DNA of 64,000 nucleotides, taken from the NCBI RefSeq assembly GCF_963921235.1, contig NC_086097.1, positions 74,030,001 through 74,094,000 of the forward strand, in the 5' to 3' direction. Numbering within the stretch: position 1 is the first letter of the stretch; the number at the start of each line of letters is the position of its first letter. Positions 1-64,000 of this stretch are shown here, in pieces. The notes under the pieces are model-generated. The model had not been told where the DNA came from. It did not search any database and worked only from the letters and a program-made list of their open reading frames with translations. A program made the translations under genes and the position numbers. Source of the DNA: Mobula hypostoma (lineage: Eukaryota).

Positions 1-1449
1 GAAGAGTCTGTACTGCTTATGCGAGGGCACACATACAAAACTGATCATTCTGCAAGATTAACTGGAGAAGTGCAGTGAGGTTGCTGCAAAGCATTTGTTG
101 ATTTTACTGGTATTTAAATTTTATTTTGTAGCAAAGGTGTACTTGTACTAAGACAGCTCATGAGAAAAGCCTCCTTATCTGAGATTTTAGGTTGTACTAT
201 TTAAACACATATGGAAATATCATTTAACTTGTATGCAATACAGCGTCTCAATGCAAGTGTAAATGTTAACAGCAGAGTGTCATCTAGCATTCGTCCAATT
301 CTATGCTTACTCTTGCCAGGAATTCTGACTGCTGTTTTCCCTTTCTGTAAACTAATTTGAATAATTGGACACCCACTGTTAACCCTCTGAGATCAAATAA
401 CTTAACATCTACCAGGAACCAAATATAGGTCTTCTCAGAACCACGTCATCAGTGACAGCCACAAGACTCTGAAATAAAGGTTATTTCTGTGCAGATAGTA
501 TCTATATTACAGTGATAGCTTCAAACCTCTAATTGCACTTTTACCTATTGCTATTTATTTAATGTATTTCTATTGATACCATTTATTTCTCAATGGTTTA
601 AGAACTTTGCACATTTAACAGACTTGATGAATGTCTTTGTTATGAACGTACCTGTCAGGACTTAAATATAAACTACTATAATTCGGAAGAGGATTTCAGA
701 GGAAGAGTGTATATATCTTTGACAATTAATACACCCCCGAAGATGCTTCAAAGTTAAAAAGCCAATTCTGAGTTTGAACTGTATCTGAGACCAAGCCAGT
801 CACCAATTCCCGTTGATACAATATTGTGGTAATTCTGGAAGGATGTTTGATAGTTTCCACTTTAACTCGGCAGATATATGGTCAACTAATTTTTTCAACT
901 TCATCCTAACAAATTATGCTGCTACTTTAATGGATGCAGTTGCAAAAATATTCACCTTTAATATCTGACCCCCGTACAAGGAGTTTAGCCTTAAAAACCA
1001 GGTTCCCTCATCAATGAGATAACTGATGTATGGTCTTCCATATTTTACCTGTACCCCATATCCTGTAACACCTTGAAGAGGAAGCATCCATCAAAATCAG
1101 ATATAAAGTGAACAAATGATGCTGAAAAATCTGCTGATTCTTGAACAGCGATCAAAATATTTTACCACATAAAACATGTTCAAATGTCTCATTACATCCT
1201 TCCTGAAGAAAGCAGCTCCAATCTTGAGACAGTACTTGAAAGTCCAACAGAGACTAACATAAACTTGATGCTAACATAAGCTAACAGTACTTCATTTAAA
1301 AGCACTTTGCAGCCCTTTGCAACACACTATCAAATTGGATAACTTCAGGTAACTATTTTTTCCAGTTTGCATCACAACTGGACAGTTCTGGTGCATGCTC
1401 ATCTGGAATGTTAATCTACTTTTTCTCTTCGCTATAGACTGTCTAATCT

Positions 1450-2010
1450 GTAAGGCATTTCCATTACTCATGATAGACTGGGCCATACCCACTACTTTTT
1501 GTAGGAGTTTATGTTTAAGGGCATCGGTATTTCCAGACCAGTCTATGATGCAACCAGTCAGTATACTCTCTACTTCGCATCTATAGAAGTTTGTCAAAGT
1601 CTTAGATAACATGCTGAACCTTCACAAACATCTAAGAAAGTAGAGGTGCTGCTATGCACTCTTTGTAATGGCACTTACATGCTGGACGCAGGACAGATCC
1701 TCTGAAATATAATACCAAGGAATTTAAAGTTGCTGACCCTCTCCACCTCTGATCCTCTGATGAGGACTGGCTCATGGACTTCCGGTTTCCTCCACCTGCA
1801 GTCAATAATCAGCTCTTTGGTCTTGCTGACATTGAGTGAAAGGCTGTTGTTCTGGCACCACTCAGCTAGATTTTCAATCTCACTCCTATATGCTGATTCA
1901 TTACCACCATTGATCCAGTCAAAGAGAGTGGTGTCATCAGCAGACTTAAATATGTCATTGGAGTGGTGCTTAGCCTCACAGTCATAAGTATAAGTGAGTA
2001 GAACAGCCCC
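1450..2010 (-). mobile_element. Rex1/Babar-type LINE, degenerate RT C-terminal fragment
   Basis: Minus-strand peptides KSADDTT, LNVSKTKELIID and KTLTNFYRCEVESILTGCI are typical of this clade. Confidence 0.8.
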
Positions 2011-2089
2011 TAATATTACTCAATCTCTCCCAGCATCCTTAGCATTTTTGTTCTAAATCTAAAAAATGCTTATCCTTCTTTAGATAAAT

Positions 2090-2395
2090 TTATTTATTTA
2101 TTTGGAGATACAGTGTGGAATAGACCCTGCCGGCCCTTGGAGCTGCACTCCCCAGCATCTCCCGACAACACCCGATGTAATCCTAACATACTGATGGGAC
2201 AATTTACAACAACCAATTAACCTACTAACCTGTATATCTTTGGACTGTGGGAAGAAATCGGAGCACCCAGCGAAAACCCACACTTTCCACAGGGAGGACG
2301 TACTAACTCCTTACGGAGGATGGAGAGAATGAACTCTGAACTCCGAAGCCGCAAGCTATAATAGCATCGTGCTAACTACAACACAACCTTGGCGT
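2090..2395 (-). mobile_element. tRNA-derived V-type (HE1-like) SINE
   Basis: The minus strand has a tRNA-like head, the V-domain-like GGGTGCTCCGATTTCTTCCCACAGTCCAAAGA and an (AAAT)n tail. A homologous copy lies at 57885-58180. Confidence 0.75.
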
Positions 2396-2829
2396 AAAAT
2401 ATTGAACATGACAAACTGCCCTTGGCATCTGAATGGTGTGCTAAGCTGTTCTACAGAGTACTGAAAATCAAGCACACTGCTGAGCCTGGTGACACATAAA
2501 GGCACGACTAAGTAAGGATGATAAATTTCATCTCCTGAAAGACATCAATAGACTAAGTGGGTTATTCTGAAAATCTGATTGAGCAGGGGTCATCACTGCT
2601 TAGCACAAGTCTTTTAAAAATCTCAAATAAGAACTTAAATTGTACAACTGCCATGGTGAAATTTTGAACTCCATTTTCTGTATTGTTACCTCTGGTTCAG
2701 TAGTCTGGTAATGGAATTGCTGTATCACCACTCCTATAAAGCTCTCTCTAAAGCCCTGCACAATCTCAGCAAGGCATCTTTACTGCTGTACTTCCTTTTA
2801 ATAAGTCATTTGCTTTGGGAGGAATTTAC

Positions 2830-3670
2830 AGAGGTACAGGAGAATCTAAACAGTAGTATTTTGAAGAGGCTACATGAGCACAGGGACCCAGTGATGCGTA
2901 TTCGCAGATCTTTGAAGATGCTATGGCAAGTTGAGATGACAGTTAAAAAATGCATAAGGCACCTGGCTTTGTAAATCAAAGCAATGAACACAAAACCAAG
3001 CATGTAATGTTAACATGCTGCAAGGGGCTAGTTATACACGAGCTGTAGTATCATGTAAAATTTTGAGAACCTGCACTTTAGGCTGGTTGGAGAAACCCCC
3101 TGGAGAGGTACAGACAAGATTTTCAAGGATGACACCAGGGATGCAGTTTGAAGGACAAATGAGGAGAGGCAACATTAAGTAGGTGGTAGAATTTTAAAGA
3201 GAGTGCAGGAACAAACCTGGGCGGCTGAGGGTAGATGAAACTTTGAAGGCTGCAAAACAACTCGCGAAGGCTGTTAAAAAAGCATTTTAAACAAAGTCCT
3301 GGCTTTTTTTTAACAGAAGCAAGGAGGACAACAGCAAGAGATTTATGTTGAATCATTATAAAACACTTTGACAGGATAAATAAGGAGAAATTGATTGCAG
3401 TGATAGAAGGTTCAGAACTAAATGACACAGATTTAAAATGACTGCTGAAGGAACTAAAGGTGACATAGGAAGCTTCCTTTTTATCAGTGGGTCATTCACA
3501 TCTGAAGCACAACCTGGAAGGAAATTCAATGGCAATTTTCTAAAAGGATAAGCATTTAAAAAGAAAATTATTACTGGGATAAGAACACAGGACAGGATAA
3601 ATGCATAGATTTTTCGAGAACCAGCAAGAATACAATGGATCAAATAGCCTTCTCCAGTGCTGCGAAGTTA
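2830..3670 (+). mobile_element. Degenerate CR1 LINE 3' region
   Basis: Decayed CR1 C-terminal motifs (LALxIKAMxTK, LVIHELxY) and a CR1-like 3' end. Confidence 0.55.
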
Positions 3671-4384
3671 ATGATGTTCTTCAGTTATGAAGATGTATTA
3701 GGCAAAATGCAATTGATCATCTCTGAGCAGACAGAGTTGAGAAGAAGCTTAATTGAGAACCTTAGACTCACGAAAATTTCTTCCATTTCCTCTGGCAGGT
3801 GAATTGGCAACCAAAAGTCACAAATCTAATACAATTGGCCAAAGAACTAGACAGGAAACTAGGATATTAGTGAGAAATTAAGGTCAGGAATGCATTATCT
3901 ATAATTCTACAGGAATTTACCAACGGCAAATTGACAAATTTGAAGAGAATTAATTTGTAAAGTTATGAAAGAAATATTGATGTATGAAACAGATTTAGAC
4001 AGTTCTATCAAAAGTACAGCACAGGCTCCTTCACAGCAGTAAGCTTCTATGATCCCAAGTGGATTAAAAATATTATTAGTTTTTAAATACAGTGTTTTCA
4101 TTTGTGTTTTTTTCATTGATTATCCATTATTAATTAAAGTATATTACTATATTTTGGTTAATAACTTACCAGTGTCAGAAGGATTAGTTGAGGTGAGATG
4201 CCAGGTGACCTGTGGTTTTGATATCTCTCTGTAATTGTCATTTTCTATGTTAATCTCCAGATTGAAGCAGGATGAACAAGGCTGCAGAGCTCCAAGTACT
4301 ATGCGAGAAGGAACATGCTTTAAAAAAAAGGTCAGTTAAAAATTAATTTCATCTTCATGTAAAATATGTAAATGCATATAGCTC

Positions 4385-5073
4385 TAGATTAGATTAAATT
4401 AGATTATGAGGACACTCAGTCCTCGTTTATGTCATTTAGAAACGCATGTATTAAAAAATGATACAACGTTCTTCCAGAATGATATCACAAGAAAAACACA
4501 GGACAAACCAAGACTAAAACTGACAAAACCACATAATTATAACATATAGTTACAACAGTGTAAAACAATACCATAATTTGATAAAGAACAGACCATGGGC
4601 ACAGTAAAAAAAAGTCTCAAAGTCCCAATAGACTCATCATCTCACGCAGGCAGCAAAAGGGAGAAACTTTCCCTGCCATGAACCTCCAAATGCTACCAAC
4701 TTGCCAATGCAGCACCATTGGAAGCACCCGACCACAGCGGACTCAGAATTCCTCCGAAAACTTCGAGCCTCCGACCAGCCCCTCTAACACAGCCTCTCCG
4801 AGCACCATCCTCTGCCGAGTGCTTCGACCCTGCCCCGGCTGCCGAGCAATAAGTAAAGCTGAGGACTCGGGGCCTTCTCTTCCGGAGATTCTGGACCACA
4901 CAGTAGCAGCAGCAGTGAAGCAGGCATTTCAGAAGTTTCACCAGATGTTCCTCCGTGCTCTCACATCCGTCTCCATCAAATCAGGATTGTGCACGGCACC
5001 CTACTTGAGAAATAACAGACATCACCACCGGAGTGGCCACTGCGAGCAGCGTCGCATTGCCATCTTCTCCTCT
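4385..5073 (-). mobile_element. ~690-bp non-autonomous retroposon, copy 1
   Basis: Starts GAGGAGAAGATGGC and ends CCTCATAATCTAATTTAATCTAATCTA. Homologous at both ends to 34244-34930. Confidence 0.8.
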
Positions 5074-7233
5074 ATTACAACAAAGCTATTTTTGTGGCTT
5101 TCCAAAGTGATAGAAACTGGACAGAACTGATGGACATGGCAGAACATGACTAAGGGGACACTTAGTCTTCAGAGAACTTCACGAAATCGCTGTTACAGTG
5201 TTCAAATTAAGCAGCAGGAGGTCACTACTGGGGAGGCATGTTAATCATCCATTTAACTGCTCATAGGAGAAACATACCAGAGGGGTGAGAAGGAAGTCCA
5301 AGTTTTTCTTACAAGGCATTCAATCCACAAGAAATGCAAAAAAGAGTGCCTTCCTATTTGGATTCTGCCTGGTGGTGATAGTGAAGGAAAGGTGGGGGAG
5401 GGGTTCATATTGAACTATTAGTTTCAACTTGAGTACTAATTCTGGAATTTGCAGCCATTTTGACTCAATATACTATGCCCCGAAGATCTTAAAATAAATG
5501 TATTGGCTATAATTGTTATCTGTCATAAGTATCACAATGTCATGCTTCTTCATAAATTTCTAATTTTTGCACAACAATGAGAAACTTCTTATTTAAATAA
5601 TTGTGCTGTGACGTACGTGTAATCTATCAAGACACTGTTTTACTATTTACATAAAATTGCATTTCCATTAGTAGTGTTAGATACAGAAAATATTCCAAAA
5701 ACATAATTACCTCAATTTAAGTTGCAAGAAGTTTGAAGAATAGCTTTACTATTGCATTATGCAGAACATTAAGGGATGTGTAGATTCCAAATTGTGCTGA
5801 ATCATAGAAGCATTATACTACAGAGGGTAATTTGGCCCACAAAGTCTAATGTGGCTCCCTGTAGACCAATCTGCCTATGTTATTCCTCCTCCCTTTATAA
5901 CAAAGTGTACTTAATGCAAATTTAAATAAGTATGTCCTAAACTATACAAAGGCCATCAAATTCTTCTTGAAAGCCTTGCTTGTCTCTGCATTCACCACCC
6001 ATCCAGAGATTTCTAGACCATAACCATTCTTTACTTCTGGTTCTTCACAATCCAGTCTTCATTTTCAGTCAAGTCACGGTTGGTGTTCATCTCTGTTAAA
6101 TTTCCCCTCAGCAACAGATTTTTTTTGATCAAGCTCTTATTTAGTTAGCATAAAAAATGAAAGCAAAACAACTTCTTACCAAAATAAACAAATCAAATCC
6201 TCAAACCATCCTTAAGATTCTGTATACCAACAATGCTGGTGGTTAACTACAGATTCAGCACCATTTTAATTTACATCAAAATAAAACTGGCTAATTTATG
6301 GTCTGGCAAACAATGCTATGCTCCTACAGTACACAGTAAATGTAATACAATCTGCAATGAAATCCAAAACAAGGCGAGTGCAAACTCCATTACATTGGAC
6401 TAGTATCCAGAAGTACTACCTGCAATCACAGCTGCTTTTGTGATTCACAATTTCAACATTCAATCCCAAATCTCCCAGGATTACAATTTTTATGTTCATT
6501 ACAATTCAACATAATCTTTTCAAATTCAATCACTGAACCACATCCCTGTAAACAACTATACTACCTACATTATGAGTTTAAGAGTTTTCACGCCGAACAC
6601 CAGTACAGATCTGGGAGCAACCACATTCAAAATTGAACTAGTTTAAAGAAGTGCATAATTTGCTTACTTTTGATCAAATTAATTTGTACACGACCACATA
6701 TTCAATGGATCTGTGTAACTTAGCATAGTATAAGACATACTTATTTAAAATTTTGCATCAAACGTCCTTTGATATATTCAAAAGTGGCAACTTCAACTCT
6801 GCTGGAAAAGAGGCTGTCACAAAAAAGCAAGAAGTTAGTCTTTGATTGCACATGCTGAACATCCACTCGACAAAACTCAAAGATTCAGTTCAAATGACTT
6901 TAATGGAATCCAATATCCAGGTGCGTAGAAACATTCTGCTTCTACTCTCCTACACATTTAATTAATAGCAGCAGCTAAAGTTCTCCAAAAGGGTCAAGTT
7001 TATAAAGTAAGGTAATTTTAATATGACTAAAAAAATCCATACAAAACAATTCAGTGGTTACACAATGTTACACTAGTCAGTTTGCAAATGAAAGAAATTG
7101 AAACTTTAAAAAATATATTTACCAATATCCCTGCATTTAAAGAAAAATCTGAATTTGAATTTGAATCTCATCAAATCCATGTACATAAGCAAGGAACTCG
7201 CCATGATAATTCACCTGATCAAGCTTTGAAACT

Positions 7234-7287
7234 TCATAAAAAATGTGAACTTCTGCAAACATTATATTTTGTTTCCAATATGACATT
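7234..7287 (-). CDS. DPH6: Candidate short terminal DPH6 exon: NVILETKYNVCRSSHFL*
   Basis: An acceptor-like tcaaattttccag lies ~900 bp downstream of the KPQ donor, followed by 17 phase-0 codons and TGA. Sequence homology is not convincing, so this is tentative. Confidence 0.3.
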   Translation of the reverse strand, partial: NVILETKYNVCRSSHFL

Positions 7288-7349
7288 CTGGAAAATTTGA
7301 TAAATTATGATCAGAATGTTTTTACATCCAGAAATGTAAAAGTATTTAG

Positions 7350-7730
7350 AAATGAATTCCACCAAGAGGACCACAACTTTGTTGTGGTTTGGAGGCTTGT
7401 ATGCCTCAATGACTCAGAGAGCTATTCTGGCTGGAATCAGGGCTTTATGCTTCGGTTTTTGATAGGGTCACCCATGCCATACAGGTCAAAGGGTAGAGGC
7501 CAGATTAAGGGCGGTCTACCTGTCCTCTGGGTTTGGGGGTTCATCTCAGGGCAATAACGCTGACTAGTCAAGCAAAACTGTTATGGAAACAGCAGTGAAG
7601 AATTCTTCAACATCTGTGTGTGATGGCATTCCTGAGTCTCCACTTGGGACTTGTACAGCTAACAGCAGTGAAAACCAACAGGAAGCTACTAGCACAATAA
7701 AGGAAGCCCTGAACATGACCAAGATCAAGA
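7350..7730 (+). mobile_element. Probable RTE-type LINE 5' region fragment
   Basis: GC-richer block resembling RTE 5' UTR sequence. Recognised by pattern only. Confidence 0.4.
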
Positions 7731-8186
7731 CCAAAATGGGTAATTTCTCCTAACATAGATTTTAGCATCTCAAAGTCAAAAGTCAAAGTAAAATTTATTA
7801 TCAAAGTACGCATTAGTTCCCATATATTTCCTTGACATTCACCTTCTTGCAGCCATTTACAGGAAAGTAAAATATAATAGAATTTATGTAAAAATATACA
7901 TAAACAAAGACTGACAAACAACTTAACAATAACAACTCTGTAATACACTGTATTCACACAGTTAAACTATAAAACAAATAATCCCACATTCTGCTAATAA
8001 ATTCTGTACACTTGTGCAGAGATTTTGCCCTTGCAATTGCTGTTTTATGAATCTAAACTCAGCTTATATTTAGAAATATTTTAAATCAATCCAATATACT
8101 AGTCACCTTTGCATTAAGTATATCTACATTATGGCATAGATAGATACATTCTACTTCACAAAAATAACATAGTTATTTATACCTAC

Positions 8187-8280
8187 CTGGGGTTTATCCT
8201 CCAGATGCAAGTTCAATAAACGAAGATAGCCCACTGGTGCAAACGCATCAGCAGAATGAACAACAACATCAGAGGAATCA
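8187..8280 (-). CDS. DPH6: DPH6 coding exon (94 bp): (I)DSSDVVVHSADAFAPVGYLRLLNLHLEDKPQ
   Basis: ttttaaacag|TGATTCC...AAACCCCAG|gtaggt. The first T completes ATT begun in the previous exon. Matches recalled human DSSEVVIHSADAFAPVAYLRFLELHLEDK. Confidence 0.96.
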
Positions 8281-9743
8281 CTGTTTAAAATAAAAACATA
8301 ATTGTAAGCATGCCGATAGAATCACCAGAAAACGTTACATTGACAGCACAAGCAATGTATCATGTTAAGTTAGTAGTTCATAGTCAATATTGACTGGTTG
8401 TGTTACTCATTAAGGAAAATGTGCAAAAGTTCTAAATATTCTGAATCCACTTTTGAAGTTCTGTTGGTTACATGCATTATAAAAATCTTGCAACATTATT
8501 TCTAAATACGACGTTTTCTAAAACACTTCTCAACATATTTGTTCCAAGAAGTAACGCCGGCTCATTTTCTCTTCTTTTATAAAGCACATCACCATCTGAA
8601 CAAAGGCAAGAGGCACTGTTTGCATTAAGATTCTCTATCACTCCAATTAAGCTGTCCATTTAGTGAAAGACACAATTAAGTCTGACAGTAATGGGGAAAA
8701 GGTGCAATTTTCTGCCTTTTTAAAAATGATTTCAACATTTTATTCATTTGCTTCTGCTTTCTGTCCCATTCCAGATTCCACATTTTTTAGCCCTTATGAC
8801 TTGCCTTTCATTACAATCAATACAAGCTACATCAGAGAACTCCCATTATAAACAACTACTGGCCCTATTTTGTATCTGGTTGCTTTTAAATTGGCTTTCT
8901 CATCACTTTCTCCATATTATATACATTCATTGCTTCTAGATTTCGTTTCTACCCTGTTGCAGATTTGAAAAGATAGGGTTTCTGTTGGAATGATATCTCC
9001 TGACTTACACTGGTCTCAGTTTGACAGCTATCCTGCCTCTAGAGATCATGGGAACAAACTGATGATCTCATGGCTTCCAAAGAGACTCCACCACAGTTAC
9101 TTATATTCCTACATGTGCGAATAAGCTGCAGGCAGGGCTACAAGCAAATAAGAAGGGGCTAATGGAATGGATGGGATTGCTCTGTGGGACTGGTATTGTG
9201 GGACTGGTATTGAGTAACTGGATGAGTAGCCTTCTCCTTTGTTGGTAGGAGATAATTACTTATATTTAAGGCAGCATTTTTTTAGTTCTTTTAATGTTAG
9301 CATACATTTAGTGTAGAACAATTACAGAATTTAATGATGAAGATTTCTCATGAATGGTCAGCATTGCAAAATGTCAGCTTAAATCTCCTTAACCAAATAA
9401 ATAACTCCAGCACTTCCAACTGTACTTCACATCCGCAATATAGATTGAAAATTACAGCAGGAATACGAGATGTGTTTGAGAAGAATAGGATGAAATCGAA
9501 TCCAGAGTATCCAATTTTATATCAAAATAAGGACCACAATAAACAGTTAGGACGTTGACTGGAATCCTGATCCTCCAATATAATTGTAGGGCTGGCTCCA
9601 CGACACGCCACTTATTAGCAAAGCCTGAAAACAAGTGCCTGGGCAACACTGCATCTTTAGATGAAGAACTGTGAATGGAGCTGAACACTGCTTTCAATAA
9701 ACCCTTACTTATGCCATATAATGAACGGAGGGTCATTGATGGT

Positions 9744-10470
9744 GTAACACCCTGGTTAAGATTTTTACTACTATGCTGTAGGTATTTCATTTTAGCAGTT
9801 CTGTAAGAGCAGTCTGTTCTACTTTTAGCCAGTTTGGGATTGAGCTGAGAAAAGAGGCTTTGTTGTTCAACTTAGGAATGTGGTGTCAGCCATTCAGGAT
9901 GTAGAATTGGGAAAAGGTTCTGGAGAACAGTGGTGTGGGGAGGTTTTTTTCTGGCGGGAGCTGTGAGAAGACAAGAGGAAGGATGGCTGAGAATGCCATC
10001 CCTGTTACACAAGATGCTTTGTGCAGATGAATGGCTTTAAGGAGGAAGGACCAATTCTCCTGTGGGAGACTCATTATTCGAAATAAATTTCAGGTGACAT
10101 TCGAAAGGTGGTATGTCCTTTCACCCAGACCGAGGGTCCACTGTGCAAGTTACAGTTAAGTTCAAGATGAGCTCCAACTTAAGTGGACATTTGACTGTTT
10201 AAGAATAATGGGCCCTTTTTGTTTTTTGTCTTTCCAGTAATAACTGTTTGCTTAAGTTAACATCCTTAAATATACTTCTTTATAATTTAATGCAGTGTAT
10301 GATCTGGTATTTCTGTCAATGGGCGATTGCCGGGGCAGTGAACCACACAACATTCATACAAACCGGGGCTTGGGTGGGCGCGAGACATACCAACCTCACG
10401 GATTTGGCGAGACCAAAATTGTATACACGCCAGACATACGAAGCCTGAGAAAGGTGGATTTCTCGCCGTG
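9744..10470. mobile_element. Possible LTR fragment
   Basis: Begins TGTAACACCC and is richer in GC and CpG than its flanks. No matching 3' end or TSD seen. Confidence 0.3.
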
Positions 10471-11294
10471 GAGTCCAGTGGCTATTAGCAAAGGGCTAAT
10501 GCGCCACATTTGCAGAGACACCCAAGAAAAAAGGGATTTCAATGGGGCTTGTCATGACTAGCTTGCTGATGTCAGCTGTGCCTTCAGATGGCTGGGCCTT
10601 AATCATTTTAGCCCTTCATTCTCTTAAGGCCCTTCAACTGAATTTGCCTTAATGTATTTCTGGCTAATAGAGTTAAGGGGGAAATCAAGTGGTTGTAAAG
10701 CATATTATAGTAAAAATACATAAACACAGAAAGGAAACAGTGGAGGAACAACCAAGAACCACAATCACAAAGAGCTTGAGGTTGCCAATCCAACTGATGG
10801 TTGCTGCAGGCAATTGGCCAAGGTGGAAAAGTATCAGAAGCTTTATCTTCAAGAAGTATTGGGAAGAAGGGACAGATTATAGTCACAAGCAGAATAGAGA
10901 GACCTGCTAAAAGAAACGTCAGGCAAAGACAATGACTAGAGGAAGAAGAAATGAACAGGGAAAGGAAAGTGTAGCTCCACAACAGTGGGTGGGATTCAGA
11001 TTTAACTCACTTTTCTGTAAGAGGCCAAGTGGTACAAAAAGCTAAAAATAAATTGTTGTGTAAAAAAAATTACAAATGCTTTGACCAAAAAGTAAAAGCA
11101 TTCTGAACAACATATTAAATGGAGACATATTTTTCTCTCAGAGTGTTCAAATTGGAACGCTACCTGTTAAGTACTTGGCAGGGTCTTGAAAACATATGCC
11201 AACCAAATGGTTGGAACATCTAAGGACATTTTCAATCTCTCAATGCTATAGAAAAAGGTTCCCATCTGCTTCAAAAGGGCATCAAATATACCAG

Positions 11295-13551
11295 TGCAGG
11301 TTTTTGCAAATAAAATGAAGTGAGGTGTTTTATGTTGAATGAAACTGGTAACACCTTTTATTGAATTTCAAAACCTACACAAAAAAGTGTGCTAAAACTC
11401 TTTACGTAATAACATCCTTACTTCAGACCAGTCTCTTAAAGCGAAACCCTAACTCAATGTCAGTGGTTATGAATTATGTACATTTTCATCAATTATGTTA
11501 CCCTACAGAGCCCTCCCTCCCACCCTCCCTAAATTCACTAAATCCGGCCTAGAGCCATGGTGTGATGTAGCCTAACGCCGAGGTTCTGGGCCATCGCAGC
11601 CCAGAGGTCTGATATGAACTGGGGACCAAAGTCAGAAGAAATATCAGATGGTGTGCCAAATCGAGCAATCCAGGTGCTAATTATCGCCCGAGCCACGACT
11701 GCGGCCATCGTCGATGCTAAAGGGACAACCTCTGGCTACCTGGTGGTACGTTCCACCATGGTAAGAAGGTGTGTGAAACCATTGGGGGGGGGGGGGGGAG
11801 AAAGAAGACCAATAAGGTCCACATCGACATGGTCAAACCGTCACTCAGGGACCTCAAAAGGTGCCAATAGGGCCTGAACATGACGGTTAATTTTTGCCTG
11901 CTGGCATTTCACACAGACTGCACTCCAATTACGCATGTCCTTTTGGAGGCCACTCCAAATAAACTTTAGTGCAAACAGCTTCTGTGAGGCCTTCAGGCCC
12001 AGATGAGAGAGATTATGTATGGAGTCGAAAACAGCCCATCTCCAGTTTGTGGGCATGATGGGGTGAGAGCGACTGCTTGAGAGATCGCACAGGAGAGAAG
12101 CCCCAGCATCCGCAAACCTAATGTCAGCCAACCGTAGGCCTGTGACTGCTGTTCAATAAGCCTAGACCTCTGGGTCAGTAGCTTGGTCGGCTGCCACACC
12201 AGCATAATCAACTCCCGACTACATGCTGGTCATGAAAGGCAATCAGCCGCAGCATTGTTTTTCCCCTTGCTATGTTACATATCAGTTGTGAACTTGGATA
12301 TGTAGACCAGTTGGCATTGCTCGCGTGCAGAGCAATGGTCTGGCATTTTGGCCATCATGTGCATGAAGTCAACGAACATTGTTTGTGGTCAATGAATGCT
12401 GTGAAATGGTAACCCTCTAGAAGAAAACAAAAATGGCGGACAGTGAAATAGGGACCAAGAAGCTCATGGTCAAACGTGCTGTACTTCCTTCTGGGCGAAC
12501 GGAACCAGCAACTGAAGAAGTCGAGCGACTAATACATGCCTCCAACCAGCTGTTCACGCAAGCACCCACAGCACAGAATGAAGCGTCAGTAGAAATAACT
12601 GTGGGTGAGTTGGGGAGTGGGTCAGTAAGGTCACATTGGAAAGAGCTTGTTTGGTATCATCAAATGCTCTGGTCATGTCCACTGACCGGTCAAGCACTTG
12701 ATTAGGGGTATTGCCTTTAAGCGCGCTATACAGGGGAAGCACAAGCTTAACAGCTCACAGAATGAAGCGGTGATAGAAATTTACCATACCTTAAAACTCC
12801 TGCAGTTTTTTTGTAGTGAGGGGCAGTGAGAAATCCATAATAGCGGCTACTTTTGATGGGAGGGGTATTGTACCTTCTGCGGAAATGTGATACATGTTCA
12901 GATTTGGACGCACAAGTATGTTATCCAGGTGAACAAAAAGAAAATCTAAGTCTTTTAATACAGAATCCATCAGACGTTGGTAAGTCTGTGCTGCATTTTA
13001 CCAGTTGAAACAGCATGTGCAGAAACTCAGAAATGCCAAACAGGGTTATCACAGCTGTTTTGGAAATGTCCTCCGGGCAGACAGGCACCTGATGGTAGCC
13101 TCTAACTAGACTGACTTTAGAAAAAATTAACTTTCTAGCTGAATATGCCGAAAAGTCTTGAATGTGTGGGACCAAGTAACAATTGCTTAATGGGCCGAAT
13201 GGCCTAATTCTGCTCCTACATCTTATTGTCTTATGATTGGGGGTGGTGGCCTTGTTAATGCGTCAGTAGTCGCCATGTGGGTGGCACTGGCAGACTTAGG
13301 GACCATACAGATGCGTGAAGCCCAGGGGCTATTCGACTGGCGTACAATTCCAAGTCTATCCATATTGGCAAACTTGGCCTTTGTGGTTGCCAGTTTTTCT
13401 GGGTCCAATCTATGTGCGGGAGCATAAACAGGCAGGCCAGCTGTGGGAACATGATGCTCGACCCCATGTTTTGTGACTGTAGTGGAGAATGTGGGCTTGC
13501 AGAGTTCTGGGAACTTGCCTAGCAGTCAAGTAAATTCACATGTGGTGGTCC
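11295..13551 (-). mobile_element. Gypsy LTR retrotransposon remnant: pol (RT-RNaseH-INT) pseudogene, PPT and 3' LTR (11295-11507)
   Basis: RT motifs IVRQSNSPWAS and VPHIQDF...FSKVSLVRGYHQVPVCPEDISKTAVITLFG; integrase zinc finger HNLSHLG...CVKCQQAK. The RT-to-INT order is Gypsy-type. A purine tract AGGGAGGGTGGGAGGGAGGG directly precedes TGTAGGGTAAC on the minus strand. Confidence 0.9.
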
Positions 13552-13669
13552 ATGCTTTAACCAAAAGGTAAAAGCATTCTGAACAGAATATTAAATGGAG
13601 GCACATTCTACTCTCAGAATGTTCAAATTGGAACATTACCTGCTTAGTACTTGACACGGTCTTAAAAAC

Positions 13670-15090
13670 CTATGCAACCAAATGGTTGGAGTGTCCAAGG
13701 ACAGCTTCAACCTCTCACTGCTATAGAAAGAAGTTCCCTGCTTCAAAAGGGCATCAAATATATCACTGTCGATTTTCACAAATAAAATTAAGTGAGACAC
13801 TTTTATGTATAATGAAACATGCAACACCTTTTATAGAACCCCAAAACCTACAGATAAAAGTGTGTTAAACTCTTCTCATAATAATGTCATCATGTCAAAC
13901 CAGACTCTTAAAGTGAAACCCCAATAACCCAATTCAATGTCAGTGGTTGTGAATTATATACATTTCCACCAATTATGTTACCCTACACTAGAACCTAAGA
14001 AGAGCAGGGTGTGCTGCCACAATGATTGCCTAGTAGCACTCACATCTGCTGTGATGAAGTGCTTTGAGAGGTTGGTCCTATGTAGAACTAACTCTTGACT
14101 GAGCAAAGAGTTGGACTTGCTGAAATTTGTCTACCATCACAACAGGTTTACAGCAGATGCAATCTCACTGGCTCTCCACTGAGCTTTGGAGCAGCTGGAC
14201 AACAAGCATACTTACATCAAACTGCTGATTATCAATTACAGCTCACGATTCAACACCATCATCCTCTAGGTTTCTCCAATGACAAAACTGTTGTTGGCAA
14301 AACCTCAGATCATGATGAGCAGGCTTACAGGAGAGGACAGAAATAAGCCCTTTGGCCCATCTAATCTGTGCTGAACTATTATTCTGTCTAATATCATTGA
14401 TGCACCTGGACCACAGCCCTCCAAGTCCCTCCCATTCATGCACTTATCCAGACTTCTCTTAAATGTTGAAATAAAATCCACATCCACCATTTCCACTTGT
14501 TCCATTATCCTCTGAGTGAAGAGATTTCCTCAGGTTTCCCTTAAACATTTCACCCTTCACCCTTAACACATGATCTGTAATTCCAGCCTCAGCGTTTGAG
14601 GAAATTTGGTAAGTGACTAAAGACTCTAGCAAATTTGTACAGACGTATCACAGAGAAGATTCTGATTGCTGCAACAGCATCTGCAAATGCACAGGATTGT
14701 AAGAGGCTTTAAACTAAGCCGGCACCATCATGGGCTCACCACTCCCACCACTAAGGGCATTTTCAAAATGTGGCATCCATCATTAAGAACTCTCACTTTC
14801 TGTGACATCCCTCTGATTGCTACCATCAGAGAGGAGGTAAAGGAGCCTAAAGACAGCACTCAACATTTTTAGGAACAGCTTCTTCCCCTCTGCCATCAGA
14901 TTTCTCAACAGTACATGAACACTATCTCACTATTCCTCTTTTGCCCTATCTACCTATCTATTTATTTAGCTATCTGGCCATCTATTTACTTATTTACTGA
15001 AACTTATTGCAATTTGTTATGCCTGCACTGCTCTGCTGCCTCAGAACAACAAATTTCTCAACTGATGTCAGAAACAATAAACCTGATTTT
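13670..15090 (+). mobile_element. Rex1/Babar LINE fragments interrupted by the LTR and by a CR1 3' end (about 14335-14595, minus)
   Basis: A decayed FNLSLL..FKRAS motif before the LTR continues as PKKSRV...ALTSAVMKCFERLV after it. The 3' end has RNSFFPSAIRFLN and an AATAAA tail. Confidence 0.75.
13767..13987 (-). mobile_element. Second copy of the Gypsy LTR (solo-LTR-like)
   Basis: Homologous to 11295-11507, with the same GTTACCCTACA end. No PBS next to it. Confidence 0.8.
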
Positions 15091-16302
15091 GAAAGATGCA
15101 TTTGGGATTAAATTTAAATTGCACAAATGAACGTTTCAACAGACCATTGCAATCTTAAATATGACTAAGGAATTGTGCAAAAGCCTCAGAGTTAGCATTT
15201 CAATTCAGAACCAAAGTAGCTTCAGAGTACAGGAGATCATCGTGGCTGTAATCTCAATGCTAAAACTTTGTAAATCCAATCCAAAAATAACTTTAATGGT
15301 GTTTTTTCTCTCTCTCACTTGTATAATTTCTTTCTCTCCTTTCAATAGTTAATCAATTTTTCTTAAAGCAGGCAATAATTGCCTCTAGCTAATCATCCCA
15401 TTATCCAGATACCACAGTATGATAAGCAAGTTTAACATGCTTGTAACTTGAGTTTATGAAGACAATATAAAAACCAGTACAAGATAGTTATAGTCGCACA
15501 AGCATTCATCTGTATTACTAGTTTAAACTTGAAAATCATAATGATTTTCAATTAAAACAATAATCAGCACTAGACTCCATCAGTGAATAGACTTTTATTT
15601 TTATTTAGCACCAACTCGGTCAGGACATTTCCTTTAAGATCCTCTCTAATGCACTTATTGTATTTAAAATTGTTCTTCTTAATTTTTGAATTTTTATCTT
15701 TTATTTGAAAAACAGATTTGTCTTTTTAAAAGGTCACTGGGGTCTTCTCTCATCTGTTGTTACAAAGCTGCCTTTTCCTTTCCCTGTTCTTCAGGTACTG
15801 CGCTTCTAGGAATTGTCAAAATTGATGTAAAATATGCACCTTTGCAATTACTAACAGCACCACCAATCAAAATAGCTTTAATTGACTGCGTATATATACA
15901 CTGTGACAGCAAAATAATGCTTATTTAAATAAAATAATGATCATTTAAAGGTAGAATAAAATGAATGCATGTCAAAATACTACACAAAAAGGTATTTAAT
16001 AAATGCATGTTTTCTGTTAATATTACAAAATTTAAACCATAGTAATATATCACTGGTGTATTGTTATGGATAAGAATTATTCAAGTTGAGGCTTACTTGC
16101 AAACTTAGAAATTTTAAAAAAAAGGTAATTGTTTGTGTCATTGCCACCTTCTATTATCATGAAGTACAAATTCTAGATAAAAACAGCTCTCAAAACTTTG
16201 ACAAATCAGTCAACAAGTTTACTGCTCCAAGTAGCACTTTGTCAGCATTTAAAAAAGGACAATATCCTCAGATAGATTTTAACTGAGGAAACAGTAACTC
16301 AC

Positions 16303-16397
16303 ATAACAATCCTCTTCCTGAATAAAGGACAATCCAACGTAAAGGTTTCATACTCTCCACCTTCTCCACATACATGCACCCCATACTTCTGAGAAAT
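16303..16397 (-). CDS. DPH6: DPH6 internal coding exon (95 bp): [31 protein letters not shown]
   Basis: gttactgcag|ATTTCTCAG...ATTGTTAT|gtgagt. Contains the [10 protein letters not shown] signature of the diphthine-ammonia ligase family. Phase 0 start, phase 2 end. Confidence 0.97.
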
Positions 16398-17444
16398 CTG
16401 CAGTAACAGACACATTTAATTGTGAGTAAAAGCTTTATACCACAGGAAAACAATACAGTCATATTTCTTGTGCTTTGTTGTGCATTGATGAGGGTGTTTC
16501 ATTTTTGCTCCCATTCAAAATACATGCTCAAAACTGGAACTATGTTAATTTTGATGATCTGCATGTTTTTTCTTTACCTTTTTTTATATACTCTCTAAAG
16601 ATTTTTCCAAATGTAAGGAACACCACACATCAATGACATCACAGCATAATAAAATATGTTTCACCACATGCAGTCTTCAAAAATGCTATTAATTGTGAAT
16701 ATTTTAAAGAATGCAACTTCAACATTAAACGTGTCTTTGTTATCAAAATTCTCTATCATCTGGTCTAATCTTCTAGATTCCTTTTATAAAATATGACAGC
16801 ACAGAATGTATAGCCACTGGGTTATCTTGAATAGAAGCCTGTAAAAATGAGAAGACTTCAGCATGTACTCTAACTGAGCTGAGTTTAAACCAAAATCAAT
16901 CAGACTACTAAAATATGAAAAATATCACAGGAAAACCACAAACAATAGGGGGTTGTTCTGATGTTCTTGGCATCAAAGGGCAAATATTTCCCATTTATTG
17001 TTATAAACAAGCCATATAGAAGGCTTCTTTGAAGATGCATCTTCCAGCAAATCCCAAGCTTTTTGATTCAAAAACAAGGTATGAACTTCAAGCAGGAAGG
17101 TTTAGTTGCAGCTCCTTATTTACATTTTGAAAAGATAATCTTTTCTCCTTTCGAAGAAAATTGAGGTTATTTATAAAGAGTAACTGAGTGAAAGTGTACC
17201 AAATATCTCACTGTGATCCATGGAAGAGAGCCATATAGAAAGCCAAAATAAAGTCTTGAAATTCTCTTGGAACAATCCCTGTTGTTTGCATAAGCAGAAT
17301 TAAGTATTTTATACTGAAGCAAGTTCAGAAGCTACGTGCAAATGGTGTAGATTGCTGGTTCCCTTTCTTCGTACATCATTCATTTGAAATTCCAATAAGA
17401 ATTTGAATATCTTTTGTTCTCAGTTTGTCTGTACATTTCTCTGA

Positions 17445-17770
17445 ACCAACAGAACATAGAACAGTACAGTATAGCCCTTCAGCTCACGATGTAATGCCAA
17501 CCGTGTAACCTACTCCAAGATCAATCTAACCCTTCCCTCCCACACAGGCCTCCATTTTCCTTTCATCCAAGTGCCTATCCAAGTGTCTGTTAAATGTCCC
17601 TAATGTATCTTCCTCTAAAACCACCCCTAGCACTGTGTTCCAAATACCTACTACTCTGTTAAAAACTACTTCTGACATCCCACCTATACTTCCCTTCAAT
17701 CACTTTAACATTATGCTCTCTCATTGCTGTCATGGGAAAAAGGTGCTGACTATCCACTCAATGGACCTAA
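17445..17770 (-). mobile_element. CR1 LINE 3' end
   Basis: CR1-type AGAACATAGAACAGTACAG tail (plus-strand view) and 3' UTR. Confidence 0.7.
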
Positions 17771-19594
17771 GAGTTCAATTTCCAGTTCTACCTTCAGTTA
17801 TTTGTCTTCAGTGCTAAAAAAAAAGTCAAATTTTAGAACCACTCCTGCAGAACAGCATTTTAAACATTTACTGCATCAGACTGAAAATGGTGTCAATGTT
17901 ATTAGGGCAGAGGGAGCAGGAAACACAAACATAAATAGAATGTACAGGAAAAGGTAAAATGAGGAAATTGAGGTTTAACAAAGAAAGAATTATAGAAAAG
18001 GATGAGGATTTTGATGTCTGTTCAGATATCAAGTTAATCCATATATTGTGCCAATGACTTAGAAGATTTACTGAAGGTGTACTTCTCCAATGCTTTGAGA
18101 TGCTGCTACAAGTTATCTGTGTTTCTCATGCATTGAGGGGCAGTGCCTGGTAGCCCACATACTTTGCGCTGGACCTAAGGTCTCAGTCTTCAAGCACTAG
18201 TCTCTCAAGTGGAAGAAAGCTGTGCTGGAACACCGGAGATGGCAGAAGATTGCATCACTGCCACGAAGTAGTTTACAGATGAAGATAAAAAGAGCTAAGA
18301 ATGGAATCCTCTGGATAAACTTGTCCTCTTCCTCTGTACAAATTTAAAGTACAGTGTGGCACAAAGACTTTTTATGGTAATATTCACTTTTCCTATTAAA
18401 AAGATGGTGGCATCACTAAACCAAAGAACGTAGTCCAGATTCATATTCAAACGGGGAATCTGGCAGCTCCGTGCCATCTGGAAGGCCAGTAATCTCTGCA
18501 AACACAATCATTTTCCCACAATGTCTTGGGCTTTGATTTTCAGTTGATACTTAAAATATTAATCCTGAAGTTCCTTGCCAAGGTTTAAGCCACAGGGGTT
18601 ACTGATCCTGGAATTTTTTATTGCCAGCAAACAAGTTTGAAACAAATGCATGTACAACTAAAACTGGTTGGTTTAACTTTACTAACAGTTGCAGAAGTTT
18701 TGGATTTTCCATGACTAGGATAAGTTAAGTTCCAAACTTCACAGGTCACACTTTCTTACTCCTTATAATTTTATAAACACACCTGAGTAGACTCAATGAA
18801 CAATGCAGGAGAAACAGAGGGAGCAATCCCTTTTAAGAGATCTCATTGCTGTAATCTGCTATAAGCCACCTTATTTCAAGTAATTCTAGAGCTCTGGCTA
18901 CATGCCAGACCTCCAGTACTTTATGATAGAGACAGACTGCCATGCAGGTTTTTCTGATACACAAAAAAAAACTTGAAAACCTTTCTCGCACAACTTGATA
19001 ATCTCCATCAGTTCACGTCAGGGAGTGAATGTAGTAAATTATGGATTAATAAATGAGAAAGATAAAACATTTTCAAGAACTAAGGACACTGTACCAAAAG
19101 TCATCAGGCTGTTTCTTTATTCACAGCCACTTTACTTCAAAATGTCAGAAAAAGCGGTTTTAAAAATTTGATCTTAAGAGTTAATAAAAAGCAAGTATTC
19201 TTTAGAAGCCAAAGTGAAATCTCGGAGATTCATCTGAAAAGTCAGATTTTAGTTTAAAACATTTCTTAGACATTGGCTTTTATTCCAGTTTTCCAAAGGT
19301 CTGAATAAGGCAGAACATTTAAGACAAAAAGTTAGCATTTGGCAAAATGCCTCAAGATTGTAAGTCATGGTAGTCAGCTGCCACCAGCTTGTCTGCATAC
19401 AGAGTTATACTTAACTTTCAGATGAACTCAGACAATATAACTTAACTGCAAGAGATTTGCACAGAATTTTTATTTCATTCAAACCATTTACGAACTTAAG
19501 ATTTCACAGTTCAAAACAGTTCAGTTGTATGAACTGGAGAATAGGTTTCTATTTACCATCTCCATTTTTTCTGAATGTTTGAAAATCAGTTTAC

Positions 19595-19656
19595 CTGATT
19601 GAGATATGGTTCCATCTGATCCAAAGTTTTCCCAAGATGTTTCTCTGGATCAAGAC
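19595..19656 (-). CDS. DPH6: DPH6 internal coding exon (62 bp): (G)LDPEKHLGKTLDQMEPYLNQ
   Basis: The minus strand reads ctttaattacag|GTCTTGATCC...CTCAATCAG|gtaaac. The peptide matches my recollection of human DPH6 GLDPDKHLGKTLDQMEPYLIE. It ends in phase 0, compatible with the next exon. Confidence 0.95.
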
Positions 19657-20794
19657 CTGTTAATTAAAGTGTGTTTTAATGAGACAATTTTTGAAAGCCA
19701 TTTTAAACACATTTCAGAATCATCACCCATCCCCGAACCCCCTAAAACAAATTCAACTATTAACAAAGGATAACAGCAGGATGAAATTAAGAACTGATAC
19801 AGTGAAACAAAATAATCACTACCCTGATCATTAATGACCACCATCAGCCTTAATCAGTAAATAACTCTAATCCACATAAACAATGCTAAAACAAGCAATG
19901 AGATATATTCAGTAATGGTAAAAGCACAAGAAAAATTTAAGATAGTCACTTGACAAGAGTGAACAAAAAAAATCACTTGCTTACAAGTGATGAAAACCCC
20001 TGCCCAATCTTAAAGAAAAGGACTTAACATAAAAACAAGTGAAATGTCAGTGAGCCACCATCCAAAGAAACTGTGAGGATCATGGCCTCATAGACGTAGT
20101 GCAGCTAGTTTAAATTTTGGGATGCTGGTTCTTTGGTATTGAACAACGGAATGCAAAGAAACCCATTTAGCTTGTTAGAATTTTGGATTGAAAGCACCAT
20201 GCAGATATCAATTCTGATAGGGTTCTCAAGATTGTGGCAGTCTTTTGATGGATTTCCAGGAAACCTTAACTTTTCAAGGGCATCCTGACAAAGAAAGAGC
20301 ACTAACATGCACTCTCACATACAGTGCTTAATTAGTCGAATCTGCTACTATTTTTATGATTCACAAAAATTATAAGAGAACTCTTATATTTAGAGGAATA
20401 TCATTTACTTTTATGTTAATATATAGACAAACAGTTTTTTTTACATCTTGTAAAGGAACCATGGCTATTACATGTATTAGCAAGTGATATAAACCTTCAC
20501 ACATAATGTATTAAAATTTAGTGGAGGTAACTGATTCTGTTCTCTACCAATTTTGGTTCTCTAGCAAGAAATAGATTTCACTACCCTCCCAAAAACATCT
20601 TATTTTTTGCAATCATCAGGTTAAATTGTTGGCAATTCGTTTCACAGCTGAAAAATTTCAAGCCCCCGTCTCACTGGCCAAGTGAATTCATACACCAAGA
20701 GCAACCTCTCAGCAAAGGCAGACATGGATGAAGAAATTGGCCTCTTTCAAATCTACTAACAGAGCTGTTAATCAATTGGAGAAGAGTTTTCTTT

Positions 20795-20874
20795 CTTTCT
20801 TTTTAAATCTTTTTATTGAATGAGTATACAAAAAGGTAAGCCATATAGACACTAATACACTGTTAGAATATAAG
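20795..20874 (-). mobile_element. 80-bp 5'-truncated L1-like 3' end with 11-bp TSD
   Basis: GAGTTTTCTTT at 20784-20794 and 20875-20885; AATAAA and an A-rich tail on the minus strand. Confidence 0.7.
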
Positions 20875-20939
20875 GAGTTTTCTTTTATCAAGTGTAGTCT
20901 ACCAACGGTAGTAATCCCTGCTTCCAATATTCTTGACAC

Positions 20940-21460
20940 CCGAACAACCTACAGCAAGCATCCCAAGGCACTGAAAAAAATATCAGTAATTCTGTCTCTG
21001 AAAAATTCTCCAAATCCACTGCAATGATAAGTGAACCACCTTCACTGTGCTCTCTTTGCACAACATCCTTGGTAGAAGCACCAGCAACACACTCTGCAGG
21101 TCAAGCTGTTCACATGCCCCAACAGGAGACTTCCAAAAAGATACTCTAATCCAAGCTCTGTCACAGGAAGAGATTGCAATGTGAAGATTCAAGTCTGTGC
21201 TCAAAGGCTGCAAAGGATTGCCCATTTCTCACTAGCTTCTGCAAACTGCATGTACACAACTGCGCAAAATGAAGGAGCCGCATACAGGTTGACATTGAGA
21301 AACTTAAAGACATCTGTTGAGAGTGCACAAATGCCCTTCTGAAGAAGACCACCTAACAAATAACCCATTCCCTTCACACCATCCACCATCAAAAGTCCCA
21401 TCCGTGGAAGATTCTGCAATTCCCACAAAGGCCTCATCTGCCATCTTAGAACCAGAGTGA
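20940..21460 (+). mobile_element. Degenerate RTE-like LINE 3' region
   Basis: Decayed RLPK and C-terminal motifs. Weak similarity only. Confidence 0.4.
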
Positions 21461-23034
21461 ACCCAAGGGTCTGCCTTTCACAAGATAATGGGAAAATCTC
21501 AGCTGTGCTTTGATGAAGAAACTTGAAGATGTATTTTAAGCCACTTAAAAAAATACTGTACCTCTGCAATTTCAATCATGCTTCTGTTGAGAAATCAGGA
21601 ATTTATCATGGAAAAAAAACAAAGTCTAACCTGTTACCACTGTGAACAGAAAAGACCTGCTTCCTTAAAGCTCTGGTCTGTAAAAGGCACCAAACTCTAT
21701 CTTACTTAGCTTTATAAAAAAAAAGGACCATTAGCACAATTCACTCTCTGTGCTCAGCAACAAAGCATGAACAAGGGCAGCAATTAGTGCACTGCAGTTT
21801 TTCTCAGAACTCTAGGCTAAATAGTATGAGTAAAAAGTCAGGTTTCTTATTGCTGGTCATTATCCAGTAGCTTCTGGGAAAGTATATATACTTATGACAG
21901 GCTCACTAATTTATCCTTTGATTAGAAACAGCAGCACCTGTGATTTGGAACTTACCTGCAAACCATCTACAGTAGCCATACAATGTCTTATGTGCTATTC
22001 TTTAAGTTGGACAGGACTGCATTCTGGTGACATAATGACAACTGTAAACTACATATTAAAAGGTAAAATTAACAGAAAGCAACTTTCAGTGAATGCTTCA
22101 TTGCATTGTTCCTTTGCTGCTGCTAAGTTAACAAATTTCACGACACATGCCGGTGATAATAAACCCGATTCTAATTCTGGTGGAAGATGGCACTAGCATT
22201 TAAATCACTGCCTATTATCTAACCTTACTATTACCTTCTTAGCAATACATCATGGAAGGCATGGAATAAATATTGCACATATCTCAATTAACTAAATGGG
22301 TATCAAAAAGACCGCAGACGTTGCTAATCAAAAATATACACAGGAATTGGCGGAAATACCCATTTATAATATTGGCTTGTTTTTCTCGTTCCATTAGTAC
22401 AATCGGGCCTTCTGGCTATGTCACTACAGCTCTGCAGTTAATAATACACAATAATCTTTTAGTATCCCCATAAACCCTTTTGAATTAGGCTCAACCTTTA
22501 TCCTATCTATTCTTCTCACCATCTGCTCTAAATCTTAAAATAATCTTTTATTGCCTTGTGATCTCAGATCCAATGAAGGATCTCTGACCTAGGATGTTAA
22601 TTCTGTTTCAATTTTTGCAGATGCTGCCTAACATGTTGAATGTTTCTAGTAGTTTTTATTCCAATTATGCTCTTTTAAAACTTATTCAGAATCATTCAAA
22701 CAGATATGATTATCTAATCATATCAAGTATTAGGATCAGTACTTGTGCAGTTTACTTGAGGAGAACCAAGGAAATGTAAGCAGTGCCATTCAGGTACAAG
22801 ATACATCATTTTAGGTAAAGTTTTGGAAAAATATTGTTGAACACCAATGAAGGTCATAAACATGTCTACTGGGAGCTGGATTTTACAACCAAGTTATTAG
22901 GAACTTCGTCACAATAGGGAACTCATTGCTTAATAGTCACAAAAGAAGAACTGATTTCATTCTTGTAGTTTGGCAAAACTTTAACCTATGTCATACAGAA
23001 AATATTATGCCAACTTAGTCTCCAGAAAACTCGA

Positions 23035-23718
23035 AAATGGAACACACACTAATCCTCATAGAGGGATCAGAGGTGGAGAGAGTGAGCAGCTTCAAGTTCC
23101 TGGGTGTTAAGATCTCTGAGAATCTAACCTGGTCCCAACATATTGATGTAGTTATAAAGAAGGCAAGACAGCGGCTATACTTTATACACTCAAAAACTTC
23201 TATAGTTGTACCATGGAGAGCATTCTGATAGGCTGCATCGCTGTCTGGTATGGAGGGGCTACTGCACAGGACTGAAAGAAGCTGCACAAGGTTGTAAATC
23301 TAGTCCATCTTGGGTACTAGCCTACAAAGTAACCAGGACATCTTCAGGGAGCAGTGTCTCAGAAAGGCAGTGTCCATTATTAAGGACCTCCAGCACCCAG
23401 GGCATGCCTTTTTCTCACTGTAACCATCAGGTAGGAGGTACAGAAGTCTGAAAGCACAGACTCAGTGATTCAGGAACAGCTTCTTCTCCTTTACCATCTG
23501 ATTCCTAAACCGACATTGAATCTTTGGACACTACCTCACTTTTTTAAAAAATATACAGTCTTTCTGTTTTCGCACGTTTTCTAAAAATCTATTCAATATA
23601 TGCAATTGATTTACTTGTTTATTTACTATAATTTTTAAAAAAATTTTATTTATTATTATTACTTTTTTTCTCTCTGCTGGATTTTGTATTGTATTGAACT
23701 GCTGCTGCTAAGTTAATC
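23035..23718 (+). mobile_element. Rex1/Babar LINE 3' portion
   Basis: IEGSEVERVSSFKFLGVKISENLTWSQHIDVVIKKARQRLYF and RNSFFSFTI, followed by an AT-rich 3' UTR. Confidence 0.85.
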
Positions 23719-23811
23719 ATTGGAACGTACCTATGCAGAACTCCATGCAAATATCCCCTGAACATTTACCACATTTCTTCCGTATGTTTCCCTGAGAAAA
23801 TTGTTTCCACT

Positions 23812-25410
23812 TTATGCAGTTGATCGAGAAGATCCTGAGAGGCAGGATTTATGAACATTTGGAGAGGCATAATATGATTAGGAATAGTCAGCATGGCTTT
23901 GTCAAAGGCAGGTCGTGCCTTTCGAGCCTGATTGAATTTTTTGAGGATGTGACTAAACACATTGATGAAGGTAGAGCAGTAGACATAGTGTATATGGATT
24001 TCAGCAACGCATTTGATAAGGTACCCCATGCAAGGCTTATTGAGAAAGTAAGGAGGCATGGGATCCAAGGGGACATTGCTTTGTGGATCCAGAACTGGCT
24101 TTCCCACAGAAGGCAAAGAGTGGTTGCAGACAGGTCCCACACTAGCAGTCTCAGGAAGAGCTTCTTCCCTGATGCTGCAACCCTGCTGAACCTCACATTA
24201 CAGCACTAAGCAGTATTGCACCCATATTGGACTGTCTCAGTACTTTTATATTTGTATGTTGTAACACTTACTTTTTATTCGCAGTTATTTTGTAAATAAT
24301 ACTATTCTTTTGTACTTCTGGTCAGATGCTAATTGCATTTCATTGGCTTTGTATCTGTACTCGGCACAATGACAATAAAGCTGAATCTAATCCAATATTC
24401 TGCATGGAGGTCAGTAACCAGTGGTGTGCCCCAGGTATCTGTTCTGGGACCCCTATTTTTCGTGATTTTTATAAATGACCTGGATGAAGAAGTGGAGGGA
24501 TGGGTTAGTAAATTTGCTGATGACACAAAGGTTGGGGGTGTTGTGGATAGTGTGGAGGATTGTCAGAGGTTACAGCAGTACATTGCTAGGATGCAAAACC
24601 AGGCTGAGAAGTGGCAGATAGAGTTCAACCCTGTTAAGTGTGAGGTGGTTCATTTTGGTAGGTCAAGAATATAGTATTAATGGTAAGACTCTTGGCAGTG
24701 TGGAGGATCAGAGGGATCTTGGAGTCCAAGTCCATAGGACACTCAAAGCTGCTGTGCAAGTTGACTCTGTGGTTAAGAAAGCATATGGCGCATTGGCCTT
24801 CATCAATCGTGGGATTGAGTTTAAGAGCCAAGAGGTAATGTTGCAACTATGTAGGACCCTGGTCAGACCCCACTTGGAGTACTGTACTCAGTTCTGGTCG
24901 CCTCACTACAGGAACGATGTGGAAACTATAGAAAGGATGCAGAGGAGATTTACAAGGATATTGCCTGGATTGGGGAGCATGCCTTATGAGAATAGGTCAA
25001 GTGAACTCGGCCTTTTTTCCTTGGAGCGACGGAGGATGAGTGGTGACCTGATAAAAGTATATAAGATGATGAGAGGCATTGATCATATGGATAGTCAGAG
25101 GCTTTTTCCCAGGGTTGAAATGGCTAACACAAGCGGGCACAGCTTTAAGATGCCTGGAAGTAAGTAATGCGGGGATGTCAGGGTAAGTTTTTTTTTACAC
25201 AGAGAGTGGTGGATGCGTGGAATGGGCTGCCAGTGACAGTGGTGGAGACGGAAACGACAGGGTCTTTTAAGAGACTCCTGGATAGGTACATGGCGCTTAG
25301 AAAAATAGAGGGCTATGAGTAACCGTAGGTAATTTCTAAGGTAAGGACATGTTCGGCACAGCATTGTGCTGAAGGGCCTGTATTGTGCTGTAGGTTTTCT
25401 ATGTTTCTAA
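23812..25410 (+). mobile_element. CR1 LINE RT and 3' end, with a nested Rex-type 3' end at about 24132-24395
   Basis: SQHGFVKGRSCL, VYMDFSNAFDKVPH, VTSGVPQVSVLGP, KFADDTK and LVRPHLEYC; tail TTCTATGTTTCTA. Confidence 0.92.
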
Positions 25411-25548
25411 CTTACCAACCACTGAAGTAACCAATATAGTTTGTGAGATTATTATAACTGAATGTACTTATAATTGATGCTTGAAATATCTATAATACAG
25501 GTGTATGCTCGAAGTGTTATTTCCATTCAACAAAAACTGGAAACATAT

Positions 25549-26370
25549 CATCATCATCATCATCATCAGGTGCCATGCCCAGTTTGAGCTTTGACTGCCA
25601 TGGCCCACACACTCCTGTTTTGGGTCAAGTGGATTAATTCATTGGTATTCATTTCCAGTTCTATGGCTGCTGTCTCCATCATCATTTGTCTTTGTCTTCC
25701 TCTTGCTTTCTTCCCTTACAATCTTTTCCATAATTACTGTACATTCTAACTCCGCTTTCCTAATCACATGTCCAATGAAGTTACATTGCCTTTTCATGAT
25801 CTCATACATTATTTCTCTTTTTGTGTTTGCTCTGTTCATGACATCCTCGTTAGATATTCATTTCGTCCATGATATTCTTTGCATCCTCCTCAAAAACCAC
25901 ATCTCTGCTGCTTCAATTCATTTCTTCATGTTACTAGTTATTGTCCAAGATTCTGAGCCATATAACATAACTGGATAAACGTAACACTTCAGTACTATGA
26001 GGCAGGTTGTCGTGCCTACTTTAGTATTGGTCAGTATACTCTTCATTCTCGTAAAGGTGTCTTTTGCCATCTCTATTCTTCTTTTGATGTCCAAGTCTCA
26101 CCTGCCATCTGATGTCACCCACCTTCCTAAGTAGCAAAAGTTCTGTATTGTTTTATGACTTCCCCATTTAGTCTCCGCCTGCAGATAGGATTCTCCTTCT
26201 TTTTGGATATCACCATACATTCTGTCTTTTTGCAATTGATGTCGGGCCCATTGCTGGTTGTCATCTTCATCAATAATTTCAGATATGCAGATAACACTGT
26301 GCTAATTGCAAGTATGGATGAAGAACTACAAAATTTAATTGATATAATTGTTGAAGAAAGTGCAAAAATA
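25549..26370 (-). mobile_element. RTE LINE 3' fragment with (GAT)n tail, 5' inversion and 9-bp TSD
   Basis: TSD GAAACATAT at 25540-25548 and 26371-26379. Body INCKKTECMVIS...FIGHVIRK on minus; inverted piece INNFRYADNTVLIA...EESAK on plus. Confidence 0.9.
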
Positions 26371-26764
26371 GAAACATATACATTTATAAAATTGAACTGA
26401 AGTTAAAATATTTCAATTGTTATGATACAACATGCCATTGCAGAAGGTACTTGGTTTACAGAAGTTAACCCTGTGAAGGCTTTAGGCCTTAAAAATCACA
26501 GGCTCTATTGAGTACATTTAGCAGTTCTGTCAGTGAAACTAATGCTTATATTGCATAAGCTATAGAGCTCCAACACAAATAGCATAAAATTTTATGTCAG
26601 AAGTGTTTTTACAGAAAGTCTAAAATCAGTGTTATTTGTGCAAGAACCTTTTTAATCTAAGGTGCAGACATTACTCAGTGCACAAGGCATGCAGATACCA
26701 TATTGAGACTGTTTGAAATCTGATCTAGGTTATCTTTTTAAATATGGAAGGAACTTGTAGAGAA

Positions 26765-27740
26765 GTGGATGGTTGTTTTTCAGACTGGAGGCCTGTGACT
26801 AAAGGTGTGCCTCAGTGGTCAGTGTCGGGCCCACTGCTGGCTGTCAACTTCATCAATAATTTGGATAACAATGTCAAGGCACAGTTAATAAAATTGCAGA
26901 TGACACTAAAATAGGCGGAATAGTGGACAGTGAAGACAATCAAAAATTTCAGGGGGATCTTGATCACCTGAATAAGTGGTCCAAGGCATGGCAAATCGTG
27001 TTTAATTCAGATATATGCAAAACGTTGCATTACGGAAAGTCAAGTCAAGGTGGGACTAAAACACTGAACAGCAGATCCTGGAGAGTAGAACAGAACTACC
27101 TTGGAGTTCAAGTGCATAGTTCCCTGAAAGTAGAGTTACAGACAGACAGGGTGATGAAAGTGCTTTTGGTACACTAGCCTTCATCAGTCAGGACATTGAG
27201 TACAAGAATCTGGGATGTCATAGAGCAGTTGTACAATATGTTGATGAGGCCATACTGAAGATCAGATTTGGTTCAGTTTTGGTCATCCTATTATTGGAAA
27301 GATATTATTTGCATTGGAAAGTGTGATTTACAAGGCGTTGTCAGAACATGAGGAACTGAGTCAAAGGGAGAGTTTGGACAGACTGGGACTTCATTCCTTG
27401 GGAGATTGAGAGGTGATGTTATAGAGGTATATAACATTATCGGGGCACAGCTAGGGTGAATGCACTCAGTCTTTTTCCCAAGGTTGTGGAATCAAAAACA
27501 AAATGGTAAATAAGAACTTGAAGGGCAACATTTTTGTATACCAAGGGTGATATCCACGTGGAATGAGCTGCCAGAGGAAGTGGACAATAAAAACTTTTAA
27601 AATACAGTTGGCCAGGCACATGGATAGGAGACGTTTTGGAGGTTATGGGCCAAACATTGGCAAATGGAACTAGCTTGGATAGATATCTGGTCAGCGTGGA
27701 CCAGTTGGGTCTATTTTCCATGCTTCATCATTCTATGATG
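26765..27740 (+). mobile_element. Degenerate CR1 LINE RT and 3' end
   Basis: WRPVTKGVPQWSVSGPLL, IADDTK and LGVQVHSSLKV. Confidence 0.85.
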
Positions 27741-28032
27741 AAAGTATTAAGTATGAAAGAAAGATCAGAGATGGAAGAATGTGAAATATGCAAGATGGGA
27801 AAACAGTTAAAAGTTCAGTATTACTATTCACACCAGAACACTGTGAGTGAAACTGTATACCAGAAGAACAAATAGCTGGGCAAGTGATGGGAATCTGGTG
27901 TGAGAACCCTAAGAATCACACTCTGTAGCCCATTTTAAATTGTGACTTTAACAAACATGTATGTCATAATGAGCCAGTGCTCAGATTTACTACACGACTG
28001 GAATATGTAAGCAAATGTGCATAAAATATGAT

Positions 28033-28250
28033 AAACAGAAGAGATTTTGTAGATGCTGGAAATCTTGAACACCACACTTAAAATGCTGAAAGAACTCAAG
28101 AAGTCAGGCAGCATCTATGGAGGAGAATAAATAGTTGATGGTTCAGGCAGAAACTCTTCCATCAGGACTGGAAAGGAAGGTGCCAGAAACTAAAATAAGA
28201 AGGTAGGGGGAATGGAAGGAGTACAAGCTAGCAGGTGATCGGCGAGACAA
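28033..28250 (-). mobile_element. Penelope-like terminal fragment with decayed hammerhead
   Basis: Homologous to the elements at 31680-31845 and 49238-49606 (GCAGCATCTATGG...CATCAGGACT). Confidence 0.7.
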
Positions 28251-28559
28251 TATGAATTTGCTAACTCCTTGTCATTCCCAGGAAGTTCTTACATTCAAGT
28301 GTAAAGGTAAAGTTAACCTTGGATTGATTTACTGCATGATGTCCTTAAATGGAGAGGAAAATTATCCCAGTGCACTTAGCCAACAATTCAAAAAATAAAT
28401 TCTACGCATACATGATCATTTGTAATATTCATGCATAATTGGAAATATCTTTGCATATGTTCCAGCAACTGAGCCATCTATATTTCTACTATGGCATAAA
28501 TAAAACCTTACACAACCTGATCCCACAGGTTTACTGATAGTGTACAATACTGGCTGTCA

Positions 28560-29320
28560 TTGAGTAAAACAGTACAGAAATGGACCCTGACCCACCATTT
28601 ATATTAATCCAGTTTACCTGCATAAGATCCCTATCCTTCCATGCACTGCCTTTTATAGTACCTGTCTAAGTGTCTCTTAAACAGCAATTGTATCTAATTC
28701 CACCATCTCTTGTGGCAGCAAATTGCTGGCAAATTCTGTGTAAAAGAAAAATTCCATCAAATCCTCTTTAAAACTCCTTCCTCTCACCCTTAAACTACTT
28801 GCACTTGTTTCTGTTACTGCTGTCTTAAGAAAAGGATTCTATTTACCCTTGCTTTGCCTCTTATAACTTTATGTACCTCTAGTAGGTCATCCCATCGGCC
28901 TTGTTTGCTTCAAGAAAAACACACTCGGCCTATCTGATCTTTCACTATAATTAAAGTCCACCAAAGCAGGCAACATCCTGGTGAACTTCATTTGCTCTTT
29001 CTCCAGCAGGACTACATCCTTCCAATAGCGTGGAAACCAAAACTGCACAGAATACACCAAATGTAGTTTAACCAATGTCTTGTAAAGCTGAGATAGAATG
29101 TCCTAACTGTTATATTCCGTGCCCCAAACTATGAAGGCAAGCATTCCCTATGCTTTTGTCACAAACTTATCTACCTATGCTACAACTTTCAGGAACCGTG
29201 GACTTGAACTCCAACATCCTTCTGTTTGACAACATTCCTCAGCACTGTATCATTTACTGTTTCTGTCTTACCCCTATCTGACTGCTCAAAATGGGTCATC
29301 TTGCACTTGTCGGGATTAAC
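28560..29320 (-). mobile_element. Degenerate CR1 LINE 3' region
   Basis: LVKLHLVYSVQFWFP, KFTRMLP and NPDKCKMTHF. Confidence 0.85.
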
Positions 29321-31679
29321 GCCCATGAAAATAAACATGAAATTGAACTTAAATTTTATCTGACAATGCTCTGTCAATGCTCTATCAACGCAGTTATTTA
29401 AAGAACTTAATCCTGGAGCCAATTAACAAAAATCACCCAAAGGTGGGTGGGTGGTGTGGGGGGGGGGGGTGTAAAGTAGCTTAAAACTCTTTATTCAACT
29501 GTTATTTAGTGCCTTCACAATTAACCTTGCCTGTGAAAAGGTAAAGTTCAGCATTTGTGAGAAAGAAATATTATTACATTAACTTAAACTTCCTCTCCCA
29601 CCTCCATCAACTGTCCTCCGAAAAGCCCAACTTCCTGCCAAGTAATTTAAGAGTAGCTGCCAACCTTGAAATGTTTGCGTAATGATATGCAAAAATCATT
29701 CTCAATATAATTGGAGTTTTGGAACTGGATGGCGACATGACTAAATATAGTAAAATTAAGCACTTAAAATTAATTAAGGAACTCTAAGATAATTAAATGA
29801 CTGACCTTGACATTAACATCTATACATTTTTACCATTTATCAATGACTTTAAAATTTGCTTTCTTAGACAGAATCTATTGTAAATCAAAATGAATTTATG
29901 AAAGAAAACAGTGCAGTAGTCTTTCAGCATTTCAATTAGCATTTTGATATTTTGTTCAATTAAGTGTTAGATTAACATTTAAATGTTCAACAATCTTTGG
30001 TTTTAAATACATTTGCCACATTATTTGTTAAAAAGTAAGTAATGGCTCTCTTTACGAGCTTTACAAATGAGTGATCAATGAGAGATGATTAGGAATGATT
30101 TAATGAAGAAAACAGTGAAAGGAGAAAAATAAAAATAAATATATTTGTTAATTTGTGAGATCCATTATATTTTTGTTCATTGACACATAGGAATACAGAA
30201 ATAGAATCAGTAGGCCATTCAGTTCTTTATGCTGCAAAGTCATTCCTAATACTAATATCAGGGCAAGATTGCAGTAACACCATTACAGAATAAAATATCT
30301 TTATTGTTATTTTTTCCCAAATGCCTTTGCACCTCTGCTTTAGCTTTGCTTTTCTTTCCCCATTCTTCCTGTACATATAAAGGGAGAAACAGAAGAGAGG
30401 GGACAGAATGAGATGGATGAATGAGTGATGAGGGGAAATTCTGAAACCTACACAGATAGGACAAGTTAAAACAAGTTAGACTGGAATGAACTGCAAAAAA
30501 CAACGGAGAAGCAAAATTGTCTGTGGCTGCAAAGGAATAGCAGCTAACATGGAATGAAGCTGTTACGTGCAAAATAATGAGCTCAGTCAATTTTGATGCA
30601 GTCCACTGCTTGTGCTCATACTCTCTTCTCCTGCATCTGCCTCACAGGGCCAAACTGGAAGTCAGGACAGTACAGCTAACCTTGCAGGTAGAACAAGTAG
30701 TCAAGTAACATTTTATCAATAGACACTGGATCCGGAGGCACTGTCTTCCCGGATGGCCTTTGAACTGTTTCTAAATGTCTCCGATAAAGAGAAACTGAAA
30801 GAATATTAAAATAGATTTAAACAATTTACCTAAAATTATATCAACTTAAATAATCTTACAGGTCTGGAAATTCATTACATTAATAAACATAAAGATAAAA
30901 ACTTTAAAAATCTGATCACATATTTGCAACTCACTCTTTTCAATCAAGGTTGGTGACCACATTCAGATTAACGGGACTGTGTTGCAAACACAATCAAAAT
31001 TTACAGTTCAATGTAAATGTATTATCAAAGTATATATATATCACCATATACAAACCTGAGATTAATTTTTTGTGGAACTACTCAATAAATATCAATAACC
31101 ACAATACTCAACAACCATAATAGAGTAAATAAAAGACTACATCTACCGGGCACTCGAGCAGTGTGCATTTTCCTCTCAGCTCATTGATGAGCTCAGTGGC
31201 AAAGTGGAAAGTCAGATTTAGAGACACAGATATCAGAAACAGGTTGATCCAGAGGAGGGCTTCCCATTAGATGTAGCTTTATAAGCTGTTGGTCGCACCA
31301 CACAGGAGTATTTTGAGCAGTTTTGGGCTCCTTATCTAAGAAAGGATGTGCTGGCATTGGAAGGAGTTCAGAGGAGGTTCACAAGAGCGATCCCGGGAAT
31401 GAAAGCTTTAATGTATGAGGAGTGCTTGATGGCTCTGGCTTGTACTCGCTGGAATACATGGGGGTGGGGGGGATTCTCACTGAACCTATTGAATGTGAAA
31501 AGATCTAGATAGAGTGAGCATGGAGAGGATGTTTTCTATAGTGGATGAGTCTAGGACCATAGGGCACATCCTCAGAAGAGGATATTCCTTTAGGACAAAG
31601 ATGGAATTTCTTTTGTCAGAGGGTGGTGAATCTGTGGAATTCATTGCAATATGGAGGTCAAGTCATTGGGTATATTTAA

Positions 31680-31845
31680 ACAACAACACAAAATGCTGAA
31701 GGAACTCAGCGAGCCAGGCAGCATCTATGGAAAAGAGCAAACAGTCAACGTTTCAGGCTGAGACCCTTCATCAGGACTGTCTGGCCTGCTAAGTTCCTCT
31801 AGCATTTTGTGTATGTTGCTTGGATTATTTGTTTTTTGGTCTTTA
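31680..31845. mobile_element. Fold-back Penelope-like mini-element with 11-bp TSD
   Basis: TSD GGTATATTTAA at 31669-31679 and 31846-31856; imperfect inverted arms. Confidence 0.8.
31741..31780 (-). ncRNA. Minimal type I hammerhead ribozyme (Penelope-associated)
   Basis: Minus strand ACAGUC-CUGAUGA-AGGGUCUCAGCCU-GAAA-CG-UU/GACUGU: intact core, perfect 6-bp stem I, palindromic ACGU in place of stem III. Confidence 0.75.
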
Positions 31846-33254
31846 GGTATATTTAAGGCTGAGGATAGGTTATTGACATTAAAGGTGTCAAAGGTTACAG
31901 GCAGAAGGCAGGAGAATGAGTTTGAGGGGGATAATAAATCAGCCATGACAGAATGGCAGAGCAGACAAGATTGGCCAAACAGCCTCATAATGCTCCTAAC
32001 TGTCTTATGGTCTAGATCTCCACAGAGATGCTAGCAAAAGGCACTGAATGTATTGAGTAAAAATATCTAGTTTTGTTAAAGATGCAATCCAAATTGATAG
32101 CTAATTGACTTGTGAAGGCTGTTCCTAGAATACTTAATTTCCAGAATGACAAAATGGTAACTGCATCCCAGACAGTTGGAAAGCAATGACCTTTATTTTG
32201 CTTCAATTCAATTTCTGGGTATTCAAGACAAAGATTACGAAACAGAGATCAGTAGAACAGCCTACCTATTTGGCAAATTAGAAACATCTCAAGGATAGTT
32301 ATTCATTTCTGCAGCAACACTATTTGCTCTTCCTCAACAGTGCATCCAATTTAGATAACACCTATAGCACAATTTCAATTTAATTTTATTAGCTTCAGTG
32401 GAGATTACAAACAAGAGGGATACTCCTGATACACCATCTTTTGGTGCTCTTCTCTGCTTACAGACTACCATCATTCAAATATAGTGGAGCCATTTCAAGG
32501 TCAAATATTTCTAGTTTCCTGAATGAAATATGTAGCTGCCAATATTTAACTTTACAATGATTGCAAAGGATATTTTAGAAATGGATTTCTTGCCAGATTT
32601 GTCCACCAAACAAAGCACAGCTCTATTTCTTTTTTTTTGAATCATTACTTCAGCTCTGCAAGTTATTTTTTTTGCTCCAGTGTTAAAGAAAATTAAATGA
32701 CTGTGAACAGAATTACCACGGCACTTGTCATTAGATCCTCTAAATTTTGCAACTTGTTCAATTATGTAATGGTGGATATAGCATGCTAGGTGTTATTTTG
32801 AAATCTGAAATTTTAACCATTATTCCAGAAGCTCTAACCAAATTATTAAACCCATCCTTCTGATGCAGATTATTCACAGCAAGCGACTTGAGGTAGTGCA
32901 TAAATATCGCAAACCTTATCTTTACAAAATCCTCTAACTTCACTAGGAGAAAAATGAACCAATATCACATCCCTTACGCAGGCCAACATCCCGAGTATTA
33001 AGGTTCAAGTTACGCTCAGTCATCTATGACATATGGCTATATCATTGTAACGCCCTATATGAGGATGGATCATGAGATGGATAATCTATTCCAAGCTTTG
33101 CTATAGGAATAAATTACCAAGCAATGAAAATATTAAAGGACGTGAGAGTCGCTTTGAAGAGGAGCAACATTTCCAATGCGGAACCTCCATAAGACCAGAA
33201 GACATTGGAGCAGAAATAGGCATTCGGGCCATCGAGTCTGATCCATCACTCCAA

Positions 33255-33890
33255 CATAGTTTTGAATGCTGATCCATAGTTAATGAAGACCATCCAGATG
33301 AATGTATCTTTACAGTCCAGATGTTCCACAATTGAATGAAGAGCCAATGAAATGGCATCTACTGTTGACTGTGTGTATGACAGTAGCCAAACTGGAGCAG
33401 ACCCAAGTCGCTCCTCAGGGAGATGATGCTTCAACACCAACCTCTTGAAGCACTTCATTACAGAGATTGCAAGTGCAACTGGACAATAATCATTGAGGCA
33501 GGTTACCATGTTCTTCTTAGCCACTGGTAAAATTAAAGCCTGCTTGAAGCAGGTGGGTGCCTCAGACTGCTGAAGTGAGAGGTTAAAAATATCAATGAAC
33601 ACTCCAGCCAGTTGGTCAGCAAAGGTCTTTAGTACATTGCCAGATACCCCGTCTGGGCTGGATGTTTCTGTGGGTTCACCCTCCTGAAGGATGCTCTCAA
33701 GTCAGTCTCAGAGACTGAAATTGCAGGTTCGTAGGTGACTGTGGGAGTTCGTGAAGGTGTCTCCACATTTTGACAGTCAAAACAAGTATAAAAGGCATTG
33801 AGCTCATCTGGATGTTAAACTTTGTTGTCACCTATGTTGCCTGGTATCATTTCATAGAAGGTGACAGCATTCAAGCCCTGTCAGTTATTC
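33255..33890 (-). mobile_element. Rex1/Babar LINE RT fragment
   Basis: FIDIFNLSLQQSEAPTCFKQALILPVAKK...NDYCPVAL...MKCFKRLV and MVFINYGSAFKT. Confidence 0.85.
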
Positions 33891-34243
33891 CAGTTGGTAC
33901 AACAGTGGTCGAGCATGTTGGGTCCAGCACATAAGTTACTAAGAAAGCACAGCAGTGCCTCTACTTTCTTAGAAGTTTGCAAAGATTTGACATGTCATCT
34001 AAAACAGGGGTCCCCAACCTTTTTTGCACCGCGGACCGGTTTAATATTGACAATATTCTTGCGGACTGGCCGACGGGGTGGGTGTGGGGAGTGTTAATCA
34101 TGACCAGAATATATGTGATAAGTCAACTATAAGTCACTTATCAGTGGCTAATACACTCAATTTCATTTCTGAAAGGATTTATCTAATGAAGTTAATATTA
34201 AACACACAGCGCATATTTTCCTCGTATAAATATAGTGATAAGT

Positions 34244-34930
34244 GGAGGAGGAGAAGATGGTGGCGCGACGCAGCACGCGCAGCCTCTCCGGTGATGACTA
34301 TCTGTAATCTGTCAAGTAGGAGGCCGTGCACAATTCTGATTTGATGGAGGCAGACATGAGAGCACAGAGGAACATCTGGTGAAACTTCTGAAATGCCTGC
34401 TTCGATGCCGCTGCAACTGTGTGATCCAAAATCTCTGGAGGGGAAGGCCCCGAATCCTCGGCTTTGCCTGTTGCTTGGTGGCCGGGGCCAGGGTCAAAGT
34501 GCTCAGCAGAGATGGTGCTTGGTGCTCGGTGTCAGAGGGCTGGTCGGAGGCTTGAAGTTTTCGGATGCACTCAGAGTCGGACTGTGGTCAGGTGCTTCCA
34601 GGATGCTGCATCGGCAAGTTTGCAGCGCTGGAAGCTCATGGCAGGGAGAGTTTCTCCCTTCTACCGTCTGCGTGAGATGTTGGGGCTATCGGACTTTGAG
34701 ACTTTTTTTTTACCGTGCCCATGGTCTGCTCTTATCAAATTATGGTATTGCTTTGCACTGTTGTAACTATGTTAAAATTATGTGGTTTTTGTCAGTTTTA
34801 GTCTTGGTCTGTATTGTGTTTCTGTGATATCATACCGGAGGAACATTGTATCATTTTTTAATGCATGCATTTCTAAATGACAATAAACAAGGAATGAGTG
34901 CCCTCATAATCTAATCTAATCTAATCTAAT
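34244..34930 (+). mobile_element. ~690-bp non-autonomous retroposon, copy 2, nested in the hAT
   Basis: GGAGGAGAAGATGGTGGCG start, then AATGACAATAAA and an (ATCTA)n tail. Homologous to 4385-5073. Confidence 0.85.
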
Positions 34931-34954
34931 AAATCAATTGTAAGTCATAAGGGG

Positions 34955-36502
34955 GTTCCTTATGTCCAGTCTATTCCACAATTTAGTTTTCGTTGCATTC
35001 ATTGCAGAAAACCCCGCTTCTCAGAGATATGATGTTGGAAATGGAAGCAAGGTTTTCAGTGCTTTCGTGGCTATCTCAGGATATTCAGCCTTGATTTTGA
35101 TCCAGAATGCTGGCAGAGGTGTTATGTCAAACATACTTTTCAGCCCACCATCATTTGCAAGCGTGAGGAGTTGATCTTCTTCCCGCGCTGATATGGATGA
35201 TTCACCGGGGACAATAACAAATGGGCCACCGACCCATTCCTTTGCATGTCTTGGGTCATTTGCGATTGGGAAGTAACGCTCGAATTCTGTCAACAGTGAA
35301 GATAGGTGATCGCGCACCAGCTGTGAGCCTCAGTCTCTCCCAAATTCCCAGCTAATATTGGGAACATGTCGAATATGCCGCTGTCCACTCGCCGTCCCCA
35401 CAGTTCCAGTTTGGCTGTGAAAGCAGACACTTTATCTGCCAAGTTGAAGACAGTTGTTATTCTCCCCTGAAGTGACAAATTGAGTTCATTGAGCAGGTTG
35501 AAGATGTCACATAGATAAGCGAGTTTTGCTATCCACTCCTCGTCACTGAAGTGTGTTGCCAGTGGTGACTTTTTTCTTGAAAGGAATCTGTGCAGCTGTT
35601 CTCTTAACTCAAAAATCCTGGCCAGGTCTCTCCCCCTTGATAGCCACCTGACTTCAGTGTGTAACAGAAGGCATTTGTGGTCTGCATCCATTTCCTCGCA
35701 AAGATGCTCAAACAGACGTGAGTTAAGGACTTTTGCTTTGATGTGATGATAACTTCAACAATGTCACTCAATACGCTGTTAAGATCAGGTGACATTTTTC
35801 AGCTAGCCAGCATTTCCCTGTGTGTGACACAGTGTGTAGACTGGCATTCAGGAGCAACCTCTTTGACTCGGGTAGTGAAACCAGACTCGTTTAGCTGTTC
35901 CAACAGCTGTGCTTCAATACCCTCCGTTATGTCATCGATTCTCCTTGAAACTGTGGTAGCTGAAAGAGAAACCTGTGCCACCTTGTTAGCTGCAGCTTCT
36001 CCCAACAGCTCACGGCACATGTCCTTGGCAGGAGGCAGAATCAATTCTTCACCAACAGTGAAAGGCTTCATAACCTTAGCAATACAGCTAGCCACTAAGT
36101 ACGACGCTCTCAGAGCAGCAGCATTTGTGGAGGTGGTGGCTCTCAACACCTGCTTCTGTCCCGCTTGCTCACGTTTTTTTCCCGCTCAAAAAACCCAACG
36201 GGTTTGTCTTTAAGTGCAGGGTGATTGGACTCAAGGTTCCGAAGCAGTTTTGAGGGCTTCACTGCCTCATTAGACAGCTTGTCTCCACATATCACATATG
36301 GGGGGCTTGGAGCGTGTGAGTCACCTGTCACAATAAAGCCATATTTTATGTACAACTCGTCGTATTTTCTGTTGAAGGAAGCTTTCTTTTTTTTTGCAGT
36401 CTCGGCCTCAGCTGTCTCTGTGTTATCATCATCATTAGGCCTTTTATGTCCTCTACTATCTCTTCCAAAGAAACTCTCAAGCGGCGTTTGTTTTTCACCC
36501 AT
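34955..36502 (-). pseudogene. Buster-type hAT transposase pseudogene (frameshifts, stop codon, internal deletion)
   Basis: BED-like RKYDELYIKYGF...CGDKLSNEAVKPSKLLR, KPFTVGEELILP, THCVTHREML, LLLHTEVRWLSRG and LLPFPTSYL*EAGFS. Confidence 0.92.
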
Positions 36503-37001
36503 CGAGCAGTTGTAGGTTAATGACCGACTGATGACCTCGCGTGCGTTTAAGTTCAACAGTGGGCGTGACAGGGAATGAGGAAAGATGCAGTTGACTCATA
36601 TCGTTTCCTTGTGGCCTGGTAGCACATGTTTTGCGGCCCGGTACCGGTCCGCAGCCCGGTGGTTGGGGACCACTGATCTAAAACTTTGACAAATCTCTTT
36701 TGATGTGTGGTGGAGAGTATATTGATTGACTGCATCACAGCCTGGCTTGGAACCACCAGTGCCCTTGATCGTTATGCTACACTGTATCCCCTATTTGTCA
36801 AGCCCTTACCTTAAACTGTTCACAGTGCACAATGCTGCATTGGATCCGTTTTCACTACTTCTTTCTGCAGTGCCACTTCAGAAACTCCATGATTCCAGAC
36901 CCAGTATTACATTTCCAAGATCTTCTGAGAGTACAAAAATGACCTTGATTTCCATCACTCCTTCATTTCTCTCAATACATCTCCACAGATTTATTCTTCT
37001 T

Positions 37002-37056
37002 ATTCATCAACACCTCCTCCCCCAACTTCTAATTCATCAACACCTCCTCCCCCAAC
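37002..37056. repeat. 30-bp-period tandem duplication
   Basis: ATTCATCAACACCTCCTCCCCCAAC occurs twice. Confidence 0.85.
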
Positions 37057-39204
37057 CCAAATTATCCCTGACTCAAAGCACAAGTTCCAAATATGAGCAG
37101 CTAAAGTTGCTGGCAAAGAGCTGGTTAATGGTCAAGGAACAAAACCTATTCACAGGAAATTTTGCAAATGCTGGAAATCTGAAACAGACACAAAATGCTG
37201 GAGGAAATTGCCATTTTATGCATGCCAAACAAAACACTTTCACTGGTGCCCAGCTGCAATGTTCACCTAGCACCCATTTCTACATCCACTCAAATCAAAA
37301 GTTCATTACAAATAGAGCAGTTATAGTCCAAACAGCAGTTAACATGAACAACTTCAGTTCTGAAGGTTTGTTAATGAGTATGAGGATGACTCAGGGACTA
37401 AACTGGCTTTCAGCCCGAGTATCCCCTTAACTTAATCCCTTAAACTCAGAGCTCTTACTTAGGGAACTCTTGTTGACAGATGGTTTGGTGATGATTCACC
37501 AGAGCAATCAGCAAAATATTATTTTCAAATTACTTCTATGAATTAATCTGCTAACATTTTAACTAGTAAAGATATACTAAAAATTTTAATAATATGCTGA
37601 AAATGGCACTTAAAATTTTCAATTTCTATTCTAATATATTTTCACAATAATTCAGCATTGATGTGCTTAGTATCCTGCCCTAACACAATGGTTTATAGCC
37701 TATTTAAGCTGATGTACAAAACAAAAATCTTCATATCCTGAACCTCTTTTGGTATTGTGTAATGATTGCAGAACATGGTTCGGTTGTCTTTTGCTTAATT
37801 ACTGGAAATCCAGACAGGTGAGAAACAAAATCAGGTAATATCTAACTCTTTGCCTTAAGCCAAAAAAAGTAGTAATTTTCTATTTAATTACAATCCAGAA
37901 CTATTTGGGGTCACTGTGACTATTCAACAAAGCAGCCTTTGTCACCAATTCAGTCTGGTATTTTACAATATGAGCTAGTCACAAACAACAGGTTTGTCTA
38001 ACTGAAGCAATGAGTCAGGTCATGACCAATGTTATTTCTGCCAGCTCTCTTTATTAGTAACATTTTTGATTTAAAAACTGTGACTTCAGAATGAAATTTT
38101 GCACTAAGATAACTGCAAAAGCTGTTCAGTGTTAATGTCATCATGTCAGAGAGTTTACAATGCAAACTATATAAATATACAGTGATTCCCAGTTAACTGA
38201 GCCACTGGTTAATCGAGGCAGCTGCTTATTTTGGACAACTCTTAAAAGAACAAAAACTAATCATGAAAATAATCAGGATTCCCTTTGAAACACACACAAA
38301 ATGCTGGAGGAACTCAGCAGGTCAGGCAGCATCGATGAAAATGAGTACAGTTGACATTGCAGACTAAGATTCTTATTCAGGACTGGAAAGAGGGACTTAC
38401 TTTGTTTATTGGGATACTATACTGCTTAATAGGGCAGGAAACTATTGTCAAACAGTTTCTAACTAGTATTAGTCACTTGTATTTACGTGACATTACACCG
38501 TGCTTTGAACAAACAGTTTTAAATAGCATCAGTTGTGTGTGTTTGTCTTCAAAATGCAGTGATTTCTGTCTCTGATAGTTGACAAGAAATAAGCACTCAG
38601 ACAATTTAAAGCTGTTTTGCTCACTGCGGTTTCAAGCATTCAGGTCTGCTGATCCCAGAAACATCTCCGGGATTGAAAATGAAACAATTTCACAACTTCA
38701 ACAAGTTGGGAACTACAAAGAATTTGAAGGTATAAACAATCATCTTGAAGGTTACAATTGAAATTAAGATTTCTTGGATGCAAATGCTGACAGCATTGTA
38801 TGAAGGTAATCCAGATACTAGGTGTCATGCTAATTTTGAAAATTTACAGTTAAAGAACGCGACATGGATAAATTCCTCCGTTGATAAGTACAAAGAACTA
38901 ATACACAGTTTTATAGTGCTGTGGTAGTATTAGTAGTGTTCTAATTTGTTCTACATTTCATTTAAATACATAATTTGTTACTCAGTTTGTCTTTTTTATA
39001 TCTTTTTAACTATTTCTTTCCAATATTTTTATTAGTTTCTACATAGAAGAATACAGAGTACAAGGAAGTATATATAAAAGGTCAAAAAAGATTTTTTAAA
39101 ACTACCAATTATATTATATTTATTCATAATAACAATTTCATTACCCTGTATTCATGTAAGTTAATCAATAGCTATATTGAAATATACTAATTTATATACG
39201 TTTC

Positions 39205-40186
39205 TTCAGAAACTTATACTGGGACCAGACAGCATCCACCAGAATAGAAGGAGAAGTGAGTGAGTATGTGAATATCATGAGAGGAGTCAGGCAAGGTTGT
39301 GTCTTTTCGCCAGACTTATTCAACCTGTATAGTGAAAATATCTTGAGAAGTATCAAAGACATCAAAGGATTCACAACTGGAGGCCATAATATAAATAACA
39401 TCAGATATGCTGATGACATCGTACCAATAGCTGACTCAGAAACAACACTTCAAGAACTACTCACTATAGTGGCAGCAGAAAGTAATCGCAGAGGCCTCTC
39501 AATCAACACCAAGAAGACAGAAAGCATGGTCATCTCCAGAAAGACAAACATCCCACAATATGTGACCAAGATCGGAAATACAAACATCAAACAAGTCAAC
39601 AAATTCAAATATCTTGGCAACCTAATAACAAGTAATGGCAGGTGTGACACAGATATCAAATACAGAATAGCAATGGCGAAAGAAGCTTTCCAGAAAATGA
39701 AGACCATATTAACAGACAGAAAGATGAGCACGTACACTAAAAACGGAATACTGCGTACTAAATTTATTCTATCCTGACTATTGGAAGTGAATGTTGGATC
39801 ATTTCTCCAGCAATGGGAAAGAGATTAGAAGCAGCTGAATTATGGTTCTACGGGAGAATGTTAAAAATATCATGGACCACACACACATCAAATGAAGAAG
39901 TTCTCAGAAGAGCCCAAGCAGTTCGATCACTCAAATCAACAATAAGAGAAAGACAACTCAGATTCCTAGGACACATCATGCGGAAAGATGAACTAGAAAA
40001 ACTCATACTCTCTGGAAAGATTGAGGGGAGTAAACCTAGGGGAAGACCTTGGTTTATGTACATCAAAAGCATAGCTAGGTGGCTACACATCGAAGAAATG
40101 GAAGTCATCCAAAAACCAAAGGATAGGTCTATATGGAAAACCATGGTCACCAAAGTCTGCATTGGATATGGTACCTAGACAGACAG
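39205..40186 (+). mobile_element. RTE LINE 3' half
   Basis: GVRQGCVFSPDLFNLY, NIRYADDIV, FKYLG and RQLRFLGHIMR; (AGAC)n tail. Confidence 0.92.
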
Positions 40187-41375
40187 ATTACAAAAAAAGA
40201 ATCTAACCCCTACCAAGACCGAAGCTGTTTATTAAGGAGAAAAAAAGGTAAAATACCTTCTCATGTAATAATAATTAATAATAGCCAACATCTGAATTTA
40301 AACAACGAATTGAAGGTTTTGAAAGTTTTGAAAATAATTCAGAAAAGGTCCCCACAATGTTTGAAAGTCTTGACGAGATTCAGAAATTGAACAACGAGTC
40401 TTCTCTAAATCTAAGCATGTCATAACGTCGCATAACCATTGAGTATGAGCAGGAGGAAAAACATTTTTCCATTTAAACAAAAGCGCCCTCCTAGCTATAA
40501 GAGAGCTAAAGGCCAAAATATGTAAATCAGATGTCTTCAGCTTGATATCTTGTCCTGCAAGAGAAGGATATTGAATTGTGTAAGGTAAGGGAAACAAGTA
40601 GGGTAGTTATGGAAACTATGACAATTAAAGAAGAGGAAGTACTGGCGCTTTTAAGGAATATAAAAGTGGATAAGTCTCCGGGTCCTGACAGGATATTCCC
40701 TAGGACCTTGAGGGAAGTTAGTGTAGAAATAGCAGGGGATCTGACAGAAATATTTCAAATGTCATTGGAAATGGGGATGGTGCTGGAGGATTGGCGTATT
40801 GCTTATGTGGTTCCATTGCTTAAAAAGGGGTTCTAAGAGTAAACCTAGCAATCATCGGCCTGTAAGTTTGACGTCAGTGGTGGGTAAATTAATGGAAAGT
40901 ATGCTTAGAGATGGTATATATAATTATCTGGATAGACAGGGTCTGATTAGGAACAGTCAACATTGATTTGTACGTGGAAGGTCATGTTTGACAAATCTTA
41001 TTGAATTTTTTGAAGAGGTTACTAGGAAAATTGATGAGAGTAAAGCTGTGAATGTTGTCTATATGGACTTCAGTAAGGCGTTTGACAAGGTTCCACGCGG
41101 AAGGTTACTTAGGAAGGTTCAATCGTTAGGTATTAATATTGAAGTAGTAAAATGGATTCAATAGTAGCTGTATGGGAGATGCCAAAGAGTAGTGGTGGAT
41201 AACTGTTTGTCAGGTTGGAGGCCGGTGACTAGTGGTGTACCTCAGGGATCTGTACTGGGTCCGATGTTGTTTGTCATAAACATTAATGATCTGGATGATG
41301 GGGTGGTAAATTGGACTGGTAAGTATGCAGATGATACTAAGATAGGTGGCGTTGTGGATATTGAAGTAGGTTTTA

Positions 41376-44300
41376 TAGACAATAGACAATAGGTGCAGAA
41401 GTAGACCATTCGGTCCTTCAAGCCTGCACCGCCATTCTGAGATCATGGCTGATCATCTACTATCAATACCCGGTTCCTGCCTTGTCCCCATAACTTATGG
41501 ATCCCCCTATCCATAAGATACCTATCTAGCTCCTTTTTGAAAGCATCCAGAGAATTGGCTTCCACTGCCTTCTGAGGCAGCACGTTCCACACCTCCACAA
41601 CACTCTGGGAGAAGAAGTTCCTCCTCAACTCTGTCCTAAATGACCTACCCCTTATTCTTAAACCATGCCCTCTGGTACTGGACTCTCCCAGCATCTGGAA
41701 CATATTTCCTGTCTCTATCTTGTCCAATCCCTTAATAATTTTATATGTCTCAATCAGATCCCCCCTCAATCTCCTTAATTCCAGCGTGTACAAGCCCAGC
41801 CTCTCTAACCACTCTGCGTAAGACAGTCCGGACATCCCAGGAATTAACCTAGTGAACCTACGCTGCACCTCCTCCACAGCCAGGATGTCCTTTCTTAACC
41901 CTGGAGACAAAAACCGCACACAATACTCCAGGTGTGGTCTCACCAGGGCCCTGTACAAATGCAAAAGGATTTCCTTGCTCTTGTACTCAATTCCCTTTGT
42001 AATAAAGGCCAACATTCCATTAGCCTTCTTCACTGCCTGCTGCACTTGCTCATTCACCTTCAGAGACTGATGAATAAGCACTCCTAGATCTCTTTGTATT
42101 TCTCCCTTACCTAACTCCACACGGTTCAGATAATAACCTGCCTTCCTGTTCTTGCTCCCAAAGTGAATAACCTCACACTTATTCACATTAAACGCCATCT
42201 GCCAAGTTTCTGCCCACTCACCCAGCCTATCCAAGTCACCTTGAATTCTCTTAACATCCTCATCACGTCACACTGCCACCCAGCTTAGTATCATCAGCAA
42301 ACTTGCTGATGTTATTCACAATGCCTTCCTCTAAATCATTGACGTAACTCGTAAACAGCTGTGGTCCCAATACCGAGCCCTGTGGCACCCCACTAGTCAC
42401 GACCTGCCATTCTGAGAAACACCCATTCACTGCTACCCTTTGCTTTCTAGCTGCCAACCAGTTTTCTATCCATTCAACATCCTCCCCGCAATGCCATGAG
42501 CTCTGATTTTACCACCAATCTCCTATGTGGTACCTTATCAAATGCCTTCTGAAAGTCAAGGTACACCACATCCATTGGATCTCCCACGTCTATCTTCCTG
42601 GTTACATCCTCGAAAAACTCCAGTAGATTAGTCAAGCATGATTTGCCCTTGGTAAATCCATGCTGGCTCGGCCCAATCCTATCACTGCTATCAAGATATG
42701 CCGCTATTTCATCTTTAATAATGGACTCTAGCGTCTTCTCCACTACTGATGTTAGGCTAACAGGGCGATAGTTCTGTTTTCTCCCTCCCTCCTTTCTTAA
42801 AAAGTGGGATAACATTAGCCATTCGTCAATCCTCAGGAACTGATCCTGAATCTAAGGAACATTGGAAAATGATCACCAATGCATCCGCAGTTTCCAGAGC
42901 CACCTCCTTTAGTACCCTAGGATGCAGACCATCTGCACCTGGGGATTTGTTAGCCTTCAGTCCCATCAGTCTACTCATCACCGTTTCCTTCCTAATGTCA
43001 ATCTGTTTCAGTTCCTCTGTTACCCTATGTCTTTGGCTCATCCATACATCTGGGAGATTGCTTGTGTCTTCCCTAGTGAAGACAGATCCAAAGTACTTAT
43101 TAAATTCGTCTGCCATTTCTCTGTTTCCCATAACAATTTCTCCCAATTCATTCTTCAAGGGCCCAACATTGTTCTTAACTATCTTCCTTCTCTTCACATA
43201 CCTAAAAAAACTTTTGCTATCCTCCTTTATACTTCTAGCTAGCTTGCGTTCATAACTCATTTTTTCTCCCTGTATTGCCTTTTTAGTTAAGTTCTGTTGC
43301 TCCTTAAAAATTTCCTAATCATCCGTCTTCCCACGCACCTTAGCTCTGTTATACTTCTTTTTTAATGCTATGCTATCTCTGACTTCCTTTGTCAACCACT
43401 GTGGCCACTTTCCCCCCTTTGAATCCTTCCTTCTCCGGGGGATGAACTGATTTTGCACCTTGTGCATTATTCCCAAGAATACCTGCCATTGCTGTTCCAC
43501 TGTCTTTTCTGCTAGAATATCCGACCAGTCAACTTTGGCCAGCTCCTCCCTCATGGTTCCATACTCTCCTTTGTTTAACTGCAATACTGACACTTCTGAT
43601 CTGCCCTTATCCCTCTCAACTTGCAGATAAAAACTTATCATATTATGGTCACTACCTCCTAATGGCTCCTTTATTTCAAGATCACTTATCAAATCCTGTT
43701 CATTGCACAACACTAAATCCAGAATAGCCTTATCCCTGGTCGGCTCTCATACAAGCTGCTCCAAAAATGCATCCCGTAGGCACTCTACAAACTCCCTATC
43801 CTGGGGTCCAGTACCAACCTGATTTTCCCAGTTCACCTGCATGTTGAAATCCCCCATAACTACTGCGACATTTCCTTTGCCACATGCCATTGTTAACTCC
43901 CTATTCAACTTGCACCCAATATCCATGCTACTGTTTGGGGGCCTGTAGATAACACCTATTAGGGTCTTTTTGCCCTTACTGTTCCTCAGTTCTATCCACA
44001 CTGACTCTACTTCTCCTGATTCTATGTCCCCCCTTGCAAGGGACTGAATCTCATTCCTCACCAACAGGACCACCCCACCCCCTCTGCCCACCTTTCTGAC
44101 CCTTCGATAGCACGTATACCCTTGTACATTCAATGCCCAGGTCTGATCCCCCTGCAGCCATGACTCCGTTATCCCAACAACATCATAGTTACCCATTCGC
44201 ACCTGAGCTTCAAGCTCATCCGCCTTATTTCTGACACTTCGTGCATTCAGATATAGAATTTTTAACCCATTTCTCCTCTCTCTTTTAAATCACTGCCTAT

Positions 44301-44642
44301 TGTGCATAACACAGCTCCCCAAACTCTCACCGGGCTATACACCCCTTGAATTTTGTTGTCCTTCTTAAATTTACTTACTCTTTCTGCACATTTAACTCCA
44401 TGCTCCGTCAGACCATCCCTCTGCAGATGTATCCTCCTTATCACTTGTTCCGCCTCACCTTTCTCTACTTCACACTTAATATTCCGAAACCGTGTAGTCC
44501 TCACCTGTCCTTTATACTTCATCTCGCTATCCTCTCTCACATTCTGGATCCCTGCCCCCTGCAAATTTAGTTTAAACCCTCCCAAGCAGCACTTGCAAAC
44601 TTTCCTGCAACAATGTTAGTACCCCTCCAGTTCAGGTGTAAA
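41376..44642 (-). mobile_element. CR1 LINE with near-complete ORF2 (APE endonuclease plus RT) and the end of ORF1
   Basis: YLNARS, YDVVGITESW, GVIYRPP, MGDFN, SDHN, QHGF, VYLDFQKAFDKVPH and KFADDTK; (TATTGTC)n tail. Confidence 0.95.
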
Positions 44643-45396
44643 TTTTTCAAAGCTTGCAGAGAGATTTGAGCCAGTTGGAAGAGTGGGCTGAAAGATGGCA
44701 GATGGAGTTTAATGCTGATAAGTGTGAGGTGCTACATTTTGGTAGGACTTATCAAAATAGGACATACATGGTAAATGGTAGGGTATTGAAGAATCAGAAG
44801 AACAGAGGGATCTAGGAATAATGGTGCATAGTTCCTTTAAGGTGGAATCTCATGTGGATAGGGTGGTGAAAAAAGCTTTTCGTATGCTGGCCTTTATAAA
44901 TCAGAGCATTGAGTATAGGAGTTGGGATGTAATGTTAAAAATATACAAGGCATTGGTGAGGCCAAATTTGGAGTATTGTATACAGTTCTGGTCACTGAAT
45001 TATAGGAAAGATGTCAACAAAATAGAGAGCGTACAGAGAAGATTTACTAGTACGTTACCTGAGTTTCAGCACCTAAGTTACAGAGAAAGGTTGAACAAGT
45101 TAGGTCTTTATTCTTTGGAGCGTAGAAGGTTGAGGGGGGACTTGATAGAGGTATTTAAAATTATGAGGGGGATAAATAGAGTTGACGTGGATAGGCTTTT
45201 TCCATTGAGAGTAGGGGAGATTCAAACAAGAGGACATGAGGGAAAAGTTTAGGGGTAACAGGAGGGAGAACTTTTTTACTCGGAGAGTAGTAGCTGTGTG
45301 GAATGAACTTCCAGTAGAAGTGGTAGAGGCAGGTTTGATTTTGTCATTTAAAAAAAAATTGGATAGGTATATGGACAGGGAAGGAATGGAGGGTTA

Positions 45397-45800
45397 GAAA
45401 CCATAGAAACCATAGAAGCTACAGCACAGAAACCGGCCTTTTGGCCCTTCTTGGCTGTGCCGAACCATTTTCTGCCTAGTCCCACTGATCTGCACACGGA
45501 CCATATCCCTCCATACACCTCCCATCCATGTATCTGTCCAATTTATTCTTAAATGTTAAAAAAGAACCCGCATTTACCACCTTGTCTGGCAGCTCATTCC
45601 ATACTCCCACCACTCTCTGTGTGAAGAAGCCCCCCCCTAATGTTCCCTTTAAACTTTTCCCCCCTCACCCTTAACCCATGTCCTCTGGTTTTTTTCTCCC
45701 CTTGCCTCAGTGGAAAAAGCCTGTTTGCATTCACTCTATCTATACCCATCATAATTTTATATACCTCTATCAAATCTCCCCTCATTCTTCTACGCTCCAG
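45397..45800 (-). mobile_element. CR1 3' end nested in CR1
   Basis: MRGDLIEVYKIM...TRGHG; (TTCTATGG)n-type tail; GGTTA at both junctions. Confidence 0.88.
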
Positions 45801-48800
45801 GTTATGGGCTGAGTGCAGGTAGATGGGACTAGGTGAGAGTAAGCGTTCGGCATGGACTAGAAGTTTCCGTGCTGTAATTGTTATATGTTATATAAGTTCT
45901 TATCTGAGCTTATAGGAAATGTGCATAATTGAGATCTTAGAATGTCTCTGATTTGTAGATATCTAAAAAAAGTGAGTTTTGGGTAAGCTATATTTAGCTG
46001 GCAATTTCTCAGATGAAAAAAGATTTCCTCCAACAAACAGATCTCAAAAACATTTAATACCCAACCTGTCCCATTCTTTAAAAAACTAAAATTCTATGAA
46101 ACTTCGGCTCATTGGGGCAACTGCTTAATTGAGCCAAAATGTACTTGTCTCAATATGTCCAAATCAACAGGAATCCACTGTATTTTATATCTACAGAGTT
46201 TCAAAGCAATTATGAACTCAGTTAACATAAAGAGAAATTGAGGTATGACACAAGTAATCAATCAGAGATTTCATCAATTGCTTGAATGTCATTTATGGAC
46301 ATAACATGAGCATCAGATCCATAATCTTTCCGTTAACCTTATTTCCCCATGACTCTAACTTGTGTGAGAAATTCCGTGGAACGGCTGTAACTCAACTCTT
46401 TTCATAAATGAAGTAAACTTTGGAAGATAGATGGAAAGCAGATTAGAGTGAATTGCTGTGGATAGGATTCAGACTGAGATACAAGGTTCTCTTTAGTCAG
46501 GTCTTTATTTATGTATTTTATAGAGACTCAAATTAATGTCAAAGATAGATAGATCAATTCACATGAAGATGGACACAAATAAAAGATCCCATAGTCTATT
46601 GGATTACAAACCGATGAATGATGAAAATAATGCCAAAACAAAGGACTCTAGAAATAGGATGATGCACATTTATTTGCAAATAATCGAGAAACTAGGTTTA
46701 TTTCTTTCTTACAATTTTTCTCCAAAAACTTTCTGTAATCCTTTGTATGATAAAATTGTGCTTCTATTGGATAATGGGAAGTTACTGAACTGAAGTGATC
46801 TATTTTCCAATGTGCATCAATGTAGAAGTGGAAGTCTATTTCTGGACTTAAGCTTGCATTCTCATTTGATAACAATGAATAAAATTGCAGATGCTGGGAT
46901 CTTTTATTTCTTCTTAACAATAGACTATGGAATCACATCAATGATCTCAGATCTCATTCGATGGTTAAATGCAGAGCAGAAGTCATGAATTCCAGAGGAG
47001 CATATAAGCAGGTTGCCTTTAAGGGTCAACCCCATGGCTGAAAATGTGCCAGGAGAGGTGGAATTCAAACCAGCCTGAAAAACAGAGGGATGCTCCTTTA
47101 CCCAGCATCTTATTGGCATATGTGCAGTCACTGACAAATTAGACTGACAAACTCAGAGAAAGGCTACTGTATCAGAGGCAGATGAGGCAGATCTCAATTG
47201 TTTGTTGCACTGAAACTTGGTTAAATGTGAATACTCCGGACTTAGCCAAATGACTAGGTTTTACAATCTTCAGAATGGATTGAACCACAAACATGCAAGG
47301 AAAAAGGTGGCGTGTCTGATTTTTAGTCAATTCTCATTAGTGCACGGACATTATGGTTAGGTCGACTTCTTGTTTCCTTGACTTACAACACCTAACGATT
47401 AAATGTAGACCATTCTATTTGCCTTGGGAGTTCTCCTCTGTGATCCTGACTGCAGTTTGCATACCACCAGTGGCCAATTACAAGCAAGCACTCGCAAAAC
47501 TGCATGATTTCTGCAAGCAAGAAACAGTCCATCCTTACGCATTTCAAATTGTAGTCAGCGACTTTAACCAGGCCTGTTTGAAAAAAAAACTTGCCCAATT
47601 ATCACCAGCACATAACCTGCTGCACCAGAGGTCCCAATACACCAGACCACTGCTAAGCTATGATAAGGAATGCCTGCTGTTCCTTTCTGAGACTCCATTT
47701 TGGCAACTCAGATCATTTGGCTGTACTCCTACTACCTGCATACAGAGCCTAAAAAGCAAGGCTCCAGAGGTTAAGACAACTATGTGGTGGTTGCAGGAGG
47801 CAGAGGAACAGTTACAGGATTGCCTTGAGTCAGTGGATTGGGCTGTGTTCAAGAACTCATCTGAGCATCTGAATGACAACACCAGGGCTGTAGCAGATGA
47901 GTGTGTCCCCATGAAATCATTCAGGGTTTACTCCAATCTGAAGCCCTGGATGAACAACGAAGAGAGCCAGACCAGAGGCATTCAAGTCTGGAGATCAAGA
48001 ATGTTACAAGAGGTGTAGGTATGATCTCCAGAAAGCCATCTCATGACGAAGTGGAGGTTCCAGACTAGAATGGAATCAACGAGGGATGTTCCACAGCTAT
48101 GGCAGGATGTGAATGCCATAACCTCCTTCAAATTAATCTTACAACACAAGGGACAGCAGAGCTTCACTTCCAGAGGAATTCAATGCCTTCTATGCTCACT
48201 TTGACCACAAGACAGGGAGGAATGATCGCACACCTCCATGTCACCTGATGAACTTTTGTTCTCAGTATCTGTAGATGACGTGTGGGCTGCCTTCAAGAGA
48301 GTGAATCCAAGGAAAGCATCCGGTCCAACCGAGTACCTGACTGAGTACTGAAGAACTGTGACGACCAGCTGGCTGCTGTGTTCACGGATATCTTCAGCCT
48401 CTCGCTTTGGCAGTGTGTGGTACCCACCTGCTTCAAGCAGGCTTCAATTGTACCTCTGCCCAAGAAGAGAGTGGTGACCTGCCTCAATGACCATCGTCTA
48501 GTGGCACTTATATCTGCAGTGATAAAGTGTGAAGTGTTTTGAGAGGCTGGTGTTGAAGCATATCTGCTCCTGTCTGAGTGGCGACTTGGATCCAATCCAC
48601 TTTGCCTGCTGAAGCAACAGGTCTACAGTGGGTGCCATTTCACTGGCTCTTCACACAACCCTGGAACATCTGGACAGCAAAGATGCATACATCAGGATGC
48701 TCTTTATCAATTACAGCTCAGCATTTAATACCATCATCTCCTCAAAACTAATCAGTAAACACCAAAACCTGGGCTTTAATACTCACTGGTACAATTGGAT

Positions 48801-49237
48801 TTTGGATTTCCTCACTTATAGACCCCAGTCAGTTGGATTGGCAAAAACACCTCCTCCACAATCTTTGTCAGCACAGGAGCACCACAGAGATGTGGGCTTA
48901 GCCCCCTGCTATACTCACTTTACACCTATGACTGTGTAGCTGAGTACAGCTCCAACACTATGTACAAGTTTGCTGATGACTCCACTGTTGTGGGCAGTGT
49001 CAAAGGTGGTGATGAGTCAGCATATAGGACGAAGGTTGAAAATTTGACTGAGTGGTGTCATAACATCCTCTCACTCAATGTCAAAAAGACCAAGAAGCTG
49101 ATTGTACACTTCTGGAAAAGGGTACCAGTAGTCCATGAGCCAGTAATTATCAGAAGGTCGGAGGTGGAGAGGGTCACTAATTCCTGGCTGTCACTATCTC
49201 AGAGAACCTGTCCTGGACCCATCATATAAATATATTG

Positions 49238-49606
49238 CAACACACATAAAAATTGCAGGTGAACACACCACGCCAGGCAGCATCTATAGGAAGAGGTACA
49301 GTCGACGTTTCGGGCCAAAACCCTTTGTCAGGACTAACTGAAAGAAGAGATAGTAAGATATTTGAAAGTGGGAGGGGGAGGGGGAGATCCGAAATGATAA
49401 GAGAAGACAGGAGGGGGAGGGATGTCCCCCTCCCCCTTTCAAATCTCTTACTATCTCTTCTTTCAGTTAGTCCTGACGAAGGGTCTTGGCCCGAAACGTC
49501 GACTAGTCCTCTTCCTATAGATACTGCCTGGCCTGCTGCGTTCACCAGCAATTTTTATGTATGTTGCCTAAAATTCCAGCATCTGCAGATTTCCTCGTGT
49601 TTGCGT
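49238..49606. mobile_element. Fold-back Penelope-like mini-element with 14-bp TSD
   Basis: TSD ATATAAATATATTG at 49224-49237 and 49607-49620; inverted arms of about 145 bp. Confidence 0.88.
49468..49505 (+). ncRNA. Minimal type I hammerhead ribozyme, predicted cleavage after GUC at 49500
   Basis: UAGUC-CUGACGA-AGGGUCUUGGCCC-GAAA-CG-UC/GACUA: intact core, 5-bp stem I, GGGU/GCCC stem II. Confidence 0.8.
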
Positions 49607-49819
49607 ATATAAATATATTGTCAAATAAAACATAACAGTGGTCTATTTCCTCAGGTGTCTGCGGAGAGTCAGCATGTCATCAAAAACCTTGGCAAACCTT
49701 TAGAGATTTGTGGTGGAAAGTTTCCATACGGCCTGGTATGCCCACAGGAAAAAGAATCTCAGGGTTGTATTTGGTGACATGTATGTACTCTGGTAATAAA
49801 TTTTACTTTGGACTTAGAT

Positions 49820-50100
49820 CTGAAATGAAAGCTGAAAACATTGGGAACACTCAGCAAATTGAGTGGCATCAGTGGAAAAAGAAACAAAGCAAACCATTTG
49901 GGTTGAAGACCCTATGTCAGAATGGGGAAGACAGTTTTAAAAGATTTAAATCGTCGTGAGACTAATGCGAAGAACTAACTTCCTTTCTCCATTTATCAGT
50001 TTCGATGGAAGTTCTTCAACATGAAATGTTAATTCTGCTTCTCCTTCCATTGGTAAAGTCTGACCTGCTGAGCGTTTCCATCAGTTTACTTTTAATTTTC
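49820..50100. mobile_element. Older, degenerate fold-back Penelope-like remnant
   Basis: Decayed inverted arms (ACTCAGCA...GCATC and GACCTGCTGAGC) with eroded ribozyme cores. Confidence 0.5.
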
Positions 50101-50239
50101 TCATCTTGAAAAAATGTGAAACTATTTCTTAGATTATTCATTCCTGTAAACTTTAGATTCAAAATATAATCTCTGTAGTGGAGTAATATAGTTTGTGTCG
50201 CATAAATTATAGCTGTTCAGCCCACAAATGCTATGTGTT

Positions 50240-50780
50240 TCCATCACCTTCTTTGCCAGCGAAGTCCTGATTTTAAGCATACTATGTAAATAAATACTTT
50301 GAAACTCCTTCTCACTTTAAACCTAAACCAATGCCCTTTTGTTTTGGTAACCTTGCAACATGAAAAAGATCCTGACTACCCACCCTCTCCTTATATACAT
50401 CTATCAGGTCACCCCTCTGATTTGTTTTGTCTGGGAAAGCAGACCCAACCTATTCGAACTCTCACCATAACTGAAGTCTTCAATCCACACAGCATTTTGG
50501 TGAACATCCTCTGCACTTTCTCCAAGATAACCACATGTTACTCCAGATATTAAACCAGAACTTCACTCAATGCCCGAAGTTTTTTAAAGTTGCGACAAAA
50601 CATCCTGACCTCTGACAGCAAGCACACCATATATCTCCTTCACCACCCATTTACCTGTTTTGTCACTTTCAGAGAACTCTAGACTTGAACGCCAAGATTC
50701 CTTGTTTATCAACATTCCTTAGTTCCCTGCCAATTAAGCTGATGACCTAAACCTATGCGAGTTCCCATAATGCATTATCT
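50240..50780 (-). mobile_element. Degenerate CR1 fragment
   Basis: The minus strand gives decayed LGVQV, VQRMFTKML and RGDL motifs. Confidence 0.6.
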
Positions 50781-53019
50781 TGATAGAATTTGCTTCTGAG
50801 TGTGAGTAATACAGCTGTCAGGGACCTTAAAGAACAAGAATGATCATTTACGGGATGTCCGACCTTAGTACAGCCCATCTCCAATTGCTTTTGGCAATAT
50901 CATTGTAAACAAGCTTCTTGATTCAATTTGATCATGGAAATAAAACAATAGAAGTTCATGAAAACAACTTTCATGTGATAAGTTTAAAAAAAGAACACAT
51001 TTGAGAAATAAAGCATACAGCTGGACAACTGTAGAACTGCCTTTTCAAAAAAAATATACTCCTGCATGATATAAATTAATATGTGATCACTGAAGTTACG
51101 CAACCCCTTCATCATTCAGCCTTATTAGTTTGGAGTGAAATAACCTGTAATAAATGTATTCAAATGCCATTCAAGATGAATATCACAAATCACTTAATAT
51201 TATTGAGATAATAAATTTGTCATAAAGTTGCATATGCAGTATATCACCACAGTAAAAGAAACAAGTGCTGAATAATTAAATTCACCTATGAATATGGTCT
51301 ATACAATTCCAAACAATCCACATACAATTCATACTCATTGCAAAAATAAAATCTGTCAATATCTTGGTAAAATATTTTATTATAAATTTGGAGAAAAGAC
51401 CTAGTATTTGGAATTCAGAAATTAGGAATGCACTATGATTTGTACACACAACTGGTTTTGTGAACAATGCCTTGTATACAGCATCAATCATCATCCTAAA
51501 CCAAATCTTTAAAATACTGACTGATATCAAAGTAGAAAATGAAACAGCCTACCAGCTATTTACTACATATGTGCAAAAAGACAGTCTTCTCAATAAATAC
51601 AAACTACCAAAATAAAAAGAGAAAAATGTGGCTTATTAAATATAACATCATATTTTCCTGTAAAGGCTCATTAATCTGTGCAGCAGACATATCGATTTCA
51701 AGGTACTTTCTGTTTACTATTTTTAAAGGAATGCAGACTAATAAAATTCTTCTCTTTCTACTTCTTAAACTGTCTAATAACTTGTGATATTGACAGGTTT
51801 GATTAAAGGCATTTAAAAGTAATTACCTACCTCTGGCAGTCATTTTCCAACATCCTGCCTTTTCCTTATCTCTCCAAATTGTTTTGTGCTCAAATGTGTT
51901 TGCCTCTGGCAGATCTCTTTACAGTTTTATAAAAAAAGTGATTGATGATTTAAACTTTTTCTCTGATATTTGACAGCTGCTCATTTGCAGTTTGTGGTTA
52001 TACAAAGGACTGGGATTATGTTGTGTTAACAGACTGCTCCCATGCGGTCTGGATACCTACCAAAAGCTGCGACTTTGATTATCACGGCTTGAACATTAGA
52101 CAATATCATTTCTCTCAGCAAATCTTCCTGGTTTCGACGCCAGAGGTAAGCCAAAGGCTGGAGATTAAGTCGCTTGCACCTGTGAAGGGAAGGAAAGGTC
52201 TTCCAACTGGATATATTTCAGAAGTACTGATATACACTGTAACTTAAGGCACATCTTTTAACCCTGCGAATTTCCACCTTCAAAAATGGTTTCATTGGTG
52301 CAGAGTAAATATAATCTAAAATTATCCAACTGGTAATAATAAGTCAATAGACTCAAAAAAGGTTTTATACAACCACACATGAACTCCTATATTTATCGTA
52401 GTATTAAAATGTATTAACCTTTTTCTTTTGATAAGATTGCACAATACAAAGTTTGCTATAGAATGTTTAAAGACAGTCTTCCTCTCCTTATTATGCACAA
52501 CAAAAGAACAACTCGATGAAAGTCAGCCTGTCTTTGAACCTAACTACTAAAACTACAAAAAGCAGTTATACTGTCAGTATTTCAAATCATGAAATATAGA
52601 ATGATGGGGGTGGCAGCCCTCTATTAAAGCGAATTATGATTCATGCTGCTTCCTCCCTCACCCCATAATTGACTTAAATTGCAAAACTTACAAAAGCATT
52701 AAAATTGTGCACCTTCTGATTGTCAGTGCATCAGCATGCTCCGAATAAAAGGTAACTTGCTAAATTATTTGTGAGGTTCACCATTCTTATTCTACAGCAG
52801 GGCAGGTGATAACTTTTCTGTTCAATGAAACCAGCCAAATGCATGATTGCAATGAGTTACTTGGATCAAAGAGTGGTGGTCTGAGTGTTTACAGCGAATA
52901 AAGGCCCAATGCAGTAAAATTAGTGCATTCTATCAGCATGTGACATTGTTAATTGACTGTTGTGGAAGTTACTCTTGGAATGCACTGAAATGCGCCTTTA
53001 TGAATAGGTATGATAAAGG

Positions 53020-53520
53020 AGTAATTGTGAGAATCTGTTAAATGTTGGCATTCAGAGAAGTCTGGGTGCTCTCATACGTGAAATACAGAAATTCAGTGTG
53101 CATGTAATTAAGAAGGAAAATGGAATGCTGATCTTTACTGCAAGGGGGATGGAATACAAGACAAAGGGAAATTGGCTGCAACTGTCTGGGGCAATAGTGA
53201 GAACAACCCTGGAGCATTTTAGCTTCCTTGTTTAAGGAAGGGTATACTTGTCTTGGGTCAGCGAAGTGAAAAAATCATGGAATGATTCCTGATGAGATAA
53301 GAATGGGCCCAAACACTCTGGTGTTTTTTGGGGGGGGGGCGGTATTTAGTCACTACATTTATTTAAGTTTGAGATATCTTATAGAGGAATCAAGGGTAAG
53401 GGGGGAAAAAAGCAGTGAAGTATAGTTAATGCCAAAGTGAAATCAGCTGTGATTGTAATGAATTGCAGAGTAGAACCAAGGGGAACATAGCCCAAACTTT
53501 CTTCAAGTGTTTAAAGAAAT
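53020..53520 (+). mobile_element. Degenerate CR1 3' fragment
   Basis: KKENGMLIFTARGMEYK and a CR1-like 3' UTR. Confidence 0.6.
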
Positions 53521-54469
53521 GATGAGACAATACAGGCTAGAAATTCTTTTTAAGGCAAGGGGAAATCTGACAGTCAGACATGAAACAGTGCAACACAGAG
53601 AAAGCTGGAGGGACTCAGCAGGCCAAACAGCAACAGCTGTAATCTTCAAACAACTCTTCTGTCACTTGAGATGAATTAATGTTGAAAAATGTGTCAACCA
53701 TGCTGTGGAATTTGTACCAGGCAAGTTCAGAATAGACTTGGACACACCCTTCATCCCCCTCCCCTGGGAAGACCATGATCACATTCACTTATAGCAGCTG
53801 TGGGCCTCCCAATGTCCCAGAGGCCTGGTTGCCATGGATATCTAAGGAGATGGAGTGACCTATGGGCATCCGATGGTGCAGACTAAGCATCACCTCAGAC
53901 TGCTCTGACTGCCTTGCAATAGCTCATGCTGCCTGAAGGTCTTACCATGTAGCCAAAAACATTTGAAATACATTTAAACGATTAAAAGAATTTTTGAAGT
54001 ATTTAAGAACGCATTTATTATATGCCAGTTAATACACTGTTAGATACGTAAATAAATTAAAGGGTATTAACAGCAGGTTTATAATTAAGGTCAGCTACCC
54101 CATTCAAGTAAAAGGGCAAACACTTGTACACCAGCTGGTGTAAAGCTGTGGGTTCAGATATGAAGTGAATCCAGCCCCTCAGCTCAGGATGATGAGTTGC
54201 TCCAGCGCCACTGGGCTTCCAAGGTTGTGGCAGGGAGTTGGAGAGAAGAGGCAAGGCATCCAGCCATCTGTTGTATTCCACAGTTGCACAGGCGTGGAAA
54301 TTCACTGACTCCATTCCAGCAGCCAAGCAGCATTTCTCTACGGAACCACAGTAAGCCACTAATGCAATCCAGACTACTCATTCAATAACCATGGAGAAAG
54401 ACACATTTCAATATGTAGATGTAAGCAGATCTCCTAAATTCTACGCTGCAGCATGATGAAGCACTTTCA

Positions 54470-57400
54470 TAAGACTATAAGATTCAGGAGCAGAATTAGG
54501 CCATTTAGCCCATTGAGCCTGCTTTGCCATTTCATCACGTTGGATCCATTTTTCCTCTCAGCCTGAATCTCCTGCCTTCTCCCTGTATCCCTTCATGCCC
54601 TGACCAATCAAGGATCTATCAACCCCTGCCTTAAATATATGTAAAGACTTGGCCTCCACAGCTACCAGTGGCAGCGAGTTCCAGATTCACCACAGTCTGG
54701 CTAGAGATTTCTCCCCACCTCTGTTCTAAAAGGATGCCACTCTATTCTGAGGCTGTACTACTGGTTTAAGACTCTCCCACCACAGGAAACATCTTCTCCA
54801 CACCCACTCTATCAAGGCCTATTACCATTTGATAGGTTTCAGTTAAGTCACATCTCATTCTTCTGAATTCCAGTGAACACAGGCCCAGAGCCATCAAACA
54901 CTCTTCATAAGACAAGCCATTCAATCCTGGAATCATTTTCGTGAACCTCCTTTGAGCCTTCTCCAGTTTCAGCATATCCTTTCTAAGATAAGGGGTCCAA
55001 GACTGCTCACAGTGAGAAGTGAGGCCTCACCAGTGCTTTATAAATTCTCAATATTACATCCTTGCTTTTCAGTCGTCTTGAAATGAGTACTAAGCACAGA
55101 CTCAAAGAAGGCCTCCCTTTGCACCTCGGTTTCTGTATCTTCTCTCCATTTAGAAAATAGACTACCCCTTCATTTCTTCTATCAAAGTGCATGACCATTC
55201 ACTTCCTGTAACTGTATTCCATCTGCCACTTCTTTGCCACTTCTCCTATTCTAAGTTCTTCCATAGCCTCTCTACTTCTTCAAAACTACCTGCCCCTTAA
55301 TCTATCTTCATATTGTCCGCAAACTTTGCAACTAAACCATCAATTCCATCATCCTAATTATTGACACATAATGTGAAAAGAACTGGTCCCAACACAGACT
55401 CCTGTGGAACACTAATAGACATGGTAGCCAAACAGAAAAGGCTCCCTTTATTCACACTTTTTGCCTCCTGCCAATCCAGCCACTGCTTTATCCATGCTAG
55501 AATCTTTCCTGTAATACCATGGGCTCGTAGCTTGTTAAGCCGCCTCATGTGTGGCACCTTGTCAAAGGACTTCTGAAAATCCAATTACATAACATCAACC
55601 GATTCTCCTCTGTCTATCCTGCTTGTTATTTCTTCAAAGAATTCCAACAGATTTGTCAGGCAAGATTTTCCCTTGAGGAAACCGTGCTGACTATAGCCTA
55701 TTTTATCATGTGCCTCCAAGTATTTTGAGACCTCATCCGTAATGATTGACTCCAACTTCTTCCCAATCATTGAGGTCAGACTAACTGGCCTTTAGTTTCC
55801 TTCCTTCTGTCTCTCTCCCTTCTTGAAGAGTGGAATGACATCTGCATTTTTCCGGTCTTCAGGAATCATTCCAGAATCTAACGATTCCTGAAAGATCATT
55901 ACTAGTGCCTCCACTATCTCTTCAACTACCTCCTTTAGAACCCTGGAGTGTATACCATCTAGTCTAGGTAACTTATCTACATTCAGACCTTTCAGTTTCC
56001 CAAGAACCTCCTCTCTAGTTATGGTAACTTCCTGCTCCCTGACACCTGGAACTTCCCAGTGGGCTGATATCCACTCTCGCCTCTCTTTAATACTTTATGT
56101 ATTTGAAGAAACTTTTGGTATGCTCTTTAATATTATTTGCGAGCTTACTTTCATATTCAATCTTTACCATAATAACTTCTGTAGTTGGCTTCTGTTTTTT
56201 TTTAAAGCTTCCCAATCCTCTAACTTCCCACCAACTTTTGCTCTATTGTATGCCCTTTTCTGGCTTTTATGTTAGCTTTGACTTTTCTTGTTAGCCACAG
56301 TTGTGTCATCTTGTCATTGGGATATATATATGCTGTACCTTTTGAATTGCTTCCAGATACTCCAGACATTGCTACTCTGCCATCATCCCTGCCAATGTTC
56401 TTTGCCAATTAATTCCAGCCAACTCCTCTCTCAGGCCTCTGTAATCCCCTTTACTCCACTGTAAAACTGATACATCTGACTTTAGCTTCTCCTTCTCAAA
56501 TTTCAGGGTGAATTCAAACACATTATGATCACTTCCCCCTGAGGGTTATTTTACCTTAAACCCTCTAATCAATTCTGGTTCAATACACAACACCTAATCA
56601 AGAATAGCTGATACCCTAGTGGGTTCAACCATGAGCTGCTCTAAAAACCCATCTTGTAGCCATTCTAGAAATTGCCCCTCTTGGAATCTAGCACCAACCT
56701 GATATTCCCAATCTACCTGCAGATTGAAGTCCCCCATGACTATTGTAACATTCTCTCTTTGTCATGCATTTTCTATCTCCCATTGTAATTTGTACAAATG
56801 TAGACTACATCTTTACTACTGTTTGGGAGACTGCATACAACTCCCATCAGGGTATTTTTATCCTTGCAGTTCCTTAGCTCTATCCACAATGATTCAACAT
56901 CTTCTGACCCTACGTCACCTCTTTCTAATGATTTGATTTCATTTTCTTACCAACAGAGCAACAACACCCCCTCTACCTTCCTGCCTGTCCTTTCGATACA
57001 ATGTGTACTCTTGGACATTAAGCTTCCAGCTATACATGCCAACCTGGAACTGTGCTACAAGTTCATCTACCTTATTCCATATACGGCGCGGATTCAAATA
57101 TAACACCTTCAGTCCTGTATTCACCCTTTTCAAATTTGTCCGCCTTTTACACTGCAGCTCATCCTGTTGACTGCGATTTTGCCTTATCAACAGCCTCTTC
57201 TTACTATGCATTGCCTCTGTTTGTAAACCAGCTATTTCATTTTTAGCACTATCATTCCAGTTCCCATCCCCCTGCCAAATTAGTTTAAACCAACCCAAAC
57301 AACTCTAGCCACCCTGCCTGCAATGATATTGGACCCCCTCTGGTTCAGGTGTAACTTGTTCCTTTTGTACAAGTCATATCTTCTCCAGAAGAGATCCCAA

Positions 57401-57610
57401 TGATCCATAAATCTGAACCCCTGCCCCCTGCACCAGTTCTTCAGCCATGCATTCGCCTACCATATCAAGCCATTCCTGCCCTCACTGGCAGGTGGCACAA
57501 GAGATTCTGTTTCTCAACTTTCTACCTAGCTTCCTAAAATCTCTCTCAGGATCTCCTCAATTTGTCTACCTATGTCATTGGTGCCAATATGTACCAAGAC
57601 ATCTGGCTGA
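54470..57610 (-). mobile_element. Long CR1 LINE (ORF1 esterase end plus ORF2, degenerate)
   Basis: QPDVLVHIGTNDIG (ORF1), LKVLYLN, SQHGFLKGKSCLTNLLEFFEE and DFQKSFDKVPH; TCTTATAGTCTTATG tail. Confidence 0.92.
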
Positions 57611-57884
57611 TGTGTTTTGAGAGTCTTTTTCCTCTTGGCTACATATCCAGAATGAGACAGCCATTCAGGAATGAGATTTGGAGGAATTTGTTCATTCACA
57701 AGAATTGTCAATTAATTTTCTCCCCTCCAGGTAAGTAAATACTGATTCAAGAATTGAGATATTTCGATCCAAGAAAACAGAGGGCAGTGAGTATATACAG
57801 AAACATTATCCATGAAAAATGAGTGCAGATTAGAGTTTTGGGCTTAATGCTCTTTCCTTAAAGAACAAGATACATTGAATTGGG

Positions 57885-58180
57885 TGTTAATGTAGTGTCG
57901 CAGTTAGCATGACACTATTGCCACATGGAATGTTGGAGTTCAGAGTTCAATTCCGGCATCATCTGTAAGGAGTACTTCCTTCCTGTGTAATGTATGGATT
58001 TTTTCTGAGCTCTCTGGTTTGCTCCCGCAGACCAAAGGCATACCAGGTAGGTTAACTGGTTATTGTAAATTGTCCGGTGATTAGGTTCAGATTAAATCAG
58101 AATTGTCGGGGGTTGCTGGGGCACTGCGCCTCAGAGGGCCAGAAAGTCCTAATCCATGCTGTATCGCTAAATAAAATTTA
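57885..58180 (+). mobile_element. tRNA-derived V-type SINE
   Basis: B-box-like GAGTTCAATTCC, V-domain-like centre and TAAATAAA tail. Homologous to 2090-2395. Confidence 0.75.
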
Positions 58181-58864
58181 AAAAATAATTGTTGAATAAG
58201 ATGCTAATATTGGGAGGCTCAAGTAGAAAGTTTGTGTATGCAAACTTCTATTAACAATAAAGTGCCAGAAGATAAAAAGCAAGTCAGAAGATAACATTGT
58301 GACAAAGTTATTTTATGGTATGAATATGGTCCAGGAAGTTTTTATGGGTCATATCGCAGTATTGCAATTTAATCTTATAAATTTAAAATTGCATTTCATC
58401 AAAGGGCGGAGAATAGAAAAAGAATTGGACTTTCCCTATTCATATCAATGCTTTCTTTTCCATAATGATTGCCAAAAAAAGCAGGGGTCTGTAAATCTGT
58501 CCACGCACAAGTCTCTGTACTGACAATGTGATGTGTACCACACATGAATGTGCTTAGTTACAAATACTTCATCGAGAAAGACACTGAAATGTTGCTGAAA
58601 AGCACAATGAAAACAAAGGGATGTGATGTGTGAATGATTGGTTGGAGGATGAAGAGATGGCAGCTGAGGACAATCAATCTGACAACTGGTTCACAATGTT
58701 GTGTTCACTGTTCCAGAGTACAGACCATACAAGGATTGCTTTGAAATGAAATCAAGAAATGCTGGTGAATTACATAGAGGAAATATTTCCTCATTTCAAG
58801 CTCTCCAAAGAACAATGGCAGTTTCATCAAAATGAAAGAAGTTGCAAACATATCCAGAATTGAA

Positions 58865-60465
58865 ATCATAGTCATATTGCATGGAAGCAGGTCCCCAGCC
58901 CAACAAGTCCATACAGACTTTGTTGCCCTGTGAGCTACTCCCATCTGCTCATGTTTGGTTCATAGCCCTCTAAATCTCTCCTATCTACGTACTTACATGG
59001 CTGGCTTTTAAATGTTGATAATTATCTCTGGCAGTTCACTTCAAATACACATCAACCTTTGTGTGAAGGGGCTGCCCTTGATGTCCCTTCTAAATCTCTC
59101 ACCTCTGGTCTTAAACCTAAGACCTCATTTTTTATAGTACCCCTACCCTGCAAAATGATATGTGCTTTCACCTTGTGTACATCACTCATGATTTTATAAA
59201 CCCTATCAGGTCACCTCTCAACCTTCTAGTCTACACAACCTCTCCTTGTAACTCAGGCCCCCAAGTCCAGGTAATGTGCTGGTAGATCTTTTCTTACTCT
59301 TTCACACAACAGGACGACCAAAACTGTACAGAATATTCCCAATGCAACCTTACCAACATCATAGAGTAATATGAACAGAAAAAGGCCCTCTCCACCAACC
59401 TCTCCTCCCTGTTATTCCAGCTACCCACACTCGGCCTATAATCCTCCAAGCCCTTCTCCTCCATGTACCTATCCAAATGCCGCTTAAATGTTGCAATTGT
59501 ACCCACCTCTATCACTTTCTCTGGCAGTTAATTCCAGGTACTCACTATCCTCTGTGTAAAGAAGTTACCTGTCAGGTTTCTTTCAAATTTTTCCCCTCTT
59601 GTCTAGTATCTGTGCCCTCTAGTTTTGGATTCTACAACCCTGGGAAAAGACTATGACTGTTCACCTTACTCACACCCCTCATGACTTTATGTACATTTCT
59701 TGTTGTCCTGTGCTCCAAGGAATAAAGATCATGACCAACCTCTCCCTATTACTCAGAGCCCCTCATCTAAGCAGCACTCTCATAAATCTCTCGTGCACTC
59801 TCTCCAGCTTGATAATGTCTTTCCTATAACAGGATGACCAAAACTATGCACAATATTCCAAACAACAGGAATTCTGCAGATGCTGGAAATTCAAGCAACA
59901 CACATAAAAGTTGCTGGTGAACACAGCAGGCCAGGCAGCATCTCTAGGAAGAGGTGCACTCAACGTTTCAGGGTCTCGGCCTGAAACGTCGACTGCACCT
60001 CTTCCTAGAGATGCTGCCTGGCCTGCTGTGTTCACCAGCAACTTTTATGTGTGTTGCACAATATTCCAAGTGCAGTCTCACCAACGACTTATATAAATGC
60101 AACATACAGTCCCTTCTCCTAAACGTAATGGCTTGGTTGATGAAGGCCAGTATGCTAACCAAGTTCTTCACCATCCTGTCTACCTGTGCAGCTACTCCTT
60201 GGTCTCTCTATTCTACAACACTCCTCATTGTTCTGCCATTTACTGTATGTAAGTATTACCCTGGTTTGAATGTCCAAAGTACATTACCTCACACGTGAAA
60301 GTTGAAATTCATTTGCCATTCCTCATTCCGTCTCTCTAACTACTCAAGATTTTGTTGTAATTCATTGTGACCTGTTTCACTGTAAAAGTCTTCTGATTTA
60401 GTAGCAAACTTGCTAATCACGCCATATACATTTGCATCCAAATTATTTACAAAAATAATGAATAA
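58865..60465 (-). mobile_element. Two or more degenerate CR1 3' portions; the second continues at 63440-64000
   Basis: LVRLHWEYSVQFW, LVRLHLEYC and SKFA; QHGF and DKVP after the Rex1 insertion. Confidence 0.8.
59862..60054. mobile_element. Fold-back Penelope-like mini-element with a perfect 64-bp inverted repeat and 15-bp TSD
   Basis: TSD TGCACAATATTCCAA at 59847-59861 and 60055-60069; arms at 59895-59958 and 59994-60057. Confidence 0.9.
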
Positions 60466-60467
60466 GA

Positions 60468-63440
60468 AGTTCCTTATCAAGCGAGGGAAGAGGACCGGGT
60501 CGAGACAAAAAGGCTTATGGAGAAGAGAAGTTATAAGCCGTGTCTCCCCTCTCTCATCATGGGAAATGTGAGATCGCTGGAGAATAAAATGGATGAACTG
60601 ACGGCGCTTGTCAGGAGTCAGAGAACATTTCGGGAGAGTAGTGTCATGTGCTTCACTGAGACGTGGCTGCACGAGGACATACCCGATCAAAGCGTTTCCA
60701 TAGAGGGCTTCCAGACCGTTCAAGCTGACCAGAATTGCACTGAGAGCGGTAAGCGTAAAGGAGGGGGGCTGGGGGTTCTGGTAAATAACAGATGGTGCAA
60801 TCCTGGGCATATTATGATCAAGGAACGTGTCTGTAGCCCGGATATTGAAATCTTTGCTGTTAGACTCCGGCCATATTATTTGCCAAGGGAAATCTCGCGT
60901 GCAATTGTGGTTGTTGTGTACATCCCTCCCTCTGCCAACCCGACGTCAGCATGTAACATCATTTACACCGTCATAGCCAGATTACAAACCCAGCACCCGA
61001 GTGCTCTCATTACCATCTCGGGTGACTTCAACCAGGTTACCATGGCTAGAACACTGCCCAACTTCACGCAGTATGTGAGCTGTACAACCAGAGGTGAGAG
61101 GACTCTGGATTTGATGTACGCTAACGTTAAGGATGCATACAGCTCCTCTCCCCTCCCCCCACTGGGAAGGTCAGATCACAACCTGGTGCATCTAAAACCC
61201 TCCTATGTGCCTCTGGTGAAGAGTAAATCTGCAACCTCGAGGACAGTGAGAAAACGGTCGGAGGAGGCTTATGAGGCGCTCCAAGGTTGTTCTGAGGTGA
61301 CAGACTGGCAGGCACTCTGTGAGCCACATGGAGTGGATATTGATCGGCTCACAGAGTGCATCACTGATTGCATCAACTTCTGTGTGGACTGCAATGTTGC
61401 AACAAGAACTGCCCTTTGTTATTCAAATAATAAGCCATGGGTGAAAAAGGACATTAAGGACATCCTGAACGCTAAAAAGAGGGTGATTAGAGATGGAAAT
61501 AGGGAGGAGCTGAGGGCAATACAGAGGAACCTGAAAGCCAGGATCAGGGAGGCTAAAGACAGGTACAGGAGGAAGCTTGAGTGGAAACTCCAGCAGAACA
61601 ACATGAGGGAGGTCTGGAGGGGGATGAGGACCATCACTGGGATCTGGCAAATTAGCAACAGAGGAGCTGAATGCAGTGTGGACGGGGCCAATGAACTTAA
61701 CCTGTTCTTTAACAGATTTGACAGTGTGGCTCCTGCCCATCCCCCACATGAACCATCTGTTGTCGGCCCCCAACCAACACATATTCCACTCTCCCCTCCT
61801 ACCCCTCCTCACAGTCCCCCACCCTGCTGTCATGACTATACCACTTCCCCACACGAAACCATCCACGGTAGGCCTCACAGCTGAACATGTGAGAAGACAG
61901 CTGAAATATCTCAACCCAAGCAAGGCTGCAGGACCAAATGGTATCAGTACCAGGGTGCTCAAAGCCTGTGCCCCTCAGCTATGTGGAGTACTTCGCCATG
62001 TATTCAACCTGAGACTGAGGCTCCGGAGGGTTCCTGTACTGTGGAAAACGTCCTGCCTTGTCCCTGTGCCGAAGACACTGCTCCCCAGCGGCCTTAATGA
62101 CTACAGACCGGTGGCATTGACCTCCCACATCATGAAAACCCTGGAGAGACTTGTTCTGGAGCTGCTCCAGCCTATGGTCAGGCCACACTTAGATCCCCTC
62201 CAGTTCGCCTACCAGCCCCGACTCGGAGTTGAGGATGTCATCATCTACCTGTTGAACCGTGTCTACGCCCACCTGGACAAGCCAGCGAGCACTGTGAGGG
62301 TCATATTTTTTGACTTCTCCAGTGCACTCAACACCATCCACCCTGCTCTGCTGGGGGAGAAGCTGACAGCGATGCAGGTGGTTGCTTCCCTGGTATCATG
62401 GATTCTTGATTACCTGACTGGCAGACCACAGTACATGTGCTTGCAACACTGTGTGTCCAACAGAGTGATCAGCAGCACTGGGGCTCTGCAGGGGACTGTC
62501 TTGTCTCCCTTTCTCTTCACCATTTACATCTCGGACTTCAACTTCTGCACAGAGTCTTGTCATCTTCAGAAGTTTTCTGATGACTCTGCCATAGTTGGAT
62601 GCATCAGCAAGGGAGATGAGGTTGAGTACAGGGCTACGGTAGGAAACTTTGTCACATGGTGTGAGCAGAATTATCTGCAGCTTAATGTGAAAAAGACTAA
62701 GGAGCTGGTAGTAGACCTGAGGAGAGCTAAGGTACCGGTGACCCCTGTTTCCATCCAGGGGGTCAGTGTGGACACGGTGGAGGATTACAAGTACCTGGGG
62801 ATACGAATTGACAATAAACTGGACTGGTCAAAGAACACAGAGGCTGTCTACAAGAAGGGTCAGAGCCGTCTCTATTTCCTAAGGAGACTGAGGTCCTTTA
62901 ACATCTGACGGATGATGCTGAGGATGTTCTACGAGTCTGTGGTGGCCAGTGCTATCATGTTTGCTATTGTGTGCTGCGGCAGCAGGCTGAGGGTAGCAGA
63001 CACCAACAGAATCAACAAACTCATTCGTAAGGCCAGTGATGTTGTGGGGATGGAACTGGACTCTCTCACGGTGGTGTCTGAAAAGAGGATGCTGTCTAAG
63101 TTGCATGCCATCTTGGTCAATGTCTCCCATCCACTACATAACGTTCTGGGTGGGCACAGGAGTACATTCAGCCAGAGACTCATTCCACCGAGATGCAGCA
63201 CAGAGCGTCATAGGAAGTCATTCCTGCCTGTGGCCATCAGACATTACAACTCCTCCCTTGGAGCGTCAGACACCCTGAGCCAATAGGCTGGTCCTGGACT
63301 TATTTCATAATTTACTGGCATAATTTACATATTACTATTTAACTAGTCATGGTTCTATTACTATTTATTATTTATGGTGCAACTGTAACAAAAACCAGTT
63401 TCCCCCGGGATCAATAAAGTATGACTATGACTATGACTAC
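60468..63440 (+). mobile_element. Young Rex1/Babar LINE with almost intact EN-RT ORF (60517-63286)
   Basis: NVRSL, CFTETWL, GDFN, SDH, NDYRPVALTS, DFSSALNTI, LQGTVLSP and KFSDDS. One frameshift near 61862 and one TGA at 62906-62908. AATAAA followed by a (TATGAC)n tail. Confidence 0.95.
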
Positions 63441-64000
63441 ACTGATTCCTGGGGCACCCCACTAGTCACAGGCCTCCAGTCAGAGAATCAACTTTCAACT
63501 ATGACTCTCTGCTTCCTATCATCGAGCCAATTCTAAATCCACCTCGCTAGCTCTCCTTGAATCTCATGCAAACTAATCTTCCAGATCAGCTTACTATTTG
63601 GGACCTTGTACACGGTCCTACTTTTATCAATCCACTGAGATATCTCTTCAGAAAACTCCAAAAGATTCATAAGACATGACCTCTCACACACAAAACCATG
63701 CTGACTATTCCTGATGAGGCCTTAATTATCCAAATGATGGTTGATCTTGTCCTTTAAAATTCCCAACAACTGAAATCTGACTCATCGCTCTGTAGACCTT
63801 GTAGACTCTGTAGTCCCTGGCTTGTCCTTGCTATCTTTCTTAAACAATGGAATAACATTCGCCACTCTCCAGTCTACTATAACTATCAGTGGCTAACAAT
63901 GAAGCAAATATCTCTACAAGGGTCTGGGCAATTTTTTTCCTGGCCTCCCAAAAGATTCAGGGGAGCACTGGGGATTTGCCCACCTTAATGCATTTCAAGG

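Follow-up and report, generated by a model that had tools for sequence, protein, structure and literature searches.

A hammerhead-bearing fold-back insert in a decayed LINE of Mobula hypostoma: a probable doubly 5'-truncated integration product of a Penelope-like element

The locus under study lies in a stretch of 64,000 nucleotides from Mobula hypostoma (NC_086097.1, positions 74,030,001 to 74,094,000), which was analyzed as a whole and is called the window below. An insert of 369 bp (49238-49606) interrupts the reverse transcriptase (RT) region of a decayed LINE, where a Pfam scan of the window ORFs placed an RVT_1 match in 48822-49226 (E 3.5e-7). The insert consists of two inverted copies of the 3' end of the terminal repeat (pLTR) of a Penelope-like element (PLE), enclosed by a single target-site duplication (TSD). 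Its features are given here together with those of its host and of two other fold-back inserts of the window.

48613..49223, plus strand: host, decayed LINE reverse-transcriptase region (RVT_1 matches, E 3.5e-7 and 0.009)
49224..49237: left TSD, 14 bp, 93% A+T
49238..49424, minus strand: tail-less arm, 187 nt from the 3' end of the terminal repeat (pLTR) of the PLE
49238-49379, minus strand: paired portion of the tail-less arm, pairing with the other arm
49380-49424, minus strand: rest of the tail-less arm, more upstream element sequence
49299..49336, minus strand: decayed minimal hammerhead, with G8A at 49326 and a C-to-U change in stem II at 49319
49425..49606, plus strand: tail-bearing arm, a 5'-truncated stretch of 182 nt from the same pLTR end
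49455..49466, plus strand: tract of pyrimidines with CAG at its end, immediately 5' of hammerhead stem I, probably splice-acceptor-like
49468..49505, plus strand: minimal type I hammerhead, complete, with its predicted cleavage site 3' of C49500
49568..49606, plus strand: unpaired tail, 39 nt, bounded by the recurrent 3' ends 49567 and 49606
49607..49620: right TSD, crossed by contigs of X1 and X5
49621..49721, plus strand: host LINE, continuation to the right of the insert; a paralog aligns across the site
59847..60069: second fold-back insert, same family, with a 15-bp TSD (59847-61, 60055-69)
31669..31856: third fold-back insert, older subfamily, with an 11-bp TSD (31669-79, 31846-56)

A reading made from the sequence only had described a 369-bp insert with a perfect 14-bp TSD and two inverted arms, and both parts of this description were recovered. 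The direct repeat (49224-49237 and 49607-49620) is exact over 14 nt, at 100%. Among 20,000 random flank pairs, an exact match of at least 14 nt occurred once and one of at least 11 nt twice; these pairs were drawn from the window itself, so that the matching ones may be real TSDs. The arms, 49237-49379 and 49425-49567, are 143 nt long each, lie 45 nt apart and are 91% complementary, with 13 mismatches. The predicted fold of the insert has an energy of -243.8 kcal/mol (z-score -23.4), and none of 100 shuffles was equally stable. The palindrome is asymmetric, as the 39-nt tail is present on the plus arm only. Moreover, the 45-nt "loop" is further sequence of the minus arm, a point missed in the earlier reading. 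In the sense of the element, the minus arm thus runs for 187 nt from 49424 to 49238, loop included, and the plus arm begins 45 nt more downstream and extends 39 nt past the point where the minus arm stops.

An Rfam search of the insert returned 10 matches at E-values up to 1, with the hammerhead among none of them. The miRNA-hairpin matches were rejected, since they lay far below the gathering scores and reflect the hairpin shape. A scan for sigma-70 promoters, a class irrelevant to a vertebrate, remained at background level. Just right of the insert, 49842-50085 is possibly a much older fold-back: it holds two inverted, heavily decayed copies belonging to the same class of repeat, and 8 nt at 49802 match 8 nt at 50085 in the manner of a TSD.

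When the insert and one copy of the TSD are removed, the flanks align to a paralog at 1565-2006 on the minus strand (72% over 444 nt). This LINE paralog is colinear over the site, indicating that the insert arrived as one unit, as had been proposed and as the single TSD also shows. Four of the 15 joints listed (of 673) in public contigs skip the whole insert; they belong to LINE paralogs and do not prove empty alleles. One of them leaves 29 letters between its two sides, the expected remainder of the TSD plus flank. The right junction is crossed with 0 differences by a contig of X1, which may be the source sample; a contig of organism B crosses it with 3 mismatches and 3 gaps over 141 nt. Over about 510 letters of unique flank, organism B shows 11 changed letters and 4 gaps, a difference of about 2%. 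Since the insert is common to organism B, the insertion predates the split and is therefore old. The central and left junctions, crossed by none of the 32 contig pieces listed (of 231,394), rest on the assembly.

The sequence-only reading had also assigned an intact minimal hammerhead to the plus arm. A self-written descriptor of the minimal hammerhead recovered it at 49468-49505, where a stem I of 5 bp is combined with CUGACGA, a bulged A, a stem II of 4 bp and GAAA-CG-UC. The only other match in the window was at 31779 on the minus strand, and 60 Markov-1 simulated windows gave 0 matches. That the motif is of the Penelope type, as claimed, is supported by features listed in extracts of PMC4209133. 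Like the metazoan PLE hammerheads described there, it has a type I core with no helix III loop, a stem I of 4-5 bp, an extra, bulged base at 9/10.1, a G10.1-C11.1 pair and a palindromic 15.2-16.2. Stem II is 4 bp long here, versus 7-8 bp in S. mansoni (PMC4209133). A one-base shift private to the plus arm, at 49505-49507 right after the cleavage site, gives it a longer stem I than the other arm and most paralogs have.

On the minus arm, the CUGACAA core with its G8A change was found as described, at 49326. In this subfamily G8 follows C7 and is thus within a CpG, which makes G8A a CpG transition; 3 of the 6 CpG sites differ between the arms. A G8A change inactivates the hammerhead. Published data show that G8C abolishes cleavage (PMC11167929) and that a natural U3-A8 covariant exists (PMC4209133), but the minus arm has C3 with A8 and is therefore not this covariant. 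The 13 differences between the arms amount to a divergence of about 4.5% per arm, and the chance that exactly one arm is altered in the 13 core positions is 0.50 by a uniform-rate estimate. One intact and one mutated motif carry no signal; this is the likeliest single outcome of neutral decay.

The isolated plus motif forms stems I and II with a predicted probability of 0.66-1.0. Within the whole insert this probability drops to less than 1e-13, and imposing the fold carries a penalty of 57.7 kcal/mol: the other arm is antisense to the intact motif and buries it. As predicted by this folding model, the hammerhead cannot fold in a whole-insert transcript, provided that both arms are transcribed. 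An ACGU palindrome can pair between two copies of the motif, with a computed energy of -1.7 kcal/mol. In extracts of PMC4209133, single minimal hammerheads displayed no cleavage and dimers weak cleavage. The anole motif cleaved only with its own protein, and cleavage was not needed for insertion (PMC11167929).

The two other fold-back inserts of the window have the same overall layout. In the second, the tail-bearing arm is on the minus strand and the tail-less arm on the plus strand, with a central overlap of 3 nt (59970-72). Its arms display 2 differences in 78 positions and neither of them contains a whole hammerhead; its tail is 33 nt long (36 nt with the overlap into the TSD), and the TSD overlaps both ends by 3 nt. 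In the third, a tail-less minus arm with a hammerhead (CUGAUGA) faces a short plus arm with an eroded tail of 26 nt and no hammerhead, the central overlap being 2-3 nt. The TSDs of the three local fold-backs measure 14, 15 and 11 bp, with an A+T content of 93%, 67% and 82%. All three inserts have common 3' ends, one tail each and different centres (3/3). When two solo copies are added to the local arms, all eight pieces (8/8) end at the inner 3' point or run into the tail, and the 8 local pieces that were aligned start at 8 different 5' ends. The cleavage site is crossed by 5 of the 6 fold-back arms and is the starting point of none (0/6), indicating that the templates were uncut. Older solo copies of the pLTR end, without an inverted arm, were observed at 28033-28248, 38285-38400, 37172-37210, 53585-53632 and 22560-22650. 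The copy at 28033-28248 has a tail plus a candidate 7-bp TSD (28025, 28249).

In public contigs the family is very large: 91,488 X1 contigs align over 1.6 kb. The summed depth, which is not a copy number, reaches 2.1-6.4 million over the insert versus 13-23 in unique flank bins. Contig ends were compared in the 24 rows listed (of 3,359). In these rows, loose ends lie behind 49567 (199, 174 and 31 contigs in X1, X5 and X16) and behind 49606 (47 contigs in X16), and the sequence past them is heterogeneous and AT-rich. Such ends show that 49567 and 49606 are both features of the family. The same 24 rows contain 79, 108 and 64 contigs in X1, X5 and X9 that pass 49424 and enter one shared sequence, with an agreement of 0.81 among paralogous contigs; thus the centre of the insert is not an end of the family.

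The remaining 11 of the 15 joints listed (of 673) link different points within the insert. We read them as probable fold-back paralogs with other centres, with the caution that such joints come from repeats. Six of these 11 internal joints converge on 49469-49470, partly because the older subfamily is similar only from there, and loose ends before 49469 were found for 220, 172 and 140 contigs (in the 24 of 3,359 rows listed). One joint, linking 49316 with 49469, is found repeatedly (X1, 8 contigs; X5, 1 contig; X9, 3 contigs). Paralog centres at this 5' edge of hammerhead stem I may reflect a hot spot, a subfamily boundary or a small re-amplified family. Recurrence of the insert's own centre (49424/49425) was not seen in the listed contigs. 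At 49487/49317 and at 49552, the two arms of the insert share letters unlike the paralog majority.

The geometry of the insert was compared with that of known systems. The textbook PLE pattern comprises an inverted, 5'-truncated neighbour copy and a tail of 30-40 bp at one end (PMC8557442, PMC3846280; also PMC8969392 and PMC2377424). Five non-coding defining features of insertions by endonuclease-bearing (EN+) PLEs were tested and found in the insert: a minimal type I hammerhead in the terminal repeat, an adjacent inverted 5'-truncated copy placed head to head, a tail in the 30-40 bp range (39 nt) at only one of the ends, a TSD of variable length at an AT-rich target and a variable 5' truncation of a longer element. 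Indeed, the insert resembles the EN+ PLE units in extracts of PMC3846280 and PMC8557442 in its head-to-head truncation, one-end tail, TSD, AT-rich target and short central palindrome or microhomology. It is unlike them in that its halves are shorter than 200 nt and without coding sequence, and in that three examples occur in this one 64-kb window. The TSDs here measure 11-15 bp, versus the shorter A. vaga cases of 8-10 bp (PMC3846280). Pairs of minimal hammerheads on opposite strands, at distances of 100-700 bp, have been on record since 2014 (PMC4209133). As in Poseidon of Anolis carolinensis (PAc, extracts of PMC11167929), two recurrent 3' ends bound a tail after the hammerhead, and inserts extend over the uncut ribozyme site. 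Unlike in PAc, the inner end lies about 66 nt past the cleavage site, and this subfamily has ACG where the PAc ORF starts with ATG at stem II. The view that the insert would have worked like a PLE insertion is well supported, and we consider it very probable that a highly amplified, endonuclease-bearing PLE left it behind as an integration product that was 5'-truncated twice and dead on arrival.

Non-LTR retrozymes (PMC7229834, bioRxiv 10.64898/2026.07.22.740005) are similar in size, non-coding and PLE-related, and also carry a type I hammerhead. However, in the extracts of these sources they are head-to-tail tandem repeats releasing circular RNAs, whereas the copies here are inverted, with no monomer release. 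The retrozyme identity was rejected, since 48500-50500 contains no tandem array beyond two short repeats of 6-7 nt and the copies are inverted. L1 twin-priming inversion, in which two primers at one staggered cut lead to an inverted structure within a TSD, produces halves derived from non-overlapping parts of the RNA. In contrast, the two arms of the insert span the same 143 nt. A fixed-structure non-autonomous family or MITE is defined by copies of equal length with the same centre, symmetric termini and a TSD of constant size. This class was rejected as well, as the local inserts are asymmetric and differ in centre, length and TSD length in 3 cases out of 3.

The insert is non-coding, and the parent enzyme was sought elsewhere. 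No RT/GIY-YIG partner was found by Pfam in the 20 window ORFs scanned (of 185 of at least 70 aa), which contained LINE-type RT and endonuclease only. Regular expressions for PLE-type motifs gave nothing credible over the window. DNA pattern scans for longer copies returned none in viral contigs (0 and 0), metagenomes (0) and prokaryote genomes (0); a looser pattern matched 4 metagenome loci, similar over the 16-24-nt pattern only, which were attributed to chance. A protein search with the 48-aa translation of the pLTR end retrieved 1 protein among 6 candidates, and another search 2 representatives. The retrieved proteins were rejected as a PLE ORF, both being host gene models with an embedded repeat. 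As no coding partner was retrieved, parentage rests on the ribozyme, the tail and the geometry. In the open-access literature, our searches found no paper describing this PLE family in sharks and rays, nothing describing it under palindromic non-autonomous PLEs and nothing on twin priming in PLEs.

The predicted proteins of Mobula hypostoma and M. birostris that contain the insert's repeat are a STARD3NL isoform and an uncharacterised protein. The repeat covers residues 173-209 in P0001 and 149-192 in P0002, with 86-89% and 66% identity, and no Pfam family was found for P0002. In both proteins it starts at about the acceptor-like site before hammerhead stem I. The presence of the repeat in two Mobula proteins suggests exonisation or mis-annotation. 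In Penelope of D. virilis, an intron ends at helix I (PMC4209133).

Other origins of the insert have to be considered. The sequence-only reading had left a choice between a non-autonomous mobile family and a recurrent by-product of Penelope integration. In the former case, a fixed fold-back would be transcribed and re-mobilised as a unit by a PLE enzyme. The two arms within one TSD, the very large number of X1 contigs and the recurrence of another centre (49316 to 49469) in three organisms would be consistent with this, and non-autonomous PLE derivatives are known in Chlamys (PMC8557442) and as retrozymes (PMC7229834). However, the internal junction is different in 3 of the 3 local fold-backs, and many different centres are found among the paralogous contigs listed. 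Moreover, the 79, 108 and 64 contigs described above continue past 49424 into parent sequence with no turn, and the second insert is devoid of any whole hammerhead. In a family of this size, centres would in any case be expected to recur if the joining step prefers short microhomologies. A fixed mini-family is thus improbable, and a recurrent by-product of integration, which the three different local centres support, is far likelier.

A palindrome could also result from two separate insertions in opposite orientation, or from a later local inversion or duplication, and the differences between the arms at 13 of 143 positions could be taken to indicate two events. Yet a single TSD surrounds the pair with no duplication at the centre, three inserts with this layout are present in the 64 kb, the arms agree with each other against the paralog majority in two letters, and those of the second insert differ at only 2 of 78 positions; we regard such an origin as very improbable. 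Finally, the intact arm might be a working, selected ribozyme, or the hairpin a functional RNA (a source of dsRNA or small RNA), the other ribozyme having been switched off on purpose. The core is intact, its stems I and II form in isolation, ACGU pairing between copies is possible and the hairpin is very stable. These properties are opposed by the near-zero probability of both stems in the whole insert and its 57.7 kcal/mol penalty. Furthermore, published single minimal hammerheads remained uncleaved and dimers were cleaved little (extracts of PMC4209133), and the anole motif required its protein (PMC11167929). The asymmetry between the arms is the expected neutral outcome, with mismatches spread across both, and the host of the insert is a dead LINE. 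We give hardly any credence to a selected function.

We return to the integration by-product. The mechanism producing inverted PLE ends is stated to be unresolved in extracts of PMC8557442. The anole PLE protein, a predicted dimer, nicks and extends both strands at AT-rich DNA, and its reverse transcription proceeds from two sites bounding the tail, the tail being their distance (PMC11167929). Self-priming and copy-back of the cDNA is an idea found in PMC3846280. For the insert studied here, a GIY-YIG endonuclease would have nicked both strands of the AT-rich site, 14 nt apart. Each nick may have primed reverse transcription at one internal start site, 49567 or 49606 (about 39 nt apart), the inner one being used on one strand and the outer one on the other. 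Both cDNA products would have terminated early and been joined head to head, and gap filling would have created the TSD. We infer that the integration was performed by the element family's own enzyme. The hammerhead came along with the pLTR end and has no apparent function in the insert, whose arms have decayed neutrally since the insertion.

The second arm may have been templated either as one of two independent cDNAs, or from the inner cDNA by copy-back, in which case a tail-primed cDNA would have closed the gap. In 3 of the 3 inserts the arms are non-nested, with extra 5' sequence on the tail-less arm (45, 10 and 55 nt) and the tail on the other. Therefore simple copy-back of one cDNA cannot make a whole insert; the non-nested arms point to two probable priming events per insertion. 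Twin priming might be combined with copy-back: the inner cDNA would fold on a microhomology of 2-4 nt and copy itself, and a tail cDNA from the opposite nick would close the structure. We hold this combination to be possible, though rather doubtful. In its support, the extra sequence stands on the same side three times (1 in 8 by chance), and the central overlaps of 3 and 2-3 nt each have a chance probability of about 0.05-0.16; the overlap in the 49238-49606 insert is 0 or 4 nt, depending on the register. The letters shared by the arms (49487/49317, 49552) and the 3-nt TSD overlaps of the second insert also count in favor of copy-back. Against it count the small sample (n = 3) and the fact that shared letters may be subfamily or CpG effects. 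Nor were the junction hairpins recovered when the predicted 3' ends of the cDNAs were folded. If the combined scheme were true, the tail, the inversion and the TSD would all follow from a single RNA, a single protein dimer and two start sites, and inserts of this type would preserve a large natural archive of this step of PLE integration.

As a single locus the insert matters little, being one old copy of a very large family, and the inverted PLE insertion pattern has been in print since at least 2008-2013. As a type of data, short fold-backs hold both junctions and the TSD in less than 400 bp and are easily counted genome-wide. They also spread long hairpins and sequences resembling splice acceptors across ray genomes.

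The window contains further mobile elements. A fairly intact LINE (60466-63286) encodes an endonuclease and an RT in overlapping frames of 472 and 426 aa, with Exo_endo_phos, RVT_1 and ALKBH8_N-like domains. We take the ORF fragments at 35024-36595 and 11844-13865 (minus) to be hAT-type transposase-like and Gypsy-type pol-like, respectively; a Pfam scan of the ORF at 35290-35754, within the hAT-like fragment, gave no match. A self-inverted region of 680 bp at 45116-45799, 68% identical, is made of LINE fragments in opposite orientation.
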